From Antedon mediterranea (taxonomy: Eukaryota; Animalia; Echinodermata), in assembly GCF_964355755.1 (NCBI RefSeq), contig NC_092677.1, forward strand, positions 24,539,175 through 24,603,174: a stretch of DNA of 64,000 nt, given 5' to 3'. The notes beneath the pieces were generated by a model that was not told the origin of the DNA, ran no database searches, and saw only the letters and a program-made list of their open reading frames with translations. Positions 1 to 64,000 of the stretch are shown piece after piece. The position numbers and the translations under genes were made by a program. Every line of letters starts with the position of its first letter. The first letter of the stretch is position 1.

Positions 1-256
1 GGCGGAAAACTATGGAATGACTTGCCAGCAGATATAAAACATTCACCCACGATTATGTCCTTTAAAGTATAGATACAGATCTCATTTCTTTTCATAACAT
101 TTAACTTCCAGTTTATATTTTTGTTGCTATTATTATTAATTGTAATTGTATAAGATTTAAATTTGTATCCACAATGCAAAACAAGTTTATTTCTACTTGA
201 TTGTGTATAATCCTGTATAAATATGTTGTTAAATAAATAAATAATAAATAAATAAA
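1..256 (+). mobile_element. 3' end of a non-LTR retrotransposon (CR1/L2/Crack-like): RT C-terminus, 3' UTR and (AATA)n tail
   Basis: Frame 1 reads GGKLWNDLPADIKHSPTIMSFK, the WNxLPxxI...FK motif ending CR1/L2-group ORF2; (AATA)n run at 231-256. Confidence 0.7.
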
Positions 257-1089
257 TTAGTTTTACTTGTATGACGGGTAGATTGAAAATACTATATTTG
301 AGTACTTAATAACAGCAAGATTAAGCTATATATTATTACTGTATTTTGAAGAAACTGCTAATTTTGAGTTTTATAATTATTCCTAACGGCATTACGAATA
401 TTATTTGTAAGTAACTTAAAAAAGATAAGGAATATGTATGTCAGGTATGTAGGTCTACATTAACCGCATTAACGCGGCGAATGAAGAATGAATCCAAAAA
501 CAAATGTTGTTTATCCTGCAACTATGCTGGATTTTTCCAACACACTTTGAACTCCATCTGCTTCAAATTTAGGCTTTTCTTTCCGCGTTATACACTTTTA
601 GGTACAACAAATCATTTTCACTTCATTTATACACCGTTTTCTTAAATTAATTGAGATTCTAACATATATGAACAATTTGATCAATTAGGTGAAATGTACG
701 ATGGCACGTTTTAGACTTTTGAAGCTTAAAGAGCCCAGATTATCATGTTCCTATTGTTTTTACTTTTTTGAGTCTAATAAAGATGTATATATCGAATGAC
801 AGTCAGCATTAAAAGTACTTATGTTTGTATTTTACGTGGGGCGTAAACTTTGTCAATACGTTGGTACAATCGACAGCATCAACATCAAACAATATATTGA
901 TTTTTATTTCTATCTGGAAAATCAATGAACTTCTGAATTTCCACACAGTGAACAGCTGCGCCTCACATATTGTACTGTTAGCCGATTTGTTTAATATTGA
1001 TTATTATTATAATAATGGTTTCGCAATTTCAAAGTGTACACATAACAACAATATATACAATGTTATTATACACTTACTACAGGCGATAC

Positions 1090-2094
1090 TGTTTCGTTAG
1101 AGAAAGGAATTAACGCCCTCTACAAAGTTGTGGTTTTACAGTAATACACGTGAGAAGACTGCATACTTTTCTGAGAAAACGTGAAAACATTAAGAGAAAT
1201 AATTGAGTAAATTAACGCCGTTGTTTAAGAGTATTTTAAGAAACGATCGGTGAGTTAATCTATTTTATTGTATTAAACGTGATTATAAAAGTATTAGTTA
1301 TATTAGAACGATTTAAATGCCGAAATCATAGTCTATAAATACGGTAACAGTATAGATAGTTAGTGAACTTAAAGTTTGAAAGAGAGTTGACTGTATGTTT
1401 AATTACTTAATCAACATTATAGCTTATGGTTGAACTAAGTTGTGGATTGAATGATACGGCATATGTATTAGTAATGCATGTTAGTTGTAGATGTTTAAGA
1501 ACATTATATTATTGGAACTATATTCTATCCGTGTATTAATGTAAGAGTAAAATGTTAGTAATGTTCTGTACAAGTACATAACGCGGATTGATATCATTTT
1601 GAGTTTCTATTGTGCTGAGGTTGGGGTTCGGCTCGTGAATGTTGATCCCTGATTAATGGTATTTTGTGGTTAGAAGTTTTTGAGTGTAGAAAGATAAGGA
1701 GAGATTTTATTACTTTGATTTGATCTACTTTTATTAGTTTTGAGCTTACAATTTTACGGAATGATTTAACATGTATAAACGTTCTTGTGTTTTTTTTAGG
1801 TGATATTTAACATTTCAATGTTCAAGCTGTTGAGTAATTTGAGTTGAGTTTTGGATGTCGAAAAGTGTAAGTTTGCGTATACACTTTGATCATGAGCTGA
1901 ACTTTAATTTTAATTATAAATAGCTTAGATTATACATTTGTTACTGAGTTAAACGTTCTAGGATTTACGTATAGTATTGTATTTTTATTGATAGGTTCGA
2001 ACAACCTACTTGAGATAATCAGTTGGGACACAATAAATCCACTATTCAAGTCAATCTGAGTTCACGAGTTTTTATCAGTTTGAATATCGAAACA
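1090..2094 (+). repeat. 5' LTR (1005 bp)
   Basis: TG...CA ends with 7-bp inverted termini; AATAAA at 2032-2037; matches 7212-8217 apart from one T in a poly-T run, as far as seen by eye. Confidence 0.97.
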
Positions 2095-2128
2095 TTCGAA
2101 CACTTGGCAAGATTGTCAACGCACAGAG

Positions 2129-3958
2129 ATGGAGGATGCAAAAAGGCACAGACGGAGGAGAGAACGGAGCTTTAAAACAAAGGCAGAGGAGATGAAAACA
2201 TCGGTACACGCAAATCATCCACCGGAGTTGTTAAAAGATTTGTATGAAGAGTTGGACGAGTCATTCCAAAATTTAAAGATTGCGCACGAGAAGATACTAG
2301 ATCTGACTGAGGCTGACAAAGAAGCGGAAGAAGACGCATGGATGCTACCACGGATAGACGTTCATAGCTCGATCAGACTACTCTTTTATAAACATAGAAA
2401 AGATCAAGAAGAGGCGGTACAAAAGGACTCCAAAGACGGAATGAGACAAACCGAAACACATAAAATTGAGCTAAAGAAAATGGAGTTGCCGAAATTCAAT
2501 GGGGACATAAAGACATACACGAGGTTTAAGACGGACTTTAAGAAATTTGTGGAAAAGGCTACACATCCAGAGCAGTTGCCTTTCAGACTCCGGTCTTGTT
2601 TAGGTAACGAGGTGAATAAAGTTGTTGTACAAGCAGCTGAAGACGATTATGAGCAAATGTGGACCCTACTAGACGAGAAATATGGCGATAGACACAAGCT
2701 GGTCAATGCGCTCATAGGGGACATTCTGAAGCAAAATCCTTTAAAGGAAGGAGAAGAGAAACAATTTGTTGAGTTCATAGATCTAATTTCAGCATGCCAT
2801 CGAAATCTGAAGCGGATGGCAATAGAGCACGAGATGAACAATACCAGAGTAATAAGTGAAATTGAGAGTAGATTACCCGACGATCAAAAGAGAAGATGGG
2901 TCAGACTAATACATGATCCTCAATCGAAGGATAAAATAGAAAAAGACGGTAAACTGAAGATTCTTTTGGACTACCTAGAAGAAGAAGCCAAAAGTTTGAA
3001 ATATATGATGACTAGCTTACACGAAACTAATCAGAGACCAAAACAGCAACGCAGCATTGTCAACACGGTATTTACAGAGAAGCCCACAGATATTGCTGCT
3101 TGTATCTTACATGACAATGCTAAACACCAAACGCAAGACTGCAAAGGTTTTAAGGCCATGTCAATGCAAGAACGAATAGAGGTCATCAAACAGAAAAGAG
3201 TTTGTTTCAGATGCCTCAAACATGGGCATCAAGTGAAAACATGTAAGTTGGGAAATTGTGGAAAGGATGGATGCAGTAGGAAGCATCACCCGTTAATTCA
3301 TTTTCCACCGAAAAAAGAGCCAGCTTCAAATACTCAGAACACCGCAACGTCGCAACAGACTAGTACCGGCACTGACGCGCCGTGTATCTTAATGGCCAAG
3401 AGCGTGATAACGAAAGGGGGCACCAAAGTCAACGCGATGTTTGATACGGCAAGTACGTCATCCGTTATATTGGCAGACGTAGCTGAAAAACTAAAGTTGA
3501 AAGGAAAGCCGCTGACAGTCTCTGTGACAAAATTTGGCGGTGAAACTGAGCAAATCGAGACATTCAGTTATACATTGCCGCTAAAGACGAAGTATAATGG
3601 ATATATTAAAATAGAAGTATTTGGGATGCCACGCATTACAAACAGACTACTCCCTCAAGACACTGAGAAGTTAGCTGACATCTTTAAGGTGGAAAAGCAT
3701 CTGATAGAGAGACCTACAGGTGCGGTAGAATTGTTGATAGGAGCAGACAATGCAAGTCTATTTCCGAACATTCTGCGGACTGAAGGGGAATTGGCTCTAT
3801 GTGAAGGGACGTTTGGAGTAATGGTTTTTGGTAAACATCCTGTGTGTCGGAGTGAGTCTAACGCAACCAACCTTACGTACATAGAAAAACAGGTTTCTTC
3901 GCAATTCCTTGATATAGAAAGTATGGGAGTTGCTTGCAATCCGAAGTGCGGAAGTTGA
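2129..3958 (+). CDS. BEL/Pao Gag plus aspartic protease (5' part of gag-pol)
   Basis: LPKFNGD Gag motif (DUF1759-like), Zn knuckles CFRCLKHGHQVKTC and CGKDGCSRKHHPLIH, protease motif FDTAS, LLIGAD. Confidence 0.93.
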   Translation: MEDAKRHRRRRERSFKTKAEEMKTSVHANHPPELLKDLYEELDESFQNLKIAHEKILDLTEADKEAEEDAWMLPRIDVHSSIRLLFYKHRKDQEEAVQKDSKDGMRQTETHKIELKKMELPKFNGDIKTYTRFKTDFKKFVEKATHPEQLPFRLRSCLGNEVNKVVVQAAEDDYEQMWTLLDEKYGDRHKLVNALIGDILKQNPLKEGEEKQFVEFIDLISACHRNLKRMAIEHEMNNTRVISEIESRLPDDQKRRWVRLIHDPQSKDKIEKDGKLKILLDYLEEEAKSLKYMMTSLHETNQRPKQQRSIVNTVFTEKPTDIAACILHDNAKHQTQDCKGFKAMSMQERIEVIKQKRVCFRCLKHGHQVKTCKLGNCGKDGCSRKHHPLIHFPPKKEPASNTQNTATSQQTSTGTDAPCILMAKSVITKGGTKVNAMFDTASTSSVILADVAEKLKLKGKPLTVSVTKFGGETEQIETFSYTLPLKTKYNGYIKIEVFGMPRITNRLLPQDTEKLADIFKVEKHLIERPTGAVELLIGADNASLFPNILRTEGELALCEGTFGVMVFGKHPVCRSESNATNLTYIEKQVSSQFLDIESMGVACNPKCGS

Positions 3959-6900
3959 AAGTGTGGCAATTGTCCCATTGGGTCAAAACGATTTACCCTA
4001 AAGGAAGAAAGAGAACTGAATCTTATTGACGAAGGTTTGAGTTATTCAGATGGTAAATGGACAGCCAAATATCCATGGATCAGAGATCCTAAAGATTTAC
4101 CGGACAACCGATTAGTTGCGGAAGCGAAACTGAGAGCAACCGAAAAGAGATTGCAGAAAAATGAGAAATATGCAGAGTGCTATGCTTCACAGATAGATGA
4201 TATGTTACAGCGGAAAGTTGCTCGTAAGTTATCTGACAGTGAGATGAGGAGCTATAAAGGACCTGTTCACTACATATCACATCACGGAATAGCAAAACCG
4301 GACAGTAAAAGTACACCTTTAAGAATTGTTTTTAACAGTAGTGCAAACTATAAGGGCCATGTGCTGAACGAATATTGGGCCAAAGGACCAGACGTTAACA
4401 ATAACTTGTTGGCCGTTCTATTTCGATTTAGAAGAGAACAAGTTGCTTTAGTAGGAGATATCAAGAAAATGTACCACAGTATTGATATTTCAATGTTGGA
4501 CCAGCATACCCATCGCTTTCTTTGGAGGAATATGGAGATAGATCGTCCAATTCACACTTATTGTGTCACAGCGGTGAATTTTGGAGATGGACCATCTGCT
4601 ACTATGGCTATAAGAGCACTACAAAGGACAGCAGAGCTTTCGGCAGAACTGTTTCCGGAAGCAGCACAAACGCTACAGGAAAACGTGTATATGGACGACA
4701 TAGCCGATAATCTACAGACCGTAGAAAAGGCCTACGAGAGATCCGAAGAGATCAACGCTATACTGAGCAAAGGAAGTTTCAATGTAAAAGAATGGACCAT
4801 CTCAGGTGTAAACATGGACACTACCAAATTTTTAGGGTTAGAATGGAACCCCCGAGACGATAAGCTAAAGGTACCAGTACCAACGTACTGCGAAGAAATA
4901 GGAAGCCTGACTAAGAGAAAATGCTTAGGTGCAGCCAATTCCATATATGATCCATTGGGGTTACTATCTCCGGTGACCGTAAGAGCAAAGATACTACTGA
5001 GAAATTTGTGGGGAAAGAAGGTGGATTGGGATCAAGAAATTGAGCCGGGAGACTTAGACGAATGGCGCAGCTTTCTAAAGGATGTTAAAAATTGCGAAAA
5101 GGTGTCAATACCTCGAAGTGTAAAACCAAGCAAACAAAGCGAAAACCCTACGTTGATAATGTTCTCAGATGCCTCAAAAGAAGCTATGGGGACAGTTGCC
5201 TACATCAGATATGAGACGAATCTTGGGGTATTCGAATCTCGCTTGATGGCTGCTAAAAGTAGAGTTGCCCCCGTGAGAATAACAAGTATAGTCAGGTTGG
5301 AGTTGAGCGCGGCAGTAATGAGTGTGCGACTAGCAAAAACAATCAGAGAAGAGAGCAGAATCCCGTTTGTGAGGGTTTTATACCTAGTAGACAGCGAAAT
5401 TGTCCGATCCATGATACAGAAAGAGAGCTATGGTTTTAAAACATTTGCTGCGACCAGGATAGGAGAAATTCAGCAGTTTAGTGACTCTACAGACTGGTTC
5501 TGGGTTGCCGGCAAAGATAACATTGCAGATATTATTTCTAGGAGTATTACGAGCAAATGTTTAGAAGAGAATAAACAGTGGTTCCAGGGGCCAGAATTCA
5601 TGAGAAATCCTTTAGAGCAATGGCCAATCTCTCAGAGTTGTAGCGTTTCGGACATACCAGAAAGAGTTGGAGTGATCATGGTGGCAGACGTAGAGGAAGT
5701 GATAGAAAGCCCTATTAACATTAAAAGATTTGGAAGCTTCGACAAATTGTTAAAAACAACCGCCATGGTTAAGCGCATAGCAAAGCAAAAAAGCTTTAAG
5801 TCCGCTGGAATAGATCTGAACGAGAACGACATATATGAAGCCGAACGGTATTGGATCAAGACTGTACAACGCCCGATAAGAGACTTAAAGATTAAAACGC
5901 CAGTAGCATTTACGAACAAATATGGTAGCTTAGGACCGATGATAGACGAAGATGGAATTGTGGTAGTGGGAGAGAGAATCAAGAACCATGTTCATTTCAG
6001 TTACAATAACAAACTAGTACCTCTACTTCCAACAGATCATACGTTTTCTAAGTTGTATACCGAGAAGGTACATAAATTATCTCACAGTGGAGTGAGCGCT
6101 ACTATGGCAAAGGTTAGAGCAAAATATTGGATAATCCGATTAAGGCGCATAGTATCATCAGTAAGAAACAAGTGTATGGGTTGCAGACGCCTTGAAGGGA
6201 AAGTGCAGGAACAAATTATGGGATCACTACCTATCCAAAGACTAAAACCGTCACCCCCGTGGACTTATGTAGGGTGTGATCTGTTCGGCCCATTCAGAGT
6301 AAGAGGTGAAGTCCAGAAGAGGACTCACGGCAAGGCGTATGGAGTGATACTAAACTGTCTAGTGACTAGAGCTGTGCATCTCGATTTGGCGGTTGACTAC
6401 AGTGAGGGTGCAGTGCAGAAAGTATTTAGGAGGTTTTCTGCGATAAGAGGATATCCAGCAGAGGTATTTACGGACTGTGGGTCACAGTTGGCAGCGATGC
6501 ATGAGACACTCAAGAAATCGTCGCTGGAGTATAATGTTAAGTGGACATATAGTACGCCGGATGCTCCTTGGCAAAATGGGGTTACTGAGTCTTTAATTAA
6601 AGGCATAAAGAAAGAACTATTTCATACAGTAGGTGAACAAGTGTTGTCATTTGAGGAGCTACAGACCGTGTTATTTGAAATATCGGATCTGCTAAATAGT
6701 AGACCGATAGGTCAACATCCTACTAGTCCGGAAGATGGCACGTATCTTTGTCCGAACGACTTGTTGCTGGGTAGATCTGATAAAGCGGCACCTATGGGAC
6801 CATGGAATGACAGGGGAGGTCATGCGAGAAGGATGAGATACATGCAGTGTCTGATAGAGGAGTTCTGGCAGAAATGGACCAAATGTTATTTTACGTCATT

Positions 6901-7144
6901 GATTGTGAAAAAGAAATGGAGAACGGAATGTAGGAACTTGAAAGTTGGCGACGTAGTATTAATACAAGAAGAAGGAATTAAGCGAGGTAAATGGAAGACA
7001 GGAGTAGTTGAAGAAGCAATTGTTAGCAATGATGATAGAGTGCGCAACGTGATTGTACGATCGACAACAAATACTGGAGCTATAACAAGATTGAGAAGAG
7101 CAATTCAGAGATTGGTATTATTACTACCTGTTGAAGAGAGTTAA
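3959..7144 (+). CDS. BEL/Pao Pol: RT, RNase H (Pao peptidase A17-like region), integrase; same frame as gag after a single TGA
   Basis: LRIVFNSS, GDIKKMY, YMDD (RT); FSDAS (RNase H); HKLSH...CMGC zinc finger and DLFGP/TDCG/E integrase core; frame stays open from 3959 to 7144. Confidence 0.95.
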   Translation, partial: KCGNCPIGSKRFTLKEERELNLIDEGLSYSDGKWTAKYPWIRDPKDLPDNRLVAEAKLRATEKRLQKNEKYAECYASQIDDMLQRKVARKLSDSEMRSYKGPVHYISHHGIAKPDSKSTPLRIVFNSSANYKGHVLNEYWAKGPDVNNNLLAVLFRFRREQVALVGDIKKMYHSIDISMLDQHTHRFLWRNMEIDRPIHTYCVTAVNFGDGPSATMAIRALQRTAELSAELFPEAAQTLQENVYMDDIADNLQTVEKAYERSEEINAILSKGSFNVKEWTISGVNMDTTKFLGLEWNPRDDKLKVPVPTYCEEIGSLTKRKCLGAANSIYDPLGLLSPVTVRAKILLRNLWGKKVDWDQEIEPGDLDEWRSFLKDVKNCEKVSIPRSVKPSKQSENPTLIMFSDASKEAMGTVAYIRYETNLGVFESRLMAAKSRVAPVRITSIVRLELSAAVMSVRLAKTIREESRIPFVRVLYLVDSEIVRSMIQKESYGFKTFAATRIGEIQQFSDSTDWFWVAGKDNIADIISRSITSKCLEENKQWFQGPEFMRNPLEQWPISQSCSVSDIPERVGVIMVADVEEVIESPINIKRFGSFDKLLKTTAMVKRIAKQKSFKSAGIDLNENDIYEAERYWIKTVQRPIRDLKIKTPVAFTNKYGSLGPMIDEDGIVVVGERIKNHVHFSYNNKLVPLLPTDHTFSKLYTEKVHKLSHSGVSATMAKVRAKYWIIRLRRIVSSVRNKCMGCRRLEGKVQEQIMGSLPIQRLKPSPPWTYVGCDLFGPFRVRGEVQKRTHGKAYGVILNCLVTRAVHLDLAVDYSEGAVQKVFRRFSAIRGYPAEVFTDCGSQLAAMHETLKKSSLEYNVKWTYSTPDAPWQNGVTESLIKGIKKELFHTVGEQVLSFEELQTVLFEISDLLNSRPIGQHPTSPEDGTYLCPNDLLLGRSDKAAPMGPWNDRGGHARRMRYMQCLIEEFWQKWTKCYFTSLIVKKKWRTECRNLKVGDVVLIQEEGIKRGKWKTGVVEEAIVSNDDRVRNVIVRSTTNTGAITRLRRAIQRLVLLLPVEES

Positions 7145-7211
7145 AACAAACAAACAAACAAACAAAAAATAAACATATGTAATTTTAGTAATTGTATTAA
7201 GGTGGGGGGAG

Positions 7212-8217
7212 TGTTTCGTTAGAGAAAGGAATTAACGCCCTCTACAAAGTTGTGGTTTTACAGTAATACACGTGAGAAGACTGCATACTTTTCTGAGAAA
7301 ACGTGAAAACATTAAGAGAAATAATTGAGTAAATTAACGCCGTTGTTTAAGAGTATTTTAAGAAACGATCGGTGAGTTAATCTATTTTATTGTATTAAAC
7401 GTGATTATAAAAGTATTAGTTATATTAGAACGATTTAAATGCCGAAATCATAGTCTATAAATACGGTAACAGTATAGATAGTTAGTGAACTTAAAGTTTG
7501 AAAGAGAGTTGACTGTATGTTTAATTACTTAATCAACATTATAGCTTATGGTTGAACTAAGTTGTGGATTGAATGATACGGCATATGTATTAGTAATGCA
7601 TGTTAGTTGTAGATGTTTAAGAACATTATATTATTGGAACTATATTCTATCCGTGTATTAATGTAAGAGTAAAATGTTAGTAATGTTCTGTACAAGTACA
7701 TAACGCGGATTGATATCATTTTGAGTTTCTATTGTGCTGAGGTTGGGGTTCGGCTCGTGAATGTTGATCCCTGATTAATGGTATTTTGTGGTTAGAAGTT
7801 TTTGAGTGTAGAAAGATAAGGAGAGATTTTATTACTTTGATTTGATCTACTTTTATTAGTTTTGAGCTTACAATTTTACGGAATGATTTAACATGTATAA
7901 ACGTTCTTGTGTTTTTTTTTAGGTGATATTTAACATTTCAATGTTCAAGCTGTTGAGTAATTTGAGTTGAGTTTTGGATGTCGAAAAGTGTAAGTTTGCG
8001 TATACACTTTGATCATGAGCTGAACTTTAATTTTAATTATAAATAGCTTAGATTATACATTTGTTACTGAGTTAAACGTTCTAGGATTTACGTATAGTAT
8101 TGTATTTTTATTGATAGGTTCGAACAACCTACTTGAGATAATCAGTTGGGACACAATAAATCCACTATTCAAGTCAATCTGAGTTCACGAGTTTTTATCA
8201 GTTTGAATATCGAAACA
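7212..8217 (+). repeat. 3' LTR (1006 bp)
   Basis: Direct repeat of 1090-2094, preceded by the PPT and followed by TSD GATAC. Confidence 0.97.
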
Positions 8218-9261
8218 GATACTACGGAGATACGAATACTTTTATATTATAGAATAACCTATCCTTGCTTCCTTTCCTAGGAACGTTTCAATTTATTATT
8301 TGTACATAGGTCATTGGCCTGAATACAACAATGAAAAGAATTTACGATAGAACTTAAGTATGTGTTAAATACTTTTCTGTTTTCCCTTAAATAAATGAAC
8401 TTAATGAGATTAAACATTTTCTTTTTTACTGGACATTTATAAAAAAAATAAACATTTCTACTGTAGGAAATTTAAGTATAATGGTAAAAGTAATCGTTTT
8501 CTTAAATTATTATTATATAATGGACATTTAAAGAAAAAGAAAATTATTGTTATACACCTTAAACATTCTTTCTTCTTTTGTTGTTTTTTTTTCAACATCC
8601 TTGTTCAATACCAAGGTCAAGAACACCTAATCTAAACTTAGTTAAAATTGGTTTTATTTCAAATTCAATTTGTATTGAATATCTTGTTTAAATTTAGATA
8701 CTTTATTCTGGAAAATGAACCTAGGTTTTCAACAACAAAAGTTGTCTTTCAATCTCTTGAACGTAATTTAAGCTCATTTATAAAACTATATTATAATTAA
8801 CGTTTTGTGCAAGCCAAAAATAATTAAACCCAATTGAGAGTTGATTCTTTTCATTTCTTTCTATTCTTTCTGAACACTAAAAATACCATAACACTTTGAG
8901 AGGAATCTACTTTTGTCTGTCTGAATAATAAGATAACCAATATCGAATAATAATAGGTAAACGTGTCATTAATAAAGAAAATTGTCCCATTTTGAAAAGG
9001 GTTGACATGTTTGGCCTAAAATATATCTACAAAATGTCCTCTCGTCTTCTTAGAGCGCCGTTATCAAAACCTATAGTTTGGTAACACTAAGTTCAGGACC
9101 AGCTTACTGCTAGGCATTTATTTTGTAGATTAACATGAAAACATTTTCAGCGTCTGTGTAATTCTGTTATTATATATTCTATATGAAGATGATTCTATGT
9201 TACACTTGCAAGTGAAATATTTTAATAATGGTAATCCTACAATCGAGTTTAAAGCAAAATT

Positions 9262-9927
9262 ACAAGATACAAGATACAAGACACAAGATACAAGATAACT
9301 TTATTGTCAAAATTGTTAACAATTTCGAGATATGTTTTGTACCTGAGTAGAATAAATAATACGATGTGATAATTATATAAATAAATACAAATGATACAAG
9401 TGACTATCTTGAAAAGTTTTTGTTAAATAAATTGCATGCTATGTACATTGGTGAAAATCTGAAACGGTTTGTGGATATTTTTTCCTGTGTCAGTCTGACC
9501 CTTCCTGATCTACTTATAATGATGTCTGAATGTAATGGGTGTGATGGGTCTTGCATAATTGTGTCAAATTTCTTAAGTATGAATGTATTAAACATTTCAT
9601 CTAAAGATTTCACTTCTACACCGATAACTCTGCTGGCCTTGTTTACTAATCTCTGAATTTGACTTTTACTGTTTACATTGATATGAGAAACCAAACAATA
9701 ATACAATAAGAAATGATTGATTGAACAACAGAGGAATAAAACATATGAATGAGATGAGAACTAACATTAAACCGTTTCATTTTGTATATAAAGTACATTC
9801 TGTTATTAGCCTTGGTACGGAGGTCTTTAGTGTTGCTCCCCCAATTTAGTTTATTATCAATTATTAATCCCAAGTACTTATGACTTTCTACTATTTCAAC
9901 AACATAGTAAGTGAGCAGCTTGAACAA
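9262..9927 (-). mobile_element. 5'-truncated Rex1/L2-group LINE fragment, frameshifted RT C-terminus
   Basis: HKYLGLIIDNKLNW and DPSHPLH motifs on the minus strand; (CAAGATA)n tail at 9262-9297; same motifs as the element at 44808-47961. Confidence 0.85.
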
Positions 9928-10007
9928 CCGGTTTAAAACGACGCTTAAACTAATGCGATTATCTTTGTGTTTTTGCTACTAACGCCGAAAGCTGACATTT
10001 CTAAAAG

Positions 10008-10190
10008 ATGTGGGATGATGAATCTATAAAATGTTTATTAGGAATTTGGAACTCGCAGGATATTTACCCGCAGTTTGGCGGCACACGAAGGAATGGAGTC
10101 GTGTATAATGTGATTACCGATCGACTGAAAGAACAAGACTACGATCGAGCGAACCGTGGCCCAAGTACGTACCAAGATACAAGATACAAA
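10008..10190 (+). pseudogene. Myb/SANT-like (trihelix) DNA-binding domain fragment, probably a PIF/Harbinger relic
   Basis: WDDESIKCLLGIW...RRNGVVYNVITDRLKEQDYDR, then after a frameshift RTVAQVRTKI, matching the Myb/SANT-like pattern. Confidence 0.6.
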
Positions 10191-11224
10191 TTGGAGATGA
10201 TGACACCATCCAATTTGTTGATTTGGCACGGAATTAACCAATACAAAAGGGCACATATAGTGTCTATCAATCGCATCTTTGTTATGCATAATTATTATAC
10301 AATAGTAATCGATCGCAAAGATACCTAGACCAATTTAACCGACAGAAAATCATACTTTCCCAGGCGAGACATGAGAGCGCTAAACAAATCACATCCTATC
10401 ATTTGGAAGATTTCAAACAGAAAATGATCTTTTTGTTTACTTCGTTTCTGTAAATCATGTGTGTTTGGGTGTGTGTGTGAGTTTGCTGTTAGTAGAATTT
10501 ATAATGTACACCTATTCAACTGACGCAATAACAAAGATAAACACAGAATCAGGATTAACAGGATCAAAAAGATCATTTTCTATACAGCGGACATTGAGCA
10601 GTAAGACGCACATTTCTTGGGACTTTCAGTAAATGAAATTTACCGTAAGTATTATTGCATATCCTGTCAGTTAAGCCAATTGAGAAAGCATCGTACGACG
10701 AAGCCCGACGAAACGTCCTGACTCGTCGGTGCTGTCTGAGTTGAATCCCGACAGCGATAGCATCGGGTGTAGTTTTTAGGTCGTCTCGAGAACTTAGCTC
10801 TAAACATGTTTAATTTTCTCCCGACGAGACGACTCCTCTCGCCTTAGTAAAACCATTAAGCGAATGAATGATATAGTAATTACAGATTTGTTGTTTGAAT
10901 TAAAACTATATAAACTTTATACTTAACGTGGAAAACATACGAAATAGCTGCATAGTAATCTTTATACTACACCTCTAAACAGAGTGTACAAAAAAATATA
11001 TATTTACGCATTTGAAGAAGTCATACATGACCCTTCTTAGACATTAAGTTCAAATTGTGATTGATAATTATGTTCGCAACATAATAATGTATCGTAAATC
11101 AATAAATAAATCAAATCATTGGTATAAATAAAGGCTATCAAACAACTAGCCTTGGCATAAAGCATATTTAAAACATAAATTGAAAGTCCTTAAGAGACAT
11201 TAACACTTTTCTTACAGTACCATA

Positions 11225-11759
11225 ATGGATGCTAGATTTAGAGATTTTCTTCAAGAATTCAGTGATGCCTATCCCGGGGATGAGGTACGGGAATTGAGAT
11301 TTCTTCTGCAGGATAACCTATCGATTAGTGTATTATCTAAGAAACACAACTTGGGAATGGATTTATTTACACAACTTGAGCATAAAGGCCTCATTACATA
11401 CAATGATGTTAACATTATGTTAGAAATGGCAGAATTGACAGAAAATACTGCTGCAAAAGCCAGGGTAATGAGATACAAACAAGACGTTGATGAAAATTAT
11501 GATGGTTTCGGTCCGTATCGGGCAAGTTTGAAGGAAAGGCGTAAACAACTTTATAAAGCTATGTGTAGTATAACAGAAAATAAGGGGGGTGATTTTCACA
11601 AATTGATTGCGTTCTACAGAGTGGGTCCATACGGATTTACAAATAAATGGGATTTAGTATTTTATCTGGAGAGAGAACTCAAATTAGATATACAGGATGA
11701 AGATAGTGTTACGAAATTTGCCAATCAGTTGAATGAATGTGCAAAAAGGAAATTACTGG
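11225..11759 (+). CDS. Gene 1 exon: tandem death-effector-domain-like region (type A)
   Basis: FRDFLQEFSD...ELRFLL...DLFTQLEHKGLITYNDVNIMLEM fits the DED pattern; second unit WDLVFYLERE; acceptor CTTACAG at 11217, donor GTACGT at 11760. Confidence 0.8.
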
Positions 11760-14700
11760 GTACGTATTCAAACAATTGGTAACATTATTCCAACGTTTAA
11801 CGTTGACCACGTTTTTAGGTTTTAGAGATCTTTAGTGGCTTTGGTCTGTAATTAGAATCCCTCTAACTATAAAAACCGATACTTGGATTCGTCTTTACAA
11901 TTTTTAGTCGCGTGCACTCTACACCTCACTATGTCGGTCGGTCGGTCGGTCGGTAAACACTAACTTGTACATGGCCTTGTCTTGATATCAGTTTCATCTA
12001 GGTAAGTCAATTTTTCACAGTATATTCCTTATGACCAGGAATCGATGTGGTTATGTTTTCACGGTGCGCAATCAAAAATTACGCGGTCTACGCATGATTT
12101 AACGAAATCACGTTTGTAATCATATCTTCACAAGCATGAATCACAATTAAATAAAATTTGGTAGTTTTAAATTTCAGGGCATAAATCATCATATGGCAAT
12201 ACAATTACGTACGTAGCGCATAACGCATGAGTACGCGCGCTTAAAATTTTCAAAATTGTAAAAATATAAATATGAACTCTTTTTGCCCGATTTCTGTTTT
12301 ACAACCTTTCTTTAATAATATCATCATAATATTTGATTCACTTTTCAACTCGAAATTACGTTATACGAGCACGTCAACCATGACAGGCTACGCACGAGTA
12401 AATTAAAAAAAATATAAATGTTTTTAAACATTTTCTACATTATTAACATGTTCAGCAATTTCGGTCGGTTGGTCAGTCAGTTGGTCGGTAAACACTAACT
12501 TGAGCACGCGACTGCAGCCATCTGTATGGTCCTGTTGATATTATTCGATTGCATTGTGGATTTAAAGGCGGCACGAAGAATGGAGCTTTAAATAGTTCAA
12601 ATTAATTGAATACCTAAACAATTGATCATTAGTAGTAGTAAATACAATTGTCTGTTTAATCCATAATAAAATATGAAATTAAATTTGGTTGTATTATTAA
12701 AATTAAAAACAAAGGTCATGTTCTCTATCTTTTCTTGTCACATGCAAGTGACGCATGCACTTGTGATTATTGTTAAAACGTAGTTTTTTTAGTGACATAG
12801 TGTCTTTAAAAAATATATAAATAAAATTTACAATTATTAAAAACATTTACTTATGACCTACATACAGTATATATACAGACATGCTGAATATTGCGGATTT
12901 CATATATTATTACAATTGTCTAAAAACACATAATCAATGTTTACATTTAAACTTATACAGCATATTTCACGCTAATATATAATACAATTGTAAATCGTAG
13001 GGAGAGAGATCTCCAGCACATATTTATTTTAATAGGTCAATAGGTCAAATATCTTGTCTATTTTTCCATTTCTGATCAGTAGTATAAAAGTTATACGAAT
13101 ACTTATTATTTATAATTTCATTTTTAAACAGACCCCAAATATTTGCAGATTCTCTTTTTTCTGTCCTTTCCAGTTCTTTATATATTTTATATAGAGGATT
13201 TATATATACAACAAGTAAAAACTGAAATCCTAATGTTCTTTTACTTGCTTAGATACAGGTGAACAACAAGTTGATGTAGTTAAAAACGTAGACATTGAAT
13301 TACCAACAACAGCAATAACAAAAACAGGTATGTAAACCAGTTTAGCTGATTGATTTTTAGTAACATGATCAAACAATTTTTGATATTATTCGATTGCATT
13401 GTGGATTTAAAGGCGGCACGAGGAATGGAGCTTTAAAAAGTTCAAATTAATTGAATACCTAAACAATTGATCATTAGTAGTAGTAAATACATTTGTCTGT
13501 TTAATCCATAATAAAATATGAAATTAAATTTGGTTGTTACTATTTTGTTTGTCTTTTATGAGCTCGTCCCACTTTTATTTCAGTCTGCTGTACAAATTAT
13601 TGAAATAGGCCTATATACAAGTTCTCTAGGCCCTATATAAGGCATAGAATATGTATGTATATTCTCTTGTATAATATTAAAATTAAAAACAAAGGTCATG
13701 TTCTCCATCTTTTCTTGTCACATGCAAGTGACGCGTGCATGTGATTATTGTTAAAACGTGTTTTTTTAGTGACATAGTATCTTTAAAAAATAGATAAATA
13801 AAATTTACAATTATTAAAAACATTTACTTATTACCTACATGCAGTATATACAGACATGCTGAATATTGCGGATTTCATATAGTACTACAATTGTCTAAAA
13901 ACATAATCAATGATTACATTTAATTGGCACTTTATTGGCCGCGAGAACTGTGACAGAGCCATGATTTGAACCCAGAACCCAGGCTTGTTAAGCAAGTAAA
14001 TCCGACACCAAAGGATCCACAGATCAGAAACTTAAATATTTTGCTCTGTATTTCTTTTTTATACGTATGTTTTTGTGTCTTGTATTTTATAATCATTTCC
14101 TATAACAGTCAGACTTCATCTTTTTTTAAATCAATAATATTGTTATACTATACAGTACATCAAATGCAGTACAGTACACGGTTTGTGATGTTGTTAAGAC
14201 ATCAATGTTAACATTATGTTTCTTTATAGTACTGGTTGTTGCTGTTGTCATCGCTTTCATCGCTGTTGTCATCACTTTCATTGCTGCTAGGCCTATAGGA
14301 GGTGATGATTTATCTTTTTTTTTTATGGTTAGGTTGAGGGTTAGGTTATGGTCTATCAATACTAGGTGATACACGTGAAACACATATGATGCTATAATTC
14401 AAATGACACTGGAGAAATTTAGATACAGTATCAAGAATCAGTTGCACGTCACGAGTAAAATCCATCTGTCATGATTAGGTTAGTCATATGGCATATGACA
14501 CAGGCATCACATGTGATACATATATGACATTATTACAGAATTGTATAAAGTGATATACATGGACAAATTATACATAATGTATTAAGTACTGACATTTGGT
14601 AGGGAGAACGGTATGAGGGAAATAGTGAACCTCCAGGAAACCACTGTCAGGAGGCCAATGGGTTTTGATTAAATGTAATGTTTATTTTGTCGTAGGCCTA

Positions 14701-17700
14701 TAATCATTCGTTTATTTAAATGATTTTCTAATTTGTTTGAGCAGTAATTATTTTGTATTTTATTTGTCTTTTAACTTAAATGTAACTGTTTATTTTGACA
14801 TTTTATAACAAAATTATTATTTTTAAATATTAATTGTGTTTTGCCTACTATACTAAGTACTGTATTTTTTTATTTTATTAATCTTTTAAATGTTAATTGA
14901 ATTATAGGTCGACCAAATGCGCCTACAGTCACACTGTTGGAACAAAACCTCACTTCCATCACACTACGCATAGAAGACCCTGAATACACCGGTGATCTTG
15001 ACCTAATTTTCTACAATGTCAGCTTTAAATATGAAAGTAGGGGAAAGGATGTCGTTGAATTTAATATGTTTGATTACAGTAAGTCTTCATCAATTAAGTA
15101 AAATAAAAACAAACTATTGATTGGCATTGATATCGTAACCAAGGGCTGCACAGAATTTGTTTTTTATTTCTTTTTTTTTTTATATTATTCCACCAGAGGA
15201 TAAAAATGAAGAAGATTTTCAAAATTACACAATCAAAGGACTGTTAAAAGCGAAACCATACAAAATCAGAGTAGCTGGCAAGAATGAATATATGTTAGGA
15301 GACCAAAGCGAAGAATTATACGCTAGAACACTAACAGAAGGTAGGTATCGTTATTTCATGAAGGATACATAACTTAAGATTTCAGTACAACAATCCATTA
15401 GACTTAGGTACCATCAAAAGGTTGGTACTGTGGGAAAAAAAAGACTTTCTAAATACAAAAAAAGTTATCTGTTGCAGTTAAATGCACATGATGGTAAATA
15501 TTACATAGTTGGAAACAAATCTGTATTGCCACCTGGCTGAAAATGAAATGCGACAAAGGCTGTACAGTAAGATCAACCAAACTCTGTAAACCAAGGATTG
15601 GTCCAATCCGCCATGTAAAAACCCAACGAAACTGAGCAAACATTAATGCAATGAAAATTGTGTGTAAATTTAATAACTTATTTAAACATGCAGTAAAACA
15701 CTTAATTTAATACTTATACAGTACTGTATAATAGGCAAATATAATAGTAGAAAAACAAATGAAATGACAAATAAATAATCAATAATATGATATTGTATTA
15801 ATAATTCTAATAAATATTGTGAATTGTGAATTAATAATAATTGTGATATAAGAGTTTAGTAATTAATTTTAATTCTAATTGTCAAATTCATTAAAAAATA
15901 TATGGAAATATTAGAATAAATTGTCAAAATAGTTAGGGTTGGGAAGGGCATGGTTTGGAAGAGGTCAGTAAACCATGCACATTCTGAGTCACTTGTGAAT
16001 TCAACAAAAATAATAATTCTTCACCAACCATAATTATATTTTATAATAGATTTCAAATATTAAATTCCTTTTGAAACTTTACGCACTTTGACCTTTTGTA
16101 ATTGATCACATTCTACAAGTGAATAATTATATTTTTCAATTTTGGATAATCCAACATGTTTAGATTCAATATAATAACTAGGATAATGATAAATCTCATC
16201 TCTATTATTTTGAAACATATAATTTGCATAATAAATACCAATGTAATGTCTAATGCGAATATTTTTTAGCATCTTCAAGGAAAGTCTTTAAACAGTGATT
16301 GGGTTCACTTTTGACAATCCTGGCTTTTTGTTTAATTTTGTATTTTTATGTATTCTGTTGTAATTGTAATGAGCCGATATTGAATAAATCAAATCAAATC
16401 AAATCTGGGAGATAATTTTCATAGATATATTACAAAGTATTGGACCAAGGATGGACTCTTGTGGAACATAACAATGGGAAATGAATTTTCATCAACATTG
16501 TTATTGACCAAAGAACATGCCTATTGAACATTTATTAAACATATGCATACAATAAACAATATTCAATTCAATGGGTACGTAGATACTTACGTATAAAGTA
16601 TCGGTATGTGACAAAAACAATCAATTGAAAAATGTTTTGTTAATTTACTAATGTAGGCCTAATATTGTATGTATTTGTTGTTTTATAATAATACAAAAAT
16701 CTTCACCAACCATATATTAATTACAAAATCCTATTTATACGATTGTGACATTATAATTAGATAATGAGATATGGAGATTTAAGCCTTTGGACAAATCAAA
16801 GAAATTTCAGATTGTATTTATTTAATTATTTGCAATCATAAGCATGTTTACAATAGGTTGATATATAGCAAGGTTGTAGTTACTGTAAAATGATAGTATT
16901 TCTAATGCAGAGAATAATGGATAACAATTATTTCTGTTTTCAGATGAAATTATCCGAAACTTTCTAACAGAAGAACAGAAAAGGAAATTCCAAGATCCAA
17001 ACATAAATCCGCCGACGTGGAACGCATATTTTTTTAATTACAATATTTCACAGATGTTTACTGATCCAATATTAACTTCAACAATGTTGAAGGAGCGCAA
17101 CTACCCGAATCTAAACATCTCAAAGAACCCATCAGTAAAAGAACTCTTCAATGTTATCAACTCAATGGACTCGTGTAGAGTATTGATGACTGGAGATGGA
17201 GGAATCGGTAAAACAACTTTACTTCAGTATATATCTTACAACTGGGCAACGGATTCAAATTCTACATTTGCCGGTAAAATATTATTTTGTATAAATTTAA
17301 GGGACATCAATAAAAGTGAAACAATCACAGATAAAATTGTTGAGCAAGTTTCACTAAAAATGCTTCATAAAACTACCGGTCTTCCTGAAAATAAAACAAT
17401 TATAAAAAGGTTCATAGAAAAAAACGACAGGGAATTAATAGTATTGTTAGATGGATTAGATGAGTTAGAATATGGTGTCGTAGGAGCAGACAAGTTATTA
17501 GAGGGTAACGAACTGAGAGAAAGTAAGGTTATTATTACATCACGACCAGGTTTTTTATTAGACAAATTTAAACATTACGATTTAGATGTAACAGTAGAAG
17601 GGTTTGCTAAAAAAAATATAAAACAATACGTTCTAAAATATTTTACCAACAACCATACACGTGGTCAGTTATTAATTGAAAAATTAAAACTTGATTCGAT

Positions 17701-20700
17701 GTTTAAAAGTGATTGGGAACTCTTGCAATCCCCTTTTTTGTTACTACAAATGTGTACCATATGGAAACACGAAGAAAACATATCCACAGATGTTCATCAA
17801 TTTTTTAAAGAAATGTTGCTTTCTGTTTTAAATCAGTATATTAACAGAAGTGGTACTTGGAAAGCGATAAAAACATTGGATCACATTCCATCGAACTTTA
17901 ACCATTCCATTCTATTATTAGGAAATATTAGTTATATCAATTTACAGACAAATTTACTTCATTTTACAAAAACTGATTTAACACAGCTACAAGAAAATGA
18001 AGATATAGTTGACTTATCACTTAAATTAGGTTTTGTTTACCAAGATAAACCTACTGTTGAAAATTCTTTTTTCGAGACTTACCGATGTCCACATAAGTTA
18101 CTGGCAGAGGCACTAGCTGGGTTTTATTTGTCTCACAAAATTCAATTTGAGACTTTAGATTTTAAAGAAAGTGAAGAAATAAGAACTAACACGTATCTAC
18201 ATATGACTAGAGTGTTCACAGTTAGTTTTCTAGGTTCCAATGCTGACAAACTCATAAAACACTGGGTGGTAGACCATGCTTCTAATTATTACTCAATTTC
18301 GAAATATTTCCAATATGTAAATCAAGAACACGAAGAAAAGGTATTAGAATCACTTGATGAGCACATAAATGAATCGAAAGAAATAACGTTACAAGTCGAA
18401 CGCTTAACGCGTTCCTTTACAACGTTTTATAATAAAAAGTTACACTTCATACATTATTTGAAATTGTTACATAAAGAATTAACATCAAGTAGTGGTTACT
18501 CACTGGTAGACAAAAGAATTATGAAATTTATAAATGAATCAACTAAAGAATCATCTGAAGATATTTGCAGGCTTGTAGCACACGTCTCAATAATAACAAC
18601 ACAACATATGAATGGAAGAATTGACTTATATTTACTGTATCTATTTAATAAATGGGGTGATACAGCTATTAAGATTCTCTCAAATGAATGGAGAAGATGT
18701 CATTTAAATGAAAACATACAGGAATTGTATTTTCCTCACCCCAATCCCACTTTTACTAGTTCGAATGGCACACATTTAGGTCGTTTTCTTCAAATTGTTC
18801 CCAACCTTCGATTTGTCGACATGAGCCACGGTGGTTCTATATATAATGGTAAGCTTATTAACGAAATGTTAACCGAATGTAAAAACAGTACAGTGTTTTC
18901 AAAATTAACGGAGCTTGATCTCAGTCACAATGATTTAAGAGATATAAATGGAACATTATTAGGTCACAGAATAAATAATTCTAACCATTTGAAAAGTATT
19001 GAATTAAGCTCTTGTAAATTACATGGGACACATATAAATAGTATGTTAAATGAAATAAATGATCGGAAGTTAAACAATATTACCATTAAATTAGAATACA
19101 ATGACCTTTCAGATATTGATGGAGATTCACTCCGAAAGCTGATAGATGTACACTTTCATAGTGAACATTTACATTGGAAGGATCGTTATAATCTATCAGC
19201 CAAAAACTTACAAGCTCTTCTGATTTCAGCTCAGAAGTACCGATTTTAAAAAATTCGTTTTTTTGGATAATGTAGACCTATCATCAATAAATGGAAGTAC
19301 ATTAGCTAACATTTTTATTATATTTCCCAATATAAAACATCTTTCTATGAAGAAATGTACTTTAGTAGGTAGCACTATTTCTGATATGCTAAATACACAA
19401 ATATCTAGAAGCAAGCATGTGAAGGAAAATGTTGCAAATTATTTAGAATCTAAAAAAATTGTCATTGATTTAGACAAAAATGACCTTTCAGATATTGATG
19501 CAGATTCACTCGGAAAGATGATAGAAGTAGAATTTTATATTAGAAGACATGTTGAATTGTTTCATTTACGTTGGAAAGATTATTATAATCTGTCAGCCAA
19601 CAATTTACAGGATCTTCTGATTTCACCACAGAAGAACAGATTTTTAAGAGTCCATAGTGTTAATTTGGGTAATGTAGACCTATCATTAATTAATGGAAGT
19701 ACACTAGCCAACATTTTTGTTATATTTCCAAATATAAAACATCTTTCTATGAAGAAATGTAATTTAGTAGGTAGCACCATTTCTGATATGCTAAATACAC
19801 AAATATCTAGTAGTACGCATGAAATTAGTATGTTGAATGTTGCAAAGTTTCTAGAATCTAAACAAATTTCTATTGAATTAGTCGAAAATGACCTTTCAGA
19901 TATTCATACAGATTCACTCGGGAAGTTGATAGTATTATTGAAACATGAATATCATTATAATGATTATTATGATGGTGATTATCGTAATAAAAAATGTAAT
20001 CGTGGTGGTGTTTTGAAGTTACTCTGTTGGAAAAATTATAATTTATCAGCCAAGCATTTACAATCTCTTCTAATTTCACCGCAGAAGTACACTTTTTTAA
20101 CATTCGATATTGTTGATTTATATTATGTAGACCTATCCTCAATTAATGGAAGTTCACTAGCTAACATTTTTATTATATTTCCAAATATAAAAAGTCTTTT
20201 CATAAATAATTGCAATTTAGTAGGCAGCACTATTTCTGATATGCTAAATACAGAAATATCTAGTAGTACGCATGTAAATAGTAAGTTGAAGGAAACTGTT
20301 GTAAAGTATCTAGAATCTAAAGAAATTGAAATTGGATTAACAGGAAATAACCTTTCAGATATTGATGTAGATTTACTCGGGGAGTTGATAGTGTTGCATC
20401 AAAGAGTTTATCTTGATGATTTATTTTGGAACAATTTTAGTTTATCAGCCAAACACTTACAAGTTCTTTTAATTTCACCTATGAAATACAGATTTTCTAT
20501 ATTGCAAACTGTTGATTTGGAATTTGTAGACTTATCATCAATTAATGGAAGTATACTAGCTAACATTTTTATTATATTTCCTAATATGAAGCATCTTTCT
20601 ATGAAAAGTTGTAATTTAGTAGGCAGCACTATTTCTGATATGCTAAATACACAAATATCTAGTAGTACGCATGTAAATATGTTGAAGGAAACTGTTGCAA

Positions 20701-21542
20701 ATTATCTAGAGTCCAAAGAAATTACCATTAAATTAAGCAGAAATGACCTTTCAGATATTGATGTAGATTCACTCAGGAAGCTGATAGAAGGCGCACTAAA
20801 ACCACCTAAATTAGGTTTAGAACCAATAGTGGATAGTTACACTTTCTCTAAAAGTTTCAGTCTAATTTGGAGTGAGTATAATCTATCAGCCAAACACTTA
20901 CAAGATCTCCTGACCTCACCTTTGAAATACAGGTTTAATGAATGGCGTTCCATTAATTTGGATTTCGTAGACTTATTATCAAGTAATGGAAATACACTAG
21001 CTAACATTTTTGATGTATTTCCAGATTTAACCCATATTTATATGAATAATTGCAGTATAGTAGGCACCACTATTACTGATATGATAAATGAAATGAATAT
21101 TGAATTGAAAGAGAATTCAATATCACTAATTAACAATAACATTTCTAATATTGATGGCGAATCACTACTTAAATTATTGTATGTTATAAGAAACGATGAA
21201 TACAGATGCTCAGAAACATTAGAGTGGAGGAATTATGGTTTAACAGGTGAAAATCTTAAAGATATATTACAACGACCTAATGATGTTATATTGAAGTGGA
21301 AATATGTCGACCTGACGGATATAGATCTATCTTCAATTAGTGGCTCTACGCTAGCCAACATATTTAAATTATTTCCAAATTTGACTTACATAAGACTGAA
21401 AATATCAGACAATATACAGCGAGATATGTTGAAGGAATGCGTTGAACTCAGTTTTCCATTAAAAAATATCACAATTGATGTTTCAATTTCCTCTGGACAG
21501 TTCTGCCTTCAACGAGAGATAAAAGAAAAAAGGGACGTTTAA
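11225..21542 (+). CDS. NLR-like gene 1: tandem DED - linker - TM - FN3 - NACHT - LRR. Exons 11225-11759, 13253-13327, 14230-14301, 14908-15078, 15197-15340, 16944-21542; frameshift near 19247-19262
   Basis: Each exon has a pyrimidine tract-AG acceptor and a GT donor; all introns are phase 1 and join in one open frame into the NACHT ORF. Confidence 0.8.
11901..12536 (-). mobile_element. Non-autonomous Helentron/DINE-1-like (HINE) element
   Basis: (GGTC)n microsatellite, AGTCGCGT terminal motif and T-rich ends; homologous in opposite orientation to 61200-62050 and to a short copy at 26952-27052. Confidence 0.6.
12537..13923. repeat. Intronic direct duplication (12537-12950 vs 13382-13923) flanking the linker exon
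   Basis: Near-identical blocks starting GATATTATTCGATTGCATTGTGG; the first copy lacks about 150 bp. Confidence 0.85.
13253..13327 (+). CDS. Gene 1 linker mini-exon (DTGEQQVDVVKNVDIELPTTAITKT)
   Basis: TTAG acceptor, CAG|GTATGT donor, 75 bp, phase 1-1; homologous exons at 30678 and 56524. Confidence 0.75.
14230..14301 (+). CDS. Gene 1 transmembrane exon (VLVVAVVIAFIAVVITFIAARPIG)
   Basis: TTTCTTTATAG acceptor, 72 bp, phase 1-1, 20 uncharged mostly hydrophobic residues; donor GTGATG is weak but lies where the gene 2 paralogue has GTAAGT. Confidence 0.75.
14908..15340 (+). CDS. Gene 1 fibronectin type III domain on two exons (14908-15078, 15197-15340)
   Basis: PNAPTV...TSITLRIEDPEYTG...FYNVSF plus YTIKGLLKAKPYKIRVAGKNEYMLGDQS; donors GTAAGT and GTAGGT; sequons NLT, NVS, NYT. 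Confidence 0.85.
16944..19249 (+). CDS. Gene 1 NACHT NTPase plus first LRRs
   Basis: TTTTCAG acceptor at 16943 in frame with ORF 17054; Walker A GDGGIGKT, Walker B VLLDGLDE, sensor-1 ITSRP, WHD-like PHKLLAEALAG. Confidence 0.93.
19263..21542 (+). CDS. Gene 1 LRR super-repeat region, continuing after the frameshift
   Basis: Repeating ~130-aa units VDLSSINGSxLANIFxIFPNxKxLxMxxCxLVG...NDLSDIDxDSLGKLI...WxxYNLSAKxLQ. Confidence 0.85.
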   Translation: MDNVDLSSINGSTLANIFIIFPNIKHLSMKKCTLVGSTISDMLNTQISRSKHVKENVANYLESKKIVIDLDKNDLSDIDADSLGKMIEVEFYIRRHVELFHLRWKDYYNLSANNLQDLLISPQKNRFLRVHSVNLGNVDLSLINGSTLANIFVIFPNIKHLSMKKCNLVGSTISDMLNTQISSSTHEISMLNVAKFLESKQISIELVENDLSDIHTDSLGKLIVLLKHEYHYNDYYDGDYRNKKCNRGGVLKLLCWKNYNLSAKHLQSLLISPQKYTFLTFDIVDLYYVDLSSINGSSLANIFIIFPNIKSLFINNCNLVGSTISDMLNTEISSSTHVNSKLKETVVKYLESKEIEIGLTGNNLSDIDVDLLGELIVLHQRVYLDDLFWNNFSLSAKHLQVLLISPMKYRFSILQTVDLEFVDLSSINGSILANIFIIFPNMKHLSMKSCNLVGSTISDMLNTQISSSTHVNMLKETVANYLESKEITIKLSRNDLSDIDVDSLRKLIEGALKPPKLGLEPIVDSYTFSKSFSLIWSEYNLSAKHLQDLLTSPLKYRFNEWRSINLDFVDLLSSNGNTLANIFDVFPDLTHIYMNNCSIVGTTITDMINEMNIELKENSISLINNNISNIDGESLLKLLYVIRNDEYRCSETLEWRNYGLTGENLKDILQRPNDVILKWKYVDLTDIDLSSISGSTLANIFKLFPNLTYIRLKISDNIQRDMLKECVELSFPLKNITIDVSISSGQFCLQREIKEKRDV

Positions 21543-23530
21543 TTTATACAAATTTGTTATAGGACATGACATGAGTATATAATTTACAGATACAAACTTA
21601 CCTCACTGTCCCCAAACAATGTGCTTAAATATAAGTTTTGTTGCATAGGCTATGGAGAAATAAAATCGTTATATTTTTATTCTGTGGAAACATAGGTTAT
21701 TGGCATTAAACGTTATGATCGTACGTTAAACGGATTTTGTTTTTATGTAATGTCCATGGAACTTATCTTGACACAAATCAGACGTTAGGTCCACTTGTCC
21801 TATGAAACAATTTGCCGTTTCCTTTCTTAAAGGTTTCGTATAAATCTACAACTTCATGTTACACAAGTTTCTGTTGATTCGCATCATCGAACGGTTTTGT
21901 TTGAACTCGGCGTTTAAAGCAAAATATTTAATTTAATTAATAAATTTATTATATGGATATTTCATTTTCATTTATAATATTAAATTTCAAACACTTTTTA
22001 AAGGTTAATAAGTTGTTATATTATATACCTAATCTATCACATGTTTATTTGTGTTAATGTAAAATTAATGTAACATATTTTTGTAAGTGATTAATATGGT
22101 GTAATATAATAATTTTCTGGTTTTTTTTTATGTATTATTAATTTATTATTAGTTATTTTATGTTAGGTACATATTTCATAGTGTTTCACTATAATTATTA
22201 TTAATATTGTTCTATTTTATAGGGCACCACTATTTTTAAAAGCGTTTGCTTGTTGTGACTGACCTGTTCCTCTTTTGCTTTTACAATGTTACTTTGATGG
22301 GGTTTTTTCATTACATTAATTAGAATAAATTAATAGCAGTCAATTAAACACTTAAGGTATACATTTAAAAGAATTACCAAATCAGTTTAGTCAAATTTAA
22401 TGTAATTTTATGTATATCATTTATTGGTAATTAAAGCAATCAATTTGCATTTGACAAAAGTTTAATTGTAGATATTGTAAATATTTGAATGATACATTTT
22501 ATGTGATTAATTAAAAAAATATCTCCTAAGAGGAGTACCGGTATATATAAATATTGATCTAGTAAATGTGTATTATAAATAGAGAATTTGTAAACATTTG
22601 ATATAGGCCTATTGGTAACAGATTTAGTGATTGTTCAAATGTTGGAAAAGCGAATAAACACTAGTAAAGTTAGCGAAAGGAAATAAAATATGGTTGAGAA
22701 TGTCTCGATGTTTCGGTTGTGCTACAGACTGTCTTCTGTTTATTCTGCATTGACACCACCATACACGGTTCAGTTGTCACATACAAGAGGTAGATTTCAT
22801 CTGCTTAAATTCATCTTTTATTATAGTTATTGTACACATTTGTTTATTTACAACTTTGCAATACAGGTTACAACATTTGTAGTATATAGCCTTGTCGAAT
22901 TATTATTAAATGTATTTAATAAATATTGCTTCTGTCAAAAGTATATACGTTATTTGTGCGTTTTATTCCATTTAATATATATAAAATAGTTAAAACAATT
23001 ATATAGGATGTCACAGTCGCAAGGCGGCAATTACTATACACCAATAATACCGTAACCAACAGCGCGCGGAGTTCGCGAACGGAGTGGTGGAAAGTCACTG
23101 CTGGCCTGGATGTGACGGACTTTCAGTAGGGCTAGCACACATTGGCCTAAGTTTTAGAGGGAATTGTTGTCTAATAACGTACTAAAATGTATATTTTCTT
23201 TTCACTATCCTTTTACAAACATATAGTCACGTCGTAGGTGACAAACGACAAACGCAAAAAAAAGTTGTTGATAGAGATGACGTAATTTCAATCATGTCGT
23301 TGGTTGGCTAGAATCCATAATTACCGCGCGGTATTTTCACAAAATCGCATTTGTTTCTATCCTGAGCGGATTCCCGCTCAACCACTCGTCCGCTCCGCGT
23401 TCTATGTAAATGGTCATAAGAAATAACATAGATTCTATTTTTGCGTTTTCCGCTTACCTTTACCGCTTACCGTTACCGTCTGTGTAAATTGGCCTTTATA
23501 AGGAATTATAATAACAACAACAGCAAAAGA

Positions 23531-23735
23531 ACTAAGATCTAGTCATCAGGTGCTACTGGACATTCCAAGGAGAAAACATAGTTGGGGAGATCGGACTTTC
23601 AGTGTTGTTGGACCTAGCCTCTGGAACCACCTACCCTTTAACATTAAACACACATCATTATTGAGTCACTTTAAGATTTTTTCTACAGCGTCATGAGCAA
23701 TGAATGTTGGAATGAACGATTGATTGATTGATTGA
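23531..23735 (+). mobile_element. L2/CR1-type LINE 3' fragment
   Basis: LRSSHQVLLDIPRRKHSWGDRTFSVVGPSLWNHLPFNIK...FK, followed by (GATT)n. Confidence 0.7.
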
Positions 23736-24523
23736 AAAGGAATACAGTTAAGTAAAGGAGCGGATAAAAACGAATTTATATTATAAACCACCACATTATT
23801 TTGGAAGCCTATTTGGGTAAAGTAAACTATACAGTTAGCTACATTTACTATAATAATAATATAGAGAATTATCGCACGTGTCGACAGGTCTATTGTACTA
23901 ATGTCAATTATATAGAAGGCCCTATTTTCAAAAACCTTTTTATTAAATTGCATTTAAGCATACTGTAGGGTATGTAAAGAGAAGGTTAGATGCTATACTA
24001 TATTAGTGTACTGTAAACCTACCATGGATTAGTGTGTACCGTATACATGGAAATTATAGAATGTAGGCTTGTTTGTACACAAAGATCAATGAAAAAATAC
24101 GGCACAAGGAGGTCTGATTGATTTGAATTTGCTATTAAAAAGCACAGGTAAGTTTTTCAAAATTGAATAAGATGTTTATACAAGGCTAGTACGAGACAAT
24201 GTGAAGTTAAGTGAATCCACTGTAGACCACTGTAGATTATGTATCACATCAAGAAATCGTATAGTAGGAATGTTTTAAGGTCAGCAATTATTTAAAAGTT
24301 GCCAGAGTTGTTTGCTTGCAATTACTGTAGTCAATTTTCTATGAGTATAAAAAAATGTGGATTGTATAACGACAGAATAGACCACTCCTAACAAAATCAC
24401 GAAGGGCATTGTGGGCGTTATGGCGGTGTGCATTGTGGAACTGCTCACAGTGCACCAGCCAGACTAGGAATAATGTTTATTATGGAACGCCATTGCTGCT
24501 CCCGGCAGCAAACTTTAATTCTA

Positions 24524-24895
24524 TTCGACGTTAGTCGACGCTATCATCGTTAATTGTTACAAGTTCAACAACGATCGTTTGAAAACGATCAAGTTGAAAT
24601 GATGACAATAGCGAGTACCTTTTTCTGTAAATCGTTACCATTTCAATGTTTACGTGGAAGATCGCCGATTATTGTTAACGATAGCGTCGGCTAACAGGAA
24701 AACAGGCTTTAGTCGACACTATCGTTAACAATAATCGGCGATCTTCTATGTAAACATTGAAATGTTAACGATTTACAGGAAAAGGTACTCGCTATCGTTA
24801 TCATTTCAACTTGATCGTTTTCAAAAGATCGTCGTTGAACTTTTAACGATCAACGACGATAGCGTCAAATAACGTCGACAGGAAAACAGGCTTAA
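24524..24895. repeat. Long imperfect palindrome (~170-bp arms), MITE-derived
   Basis: 24524-24693 is the reverse complement of 24709-24878; the spacer CAGGAAAACAGGCTT recurs at the right end. Confidence 0.8.
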
Positions 24896-27800
24896 TGCAT
24901 AATTCGTATACACCAACGGTTACCAACAAACCTGTTGAAAGATGGTAGAACTACATTCAAAGATTTCTTTTTTCTTTATGTTTAAGTTTATAATCTATTC
25001 GCGATCTTTAATTGACTGTATGACCGTAGCAGAAATATAGGAGAAATTAAAATTTCAGAGAGCTATGTTTCTACAAAGTGTTCAACGTTATATTATATTA
25101 TATCATAAGGAATACAGATAATTAAATGAGCGGATAAAAACAAATGTATATAAACCACAATTTTATTTGGGTAAAGTAAACTATACAGTCAGTTACGTTT
25201 TACAATGTCTCTATTTTAGGGTTTGGATATAATAATATAGAGACTTTTAGAATTATCGTGCGTGTCGACAGTTCCATTGTACTATTATCAATAGAAAGAC
25301 CTACAGTATTTTCAAAAAACTTTTTATTAAATTGCATTGAAGCAGAAAGTATTATACTAATACTGTACTAGTGTACTGAGGCCTGCTATGGATTAGTATG
25401 TACCGTCTACTGTACAGGCAAATTATAGAATAATTACAGGCTTGTTCCATAAATACACACAAAAATCGAGTGATATAATAACTCATGGATGCTGTAAAAA
25501 CACGGCACATGGAGGACTGATTTATTTAAATTTTCTATTAAAAGGCACAGGTAAGTTTTTAAAATTGAATAATATTTTTATACAAGTTTAGTATAAGACA
25601 ATGCTTAAAATATTGTTAACTGAGGTTAAGTTAAACCATTGTAGACAAGTGAGTATATCATCGTAAGCAATCGTATAGGCATGTTTTAAGGTCTGCAATT
25701 ATTAAAAAGTTACCAGAGTTTCTTGCTTGCAATGAATCAATTTTCTATGAGTATAAAAATAATATGGATTGTATAACGACAGTATAGACCACTCCTAACA
25801 CGAAATGCATTGTGGGCGTTATGGTTGTGTGCATTGTGGATCATGACTATACCATTGGAATCGCGTTAAGTTTGCGAAATGCATTGTGGGCGGTATCTGA
25901 TTGTAGAAACTAGAAGAAATATATAATTTCCTCCATGGTAGAACTGCAGTGGGCCAGAATCGGAATCATTATTATATGAATATATTTGTATAGACCATTG
26001 GTATCGCGTCAAGTTGCGAAATGCATTGTGGGCGGTATGAAATGTGCATTGTTGAACTGCTCACAGTGGGCCAGAATCGGAATCATTATTCTATGGATAT
26101 ATTATAATTGTATAAAACAGACTATAATTCACGTCAAGTTTGGGTTTTATGGGATTTCGGAACGATGATGGGTAGATGCAACTACATTTTAGTTTGTTGT
26201 TCGTTATTTAGATTATTAGTGGGTCTTTTAGTCAGAAAAACAATCAGCTATTAGGCCTACCACCAAATGTGTATGGCATTTTGTAGGTGGTCTGTAGGGT
26301 GTACCAGTTGATTTTATCTTATCCTGTGATAAAACAACAGTAAGCATCAGTAAGGATGTTGAGGTTTGAATTTATTCCATTCCTGCTTTTAAAAATATAT
26401 AATCAAACAGTAAGTATGTATTGTCCCGAAAAACAACAAATACTTACCGTATTATGCGACATTAAAATAACTTATTTAACAAAAACAAATTATGAAAATA
26501 TGTGTCTTTAAACTATAATACAGATAACATGATAATGGAGGTCATGATGAAATTATACAGTCATTCTTATCCAACGATTGAAATTAATTTGAAATCAGTA
26601 AAAATGCAATAAAAAATTAGGTGCTAGTTAGTTTAATTTTGACCTTGTAACAAAACTAAACTTTTGAATTATTATCAACTTTTCTACAATTTCTAAAAAT
26701 AGATCAATACAATTTGATAATAATGCATAACAATGGCCGTGTTCCCGCAGCCTGTTTAATAGAAACATATGCATTTAAATCAGAGTTATTTAAAAATAAT
26801 AGATCTGAGCCGATTGGTCGAACCTTCAAAATGGAAAAGATGCACTAATATGATATTTTGTTTAGATTTGGTGATTTAACATCATCACTACAGTAATTAT
26901 GTTTAAAAAGGAAACCATTCCTTTTTATTATTGTGCTGTGTCTTAAATTAAACAAGGCCATATACATGGCTGCAGTCGCGTGCTCAAGTTTACCGACCAG
27001 CCGACCGGCCGACCGACATAGTGAGCTGTAAAGTCGCGTTGCACGCGACTAATAATAGCGGATAGATCGTGCACATACAGTAAACCACGTCATGTTTCCG
27101 AAATGCATTGTGGGTGGAGCCCATTGCGAAACGGTGGTGTGTATTACATTATTTGAATGAAGTTATTTAGATTATGAATGCGGTCTAATGACACGATTTG
27201 TTACGAGAGGTGGTCGCTTACAAGAGGTGATCGTTTTTACTTACGAGAACCATGTTGCCCTCAATTGTGCAAACAATCACATTTGTGCAAATATGGCACC
27301 GTCGAACGTGCTTTTCGGGATTACTTTTTCAAACCAAATAGGGAGTGAGGGGTGGGGGTGTAGGTGCGGGTTGGAGGGCATCATTCAATGTTATGCCTTC
27401 AAACGTTAAGAGAAAAAGTGCAGTCTAGATTTGGTAATGTGTTTACAGTTTTATTTGATAGTGAATGTCAAAAGCCTACACAAAAATTAGAATCTATCAA
27501 AATGCTTAAATTACAAATAAATTAACAATTATTGTGTTTAACTGAGAGAAAAGTACAAGTTTTCAGCTGTAATTAAATTTCAGAATTTTGTTGTTGAAAA
27601 TTAAAGAATACTTTTCCTTTCAGTTCAATATTACTAGGCCTACTAGCATAACATTGGTTATTTAATTGTGTGTAAACTGAATGCAACGATTGTTGCTTAT
27701 TGAGTTGTATTTCTATTTTTATTTATATGTTTTACTTTTTTATGTATTTTATTTCTTCCGACTAAAACAGATTGCACAAATCCCACAACCACTCCTTCTT

Positions 27801-28973
27801 CCTAGAATATAAATTAAATACACAACTCAAAAGGATAATTATGAAAATAAGGTCTAACTTTTTCTTGTTATCATTCACAACAGAGACAAGCTATTTTTCT
27901 ATTACATTACCTATCCTGTCGATAGGGTATAGGCCCAATGGTGAAAATGATGTGATATAGGAAAAACATTTGGGAGAAAATAATCATACATATTTCCAGT
28001 AGTTAGTCTGCGGTGTTCCACGTTCAATGTTTCAATGGCGAAAATTGTAGTAGACTAAATAAGATGAAGGCAAATTGCTTTTGTTTTACAAAGTATAGGC
28101 CTGTATAATTATAAGGCTGGATGGAAGGTATTTTAAAAATTTAACAATCCGTAGTGCGTGTCGACGTATTATTATCAATAGAAAGACACTATTATAAGCT
28201 TTTTATTAAAATTCATTGAAGCAATAAGTGGTATGTTGACCTAAATTATGAGCTATTAGATATTTACTCTACTTGTACTGCATAACTGTACTGCCAAGTG
28301 CATAGAAAAATTGGGAGGTAAGCTTAGTACATACATTGATGAAGGTCAGACAATCTATAACAACAAAATGCTATAGATTTCTGGTCAAATGTTACCGTTG
28401 AGGTTCAAGTAACTGGAATAAATATTATTGTTATTAGTTAGTTGTTTAATTAAAGGCACATTAATACACGAGGTTAGTATGATGAGTCGTCAATGGTTAA
28501 CTTAGACGTTAGACCTACTGTTTGAGTATTACGCCATCGTATACAATAGGGTTGAAGGGTTAGATAGGCTAGCTACAGGTTAGGGTTAGCAATGTTGATT
28601 GCAATGTACCATTTTGAGTATGGGGATAGCTCCTTCTAACAAAAAACTAAGACGGGGCTGTATATTTTTGGTAACATCTGTTATAATCATTCTAAATTGA
28701 AGAGAAAATATCCGCATTGACATTAAACAATAATTTATTTGATGATCTGAATTTTGCTATTACGGCGTAATAATAGCGTTTGTTTCGAATAACTTATTTC
28801 GTTCTTTTAGAAACATCGACAAATGTATATCCATGGACGAATGTATACAAATCTGTATTTACACAGCAAACAACGAGTAACGGTTTTGTGCCAGCCAAGT
28901 GTTGTGAATACTGTTCAAGCATATTATTGAACAACGCTTTTTCTATTGCGGCCAGACAGTATTATCAATAAAA

Positions 28974-31900
28974 ATGGCAAACAGCACAGGTAGGAAACAA
29001 ATTAATATACTACAAGCCTAAAACGAAGTAAATTTACCGACTTCATATTTGCAGGGCAACAATAGCTGGACAAGGCTGATTGTATTTTATTGGTCAGATA
29101 TTTTGCCCTATCTTACGTATTATACTGTGTACTTAGTACATTTACTCATTCTCATTGGATTTTTTTTTCAAGTGTTCTCAATGTAATGAATAAACACAGT
29201 AGAGTGAAACATCTGACCAGTAGTAGTTCCTTAACTCTTTATCGCAAAACTACTTACATATCATCAACAGTATTATGTTTATAAATAACGCTTTAGTAAA
29301 AACTAATGGTGATGAAGGTAGAATGATGGAGTTATGGTGATTTAATCTATTTTTTAGATCTCCTTTGTGGTGTAAGCCGGTACCACTTTTATTCGTTCGC
29401 CATGTATCATAAATACATATTTATAGATGTTCGTTTATATTTCTCTCCATATTACCCTCTTTTTTTCATTATTTTCTTCAATTTACTCATACTAGTCATA
29501 CAGTGGTATATATAAAATGACTATATAAAATGACTATATAAAATGACTATATAAAATGACTATATAAAATGACTATATAAAATGACTATATAAAATGACT
29601 ATATAAAATGACTATATAAAATGACTATATAAAATGACTATATAAAATGACTATATAAAATGACTATATAAAATGACTATATAAAATGACTATATAAAAT
29701 GACTCAAGAACACCAAGAATAAACAGAAACTATTTTTATATATGATAAATATGTATGTATAACCAGCTCGATTAGCATTGTCGATTTTATTTTTTTTATA
29801 CTTTTGTTGTGTAACATTACATTGTGTAACACTAAATATATTCAATATTTTACAACTTTTATAATTTACAGCATTATCAAAAGAGGAATGTAGCCTATTG
29901 AAAAGTTCTGTGGCAAACTGGTTTGACCAACGTTGTTCAATCAGTATGATCAAAGTTTTGTACGAAGAGTTGGTGACTAATAAAACTGACTTACATAAAT
30001 CTACTACAATGATGGAATTGATCAACTTGGTAAATACTTTTAATGGATTTAGTCAAAATGATCCAAGTATTTTACTTGCGACAATAAATGTTACTGGGCA
30101 ACACGGCATATGGAACAAAATAGAAAAATTAAAATTACCTGAGCTACGTCAAACAAGAACAGTATCAATGTTCAGTGAATTTAGACAGAAGGTAATGAGG
30201 CTCGGATTAAAAATGACAGATAGTGAAGTACAAAGGATAAGTCATTTGTATGAAGAAACAAAGTTTAGAAAGTATGACGATAGCTGGAGTTTGATTATTG
30301 ATCTTGAACGTAACGCCCACTTATCTAATGAAAACATGACGAGGTTCATTAGAACGTTAAGCGAGAATAGTCTCGGTCATTTGATATACACTATAGATGG
30401 CGGTATGTATTACATTTTATCATGATATTGTTTATTTATACTATAAAATTAAATTTACTAACCAGTATATCTAATTAAGAAATTCACATTACTGAATTAC
30501 GAATTTGTACAGATTTGCACATTTGAGGATGCCATATTAGCACAAACGTGGTTGTTTGCACATTTAAGTGCAAAATGTTTGCACAAAAAATAGTGTTTTT
30601 TGCACAAATGTGACTTTCTGCACATTTCACGGCTAAACAAGCCTCCTAATGTTTCTTTTACATTTTAATATATACAGTTGTAATCGAAGACTTTGGATTA
30701 CCAAGAACAGCAAAAAGAGGTACCGGTATGTAAACCAATTTAGAAAAATCCTTTTTTTTAACCTTATCAAACAACCTTTGATATTATCGATTGCATTGTG
30801 GATTTAAAGGCGGCATGAGGAATAGGGTTGTAGATTTTCAAATTAATTGAACACTTATAAAAGCACAATTTGTTCATTACAAGCATCTAGTCATCAATTT
30901 CAGGATGAGAAACAAGCCCATGCCTTCTAAACCTGAAGTATAATTTGAGCCAAGGTATAAGTGGCACTTCATTGGCTGTTTTTTTTATTTTTTTTATTTA
31001 ATCGGTATAAAAATACTCAAAATACAACTCATAGTTGAAATGAAGAGCTTACATATGAAAATGATAATTCACATAAACAAAGTTAAACGAAGAAAAAACA
31101 CATTAAAGCCTATGAAACAGTAATAATTAATGTATAATTCGTTAAACTTAAAATTACTATAAAAAATGCACAAATTCTTAAATATATACAATTTTAAAAA
31201 ATAGAGACTAATATTAATAATCACATTATTTTTATACACCAATAAAATATATGTAAAATTCATTAAACTAAAAGTACAATAAAAATTGCACAAAATTCAA
31301 ATTCAAAGGATGATATTAATAATTACAAATTCTTATATTATATTTACAAATTTAAAAAATTGAATCTTATAAATCACATTTTTATAGTCCCATAAGTAGT
31401 TACAAAAAAAAATTTAAAGCATAAAACAACCACTTGACAAAGAGACAATAGAACATACTCTTCGAAATGTCTTTAAAGGTTAATTGTCCACACGGAACTG
31501 TGACAGCCGTGATTTGAAGTCTATCAAACACCAAGGGAGAAACTTACAGTATATCTTTGGTTCTGATGCGTTGTTGTCTTTTGTTTTATAATCATTTCCT
31601 TTAATTCATTCCTAATTATAGTCGGTTTTATTTTTGTTTAAATCAACAATATTGTTATACAGTACATCAAATGCAGTACAGTACTCGGTTTGTGATGTTG
31701 TTAAGACAACAATGTTATTCGTGTGTTTCTTTAAAACATGTGTGGTTCTCCTGTTCTTTTGGTGTCAGAATTTACATATTTATTTTCCGGTCTAACACAA
31801 CAAATATCTCTATCAGTGTCCCTGAAGTAACAAATATCAATAATTTATATTTAATCTACAAAAACGCGCCCTCGGGATTTGTGCAGGGACATTGTGACTA

Positions 31901-34900
31901 TCCCATACGAAACCCTTATTTACCTCCGCCAAGGAGGTATATGTAATCGGTAGCGTGTGTTTGTTACTTGGCCAAATTGAAAATTGGCCAAGTATGTTGA
32001 TCTGTTTGGTTTGTGTGTTTGTTTGTTACTTGGCCAAATTGAAAATTGGCCAAGTATGTTGATCTGTTTGGTTTGTGTGTTTGTTTTGTTTGTTTGTTTG
32101 TTTGTCATCACTCTAGCGCTCACAGTTTTGATTCGAATGACTCCACATTTCTACCATACATGTCACCTGCTGCAAGGACGACACCACCCAATTTTGGTTA
32201 AAATCCGGACCACGGTTCCAATTCTGGACTAAAATTAAAACTAAAATTGCATTTTCTCGAGAACTAGGCCTACATGTCCAAAAAACTTCAGTTTTGTACA
32301 AGAGGCAAGAGTTATAATTTGTGATTTGTAATTTTAAAACTTAATTAGATTTAATGTACAGGTTTTTTAATGCGAATAGTTTAAAAACCCTATTTCTTTT
32401 CAAATTCACCCGTTTGATTTTCGCGTTGCTGTTCTATTGTTAGCCAACTGAAGCTATTGTTAATTGAAAGGCTTGTTACATAACCATTACACCAAACTCG
32501 CATACACATGCTTGTAATGAAATTAGCCTAAATCACAAACAGCATTAAGACACACACAATATATATATATATATTTTTTTTACCGGAGAAATCTTATGTA
32601 GGAGAATTTTACAGTAGGCTGAGGTATGCCCTCTCGGAGTGGCTTTCTAGTTTCATAATTTAAAACTCTTAACATCTTTGATTGTTGATTTGCAAATCAA
32701 CAATCTAATAAACATGACCATAAGATTTTCTAAATGTAATGTCTTGCCTGAAAAACATATATCTTTATCCAGACAAAATTAAATTTTCTATAATGGCCCT
32801 AATTTATGGAATTCTTTTAACAATACAATAAAATAAATAATAAATAAAACGATTTCTTCTTTTAAACGTAATATTTTAAAAAAAAATGAATATTTGGTAG
32901 TGTAATTTTTGTGTTTATTTATATAATAATAATATAATAGTGGGTGTACCTGAATGGTTCTCGGAAACATGGCCAATGCCTCTGAAAAACGGCTGACACC
33001 TATGCATATGACTATGAGTTTGCATGTTTCAATATACTAAATTCACAATGTATAGGCCTAGATATGAAATGTATCAGTACATTAATATTAATTATGTCTC
33101 ATGTCAGTTAAAAATGTAAAGAAAACTTGACAGCAATTGACCAGACCCATCATAAGCATTTTTTAAATAAGAAAATTGATGTGTTACATAAAACGTATAT
33201 ACGTATTTAAATGTGCACTGGAGGAAAACGTCAATTGAGGCTACACCGACACTAAAGTGCTTGACAGCCGGATGGGGGTGCTTAGCTAAATGCTAATTAT
33301 TAAAATATGCACATTTTCCAAGTTAGCGTCACAATCATGTATTTTCAATACAAGTTGGATATCATATTTTATGGCCTTTCATTTGATATCAAACATTTGA
33401 ATTAGTTAACATTATATAAATAAACACAAAAAATACACTAAATATTAATTGTTTATAAAAAAATAATCAAATTATTCACATTTTTTTTTTTAATTACAAA
33501 TGTTCAATACAAATTTGGTATCAGTTGATAGCATATTCTATGGGCGTTCATTTGATACCATACAGGCTGTCTATTGACATCTTAAAGAATAATTTAATTT
33601 TTTTCGGGGGGGGGGGGAAGGGAGTTCAAAGGTCAGTAATAGCATTTCCGGTCACTTTTTCGCAAAAGTTGTGTTAGACCAAAAAATAAATATGTGTATT
33701 CTGAACAAGTGGTTGTCAAGATATAAGAACACGTTGTTCTCCTCAAATCAGTCCTAAATTGAAATGCATACAAATCTTACTCAGGTCCTAGACTACCTAG
33801 ACTACTTAAAGTACTGGCTGCTGTCATCGCTTTCATCGTTGTTGTCATTGCTGTTGTCATTGCTGCTGTCAACGCTGCTAGTCCTATCAAGGGTAAGTAT
33901 ATTTATGGTTTTTATGGTTAGGTTGAGGGTTAGGTTATGGTCGATGATACTAGGTAATACAAGTGAAACACAGGCGATGCTATATTCCTATACGATGCTG
34001 GAGAAATCTAGATACATCACCAAGACTCGGGTGCACATGAGCAAAATCCCTGTATTGTGTTTAGGTTAGGCATATTGCATATGATACAGGCATCACATGT
34101 GATACATATCTGAAGTTGTGTTAATTACATAATTCCTCTGTGATATTCATGAACAAATTATACTATAGTGTATTAAGTACTGACATTTGGTAGGAAGAAA
34201 GGTATGAGGGAAATAGTGAAACCTCCAAGAAACCTACTATCTGGAGGTCAATAGGTTTTGATTAAAGTTAATGTTTATTTTGTCTTTGTTATTTTATTTA
34301 TCCTTTTAAACCTATTGTCTGGAAGTCAATAGGTTTTTGGTTAAATTTAACTGTAAATCATTATTTTGTTATTATAAATTATTTTTATTTTGCCTATTAT
34401 AAGTACAAGTATTTTTGTCTGTTATGCATCAACACTAAACGCGGATGATGATGTTAAAGTTGTATTCTATGACGATCTAGTACGAGTATTGAATGATATT
34501 CACAAGGAAGAGAAACTGATTATTTTAGGAGATTTCAATTCAAGAGTAAATGAATCTGATTCGGAATTGTTGTTTACAATGAATTAATAAGTTGTAATGG
34601 TGGGCATTGTCATCATAATTGAAAAGTGAGATATTGAGATCAAAGGCTTTGCAAGAAAATGCAAATCATATTATAGTAATGATAATGAGAATAAGAAGAA
34701 GAATGGATAACAAATATTTTTCTTTTCAGATGAAACTATCCGAAACTTTCTAACAGCTCAACAAAAAAAGAAATTCCAAAACACAAAACTGTCAACGTTG
34801 GACCCAAGTGTAAAATACAATATTTCACAGATGTTTACTGATCCAATATTAACGCCAAAAATATTAAATACGTATAAATACACGGATCTAAAAATCGGAA

Positions 34901-37900
34901 GTCACCTATCATTAGAAGAACTATTAGACAAAATGATGTCTATGGACTCGAGTAAAGTATGCATAACTGGAAAAAGAGGAATTGGTAAGACAACTTTACT
35001 TCAGTATCTGTCTTACAACTGGGCAACAAATCCGAATGCTGCATTTGCTGGTAAAATATTATTTTTTATAAACGTGAGAGACATCAAAGCAGAAAATACC
35101 ATTACAGATACGATTGTACAAACAGTTCCAATGAATACATTTAATGTAAAAACCGGTCTTCCTAAAGATAACTCAATTTTAAAAACGTTTATGGAGAAAC
35201 GGAGCATGGAATTAATTGTGCTGTTAGATGGAATAGATGAGTCAGAAGATGATTTCAAAGAACTAGTAAATATATTGGATGGAAACGAACTGACAGAAAG
35301 CACAGTTATTATTACATTACAAACAGGTTTTGAAAAAGATTTACTTGATCATTGCGATTTAGCTGTACAAGTAGAAGGGTTTTCGAAAATGAATATAAAG
35401 ACATTTATTCAAAAACATTTCAGATTCGTCAAAACAACTGCACTTGGTGATTCATTGATTGAAGAATTAAAACTTAATTCGAAGTCTGAAATAGATTGGG
35501 GTGGTGATCACAAAGCAATATTTGAACTCTTGAAATCCCCTTCGTTGTTACTTAAAACGTGTACCATATGGGAACGCGAACAAAAAGTGCCAGATTCAAA
35601 CCAGATTTTAGACCATCAATTGACAGAAGGTAAGTCTATTTACTATTATTGTTATGATTGTGAATTGAAATTATGAAATAAATTAATGGACAGAGAAACA
35701 AATATTTCTCCAGAAATATTGATGCAGGTAATTGGAATGGAATGAGAAATGGAAACAAAAAATCAAACAAATTTGATATTTATGTGCTGTCCTGACAGAG
35801 AGCTTGAAAACTTTATATTCATTTCGTCATGGAAGCGCAACCCTTCCAATAACATTTGCAATGTTGAAGGCTATTCTTACATATATTAAGAAGGAATTCT
35901 TACGATTTATCTTGTGCACCAACAGAGATATTTCTGTAGAGTTACACTATAAGTAGAACATAGATACAACTCAAAAATAAAGTTGAACTTAAATGTTGAA
36001 GATTTAGTAAAATTTAAATTTAAATAACAATTGTTTCTGTCAGAATATTTATTTATTCTTTCTCGAGATTTGATTTGAATTTATTTGAAAAACAATTATA
36101 AAAATACATACAAAGTGATAAATTACTGACATTAAAAATAAATACATTTATAAAACATTTTCCCAGGACAGCCCAAACAAAGCTACTTTTAAGGCTTTAC
36201 GTTTGATCATCCACTTATTTATTTTTAAATAAATTACATTAACTAATCAATCTAAATTAACAAAAAGTAATATATTTTATTTTTGACAACATTGCATTCA
36301 ATGATTTAATGACTATAAAACATTACAATTAGAAAATTTTAAAAAATTGTCATTGTTCGTAGAGGAAACAATAAGCCACAATGAGTCGTTCATAATATAA
36401 GAATAAAATTAAATGTCTCAAAAAAATAAATAAGTAAATAAATAAAACAATGACATGATAACGTTTAACCTATTACTTGAGATAATGTAGACACTATAAA
36501 GTGGGTCATTCCATGTCAAATCAACCAGTGGTAGTACGGGTCACGCCATGGATTTGGCCAATTTTTTTTGTTAGGGTACCTCAATATATATAATGAACAC
36601 ATGCAAAGTTTTAGCGCTTAACTCCAAGTCGTTTTTAGCCTCGTTGATATATAACCTTTTATCATTCACCTCATGCTATTATTTGTACCATAACACTCAT
36701 AAACATTCATTATTTGTATATTATTATATTGTATTGTATTATATTGTATTACAATATAAAGCGTGAAGTACTGACAAGATTAAATATGTTCATAAAATAT
36801 CGGAGTATATTGTGGGGAATAGTATATAAAAGTACGTCGAGAGAACACTTGTTTAAAATCGGGGAAACCCCGACAGCTGATAGTTGGACAGCCAGTCGAC
36901 AAATCGTGTCAAATTTCTAATTTAGTTCAAAATTGCTTAATTTTTGGGTGTTGGAAAAACACAATATTTGTAAATTTAGTTGATTATCGGAAAAAAAGTT
37001 GTTAGTGAAATAAATTCATAAATAGTTTTAATATATTGTCATGTAAAATTAAATGTATTTGAACAAAACGATAATCTGTAATTTAACCGCAAAATCAACC
37101 AATGTCTTTTTTCCGAAATTGTACCCTAGAAAATCATTAAAATAAAATATTTAGAAAAATTGAACAGTCCTGAATTTAAAATCCCTGTTAGAAAAATTAA
37201 TAATCTACAGAATACGATATTAAGATACAAAATTCGGTGGTTGGGATGCAGCTCCGACTATTCAAACTAAAGGTACCACTATTTGTTCCATCGAAAACTA
37301 GCGAAACCGCCATTTTGTAAACACATCGTCATCGTGTTTATGAATTTATTTATAGCGAAAGATATACGCGATGTTTATAATTGTCCGCGTATAAGAATTC
37401 ATATAAATAAATACATTCCAATACAACGTATATTATTACTTGTTTATTTATCACAGTATACATTTTAGTTGAGGAATATTTATCATAACTATTATAATAG
37501 CTTTTATACGAGTCCGAGGCCTAGCCCTATTAGCGAGCGATTGTTCCAGGGGCGGAAAGTCACTTAGTGACGTTGTGATCGGGCGCGTCGGGCCTAGCTA
37601 ATATTAATAATATGACCTGAAATAAGTGGCTAACAAGAACTGTTATATACTTGCTTACAATTGTTTTGTTATTGATGAACAAACAAGCAATTAGATTGAA
37701 TAACAAATTATTTATTCATTTTTTTTGGGTAAAAACATGTAGGCCTACAAACTAGTACTGTATAATATAAATTAATAGTTACAGTATTAATAAAATATAA
37801 AATAGGCCTAACATACAATAAATATTCAATTTTTAAGGTCTACCACATGACAATAACATAATTTACAGAGTATAGTGTAGTAGGTTTGCATTCAACATAA

Positions 37901-40900
37901 ATATTTGTATTGTAATTCATCTAAATCCTCTGCAACATACATATATATTTGTAATTCAACATTTTGTTTTAAATAATTAAATTATAGTTTGGGTATGACA
38001 ATGTCGGTAGGTACCAGTGTCATCTTTTTATCCACTTCACTCTCAGTTTGAAGTCACAAAGACAAAGAACTCTGCATCATCAACGATTCCTGAAAGTGTC
38101 AGAAAAAAATAATAAATATTATTTAAAAAAAATGTTAATGTCTGGTTGTATATATAATTATATAATATTATACATAAAAGTAAGGCAAATGGAAGCTGTA
38201 TTTTATTAATTAAATTACAGTATACTAGTATTATTTATATAATCTAGGCCTACTATAGTAGTAGCCTAGCTAGGCATCTATTGAGCCTAATAAATCAAAT
38301 AATAAATGAAAAATAAAATAATAATATTAATACTGATTGAAAAAAAGTATTTTTTGGGGGGATCAGATCACCAGGCTAGGCCGGCCAGGACCAATGATAC
38401 TCGTAATCAGTACAACTTAACGACTATCGGATCAGCATCAACACAGTACAACACACGTCTCGCTATCGCCTATACTGACACACGTGTCTCGCGTTGCCGA
38501 AACCACGCTCACAGCTAGAAAATGTACCTACCTTTCGAGGCCTGAGAATACACCAACAAATTTTGAACAGGATAGAAATATATCATACTCGATTAAACTA
38601 ATATTATTCTTGATAAAACAATTGATTACAATTTTTTTAATTTGTTGGGATGCACCTCCGACTATTCAGAAAATGGACAACAAAACAGTAGTCAAATCGT
38701 ACCACATTTATAAATTTCACGAGTCCCGACTTCAGTCTTTGAAGGAAACCGATTGGTTATTCAATTATACTTATTAGGAAATGCTTTTACCATAATAGGT
38801 AATGTTGGGCGGTTCTTAAATATTCATGAGAGCTTAAAATAAAACAGTACTTATTTGCTAGGCGACGAAAAATCGTGGTTTCAGTTTTCAACGATAGGTG
38901 GCGCTTCAAAATCGTCAATGCGGAAGTAAGTCGATTTTACACGATTTAACGGTCAAAACGCGAAGTGGCTTTCCCACTGCTGAGGTGTTGAGTAAGCTGG
39001 AAGGTCTGTATACTGCGCGCTATTTGTGTCCCGTTAGGACCCTGTGGCCGTATTCACCAATCTCACTTAGGCTAAGGGAAATACTTACCCTTAAGTGAAA
39101 CCCTTAATAAGGGAAATTCTTATGATCTAAGGGAAATATCTCACTTAAGTATGATTAGTGAATACGGCCACTGGGATACTTCTGCCCCTGTTGCAAGCCG
39201 TCTAAAAAGTTTTCCTTAGACCAAAACGGCCTACTGTGTCATGGAAGTTTCACAAGATGTTTAAACTAAATAATGTATTTACTAATTAAGATGGTTGAAT
39301 AAACGCCCAACACCCCACACATATCGTCATCTCTTCAAGGTATGCCATTCGTTGAGCATTGGACTGCCTCATATGTATTGGGTATTCTATTGGGTTCCGC
39401 TAAATTTAAAGTGTGTATCGGTTTTTTTAAACTTTTCACAATTTCAACAATAACATCATTATATGGCGTGAATGTCTTGGCTGTCGGGTTAAGTTGTTCT
39501 ATGATTTCTAAGAGGAAGAGTAATTAAAAATGGGAAATAAATTTGCATAACATTTAGGCATATTGAGCATTCATTAAACATATATACATTAAACTAAATA
39601 CACTTCAATTTCAATATTATGCTGATGAAATTCGGATTAGGCCCTCCACGGTAGCCAGCAGTGCAGAACCTACCAGATCAGCACACCGGGTCCGGGAGAC
39701 GATCTCCTACTTTGTGTACCAAGTTCTTTAACGTGCACTGTATGTACATGTACTTTACGTCCTATCCGAAGAACGAGGCAATGAGAGAGTAAAGCTTACT
39801 AAAGATACAATACGTATGGAACAGATAGGCTCGAACCCATGCTTATCATCACTCTCAGGTATAGGCCTATACATCACCCCAGAACGCAGCCGGGCTTAAC
39901 GAACGTTGCTTAACATCGGTGATCTGACGAGAACCGATGTTTCAACGCAGTATGGCTGTAAATACTTATTTATAATTATGTGGAAAAACAATCAATTGAA
40001 AACAAAAATCGTTTCCATTTACTAATGTAATATTCTATGTATGTTTTTCTATTGTTGTTTTACAATAATACGACAATTATTCTTTACCAATCACTATTAA
40101 TTAAGAGATTCTGACAGATTGAGATATAGAGATCGAAGGCTTTGGACAAATCAAAGAAAATTTTGCAATAAGCATACTAGGCCAAATGATGTAAGGAAAA
40201 TAATGGTTAACAATTATTTTTCTTTTCAGATGAAATTATCCGAAACTTTTTAACAGCAGAACAGAAAAGGAAATTTAAAGATCCAAACAGGAAACCGCCG
40301 ACGTGGAACACGTATTTTGGACATAAATACAACATTTCACAGATGTTTACTGATCTAATATTGAAACCAGAAATTTTGAAGAAGTATAAATACCTGGATT
40401 TAAAAATCGAAAGTCCTACATCATTAAAAGAACTATTATACTTTATCAGGTCCGTGGAATCATGTAAAGTATGCATGACAGGAGAAGGAGGGGTTGGTAA
40501 GACGACTTTACTTCAGTATATATCTTATAACTGGGCAATTGATTCAGATTCTACGTTTGCCGGTAAAATATTATTTCTTATAAATGTACGAGATATCGAG
40601 GCAGGTAAAACAATTACAGATATGATTGTAGCGCAGGTTAGTATGAGTATTTTTTTTAAACATACTAATCTCCCGACAAATGAACTACTAATAGAAAGGT
40701 TTATACAGAAGTATGACAGGGAGTTAATTGTGTTGTTAGATGGATTAGATGAGTTGGAATATGGTGTCGTAGGGCCAAAACTGATATTAGAAGGTAATGA
40801 ACTGAGGGAAAGCATAGTTATTATGACATCACGACCGGGTTTTACGAAAGACTTACTTATTCATTGCGATTTAGATGTAAAAGTAGAAGGGTTTTCTAAA

Positions 40901-43900
40901 AATAACATTGAGGAATATATTCAAAAATATTTTATACTTGTTGAAAACCCTGCGCTTGGTGATTCATTGATTGAAGAATTCAAACTTAATTCGGAATATA
41001 CAAGTTGTTGGGGTGGCGATCACAAAAAAATATTTGAATTCCTGCAATCCCCTTTTTTATTACTTAAAATGTGCACCATATGGGACCATGAACAAATAAT
41101 TCCTAAACATTTTGAACACTTTTTTATAGAAATTTTTCGATGCATTTTAAATCAGTACCTTAATAGGAACGGTACTTCTAAAGCAATTCCAAAATATCTT
41201 GACTTTCCCGACGAGTTTAACAATTCACTTCGAATATTAGGCAATATTAGTTACATAAAACTACAGACAAATTTACTTCATTTTTATAAAACGGATTTGA
41301 TAAACCTAGCAGGAAATAACAGTTTAGTTGACTTATCTCTTAAATTAGGTTTTGTTTACAAAGACCCTCCATCTGAAAAAGATTCCTTTTTGGAGACTTA
41401 TCGATGTCCACATAAGTTACTGGCAGAGGCCCTAGCAGGATTTTACTTGTCTTATAAAAGTCAATTTGAAATTTTAAATTTTGACGAAAGTGAAGAAATA
41501 AGAACTAACACGTATCTACATATGACTAGAGTGTTTACAGTTAGTTTTCTAGGTCCCAACGCGGACAAACTTATGAAATACTGGTTGTTGAATAATGCTT
41601 CTCATTATTACTCATTTGCAAAATATTTCCAATATGTAAATAAAGAACACGAAAAAAGGGTATTAGAATCACTTGATGAGCACATAAACCAATCGAAAGA
41701 ACTAACGATACAAGTCGAACGCTTAACGCGTTCCTTTACAGCGTTTTATAATTACAATTTACACTTTATACAGCATTTGAAATTGTTACATGAAGAAGTA
41801 ACAAAATCAGGTAGATATGTAATAGAAAATAAAATTATCGAATTGATAGAAAAATCGACAAAAGAATCATCTGAAGATATTTGCAGGCTTGTAGCACACG
41901 TATCAATAATAATACAACAAAATAAGAATATAGGGATCGATGAATACGTTGAATACAGTGACTTATATTTACTGTATTTATTTAATAAATGGGGTGATAC
42001 AGCTATTGAGATTCTCTCAAACGAGTGGAGAAGATGTCATTTAAATGAAGAAATACAGGAAATTAGTTTTTCTTACCCCATGTCCACGTTATTTCTTATT
42101 ACTTATTTGAATGGCACACACTTATGTCATTTTTTTCAATCTTTTTCCAACCTTCGATTTCTCTACATGGACGAGGGTGGTTATATATATAATGGTAAGC
42201 TTATTAAAGAAATTATAACCGAATGTAACAATAGTACAGTGTTTTCAGAATTAACGGAGATTGATCTCAGTCACAATGATTTAACAGATATAAATGGAAC
42301 ATTATTAAGTCACATAATTCATATTTCTAAAGATTTGAAAAGTATTGATTTAAGATCTTGTAAATTACATGGTACCCATATAAATAGTATGTTTAAAAAA
42401 CATGAAGTAAAGTATCTGAAGTTAAAAAATATCACCATTCAATTACAAGAAAATAACCTTTCAGATATTGATACAGATTCACTTGTAAAGCTGATAAACG
42501 TTAAAAAAAAACAGCGGTTAGAATGGAAAGATTATAATCTATCAGCTAAAAACTTACAAGCCCTTCTAATTTCAGCTCAGAAGTACAGATTTCTAAGAGT
42601 CGGTTGTGTTGATTTGGATAATGTATACCTATTGTCAATTAATGGAAGTATACTAGCTAACATTTTTGTTATATTTCCAAATATGAAACGTCTTTCTATG
42701 AATAAATGTAATTTAGTAGCTAGCACTATTTCTGATATGCTAAATACACAAATATCTAGTAGTACGCATGTAAATAGTATGTTGAAGGAAACTGTTGCAA
42801 AGTATCTAGAATCTAAAGAAATTACCATTGGATTAAATGGAAATAACCTTTCAGATATTGATGTAGATTCACTCGGAAAGCTGATAAACTTAAAAACATC
42901 CGGGTTTTTAAGATGGAACAATTATAAACTATCAGCCAAGCACTTACAAGCTCTTCTGATTTCACATCAGAAGTACAGATTTATAAAAGTTGTTGATTTG
43001 GATAATGGAGACCTATCATCAATTAATGGAAGTACACTAGCTAACATTTTTGTTATATTTCCAAATATGAAACATCTTAATATGGAAAACTGTAATTTAG
43101 TAGGTAGCACTATTTCTAATATGCTAAATGCACAAATATCTAGTAGTACGCATGTAAATAGTATGTTGAAGGAAACTGTTGCAAAGTATCTAGAATCTAA
43201 AGAATTTACCACTGAATTAAGCAGAAATGACCTTTCAGATATTGATACAGATTCACTCGGAAAGCTGATAAACTTAAAAAGGTCGTGGTGGTGGTTGAAT
43301 TGGAAAGATTATAAACTATCATCCAAGCACTTACAAGCTCTTCTGATTTCACATCAGAAGTACAGATTTCTAAGAGTCGATCATGTTGATTTGGGTAATG
43401 TAGACCTATCATCAATTAATGGAAGTACACTAGCTAACATTTTTGTTATATTTCCAAATATGAAACATCTTAATATGAAAAACTGTAATTTAGTAGGTAG
43501 CACTATTTCTAATATGCTAAATACACAAATATCTAGTAGTACGCATGTAAATAGTATGTTGAAGGAAACTGTTGCAAAGTATCTAGAATCTAAAGAATTT
43601 ACCACTGAATTAAGCAAAAATGACCTTTCAGATATTGATACAGATTCACTCGGAAAGCTGATAAACTTAAAAAGGTGGTGGTGGTGGTTCAATTGGAAAG
43701 ATTATAAACTATCATCCAAGCACTTACAAGCTCTTCTGATTTCACATCAGAAGTACAGATTTCTAAGAGTCCATCATGTTGATTTGGGTAATGTAGACCT
43801 ATCATCAATTAATGGAAGTATACTAGCTAACATTTTTATTATATTTCCAAATATAAGACGTCTTTTTATGAATAATTGTAATTTAGTAGGTAGCACTATT

Positions 43901-44086
43901 TCTGATATGCTAAATACACAAATATCTTTTAGTACGCACGTAAATGGTATGTTGAAGGGAACTGTTGCAAATTATCTAGAATCTAAAGAAATTACCATTG
44001 AATTACGTGGAAATAACCTTTCAGATATTGATGTAGATTCACTCGGGAGGCTGATAGGAGCCGCACTAAAACCTAAACCAAATTAA
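28974..44086 (+). CDS. NLR-like gene 2: tandem DED-like - linker - TM - NACHT - NACHT - LRR. Exons 28974-28989, 29872-30402, 30678-30725, 33812-33892, 34730-35629, 40230-44086
   Basis: ATG exon MANST|GTAGGA; all introns phase 1; open frame through to the TAA at 44084-44086. Confidence 0.72.
29509..29703 (+). repeat. 13-bp minisatellite (TATATAAAATGAC)x15
   Basis: Perfect tandem array; only 3 units at the paralogous site 54160-54198. Confidence 0.95.
29872..30402 (+). CDS. Gene 2 exon: tandem death-fold/DED-like region (type B)
   Basis: TTTACAG acceptor, GTATGT donor, 531 bp; second unit FSEFRQKVMRLG...WSLIIDLERNAHLSNENMTRF aligns with gene 1 WDLVFYLERE. Confidence 0.7.
31735..33805. mobile_element. 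Composite non-autonomous DNA-transposon insertion between TTAA sites, in the acceptor of the gene 2 TM exon; nested HINE-like element at ~31917-32653
   Basis: Homology to the gene 1 intron breaks at TTCTTTAA (31734) and resumes at TTAAAG|TACTGG (33806); inverted subterminal repeats at 31766-31801 and 33668-33704; same family begins at ~56975. Confidence 0.65.
33812..33892 (+). CDS. Gene 2 transmembrane exon (VLAAVIAFIVVVIAVVIAAVNAASPIK)
   Basis: 81 bp, phase 1-1, donor G|GTAAGT, homologous to 14230-14301 including the downstream intron. Confidence 0.72.
34405..34552 (+). mobile_element. RTE/L2-type LINE AP-endonuclease fragment
   Basis: YASTLNADDDVKVVFYDDL...LIILGDFNSRV motif. Confidence 0.75.
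34730..35629 (+). CDS. Gene 2 additional truncated NACHT exon (900 bp, phase 1-1)
   Basis: TTTTCAG acceptor, GAAG|GTAAGT donor; Walker A GKRGIGKT, Walker B LLDGIDE; sensor-1 TSR replaced by TLQ; lacks the WHD-like and LRR parts. Confidence 0.82.
39045..39170. mobile_element. 126-bp MITE (PIF/Harbinger-like)
   Basis: TIRs TGGCCGTATTCAC / GTGAATACGGCCA with CTG on both sides. Confidence 0.75.
39640..39845 (-). mobile_element. Degenerate tRNA-derived SINE
   Basis: Minus strand has B-box-like GGGTTCGAG followed by TTCGGATAGGACGTAAAG and GTGCACGTTAAAGAAC core motifs. Confidence 0.5.
39902..39963 (-). pseudogene. 5S rRNA-derived fragment (5' ~62 nt; pseudogene or SINE3 head)
   Basis: Minus strand TTTACAGCCATACTGCGTTGAAACATCGGTTCTCGTCAGATCACCGATGTTAAGCAACGTT resembles the 5' half of metazoan 5S rRNA. 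Confidence 0.75.
40230..44086 (+). CDS. Gene 2 NACHT-LRR exon
   Basis: Walker A GEGGVGKT, Walker B LLDGLDE, MTSRP, PHKLLAEALAG; 384-393-bp internal repeats. Confidence 0.93.
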
Positions 44087-46402
44087 AAATCAATGCTTGA
44101 TATTTACAGTTTCTCTAAAAGTTTAGGCCTAATTTGGAGTGAGTATAATCTATCAGCCAAACACTTACAAGATCTCCTGATCTCACATTTGAAATACAGG
44201 TTTAATAAATGGCGTTCCATTGATTTGGATGATGTAGGCTTATCATCAATTAATGGAAGTATACTAGCGAACATTTTTTTTATATTTCCAGATTTAACCC
44301 ATATTTCTATGAATAATTGCAGCATAGTAGGTACCACTATTACTGATATGATAAATAAATGTAATGAAATGAATGTTGAATTGGAAAGAAAAACAATAAT
44401 ACTTACAAATAATAACCTTTCTAGTATTAGTGGTGACTTGTTACTGAGATTAATACCTGTTATAAGGGAAACTACCCAATACCCGTTAGACGATGACTTG
44501 TTAGACATAGACACGTTAATATGGAGACTTTATGGTTTTACAGTTCAACATCTTGAATATATATTACGACCTAACAGCATCACATTTAAGTGGGGAAACG
44601 TCTCTCTAACGCATATAGACCTCTCATCAATTAATGGCGGTATACTAGCTAACATTTTTGTAATATTTCCAAATTTGAAACATCTTTTTATGAATAGTTG
44701 CAATTTAGTAGGCACCACTATTACTGATATGCTAAATACATGTAGAGAAATGAAAATTGAACTGAAAGAGAATTCAATATCACTAATGAATAATAACCTT
44801 TCTAATACCGTATTCAAGATTCAAGATTCAAGATTCAAGAAATTTTATTTGTCCATAAAAATGAAAATTCACTTTGCTTGGTAGATTAAAACAACAATAT
44901 TGCAACAATTTAAAAAACGTGCAGTATTATAAAAGATTAAAAATACAAGATAAAAAGTTAAAAATACTGTTAAAAATGTAAAACTATTAAAAATTGCATT
45001 AACGTCTTACATTAGAATTAAAAATATGAATGCTATTTACAACGAAGGATTTTCTAGTTCTACAAAGATTTGCTCTTGGAGGTCGTAGCCTAATGCCTGA
45101 TCTATTTAAGTTATAACAGTAATGTAACGGATGAGTGGGGTCTTTCATAATATTGTTTACTTTTTTTAGAATACTCTTTTCATAGATAAATGAACAAGGC
45201 GTAAGATCAGCTTTAATAATACGTTGTGCAATTTTACGTGGTCTCTCAAAATTTTTCTTATCATTTTCAGTAAAGTTACCATAAAAACATCCAATGCTAA
45301 AAGATAAAATACTTTGAATAATACTTTGATAAAATAGAATTAAAATAGTGTTATCAACTCTAATTTGCTTGAGTTTTCTGAGAAAGTAGAGCCTTTGAGA
45401 TGCCTTCTTGGAAATCATGAGAGAGTTTGACTCCCATTTTAATTTGTTGTCAATTATAGTACCTAAGTATTTGTATTGGGTTACTCTTTCAACCTCGGTT
45501 TCTTTAATAGTTATTACATTATGTTCAACTGCAGTTTTACGAAAATCTATTATCATCTCTTTGGTTTTAGTAATATTAAGTATTAAGTTTATATCTTCAC
45601 ACCAATTAACAAATCTTCCAACTTCATTAACAAATTCATTTACATTATGCTTACTATCGCAAAGAAAACCACTAAAACAGTATCGTCAGCGTATTTTACA
45701 ATATTGCAATCTTTACTTAAAATATTAAAACTACTAGAATAAAAAGAGAACAAAATTGGAGAGATAACACATCCTTGAGGAGCTCCAACACTGGTAGATT
45801 CTTTGTTGGATAGGATACCATTGCACTTAACCATCTGCGGTCTATTAATCAAAAAACTATATATAACTTTGGCGAGCTGAGGTTAGACATTAAAACTTAA
45901 TAATCTATCAATTAAAACATGTGGTAAAATAGTATTAAAAGCACTGGAGAAATCGAAAAATATAGACCGTACATAATTTCTTTTTGAATCAAGGTGATGA
46001 TATGTATCATGGAGATAAGAATTAACAGCATCGTCAACCCCTCTATTTTTCTTGTATGCAAATTGATTCTTATCTGCATTACCAATATTTTCCTTAAGTC
46101 TAGAAACAATCAACCTTTCTAAGCATTTCATTAAATTTGAAGTAATTGCAATTGGTCTAAAATCTTTTGGTACACTAGGTTTATTAACTTTAGGCAATGG
46201 ATTTATGATAGAAGTTTTCCATATGCGTGGAACAGTACCATTTCTAAAAATAATATTAAAAATATGAGTAAAAATTGCACACTTTTAAAATTCTGTTTGA
46301 AATCCCATCTGGTCCAGTTGCCTTATTGACTTTTACACGTGCAAATTCTCTTAAGACCTCGTCTTCATTAACAAGAACATTATTATTATCATCATTACCA
46401 AT

Positions 46403-46436
<34 letters not shown>

Positions 46437-48356
46437 GTGTTAGTGTTAGTGTTATTATTATTATTATATTCATTATCTTTAAGATTGTTAAGTTTCTCAC
46501 TGGTAGCCAACATGTCTGTTTCATATTGACCATCATCAAATCTGCAGAAAAATTTGTTTAAGGAGTCCACAAACTTGTCACATTCACCTACGTATTTTTT
46601 CAGTTTTTCTTTGTAGTCAGTGAGCATATACATTGCCTTCCAGGCCGAACGCGTGTCTTTATCCTTGAAATGTTTTTCCATTTTAGCTTTATATTTTTGT
46701 TTTGCTTTTAATATACTAGCATCAATCTCCTTCTGAATTCGCTTCGCTTCATCTTTCTTACCGGCTGCATATTCTTTTTTCTTTTTAACTATGAGACATT
46801 TCGTTTCATGTAAAAACCATGGCTTGCAATTTGGGTACATTTTTGTCTTCCTTTTAGGTATAATGGTATCAGCACAATAGTTTATGTATGAACAAACAGC
46901 ATTCACTTCAACATCGATAGAATTTTCGGATTCTGAGAAAACACCCCAGTCCGTAGATTCAAAACAACCCTTTAGCATATCAATTGCCTCAGTGCTCCAG
47001 ATCTGCCTTTCTTTGACTACAGGCTTCTGTCTTTTTAAGATTGGCTTGTAGAGTGGTCTTAGAATCACGATGTCGTGGTCAGAGTTTCCCAATGGGGCAC
47101 ATGTTTTAGCATTATAAGCCTTGGGGATGTTTGAATAACACAGATCCAGAATTGCATTTCCTCGTGTTGGTTGCTGTACAAATTGTTTAAACGTAGGGAG
47201 AACAGTGTTCAGGTTACATTGGTTAAAATCTCCCAGAATGATTTTTACAGCGTCTGGGGAATGCGATTCAATAATATTGACCTGCTCAGCAATGTGTTCA
47301 CACGCGATAGTATAATTTGCACCTGGGTGAATATATACTATAAAAATAAAAATTTGTGGAAATTCGCGCGGTAAGTAGAAAGGTCTGATCCCAACAGTAA
47401 GTACTTCATAGTCGGGTGTACAGGCTTTCGACCAAACCTTCCAGTTGTTACAAAATTGTTGGTTAATATAAAGACAGACTCCACCACCTGTAGTTTTACC
47501 TGAATTTATGGTTCTATCACTTCTCAGGAGTGTGAAATTTTCAAGCTCAATGGCTGAGTCAGCGATTTCATCTTTGAGCCATGTCTCCGTAAAACATAGT
47601 AATGAAGCTTCTCTATATTCATGGATAAATCGTATATTAGCTCGCAGTTCGTCCATTTTGTTCTGCAGTGATCTAACGTTACCAAAAGTAATGACAGGTA
47701 GAGGGTGTTTAATTCCTCTTCTTCTTAGACGTTGACGGATACCACCTTTTTTGCCCCTTTTACGTTTACGTTTTGTTAGGCAAGTATTTAAATCCAAGCC
47801 CACAAGGTCAAGTGGCTTAGAGTAGTTCGGTTTACGGTACCATTTTAGTTCGTCTGCCGTGTAGGTGATTCGCATTGAGCGCACCATCATCATAGACACG
47901 TACGTAGGCCTAGCAGGAAAATTGTTGATAACAGTGACAAATAAAACAATTAACAATTAATTAATATTGATGTCAAATCACTACTTAAATTATTGTATGT
48001 TATGAGAAACGATGAATACGGATGCTCAGAAACATTAGAGTGGAGGAATTATAGTTTAACAGGTGAAAATCTTAAAGATATATTACAACGACCTAATAAT
48101 GTTATATTGAAGTGGGAATATGTTGACCTAACGGAAATATCTGTCTTCAATTAGTGGCTCTACACTAGCCAAAATATTTAAGTTATTTCCAAACTTGACT
48201 TACATAAGAATGAAAATATCGGACGATATTCAGCGAGATATGTTGAAGGAATGCGTTAAACTCACTGTACCATTAGAAAATATCACAATTGATGTTTCAA
48301 TTTCCTCTGGACAGTTCTGCCTTCAACGAGAGATAATTGAAAATAGGGACATTTAA
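44087..48356 (+). pseudogene. Disrupted 3' remainder of the gene 2 LRR exon (44087-44807 and 47962-48356)
   Basis: Same frame continues after the TAA; split by the LINE; distal part aligns with gene 1 21146-21542 with a small frameshifting deletion near 48137. Confidence 0.85.
44808..47961 (-). mobile_element. Near full-length Rex1/Babar-like LINE (APE + RT), frameshifted, inserted antisense in the LRR exon
   Basis: GNVRSL, FTETWL, GDFN, SDH (APE); FFDFSSAFNT, PQG, YADD (RT); (TTCAAGA)n tail at 44813-44840; candidate TSD TAATA at 44803-44807 and 47962-47966. Confidence 0.93.
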
Positions 48357-51300
48357 TTTATAGAAATTTATTATAGGACATGACATTAGTATATAATTTA
48401 CAGATACAAACTTACCTCACTGTCCCAAAACCGGGTGCTTTAATATAAGTTTTGTTGCATATGCTATGGAGAAATATTTGAATTCTGTGGAAACATAGGT
48501 TATTGGCATTAAACGTTATCGTGCGGATTTTTGTTTAGGTAAAAAAATTAATAGCAAAATGATTTCGCGTTGTCCATGAAATGACCAAGGTTTCGTATAA
48601 ATCCAGAACTTGTTACACAAGTTTTCTGTTGGTTCGCATCCTCGAACGTTTTTGTTTAAATATTTTAAATTAATACATTTATTATATAGATATTTCATTT
48701 TCATTTATAATGTTAAATTTCAAACACTTTTTAAAAGTTAGGAAATTGTTCAATTGTATACTTAATCTATCTATTTGCGTTAATATAAAATTAATGTAAC
48801 GTATATTGATTAATATGGTATAATATATATATATACAGATTTTTTTTAAATTATTAATTAATTTATTAGTTATTTTCTATTAGGTGTACAAAACTTACAT
48901 ATTTCATAATGTTTCGTTATATTATTAATATTGTTTTCTTTTATAGGGCACTTTTTAAAAACGTTTTTGCTTGTTGTGGCCCTGTCCCTTCTTGTTTTGG
49001 TATTTTAGTGTGATTATTTAATATTTGGTATAATATAATAATATTCTGATTATTTTTTAGGATTTTTAATTGCTTAGTTATTTTATGTTATATGCTCAAA
49101 CCTACGTATTTCATAACATTACATTATATTATTAATCTCTTTTTCTCCTTTATATGGCACTATTGTATTCAGCTTTTGCTTTTACAATCTGATGGTTTGT
49201 TTTTTCTTTATATGAATTAGAATAAATTAATAGCAGTAAATTAATCACTTAAGGTATACATTTAAAAGAATTACCAAATCAGTTTAGTCAAATTTAATGT
49301 AGTTATTTAATTTTATGTATATCATTTATTGGTAATTAAAGCAATCAATTTGCATTTGACAAAAGTTTAATTGTAGATTTGAATGATACAGTTTATGTAA
49401 TTAACTAAAAAGATATTTGCTAAATGGGAGTAGGGCCTACCGGTATATATAAATATTGAGCTAGTAAATGTGTATTATAAATAGAGAATTTGTAAACATT
49501 TGGTATAGGCCTATTGAGAACAGATTCAGTGATTGTTCAAATGTTGGTAAGAAGAATAAACACTAGTAGTAATTTGTAGTAAATAGCCTTGTCGAATTAC
49601 TAATAAATGTATTAAATAAATGTTGCTAATTCTGTCAAAAGTATTTACGGTCTTTTGTGCGTTTTATTCCGTTCATTATACATTAAATAATGTAAACAAT
49701 TACATAGGATGTCACAGTTGCAATGCGGCAAAAACACCAACGGTTGATCAGAAACAAACAGTAAGTGTTTTAGAGACTTAAAAACTCGGCCTATTTAAAA
49801 GATGGTCTTTAATAGACATATAAAAAATATAGCAGACATTTATGAGGTATTTGTTTCTACATAGTTTTCAACGTTATAGTAGCAAAGTAGTACAGACTAC
49901 AGTAAATGAATGTATAAAAACGAATTTATAGAAACCACCATTTTATTGTGGAAGCCTTTTATAGGTAAAGTCTATACAGTTAGTAACTTTTACAATGTCT
50001 AGATGCTTTAGGGTTTGGATATAATAATATAGAAAATTATCTTACGCCCCGACAGTTCCATTGTACTATTATCAATAGAAAGACCTATTTTCAAAAAAAC
50101 TTTTTATTAAATTGCAATCAAGCAGAAAGTAATATACTAATACTAGTGTACTGAGGCCTGCCATGGATTAGTATGTACCGTCTACTGTACAGGAAAATTA
50201 TAGAATAATTCCAGGCTTGTTCCATAAGTACACACGAAAATGGAGTGATATAATAACTCCTGGATGTCACGTCCAGTGTTGCTGTAAAAATACGGCAGAG
50301 GCAGGACTGATTGATTCAAATTTTCTATTAAAAAGCACAGGTAAGTTTTAAAAATTGAATGAATTTTATTTATACAAGTTTAGTATAAGACAATGCTTAA
50401 AATATTGTTAACTGAGGTTAAGTTAAACCACTGTAGACCACTAAATATGTATATCACAGTAAGCAATCGTATAGGCATGTTTTAGGGTCTGCAATTATTA
50501 AACAGTTTCCAGCGTTTTTTGCTTGCAATGAATCAATTTTCTATGATTATAAAAATAACGTGGATTGTATAACGACAGTATAGACCACTCCTAACACGAA
50601 ATGCATTGTGGGCGTTATGGTTGTGTGCATTGTGGATCATGATTATACCATTGGAATCGCGTTAAGTTTGCGAAATGCATTGTGGGCGGTATATGTATTG
50701 TAGAAACTAGAGGAAATATATAATTTCCTCCATGGTAGAACTGCAGTGGGCCAGAATCGGAATCAATATTATATGAATATATTTGTATAGACCATTGGTA
50801 TCGCGTCAAGTTGCGAAATGCATTGTGGGCGGTATGAAATGTGCATTGTGGAACTGCTCACAGTGGGCCAGAATCGGAATCATTATTCTATGGATATATT
50901 ATAATTGTATAAAACAGACTATAATTCACGTCAAGTTTGGGTGTAATGGGATTCGGAACGATGATGGGTAGATGCAACTAAATTTTAGTTTGTAGTTCGT
51001 TATTTGAATTATTAGTGGTCAGAAATACAATCAGCTATTAGGCCTACCACCAAATGTGTATGGCATTTTGTAGGTGGTCTGTAGGGTGTACCAGTTGATT
51101 TTATCTAAGAACTACAGTAGGCTACTCTTGTATTTCTTGTGATAAAACAACGGTAAGCATCAGTAAGGATGTTGAGGTTTGAATTTATTCCATTCCTGCT
51201 TTTAAAAATATATAATCAAACAGTAAGTATGTATTGTCCCGAAAAACATGAAAAAACAACAAATACTTACCGTATTATGCGACATTAAAATAACTTATTT

Positions 51301-53619
51301 AACAAAAACATTAACAAATTAGGGAAATATGTGTCTTTAAACTACAATACAGATGACAACATGATAATGGAGGTCATGATGAAATTATACAGTTATTCTT
51401 ATCCAACGATTGAAATTAATTTGAAATCAGTAAAAATGCAATAAAAAATTAGGTGCTAGTTAGTTTAATTTTGACCTTGTAACAAAACTAAACTTTTGAA
51501 TTATTATCAACTTTTCTACAATTTCTAAAAATAGATCAATACAATTTGATAATAATGCATAACAATGGCCGTGTTCCAGCAGCCTGTTTAATAGAAACAT
51601 ATGCACTTAAATCAGAGTTATTTAAAAATAATAGATCTGAGCCGATTGGTCGAACCTTCAAAATGGAAAAGATGCACTAATATGATATTTTGTTGACGTT
51701 TAGTTTTGGTGATTTAACATCATCACTACAGTAATTATGTTTAAAAAGGAAACCATTCTATTTTATTATTGTGCTGTGTGTATCTTAAATTAAACAGTCG
51801 CGTGCTCAAGTTTACCGACCAGCCGACCGGCCGACCGACATAGTTGTGGGTGGAGCCCATTGCGAAACGGTGGTGTGTATTACATTATTTGAATGAAGTT
51901 ATTTAGATTATGAATGCGGTCTAATGACACGGTTTGTTACGAGAGGTGGTGGTTGTTTCAAAGAGGAGGTCACTTACAAGAGGTGATCGTTTTTACTTAC
52001 GAGAACCATGTTGCCCTCAATTGTGCAAACAATCACATTTGTGCAAATATGGCACCGTCGAATGTGCTTTTCGGGATTACTTTTTCAAACCAAATAGGAA
52101 GTGAGGGGTGGGGGTGTAGGTGCGGGTTGGAGGGCTTCATTCAATGTTATGCCTTCAAACGTTAACAGTGCAGTCTAGATTTGGTAATGTGTTAACAGTT
52201 TTAGTATGTCAAAAGCCTACACAAAAATTAGAATCTATCAAAATGCTTAAATTACAAGCAAATTAACAATTAATGTGTTTAACTGAGAGAAAAATATAAG
52301 TTTTCAGCTGTAATTAAAATTCAGAATTTTGTTGTTGAAAATTAAAGAATACTTTTCCTTTCAGTTCAATATTACTAGGCCTACTGTACAAAGTGTTCTG
52401 TTAACATTGGTTATTTAATTGTGTGTAAACTGAATGCAACGATTGTTGCTTATTGAGTTGTATTTCTATTTTTATTTATATGTTTTACATTTATATGTTT
52501 TACTTTTTTATGTATTTTATTTCTTCCGACTAAAACAGATTGCACAAATCCCACAACCACTCCTTCTTCCTAGAATATAAATTAAATACACAACTCAAAA
52601 GGATAATTATGAAAATAAGGTCTAACTTTTTCTTGTTATCATTCACAACAGAGACAAGCTATTTTTCTATTACATTACCTATCCTGTCGATAGGGTATAG
52701 GCCCAATGGTGAAAATGATGTGATATAGGAAAAACATTTGGGAGAAAATAATCATACATATTTCCAGTAGTTAGTCTGCGGTGTTCCACGTTCAATGTTT
52801 CAATGGCAAAAATTGTAGTAGACTAAATAAGATGAAGGCAAATTGCTTTTGTTTTACAAAGTATAGGCCTGTATAATTATAAGGCTGGATGGAAGGTATT
52901 TAAAAAATGTAACAATCCGTAGTGCGTGTCGACGTATTATTATCAATAGAAAGACACTATTATAAGCTTTTTATTAAAATTCATTGAAGCAATAAGTGGT
53001 ATGTTGACCTAAGTTATGAGCTATTAGATATTTACTCTACTTGTACTGCATAACTGTACTGCCAAGTGCATAGAAAAATTGGGAGGTAAGCTTAGTACAT
53101 ACATTGATGAAGGTCAGACAATCTATAACAACAAAATGCTATAGATTTCTGGTCAAATGTTACCGTTGAGGTTCAAGTAACTGGAATAAATATTATTGTT
53201 ATTAGTTAGTTGTTTAATTAAAGGCACATTAATACACGAGGTTAGTATGATGAGTCGTTAAATGGTTAACTTAGACGTTAGACCTACTGTTTGAGTATTA
53301 CGCAATCGTATACATTAGGGTTTGAGTATGGGGATAGCTAAAAAAACAACAACAAAACTAAGACGGGGCTGTACAATAATTTATTTGATGATCTGGATTT
53401 TGCTATTGCGGCGTAATAATGGCATTTATTTCTAATAACTTATTTCGTTATTTTAGAAACATCGACAAATGTATATCCATGGACGAATGTATACAAATCT
53501 GTATTTACACAGCAAACAACGAGTAACGGTTTTGTGCCAGCCAAGTGTTGTGAATACTGTTCAAGCATATTATTGAACAACGCTTTTGCTATTGCGGCCA
53601 GACAGTATTATCAATAAAA

Positions 53620-56600
53620 ATGGCAAACAGCACAGGTAGGAAACAAATTAATATACTACAAGCCTAAAACGAAGTAAATTTACCGACTTCATATTTGCAG
53701 GGCAACAGTAGCTGGACAAGGCTGATTGTATTTTATTGGTCAGATATTTTGCCCTATCTTACGTATTATACTGTGTACTTAGTACATTTACTCATTCTCA
53801 TTTGATTTTTTTTTCAAGTGTTCTCAATGTAATGAATAAACACAGTAGAGTGAAACATCTGACCAGTAGTAGTTCCTTAACTCTTTATCGCAAAACTACT
53901 TACATATCAGTACAGTATTATGTTTATAAATAACGCTTTAGTAAAAACTAATGGTGATGAAGGTAGAATGATGGAGTTATGGTGATTTAATCTATTTTTT
54001 AGATCTCCTTCTTTGTGGTGTAAGCCACCGGTACCACTTTTATTCGTTCGCCATGTATCATAAATACATATTTATAGATGTTCGTTTATATTTCTCTCCA
54101 TATTACCCTCTTTTTTTCATTATTTTCTTCAATTTACTCATACTAGTCATACAGTGGTATATATAAAATGACTATATAAAATGACTATATAAAATGACTC
54201 AAGAACACCAAGAATAAACAGAACCTATTTTTATATATGATAAATATGTATGTATAACCAGCTCGATTAGCATTGTCGATTTTATTTTTTTTATACTTTT
54301 GTTGTGTAACATTACATTGTGTAACACTAAATATATTCAATATTTTACAACTTTTATAATTTACAGCATTATCAAAAGAGGAATGTAGCCTATTGAAAAG
54401 TTCTGTGGCAAACTGGTTTGACCAACGTTGTTCAATCAGTATGATCAAAGTTTTGTACGAAGAGTTGGTGACTAGTAAACAAGACTTACATAAATCTACT
54501 ACAACGTTGGAATTGATCAACTTGGTAAATACTTATAACGGATTTAGTCAAAATGATCCAAGTCTTTTACTTGCGACAATAAATGTTACTGGGCAACACG
54601 GCATATGGAACAAAATAGAAAAATTAAAATTACCTGAGCTATGTCAAACAAGAACAGTATCAATGTTCAGTGAATTTAGACAGAAGGTAATGAGGCTCGG
54701 ATTAAAAATGACGGATATAGACGTAAAAAGGATAAGTCATTTGTATGAAGAAACAAAGTTTGGAAAGTATGAGGATAGCTGGAGTTTGATTATTGATCTT
54801 GAACGTTACGCCCACTTATCTAATGAAAACATGACGAGTTTCATTAGAACGTTAAGCGAGAATAGTCTCGGTCATTTAATATACACTATAGATGGCGGTA
54901 TGTATTATACACATAATGAATTTATTTGTCTAATGGTACAAATAAGTGGCATGAGGTGAATGATGAAAGTTTATATATCTACGAGGCGATAGCCCAGTTG
55001 ATATATAACCTTTCATCATTCACCAAATGCCATAATTTGTTTTATATAACATCTAAAAATTCCTGTCATTTGAATCAAATAAAAAGTAGGCATTAGCCAA
55101 GGCCTACATTTGATTCACATTGATTAAAACAGTAACATTTGGTTTTTAATAATTATATTAAATATTATTATTTATATAGATTTATAAATGCACCTACTGT
55201 TAGTGTTAATTATGTCAACAAACGACCAAACAATCCTAGACCTAGCCTAATACTAACAGGCCTTAGGCCTAGACTAAAAGACAGCAATAGGCCTACAAAA
55301 CTTCGACAGGCAACTGGAACTCATTTAGGCAAATCATGTTTATCCAACGAGTTCACAGAGATGTTCACATTATTTAGTCAAAATCCTAAAAACGAAGTTA
55401 ATTTAAATGCCTTTTTGATCTAAATTAGTACATAATATATCTCTTCAAAAATGTACTTCCATCGTGAAACCAGTCATAACAATAACATTTGCAAAGAAAG
55501 CACAAAATAGGTGGCGCTGTTGTATTTCAAAAGCAATAGTATAAAAAAAAAATTTCCAAACGCAAACAGATTTTTCTTTTCGTACACGATAAAAAGTATC
55601 GTTTAATAGTGCAATATGGCTATTGCACGCCATGTCACCCACAATCGTCCAATCAAATGGCAGCAATTTATTTAGGTGTTATATAACTTTTATCCTGATA
55701 TTGTTTATTTATACTATAAAATTTACTTTACTAACCAGTATATCTAATTTCAAACAGTAGTACACAATAGTCAAATTCAATATTTGTTTAGTGGCAAGCC
55801 ACTATTATTCACATGTGCACAAAATACTGTTCTACTAACACATAGAACGTAGTTTGAAGTAAACGACAGATAATTAATTTGAGCGTATTATCTAGTTTCA
55901 GTAATGACTCTAGGCTGTCGCGATTTCCACATTTTAACCCTATATACAGAACATGTTATATCTGAGGTTTATTTTGTATTTGAATGTAATATTATAACAT
56001 AGGCCTGAATCTTAAAACAGTTTATTAGTGCAATAGCAAATACAAATGTTAGCAATGCCAACAATTCAGTATACAAATACAAATGGTATTGTACTAACTC
56101 ATTGAAAATAAGCAATAATAAATAAACATTGTATACCATTTACATCCGGGTTTGATTACATTCAGTAATCCTCGAATAGGCCTGTTCTGTATAGTTTATT
56201 CAATTTCTTTTAAATATTCTCTATTATTAAGGTTATTAAGATCAATTAATGTAATTACATTTGGAGCTTTCGATTTGCGACGACCAACGACCGATGACCA
56301 ACCTAGATCAGGTTAATCGATGAGTCATCGGTCATCGCCTGGACCATGGAGAAAATAAGTATAATTTTATCCATGCCTGGCCCGAGTAACCATCAAACCT
56401 GTGTCGCGGTGGGGGCGAGGACACACACGTCCAATTTCTTCGCATGCGAATAATTCAACAATTCTTTATCGTGGCAAATCGAACGTCTCCCCTAATATTT
56501 CTTTACTTTGCTATATGATACAGTTGAACAGCAAAACGTAGGCATTGAATTACCAAGAACAGCAAAAACAAAAAGAGGTATGTAAACCAGTTTAGAAAAA

Positions 56601-59600
56601 TCCTTTTTTTTTAACCTGATCAAACAACCTTTGATATTATCGATTGCATTGTGGATTTAAAGGTGGCATGGAGAATAGGGTTGTAGATGTTCAAATTAAT
56701 CGAACACTTTTAAAAGCACAATGTGTTCGTTACAAGCATCTAGTCATCAATTTCAGGATGAGAAACAAGCCCATGTCTTCTAGACTTAAAGTCTAATTTA
56801 AGCAAAGGTAGTGGCACTTCATTGGCTGGCACACGGAACTGTGACAGCTCAGCCGTGATTTGAAGTATATCAAACACCAAGGCAGAAAATGTCAGAAACT
56901 TACAGTACATTTTTGACTCTTGTTTCTTTTTCCTACAGTTCATTCCCAATTATAGTCAGTTTAATTTTTGTTTAAGTAAGATTTGTATGCATTTTAATTT
57001 AGGAGAAAATATCTCCACTGTGTCAAATCGTTGTCCGGGACGAACATGCCCAAAATCGGGGTCAAAGGTTAAACATGCGTGGTTCTCCTTTTCTGTTGGT
57101 GTCAGAATATACATTTTATATTCCGGTCTTTAACACAACGCATTTCTCTATCAGTACGTGTCCCTGGACAAGTCCAGTTAAGCTTGATGACAAATATAAA
57201 TACCTTTAAATCAGATTCAAGATATTAACACATTTAAGGCGAATCTTTAAAAATTGGCGCTTGACGTCTGAATTTGTTAGTGGATCCAAGTTGCATCTGA
57301 AATGTTCTTCTATCCTTGCTTGGATTTAATATTACTGTAGGCCTACTTCTATTAAAATTCAATCTTAATTATTTAGTATCTGATGTATAAAGGTTCTTGG
57401 TTGCAAATTCACAAAGAATGAAATATACAAAGTGATGACCGAACCCAATACTCCCATTCATGCTGGTCATGTTGTTTTGGATTTGTTCTTGTGTAGATTG
57501 TTATTTTAAATACAGACCACAATGTTTTGTGATTAATAAACAACACCTTTGTACAGTACTTCTCAGCCTACAGTACAAAAACACTTTTAATTCTTAAAAT
57601 AATGCCATCCCATCCATAACAAGAAATATTTCTTACAAAAAACGCTGCTCGCTTATTGAAAAATATTTTTTATTTCAAATGTTTTTTAATGTGTCATTTT
57701 ATTGTCACATAATAGTTATTTTACCTGAAAAAAATGTAATTTATTAAAGTAACAAATACTTAAATTGTCTGTCAGACAATGGTTTTTGGGTTTCTTTTCT
57801 TTTTTTATATGTGAATAAATATTATATTTTTGTTACAGAAGTGAATACTCAATTTCTGTCACTTTAGTTAATTTTATTGCTAAGGTCAAATCTGGGGGTC
57901 ACTTCATCACCCTAGATATTTCAATTGTGAAGTATCCTATTACAAACACAAACTTTAATGGACTGTTTCGATAATAATTCAATGAATATCTGACAGTGAA
58001 TATACCAGAAATGCTTAGGGATTTGTAATTTTAGCATGACATGTCCTAATAGACTCTTTCCCAGACGTTTTTTGGGTCTACTGTGAATCAATAAATCATA
58101 GTGGAGTTTCCATTTTCACAAAACTGTCTGTCCTTAGAACTATAACTGCTGCTTGCTTTAGCTTCTGATTGAGTAGTCCTAATGGGACGTAGCGGGCTAG
58201 AGCAGCAGCGTGAAAAATGTCCCATCCGTAACATTAAATAAATTGTTTTTTTTAAATAAAAAATACAAGTTTAAAAAAACTATTGCAATTTAATATCCTT
58301 AGGTAATTTCCCGATCGATCGTAATCAAAACGGTACTGGGTATGGTCTACTAGCGTTCTTGATCCCAACTCGTCATCCATTCATAGAAGCCTTGATGAAG
58401 AAAGCCTACCTGGTGGTAACCATAGAACGGTCCCGAGATAACGACTATACTTCGGCTTTAGTCGATAGAAGATTGAAAAAATTGTTAGAGATAGAGTATA
58501 CAATGCTTGATTATAATGTTATGTATATGTGTGATTTGCTTTTTAATCAAATGAAGTTATCGTAGATTGTGTCGTAAGGTGGTGCGGTAATTTCCCGATT
58601 GATCGTAATCAAAACGTTACTGGGTATGGTCTACTAGTTTTTCTGTTTCCAACCAGTACATCCATTCATAGAAGCTTTGATGAAATAAGCCTACCTGGTG
58701 GTGGCCATAGAACGGTCCCGAGATAGCGACTATACTTTGGCTTTAGCCGATAGAAGATTGAAAAAATTGTTAGAGATAGAGCATACGATGTTATGATTAT
58801 GTGTAGATATGTGATTTGTTCTTTTTATTCAAATGATGTTATGTATTTAATAAATTTGTTATATCAATATTAATTCAATTGTCGTAGATTGCATATTATG
58901 CGATAAATATTATTTAATAAATGTTTGATATATTATTATTATTATTATATTAATAAAAAGATATATGTTAGTATAAATTTAAAAATATAGATATAAGGAA
59001 GAAAAGCAAAGAGATTATGGAGCGGCTGCATTCAAAATCTACACTTTTGCACTAACAAACTTTTCCTATTTCTACATCCTAAACTGCTTTTTTATTTTTC
59101 TACCATCATACCTTCTATATTTTCATCCTTTATCTATTATACGATATAAACAGCATTACACGCGTACATCGTAACGCGAGCATTTCATTCTATACGCATA
59201 CGCACTTTTATCGAACATAATTTAAACCAAACCAAATCATACATACAACGATAAGACATCAACCGATTCAGTTCAAAACCAGTTTAAGGTAAACATTTTA
59301 AATTTAAATTAATTTATGTTTCTATCCACTCTACCATTTTCATATAAAGATATTGTGGAACCACGTCAGGTCAAGTTCAATATTGAATATCGAAACGTGG
59401 CAGGCTGAAGGCGCTTGACCTTTGACAAGATCGCCTAAATTTTTAATATTTTAACTTTACAATACTTAGTGTTGTATATTCTGGTACAGCCGCTCCATAA
59501 TCTCTTTGCTTTTCTTCCTTATATCTATATTTTTTAATTTATACTAACAAATATCTTTTTTATTAATATAATAATAATAATATATCAACAATTTATTAAA

Positions 59601-62600
59601 TAATATTCATCGCATAATATGCAATCTATGATAATTTAATTAATTGATATAACAAATTTATTAAATACATAACATCATTGGAATAAAAAGAACAAATCAC
59701 ATATCTACACATAATCATAACATCGTATACTCTATCTCTAACAATTTATTCAATCTTCTATCGACTAAAGCCGAAGTATAGTCGTTATCTCGGGACCGTT
59801 CTATGGCCACCACCAGGTAGGCTTACTTCATTAAGGCTTCTATGAATGGATGTACTGGTTGGGAGCAGGAACGCTAGTAGACCAAACCCAGTACCGTTTT
59901 GATTACGATCAATCGGGAAATTACCTCATGACAATAGGGACATAGATCTTGCAAAAAATGTTTAAAACATTCATGGTTTGTGAAATAATTAGGATTTAAA
60001 TCATATGTCCCATCCGTAACAAAAATGTCCCGTCCATAACAATATATTTTTGAAATATGATATCTTCATCAAAATATAACATTTTCAAAAAATATGTTCA
60101 TAATATAATGAGATATAGTCCTCAGGAGGAGAAAATGAAATATCAAGATTTTTGCATCATTACTTTTAAAATAAATGTAAAAAAACCGCCTAAACATTTA
60201 TGAATTTGAAATGCATGTATGAAATAAAATAAACAAGAACATTTTAATTAAATACTTGATTACGTATTATTGAGACATAAAGTAACTATATCTGTTGAAA
60301 AAACAGTAATAAGATGCATAGTTTATGAAATAAATAGGATTAAAAATGTCCCGTCCGTAACGTTAAATATGGTTGTTTCATATTTAGGCCTAAAATTCAA
60401 TAACTTAAAAAATAAATATCAGAAAAATAAAAAAAAATGTTATTTAATAAACTTCAACATGTCTACTTTGAGAAATGGCCAAGAGTTTCACCAAAATCAG
60501 TAAATGAAATTTTTAAACCCACGGACCAAATACTGTGGAATGCCTCTATATGTATAAGTAGTCCACAAGTTGATAAAGACAAAATTCCAGACTTTGAATT
60601 ACAGTACCAGCAAAAGCAAAAACAGGAAGGTAAACCAATTTGGAAACATCTGATTATGTTTGTAATCTAAATTGATATTATCGATTGCAGTGTGGATTTA
60701 GTGTCAGTGTAGAAAATAAAGGAATATAAACGAGACGTTGGTAAACAATAAACAAATTTGTCTTCAAAGCGTTAGGCCTATATAGATACCGGGGGTGATT
60801 TGCACAACTTGATTGCGTACTACGAATTGGTTCCAAAAATAAATAGGATTTAGTATTTTATCTGGAGAAAGAACTTGAATTAAACACGCAGATGCGATTG
60901 GAAAAAATTGCCAATCTGTATAGGTGCAAAAAAGGATATTGCTGGGTACGTTAAAACCAATGATAATAGTATTCCCACATTTAGTTAACGTTCCAAATTC
61001 AAGATATCGAACGTGATTTAAGAATGCATTATTTTCCATATGCTGCTTATTGTAGAATGAATGAAAACAGATATTTAAAGGTTTTGTTTTTATTTTGCAA
61101 ATGAAGAAACTGATGATGAAAACAAACAATTACCTAGTATATTGCCAAGTTAGTTGTATATTGTATTTAGATTTGTTTAAAAAAACTAATATTATTAAAA
61201 ACAAGGCCAACAGCCATTAAGTCGCGTGCTACAATGCATAATGATACCGGACCGACATAGTGAACTATAGTCGCGTCCACGCGACTAAAAAGGCATAATT
61301 TTGACGAATTTTTTAACTTTTTCATCAAAAACGTGCGTAAATTATCCAATTCGACGTGCTCGTATGACGTAATTTTAAGTCGAAATTGTTTAAAAGATGG
61401 TAAATTATTAGAAAAGGCTGCAAAAACATAAATCACGCGAAAAAAGTATGTATTTAACGCTACGTGCGCACCACGCGCGTAAAAATTTGCGCGCGTATGG
61501 GAATTTTTGACATGCTCAAAATGACAAGAAACGCGTAGAAAGTTGATTAAAAAGGAATTTTGCGCATTTTAAAATGTTAAATGCGCGTTCTCGCGTAACT
61601 TTGTGGCTTCGTTTACAATTTTGTAAACGCTTAAAATTGCCTGAAACGTACTCTTATTTCATCGAAAATAAATTTCGAAAATTTTAAGCGCGCGTACGCA
61701 TGCGTTACATGTGCTACGCACGTAATTGTATTGCCATATGATGATTTATGCCCTGAAATTTATGAATACCAAATTTTATTTAATTGTGATTCATGGTTGT
61801 GAAGATATGATTACAAACGTGATTTGGTTAAATCGTGCGTAGACCGCGTAATTTTTTATTGCGCACCGTGAAAACATAACCACATCGATTCCTGGCCATA
61901 AGGAATATACTGTGAAAAATTGACTTAGCTAGATTAAACTGATATCAAGATAAGGTCAGAAAGCGATAAAACGCATAGTGATACCGGACCGACAGACAGA
62001 CCGACAGACCGACATAGTGAACTATAGAGTCGCTTCCACGCGACTAAAAACCATTTATAATAACTTATAAATTACTTGAAAAATCCTGGCACGGTGATGA
62101 ATCACTTCGAACATAAAGTCCCAGTGCCACTGGCAGAAATTGCTATTTTAATTAACTATGTGTATTTTTTTTCAATATTTATGTCTTTTTGTTATGTAGG
62201 CGTTTTTTTCTTAAAATAGTATTGTAAATCTCATATAACAATAACGACATAATATTGTTATTGTCATTTAATACCAAATGTTGATAATGTTGATATCAAC
62301 TAATTTTGATTATAATATCAATTCATATGGTGCAAATACAACAGCTCTTTTAAATGTATTTGTGTTTCTTTATAGCATTGGTTGCTGTTCTCGTCGCTAT
62401 TGTTGGCATCGCACTATATTATTACTATTTTGCCATTAACGTTTCTGACGACCATGAAGGTAACTATATTTATGATTATTTGTTTTAACTACATTTAAAA
62501 AATGGAAAGGAGAAATCTAAATGATGAAAGTTTTTATTATGATAATAATAGAATCACCTGTACCATTACAGCTTTCGAATTGTTGCTTTCATTGCTCACT

Positions 62601-62925
62601 TGACTAGATTTAAATCTATATTGACACATGTTTCTTTAACGTATATATATCATTCTCACATATATAGTTTTTTTTATAAATATTTAGGTCTTTTTGTAGG
62701 CTATGTTTTCTTGAAATAGTAATGTAAATCTCTTATAACATACATCATTTAATACCAAATGTTGATATCAACTAATTTTGATTATAATATCAATTAATAT
62801 GATGCAAATACAACAGCTCTTTTAAATGTATTTGTGTTTCTTTATAGCATTGGTTGTTGTCGTCGCTATTGTTGGCATCGCACTATATTACTATTATCCT
62901 GTCATTACCGTTTCTGATCATCAAG
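53620..62925 (+). CDS. NLR-like gene 3, 5' part. Exons 53620-53635, 54367-54897 (DED-like type B), 56524-56577 (linker), 62376-62459 and 62848-62925 (TM); presumably continues past the window
   Basis: Paralogue of gene 2 with intact splice sites, all phase 1; joining of the TM exons to this gene is inferred. Confidence 0.65.
58301..59926. mobile_element. Foldback-type element: ~450-bp inverted arms (58587-59047 / 59488-59925) plus a partial duplicate of the left arm (58301-58570)
   Basis: GGTAATTTCCCGAT...ATGGAGCGGCTG is reverse-complemented as CAGCCGCTCCAT...ATCGGGAAATTACC. Confidence 0.85.
60562..60945 (+). pseudogene. Decayed linker exon and decayed type-A DED exon
   Basis: Aligns with 13263-13327 and 11470-11759 (GGGGGTGATTT, GATTTAGTATTTTATCTGGAGA, CTGG|GTACGT) but has indels and stops. 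Confidence 0.75.
61200..62050 (+). mobile_element. HINE/DINE-1-like non-autonomous element
   Basis: AACAAGG start, (GACA/GACC)n microsatellite, 3' hairpin AGTCGC-TTCCAC-GCGACT then AAAAA; absent from the duplicate at ~63425. Confidence 0.7.
62376..62459 (+). CDS. TM exon A (ALVAVLVAIVGIALYYYYFAINVSDDHE)
   Basis: TGTTTCTTTATAG acceptor as in the gene 1 TM exon, GAAG|GTAACT donor, 84 bp, phase 1-1. Confidence 0.75.
62848..62925 (+). CDS. TM exon B (ALVVVVAIVGIALYYYYPVITVSDHQ)
   Basis: Tandem duplicate of exon A, 78 bp, phase 1-1, differing only by frame-preserving indels and substitutions. Confidence 0.72.
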
Positions 62926-64000
62926 GTAACTATATTTATGATTATTTGTTGTAACTACATTTAAAAAATGGAAAGGAGAAATCTAGACTCTAAATGATGG
63001 AAGTTTTTATTATGATAATAAATAGAATCAAACAATATTTATATTATATAAGGCGGTATAGTTAGGAGTTAAATTTCTCTAGTTTATCTTCATCTATCCT
63101 GATTTATTCTCGTTTATCCTCGTCGCCAATTGTAATGTTTTATATCTCTCTTCGATATACACTTTATTAACTTTCCATGAAGGAAAATAAACCTTTGTTT
63201 TTTTATGACATCACATCCGCACAGCGCAAAGTTGCATGCGAGTTTACATTATTTTCCATATGCTGCTTATACGCATATATATGCTTGTAGAATGAATGAA
63301 AACAGATATTTAAAGGTTTTGTTTTTATTTTGCAAATGAAGAAACTGATGATGAAAACAAACAATTACCTAGTATATTGCCAAGTTAGTTGTATATTGTA
63401 TTTAGATCTGTTTAAAAAAATATTAATAAAAATAACATTTATAATAACCTATAAATTACTTGAAAAATTCTGGCACGGTGTTGAATCACTTCGAACATCA
63501 AGCCCCAGTGCCACTAGCAGAAATTGCTAATTTTATTTAACTATGTGTATTTTTTTGTTTTTTCAAATATTTATGTCTTTTTGTAGGCTATGTTTTATTA
63601 AAATAGTATTGTAAATCTCATATAACAGTAACGACATAATATTGTTATACATCATTTTAATACCAAATGTTGATATTGTTGATATCCATATGGATCTCCG
63701 ATTAAAAATTTCCTCACACTACACTAAAGCTTAAATAATAGTGGATATTATGATTTATACTTTAACTAAATCAGAGGAAAAAATTCCCGTCAAATTATGT
63801 TTTAAAACATCTACTTAATCAAACCGCTGATAGCGTAGAGGTCGAATTTTGGTCGTATTTTTGGTGAGGCCATTATCGTTACTCAAAGGGTACATGCAAA
63901 AGATTGCCTCCCATTACACAAAAGATGAATATTCATGTCATTTTTGTTCTGATTAGTTAAAAAAAAAACGTCAAAATTATGATTTGCATAACACTAAAAA

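What the first reader, a model, noticed from the sequence alone, without database searches (positions are those of the whole stretch)
11225..21542. Membrane-spanning 'inside-out' NLR: tandem DED | TM | FN3-NACHT-LRR
Seen: mini-exons largely missed by the ORF track splice in frame to place one ~20-aa hydrophobic helix between the N-terminal DEDs and FN3-NACHT-LRR. There is no signal peptide, and a TM exon recurs in all three paralogues. Established: NLRs are cytosolic, with death fold and NACHT in one compartment. A single TM separates them. Basic residues precede the TM in genes 2 and 3 (RTAKR, KTKR), acidic residues or a sequon follow it in gene 3 (NVSDDHE), FN3 has three sequons and most LRR units keep INGS/T. 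Inference: type II topology with cytosolic DEDs and a luminal or extracellular NACHT-LRR, a death-receptor/NLR hybrid whose outside oligomerisation (possibly ATP-gated; Walker A/B intact) clusters DEDs for FADD/caspase-8-like partners. Caveats: gene 1 flank charges are ambiguous, and sequons are common in this Asn-rich sequence. I recall a membrane-bound Ig-NACHT receptor from sea cucumber, so novelty needs a literature check.
Basis: partly seen in the sequence, partly recalled or inferred. Interest (0 to 1): 0.93.

Follow-up and report, generated by a model that had tools for sequence, protein, structure and literature searches.

The report
Feather-star immune sensor, likely inside-out
This feather-star gene encodes an NLR immune sensor with one membrane-spanning helix between its death-signalling domains and its ATP-switch and repeat domains, a build shared by unremarked gene models in two crinoid genera, so the normally cytosolic sensing half is predicted to sit outside the cell or inside a vesicle and would signal across the membrane.

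Summary
Six GT-AG exons (11225-19249) splice in frame to tandem DED, linker, one ~21-residue hydrophobic helix, FN3, NACHT and a few LRRs, with no signal peptide. RefSeq models from Antedon mediterranea (XP_071959453.1, XP_071959549.1) have the same build; Anneissia japonica has TM-NACHT relatives.

Corrections: gene 1 stops at 19247-19249, so its long LRR tail is out of frame (DNA contigs agree). Genes 2 and 3 are damaged or incomplete. The LRR-sequon argument fails.

Type II topology (DEDs inside, NACHT-LRR luminal or outside) is inferred, about 0.7. The slot behind the helix holds extracellular modules: an FN3 59% identical to an NCAM-like ectodomain, or two six-cysteine EGFs. The same DED pair sits before a helix and a MAM ectodomain in another Antedon protein. 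Cysteines are roughly halved behind the helix but not before it. No RNA or topology experiment exists here.

Membrane NLRs are known, and an extracellular NACHT was claimed in 2026 for sea-cucumber AjNLR-new. I found no report of a death fold split from NACHT-LRR by a membrane.

The parts
11225..11759 (+). Gene 1 exon: start codon and tandem DED (178 aa)
   Evidence: Pfam DED E 4.8e-6, below the curated cutoff. AF2 model pLDDT 89.1; best Foldseek rows are caspase-8/cFLIP tandem DEDs, TM 0.72, E 2.4e-3. 79% identical to P0001.
13253..13327 (+). Gene 1 linker mini-exon, 75 nt, phase 1-1
   Evidence: matched in P0001, P0002 and P0104.
14230..14301 (+). Gene 1 transmembrane mini-exon, 72 nt, phase 1-1, ~21 hydrophobic residues
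   Evidence: KD19 3.33; top of 121 candidate mini-exons; same helix in P0001, P0002 and P0104; helix 198-224 in the P0001 model.
14908..15078 (+). Gene 1 FN3, first half
   Evidence: whole FN3 is 59% identical over 104 residues to the first FN3 of the Ig-FN3-TM protein P0119; weak PDB hits to titin and NCAM1 FN3.
15197..15340 (+). Gene 1 FN3, second half
   Evidence: Pfam fn3 E 0.004.
16944..19249 (+). Gene 1 terminal exon: NACHT with Walker A, Walker B, sensor 1 and winged-helix His, helical domains, a few LRRs, then TAA at 19247-19249
   Evidence: (NACHT E 2.7e-18); the P0001 model matches NLRC4/NOD2, E 5.5e-13.
19224..21542 (+). Long LRR-unit frame (772 codons), out of frame with gene 1
   Evidence: DNA contigs span the junction without differences.
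28974..28989 (+). Gene 2 first coding micro-exon (16 nt)
   Evidence: the matching N-terminus is in RefSeq P0104.
29872..30402 (+). Gene 2 tandem DED exon (second DED type)
30678..30725 (+). Gene 2 linker mini-exon (donor after 30719 or 30725)
33812..33892 (+). Gene 2 TM exon; acceptor separated from its pyrimidine tract by a ~2 kb insertion, possible alternative acceptor at 33785
   Evidence: (KD19 3.41).
34730..35629 (+). Gene 2 partial duplicate NACHT exon, phase 1-1, sensor-1 motif degenerate
40230..44086 (+). Gene 2 NACHT-LRR exon ending in a premature TAA; further LRR sequence follows, interrupted by a LINE-like insert (~44810-47960)
53620..53635 (+). Gene 3 first coding micro-exon
54367..54897 (+). 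Gene 3 tandem DED exon, 97% identical in DNA to gene 2's
56524..56577 (+). Gene 3 linker mini-exon
60570..60629 (+). Further linker-like mini-exon, followed by a frameshifted remnant of a gene-1-type DED exon (~60790-60980)
62376..62459 (+). TM mini-exon (KD19 2.23) ending in a sequon and acidic residues
62848..62925 (+). Second, tandem-duplicated TM mini-exon (KD19 2.25); the gene runs off the window after it

Best explanation
Gene 1 encodes a crinoid NLR with one hydrophobic helix between a tandem DED and an FN3-NACHT-LRR block, and it likely inserts as a type II membrane protein with the DEDs in the cytosol and the NACHT-LRR in the ER/vesicle lumen or outside the cell, where ligand-driven clustering would bring the DEDs together on the inner face like a death receptor. 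Shown from sequence: the exon chain, domain order, absence of a signal peptide, intact nucleotide-binding motifs, and the same build in RefSeq models of two crinoid genera. Inferred: (1) the folded DED pair blocks N-terminal translocation, so the helix acts as an N-in signal anchor; (2) the lineage arose from ordinary cytosolic DED-DED-NACHT-LRR NLRs by gain of a phase-1 TM exon, after which extracellular modules (FN3, EGF) were shuffled in behind it; (3) the NACHT still binds nucleotide, probably loaded in the ER lumen, and oligomerises on sensing; (4) the clustered DEDs recruit DED partners, either caspase-8/FADD-like proteins or crinoid DED-kinase and DED-GTPase fusions. Steps 3 and 4 are untested. 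The copy here ends at 1100 aa; its stop lies in the last exon and its RefSeq relatives are 1081-1082 aa, so it may still be a working short-LRR member.
For: Exon model matched by RefSeq P0001/P0002 and by P0104, whose N-terminus also matches the 16-nt micro-exon of genes 2 and 3.

10 of 54 crinoid-type NACHT proteins carry a helix before the Walker A. They form one side of a branch among TM-less relatives (SH-aLRT 79, not starred), and helix sequences differ widely while place and hydrophobicity are kept.

What follows the helix: an FN3 59% identical to the ectodomain FN3 of P0119 (Ig domains, two FN3, TM at 778); in Anneissia P0006, two EGF domains with six cysteines each. P0184 (XP_071963970.1) is kinase-DED-DED|TM|Thr/Pro-rich stalk-MAM, the same DED module on the cytosolic side of a type II-like protein.

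Cysteines in the NACHT core: 5-8 in the 10 TM-bearing proteins against 8-18 in the 29 TM-less DED-NLRs, the largest shift of all 20 residues (log2 -0.93). LRR part 1.86 vs 3.46 per 100; DED part 1.2 vs 0.91, unchanged.

Charge difference favours N-in for 8 of 10 (15-residue flanks). A folded N-terminal domain forces N-in signal anchors (passages of PMC6269167 and PMC2174215). Walker B, sensor 1 and the His motif are kept in 10, 10 and 9 of 10.
Against: Gene 1 itself has the opposite charge bias (+2 in both windows), and with 10-residue flanks only 6 of 10 favour N-in.

Sequons are weak support: 57 seen vs 42.6 expected in TM-bearing cores, not different from TM-less ones in observed/expected (p 0.24). 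The excess is confined to the four gene-1-subclade proteins, and sequon Asn is no better conserved than other Asn (0.54 vs 0.54).

The cysteine shift rests on one or two lineages, so its p-values overstate it; three TM-less or N-incomplete proteins also have only 7-8. Full retention of ATP motifs is equally what a cytosolic NACHT would show. All homologues are predicted models; P0006 lacks a DED in its model and could be chimeric. FN3 domains also occur in the cytosol (titin hits). All three copies in this window carry breaks or are incomplete.
Confidence: 0.6

Rival explanations
1. The TM exon is a cassette that is usually skipped, so the main product is a cytosolic DED-DED-(FN3)-NACHT-LRR NLR and the membrane form is minor or degraded.
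For: All internal exons are phase 1-1, so skipping keeps the frame. Gene 2's TM acceptor is damaged. 29 of 54 relatives have DEDs and no TM. ATP motifs are fully kept.
Against: The helix is included in 8 independent RefSeq NACHT models of two genera, with divergent sequence but constant place. The cysteine loss behind the helix and the EGF pair in P0006 do not fit a mainly cytosolic life.
Confidence: 0.13
2. The protein is type II as proposed but is not an oligomerising death-type receptor: the outside NACHT-LRR works as a microbe-binding, agglutinating or phagocytic ectodomain, as claimed for AjNLR-new, or as a decoy, and the DEDs are a scaffold or are silent.
For: AjNLR-new's NACHT is reported to bind bacteria and PAMPs and drive phagocytosis (passages and section 4 of PMC13133943). 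LRR number varies greatly, and P0104 is modelled as DED-DED|TM|FN3 with no NACHT at all.
Against: Walker B, sensor 1 and His motifs are kept in 10, 10 and 9 of 10 TM-bearing proteins, which a passive binding surface would not need. The DED pair models confidently as a caspase-8-like tandem DED.
Confidence: 0.15
3. The helix anchors the protein with both ends in the cytosol (re-entrant hairpin, or two helices as gene 3's tandem TM exons would allow), giving a membrane-tethered but otherwise ordinary NLR.
For: Gene 3 has two TM exons, both in frame. Gene 1's flank charges do not favour type II. ATP is plentiful in the cytosol (established knowledge).
Against: Gene 1 and its RefSeq matches have one 20-24-residue helix without a central Pro/Gly kink. 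EGF and MAM domains behind such helices need an oxidising compartment (established knowledge). Cysteine loss is one-sided.
Confidence: 0.07
4. The three copies in this window are decaying duplicates, so the architecture is real for the family but this locus makes no working protein.
For: Frameshift in gene 1, premature stop, LINE-like insert and damaged acceptor in gene 2, DED remnant in gene 3.
Against: Gene 1 keeps an unbroken 1100-codon frame, all splice sites and all motifs, at the length of its RefSeq relatives (1081, 1082 aa). Its stop is in the last exon.
Confidence: 0.05

Closest known systems
AjNLR-new of Apostichopus japonicus (PMC13133943, 2026; passages and section 4 read)
   Same: Echinoderm membrane NLR-related protein whose C-terminal NACHT is reported to be extracellular.
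   Different: It has two TMs around an intracellular Ig region; no death fold is described ('death effector' has 0 occurrences in the text). The crinoid protein has one helix, cytosolic tandem DEDs and a full NACHT-LRR. In the section read, its topology rests on TMHMM, membrane co-staining and binding of recombinant domains, not on protease protection or glycan mapping. Relatedness of the two NACHTs was not tested.
AjNLRC4 of Apostichopus japonicus (PMC8699970; passages read)
   Same: Membrane-bound NACHT protein in an echinoderm.
   Different: Ig domains outside and NACHT inside, no LRR or CARD: the opposite topology.
Anthozoan and sponge TM-bearing NLRs (PMC3879445, PMC5094078, PMC12909245; passages read)
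   Same: NACHT-LRR proteins with predicted membrane helices N-terminal of the NACHT.
   Different: 3-5 clustered N-terminal TMs in anthozoans, 1-2 weak ones in sponges; no death fold split from the NACHT by a single helix is described in the passages seen.
Cytosolic DED-NACHT-LRR NLRs (Hydra, amphioxus per PMC13133943 and PMC3879445; 29 TM-less crinoid relatives here)
   Same: Same DED, NACHT and LRR parts and motifs; the TM-bearing proteins nest among the crinoid ones.
   Different: No membrane helix; effector and switch share one compartment.
Death receptors (Fas/TNFR family) with FADD and caspase-8 (recalled, no call)
   Same: Outside clustering would gather death folds on the inner face; the DED pair models like caspase-8/cFLIP tandem DEDs.
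   Different: Those are type I with cysteine-rich ectodomains and a death domain; here a predicted type II protein with an NTPase ectodomain and DEDs.

Membership tests
Animal NLR (NACHT-LRR) | NACHT domain with nucleotide-binding motifs | tested here: met
   Pfam NACHT E 2.7e-18; Walker A, Walker B, sensor 1 and His motif present; NLRC4/NOD2 fold match for P0001.
Animal NLR (NACHT-LRR) | C-terminal LRRs | tested here: met
   Weak Pfam LRR hits before the stop (E 0.03-0.3); clear LRR hits in relative P0065. Most of gene 1's LRR units lie beyond the frameshift.
Animal NLR (NACHT-LRR) | N-terminal death-fold effector | tested here: met
   Tandem DED: Pfam E 4.8e-6 below cutoff; model pLDDT 89.1, TM 0.72 to caspase-8 tandem DED but E 2.4e-3.
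Animal NLR (NACHT-LRR) | Soluble, effector and NACHT in one compartment (no TM between them) | tested here: not met
   Single hydrophobic helix between DED and NACHT in the gene model and in RefSeq relatives.
Type II (signal-anchor) membrane protein | No cleavable signal peptide, one internal hydrophobic helix | tested here: met
   Hydropathy only; no DeepTMHMM or SignalP available.
Type II (signal-anchor) membrane protein | Positive-inside charge bias towards the N-terminal flank | tested here: inconclusive
   8 of 10 (15-residue) or 6 of 10 (10-residue) favour N-in; gene 1 does not.
Type II (signal-anchor) membrane protein | C-terminal part glycosylated and protected from cytosolic protease | not testable with these tools
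   Proxies only: sequons inconclusive; one-sided cysteine loss and extracellular modules supportive.
Sea-cucumber Ig-TM-NACHT receptors (AjNLRC4, AjNLR-new) | Ig domains with TM helices and NACHT, no death fold | tested here: not met
   No Ig hit in gene 1 or P0001-P0006; tandem DED and LRRs present.
Death receptors (TNFR family) | Type I topology, TNFR cysteine-rich ectodomain, cytosolic death domain | tested here: not met
   No such Pfam hits and no signal peptide.
Death receptors (TNFR family) | Clustering recruits FADD/caspase-8 | not tested
   No complex prediction or experiment was run.

The most novel reading that the evidence does not exclude
Crinoids have turned a cytosolic NLR inside out: a whole NACHT-LRR sensing machine was moved across the membrane by gain of one exon, kept its nucleotide switch, and now oligomerises in the lumen or outside the cell (possibly using luminal or released ATP) to nucleate DED filaments in the cytosol. 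That would be a death receptor whose ectodomain is an inflammasome-type ATPase.
Probability: 0.35. Interest if true: 0.9.

Novelty: new variant of a known kind. Interest (0 to 1): 0.72.

Why it matters
NLRs are defined as cytosolic sensors whose switch and effector share a compartment. A family in which one exon puts a membrane between them would show that a NACHT-LRR module can fold and work in the secretory pathway and signal across a bilayer. It gives a cleaner test than the one published claim of an extracellular NACHT (AjNLR-new): native sequons report topology directly, and close TM-less paralogues are built-in controls. It also offers a natural record of how a cytosolic domain adapts to an oxidising compartment, seen here as loss of cysteines only behind the helix.

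Tried and rejected
RNA: no RNA holder listed for window 11200-19200. The four runs laid on 11000-22500 covered introns and showed no exon-exon joint among the joints listed (15 shown, 119 not shown), so exon inclusion is untested here; this is no evidence either way.

No whole genome is held for the window, so gene 3's 3' end and other copies could not be read.

Sequon tests: observed/expected comparison and conservation test did not separate TM-bearing from TM-less proteins. Four sites are nearly specific to the TM group (P0001 positions 370, 486, 675, 699: 4, 4, 5 and 5 of 9 against 0, 0, 0 and 1 of 44), but kinship can explain that. The LRR 'INGS' argument is rejected.

Walker A was an inclusion criterion, so its 10 of 10 is not counted. 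Rows dropped: 4 of 58 (P0013 short core; P0079, P0082, P0102 no Walker A match). P0103-P0207 and P0216-P0218 were not in the cysteine test; the fragments P0103 and P0218 have few cysteines (4 in 313, 7 in 365) without a TM seen.

Frameshift as assembly error: rejected for this sample; run X5 does not cover the site.

A hidden second TM exon in gene 1: none among the candidates. An upstream in-frame signal exon for gene 1 cannot be excluded without RNA, since an AG lies just before the ATG, but P0001/P0002 start at the same place.

ESM Atlas gave no usable hit. A search with P0001 residues 1-340 found only P0001 and P0002. A search for shorter relatives of P0065 gave 4 proteins, 1 of them already known to bear the TM. 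No complex prediction was run.

Full report
SETTING. The window is AT-rich animal DNA (GC about 0.30). The NACHT exon's best hits are RefSeq proteins of the feather stars Antedon mediterranea (66% and 61% identical) and Anneissia japonica, so it is a crinoid close to Antedon. No whole genome is held. The window carries a tandem cluster of three related genes on the + strand.

OBSERVATION. Gene 1 splices as 11225-11759, 13253-13327, 14230-14301, 14908-15078, 15197-15340 and 16944-19249, with GT-AG introns all in phase 1, to an unbroken 1100-aa frame. The order is tandem DED, linker, one hydrophobic helix (KD19 3.33, residues 204-222), FN3, NACHT, helical domains and a few LRRs. The DED exon models at pLDDT 89.1 and its best structural rows are caspase-8/cFLIP tandem DEDs (TM 0.72; E 2.4e-3, none under 0.001). 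The full-length relative P0001 models at pLDDT 65.7 with a long helix at 198-224, a low-confidence beta-sandwich behind it, and an NLRC4/NOD2-like body (E 5.5e-13). The TM exon is the most hydrophobic of 121 candidate symmetric mini-exons in the window. RefSeq models XP_071959453.1 and XP_071959549.1 (P0001, P0002) have the same DED-linker-TM-FN3-NACHT chain. XP_071959548.1 (P0104) joins the gene-2/3 type DED pair to the same TM and FN3 and begins with the residues of the 16-nt micro-exon I predicted for genes 2 and 3. These are predicted models named 'uncharacterized protein'; their RNA support was not visible to me.

CORRECTIONS. Gene 1 ends at TAA 19247-19249. The LRR frame 19224-21542 is out of frame, and contigs of runs X1, X2 and X3 (one sample) span the site with no difference. 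The stop is in the last exon and leaves a protein as long as P0001/P0002 (1081, 1082 aa), so it need not be a dead gene. Gene 2 lacks FN3 exons, has a ~2 kb insertion at its TM acceptor, a partial extra NACHT exon, a stop at 44084-44086 and a LINE-like insert. Gene 3 has two tandem TM exons behind a decayed DED remnant and no NACHT inside the window. The recurrence of the TM is better shown by the RefSeq relatives than by these two copies.

THE FAMILY. A search of cluster representatives with P0001 gave 1486 hits at E <= 0.001, of which 150 were listed. I analysed 58 crinoid-type NACHT proteins, dropped 4, and sorted 54 into 10 with a helix before the Walker A (two window models, six Antedon and two Anneissia models), 29 with DEDs and no helix, and 15 with incomplete N-termini. 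The 10 form one side of a branch but without strong support (SH-aLRT 79; 66/92 for 9 rows), so one origin is allowed, not shown. The helices differ in sequence but keep place and hydrophobicity. P0003, P0064 and P0065 also have a hydrophobic C-terminal segment.

WHICH SIDE IS OUT. Four lines point to DEDs inside and NACHT-LRR out. First, there is no signal peptide, and a folded N-terminal domain forces an N-in signal anchor (passages of PMC6269167 and PMC2174215). Second, the slot behind the helix takes extracellular modules. Gene 1's FN3 is 59% identical over 104 residues to the first FN3 of P0119, an Ig-FN3-TM type I protein of unnamed source; the label NCAM-like is my reading of that layout. 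Anneissia XP_033105221.1 has two six-cysteine EGFs there. Third, Antedon XP_071963970.1 uses the same DED pair as kinase-DED-DED|TM|Thr/Pro-rich stalk-MAM. Fourth, cysteine is the most depleted residue in TM-bearing NACHT cores (5-8 against 8-18; log2 -0.93). It is also lower in their LRRs (1.86 vs 3.46 per 100; 9 vs 26 proteins) but not in their DEDs (1.2 vs 0.91; 6 vs 27 proteins). That loss of free thiols marks a move to an oxidising compartment is my inference.

AGAINST. Gene 1's own flank charges point the wrong way (+2), and the rule holds in 8 of 10 or 6 of 10 proteins depending on the window. Sequons do not discriminate: 57 vs 42.6 expected in TM-bearing cores, 98 vs 99.6 in TM-less cores, p 0.24 on observed/expected. 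The excess is confined to the four gene-1-subclade proteins (12, 7, 11, 7 against 5.6, 3.7, 4.2, 3.3), and sequon Asn is conserved no better than other Asn. LRR sequons are a general feature of these repeats. The cysteine result comes from one or two lineages. All exons are symmetric, so the TM exon could be skipped. No transcript or experiment bears on topology.

MECHANISM. Most likely a type II receptor: SRP-type insertion leaves the DEDs in the cytosol, and FN3 or EGF act as a stalk for a NACHT-LRR that faces the ER/vesicle lumen or the outside (inferred, about 0.7 for topology). Walker B, sensor 1 and the His motif are kept in 10, 10 and 9 of 10, so the switch probably still binds nucleotide. 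Ligand-driven oligomerisation would cluster the DEDs and recruit DED partners (inferred by analogy with NLRC4 rings and the caspase-8 DED filament; untested). Candidate partners exist among the hits: DEDs fused to kinases, a very large GTPase and a Roc domain. Whether it works at the surface or in a vesicle is open.

WHAT IS KNOWN. Membrane-bound NLRs have been reported in anthozoans and sponges (passages of PMC3879445, PMC5094078, PMC12909245). AjNLRC4 has Ig outside and NACHT inside (passages of PMC8699970). AjNLR-new is reported as the first NLR with an extracellular NACHT, with an intracellular Ig region between two TMs (passages and section 4 of PMC13133943). The phrase 'extracellular NACHT' occurs in that one paper only. 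Searches for crinoid NACHT proteins and for DED/TM/FN3/NACHT or type II NLR combinations (listings read, plus passages of PMC2858798 and bioRxiv 10.1101/2024.01.21.574862) showed no description of this family. The library lacks most subscription journals, and I read no supplements; crinoid genome papers or their supplementary domain tables could mention it. Earlier scan notes list TM-NACHT proteins in sharks, a protist and bacteria, none described with this build (unchecked).

VERDICT. A real, unremarked crinoid NLR subfamily with a membrane helix between death fold and NACHT-LRR. Inside-out topology is likely but unproven, and the signalling steps are hypothesis. New variant of a known kind; interest 0.72.

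Noticed in passing
window 1090-8217: LTR retrotransposon-like element: two long + strand ORFs in one frame (2084-3958, 3959-7144) split by a single stop, between 1006-bp direct repeats 99.9% identical. Looks like a recent Pao/BEL-type gag-pol by eye; not scanned against Pfam.
   Followed up: no
window ~44810-47960 (- strand): LINE-like insert with endonuclease- and reverse-transcriptase-like frames (by eye) inside gene 2's LRR region; a similar decayed piece lies at about 9400-9975.
   Followed up: partly
P0184, P0154, P0159, P0185 (Antedon mediterranea RefSeq): A wider crinoid set of DED-DED proteins with one TM behind the DEDs: kinase-DED-DED|TM|stalk-MAM, kinase-DED-DED|TM|small domain, DED-DED|TM|small domain, and a tail-anchored DED-DED.
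   Followed up: partly
P0003, P0064, P0065: TM-bearing NLR models with a second hydrophobic segment at the very C-terminus, so the NACHT-LRR would be tethered at both ends (TM or GPI signal not told apart).
   Followed up: partly
P0069, P0192, P0110, P0118: The same DED module joined to other effectors: OTU-like protease within an NLR, very large GTPase, Roc, RING-NHL.
   Followed up: no
window 34730-35629: Partial NACHT exon with its own phase-1 donor; if spliced in, gene 2 would carry one and a half NACHT domains in frame.
   Followed up: partly
window 25066-30978 vs 49852-56828: Recent segmental duplication (87-98% identical) covering the promoter region and DED exons of genes 2 and 3.
   Followed up: no
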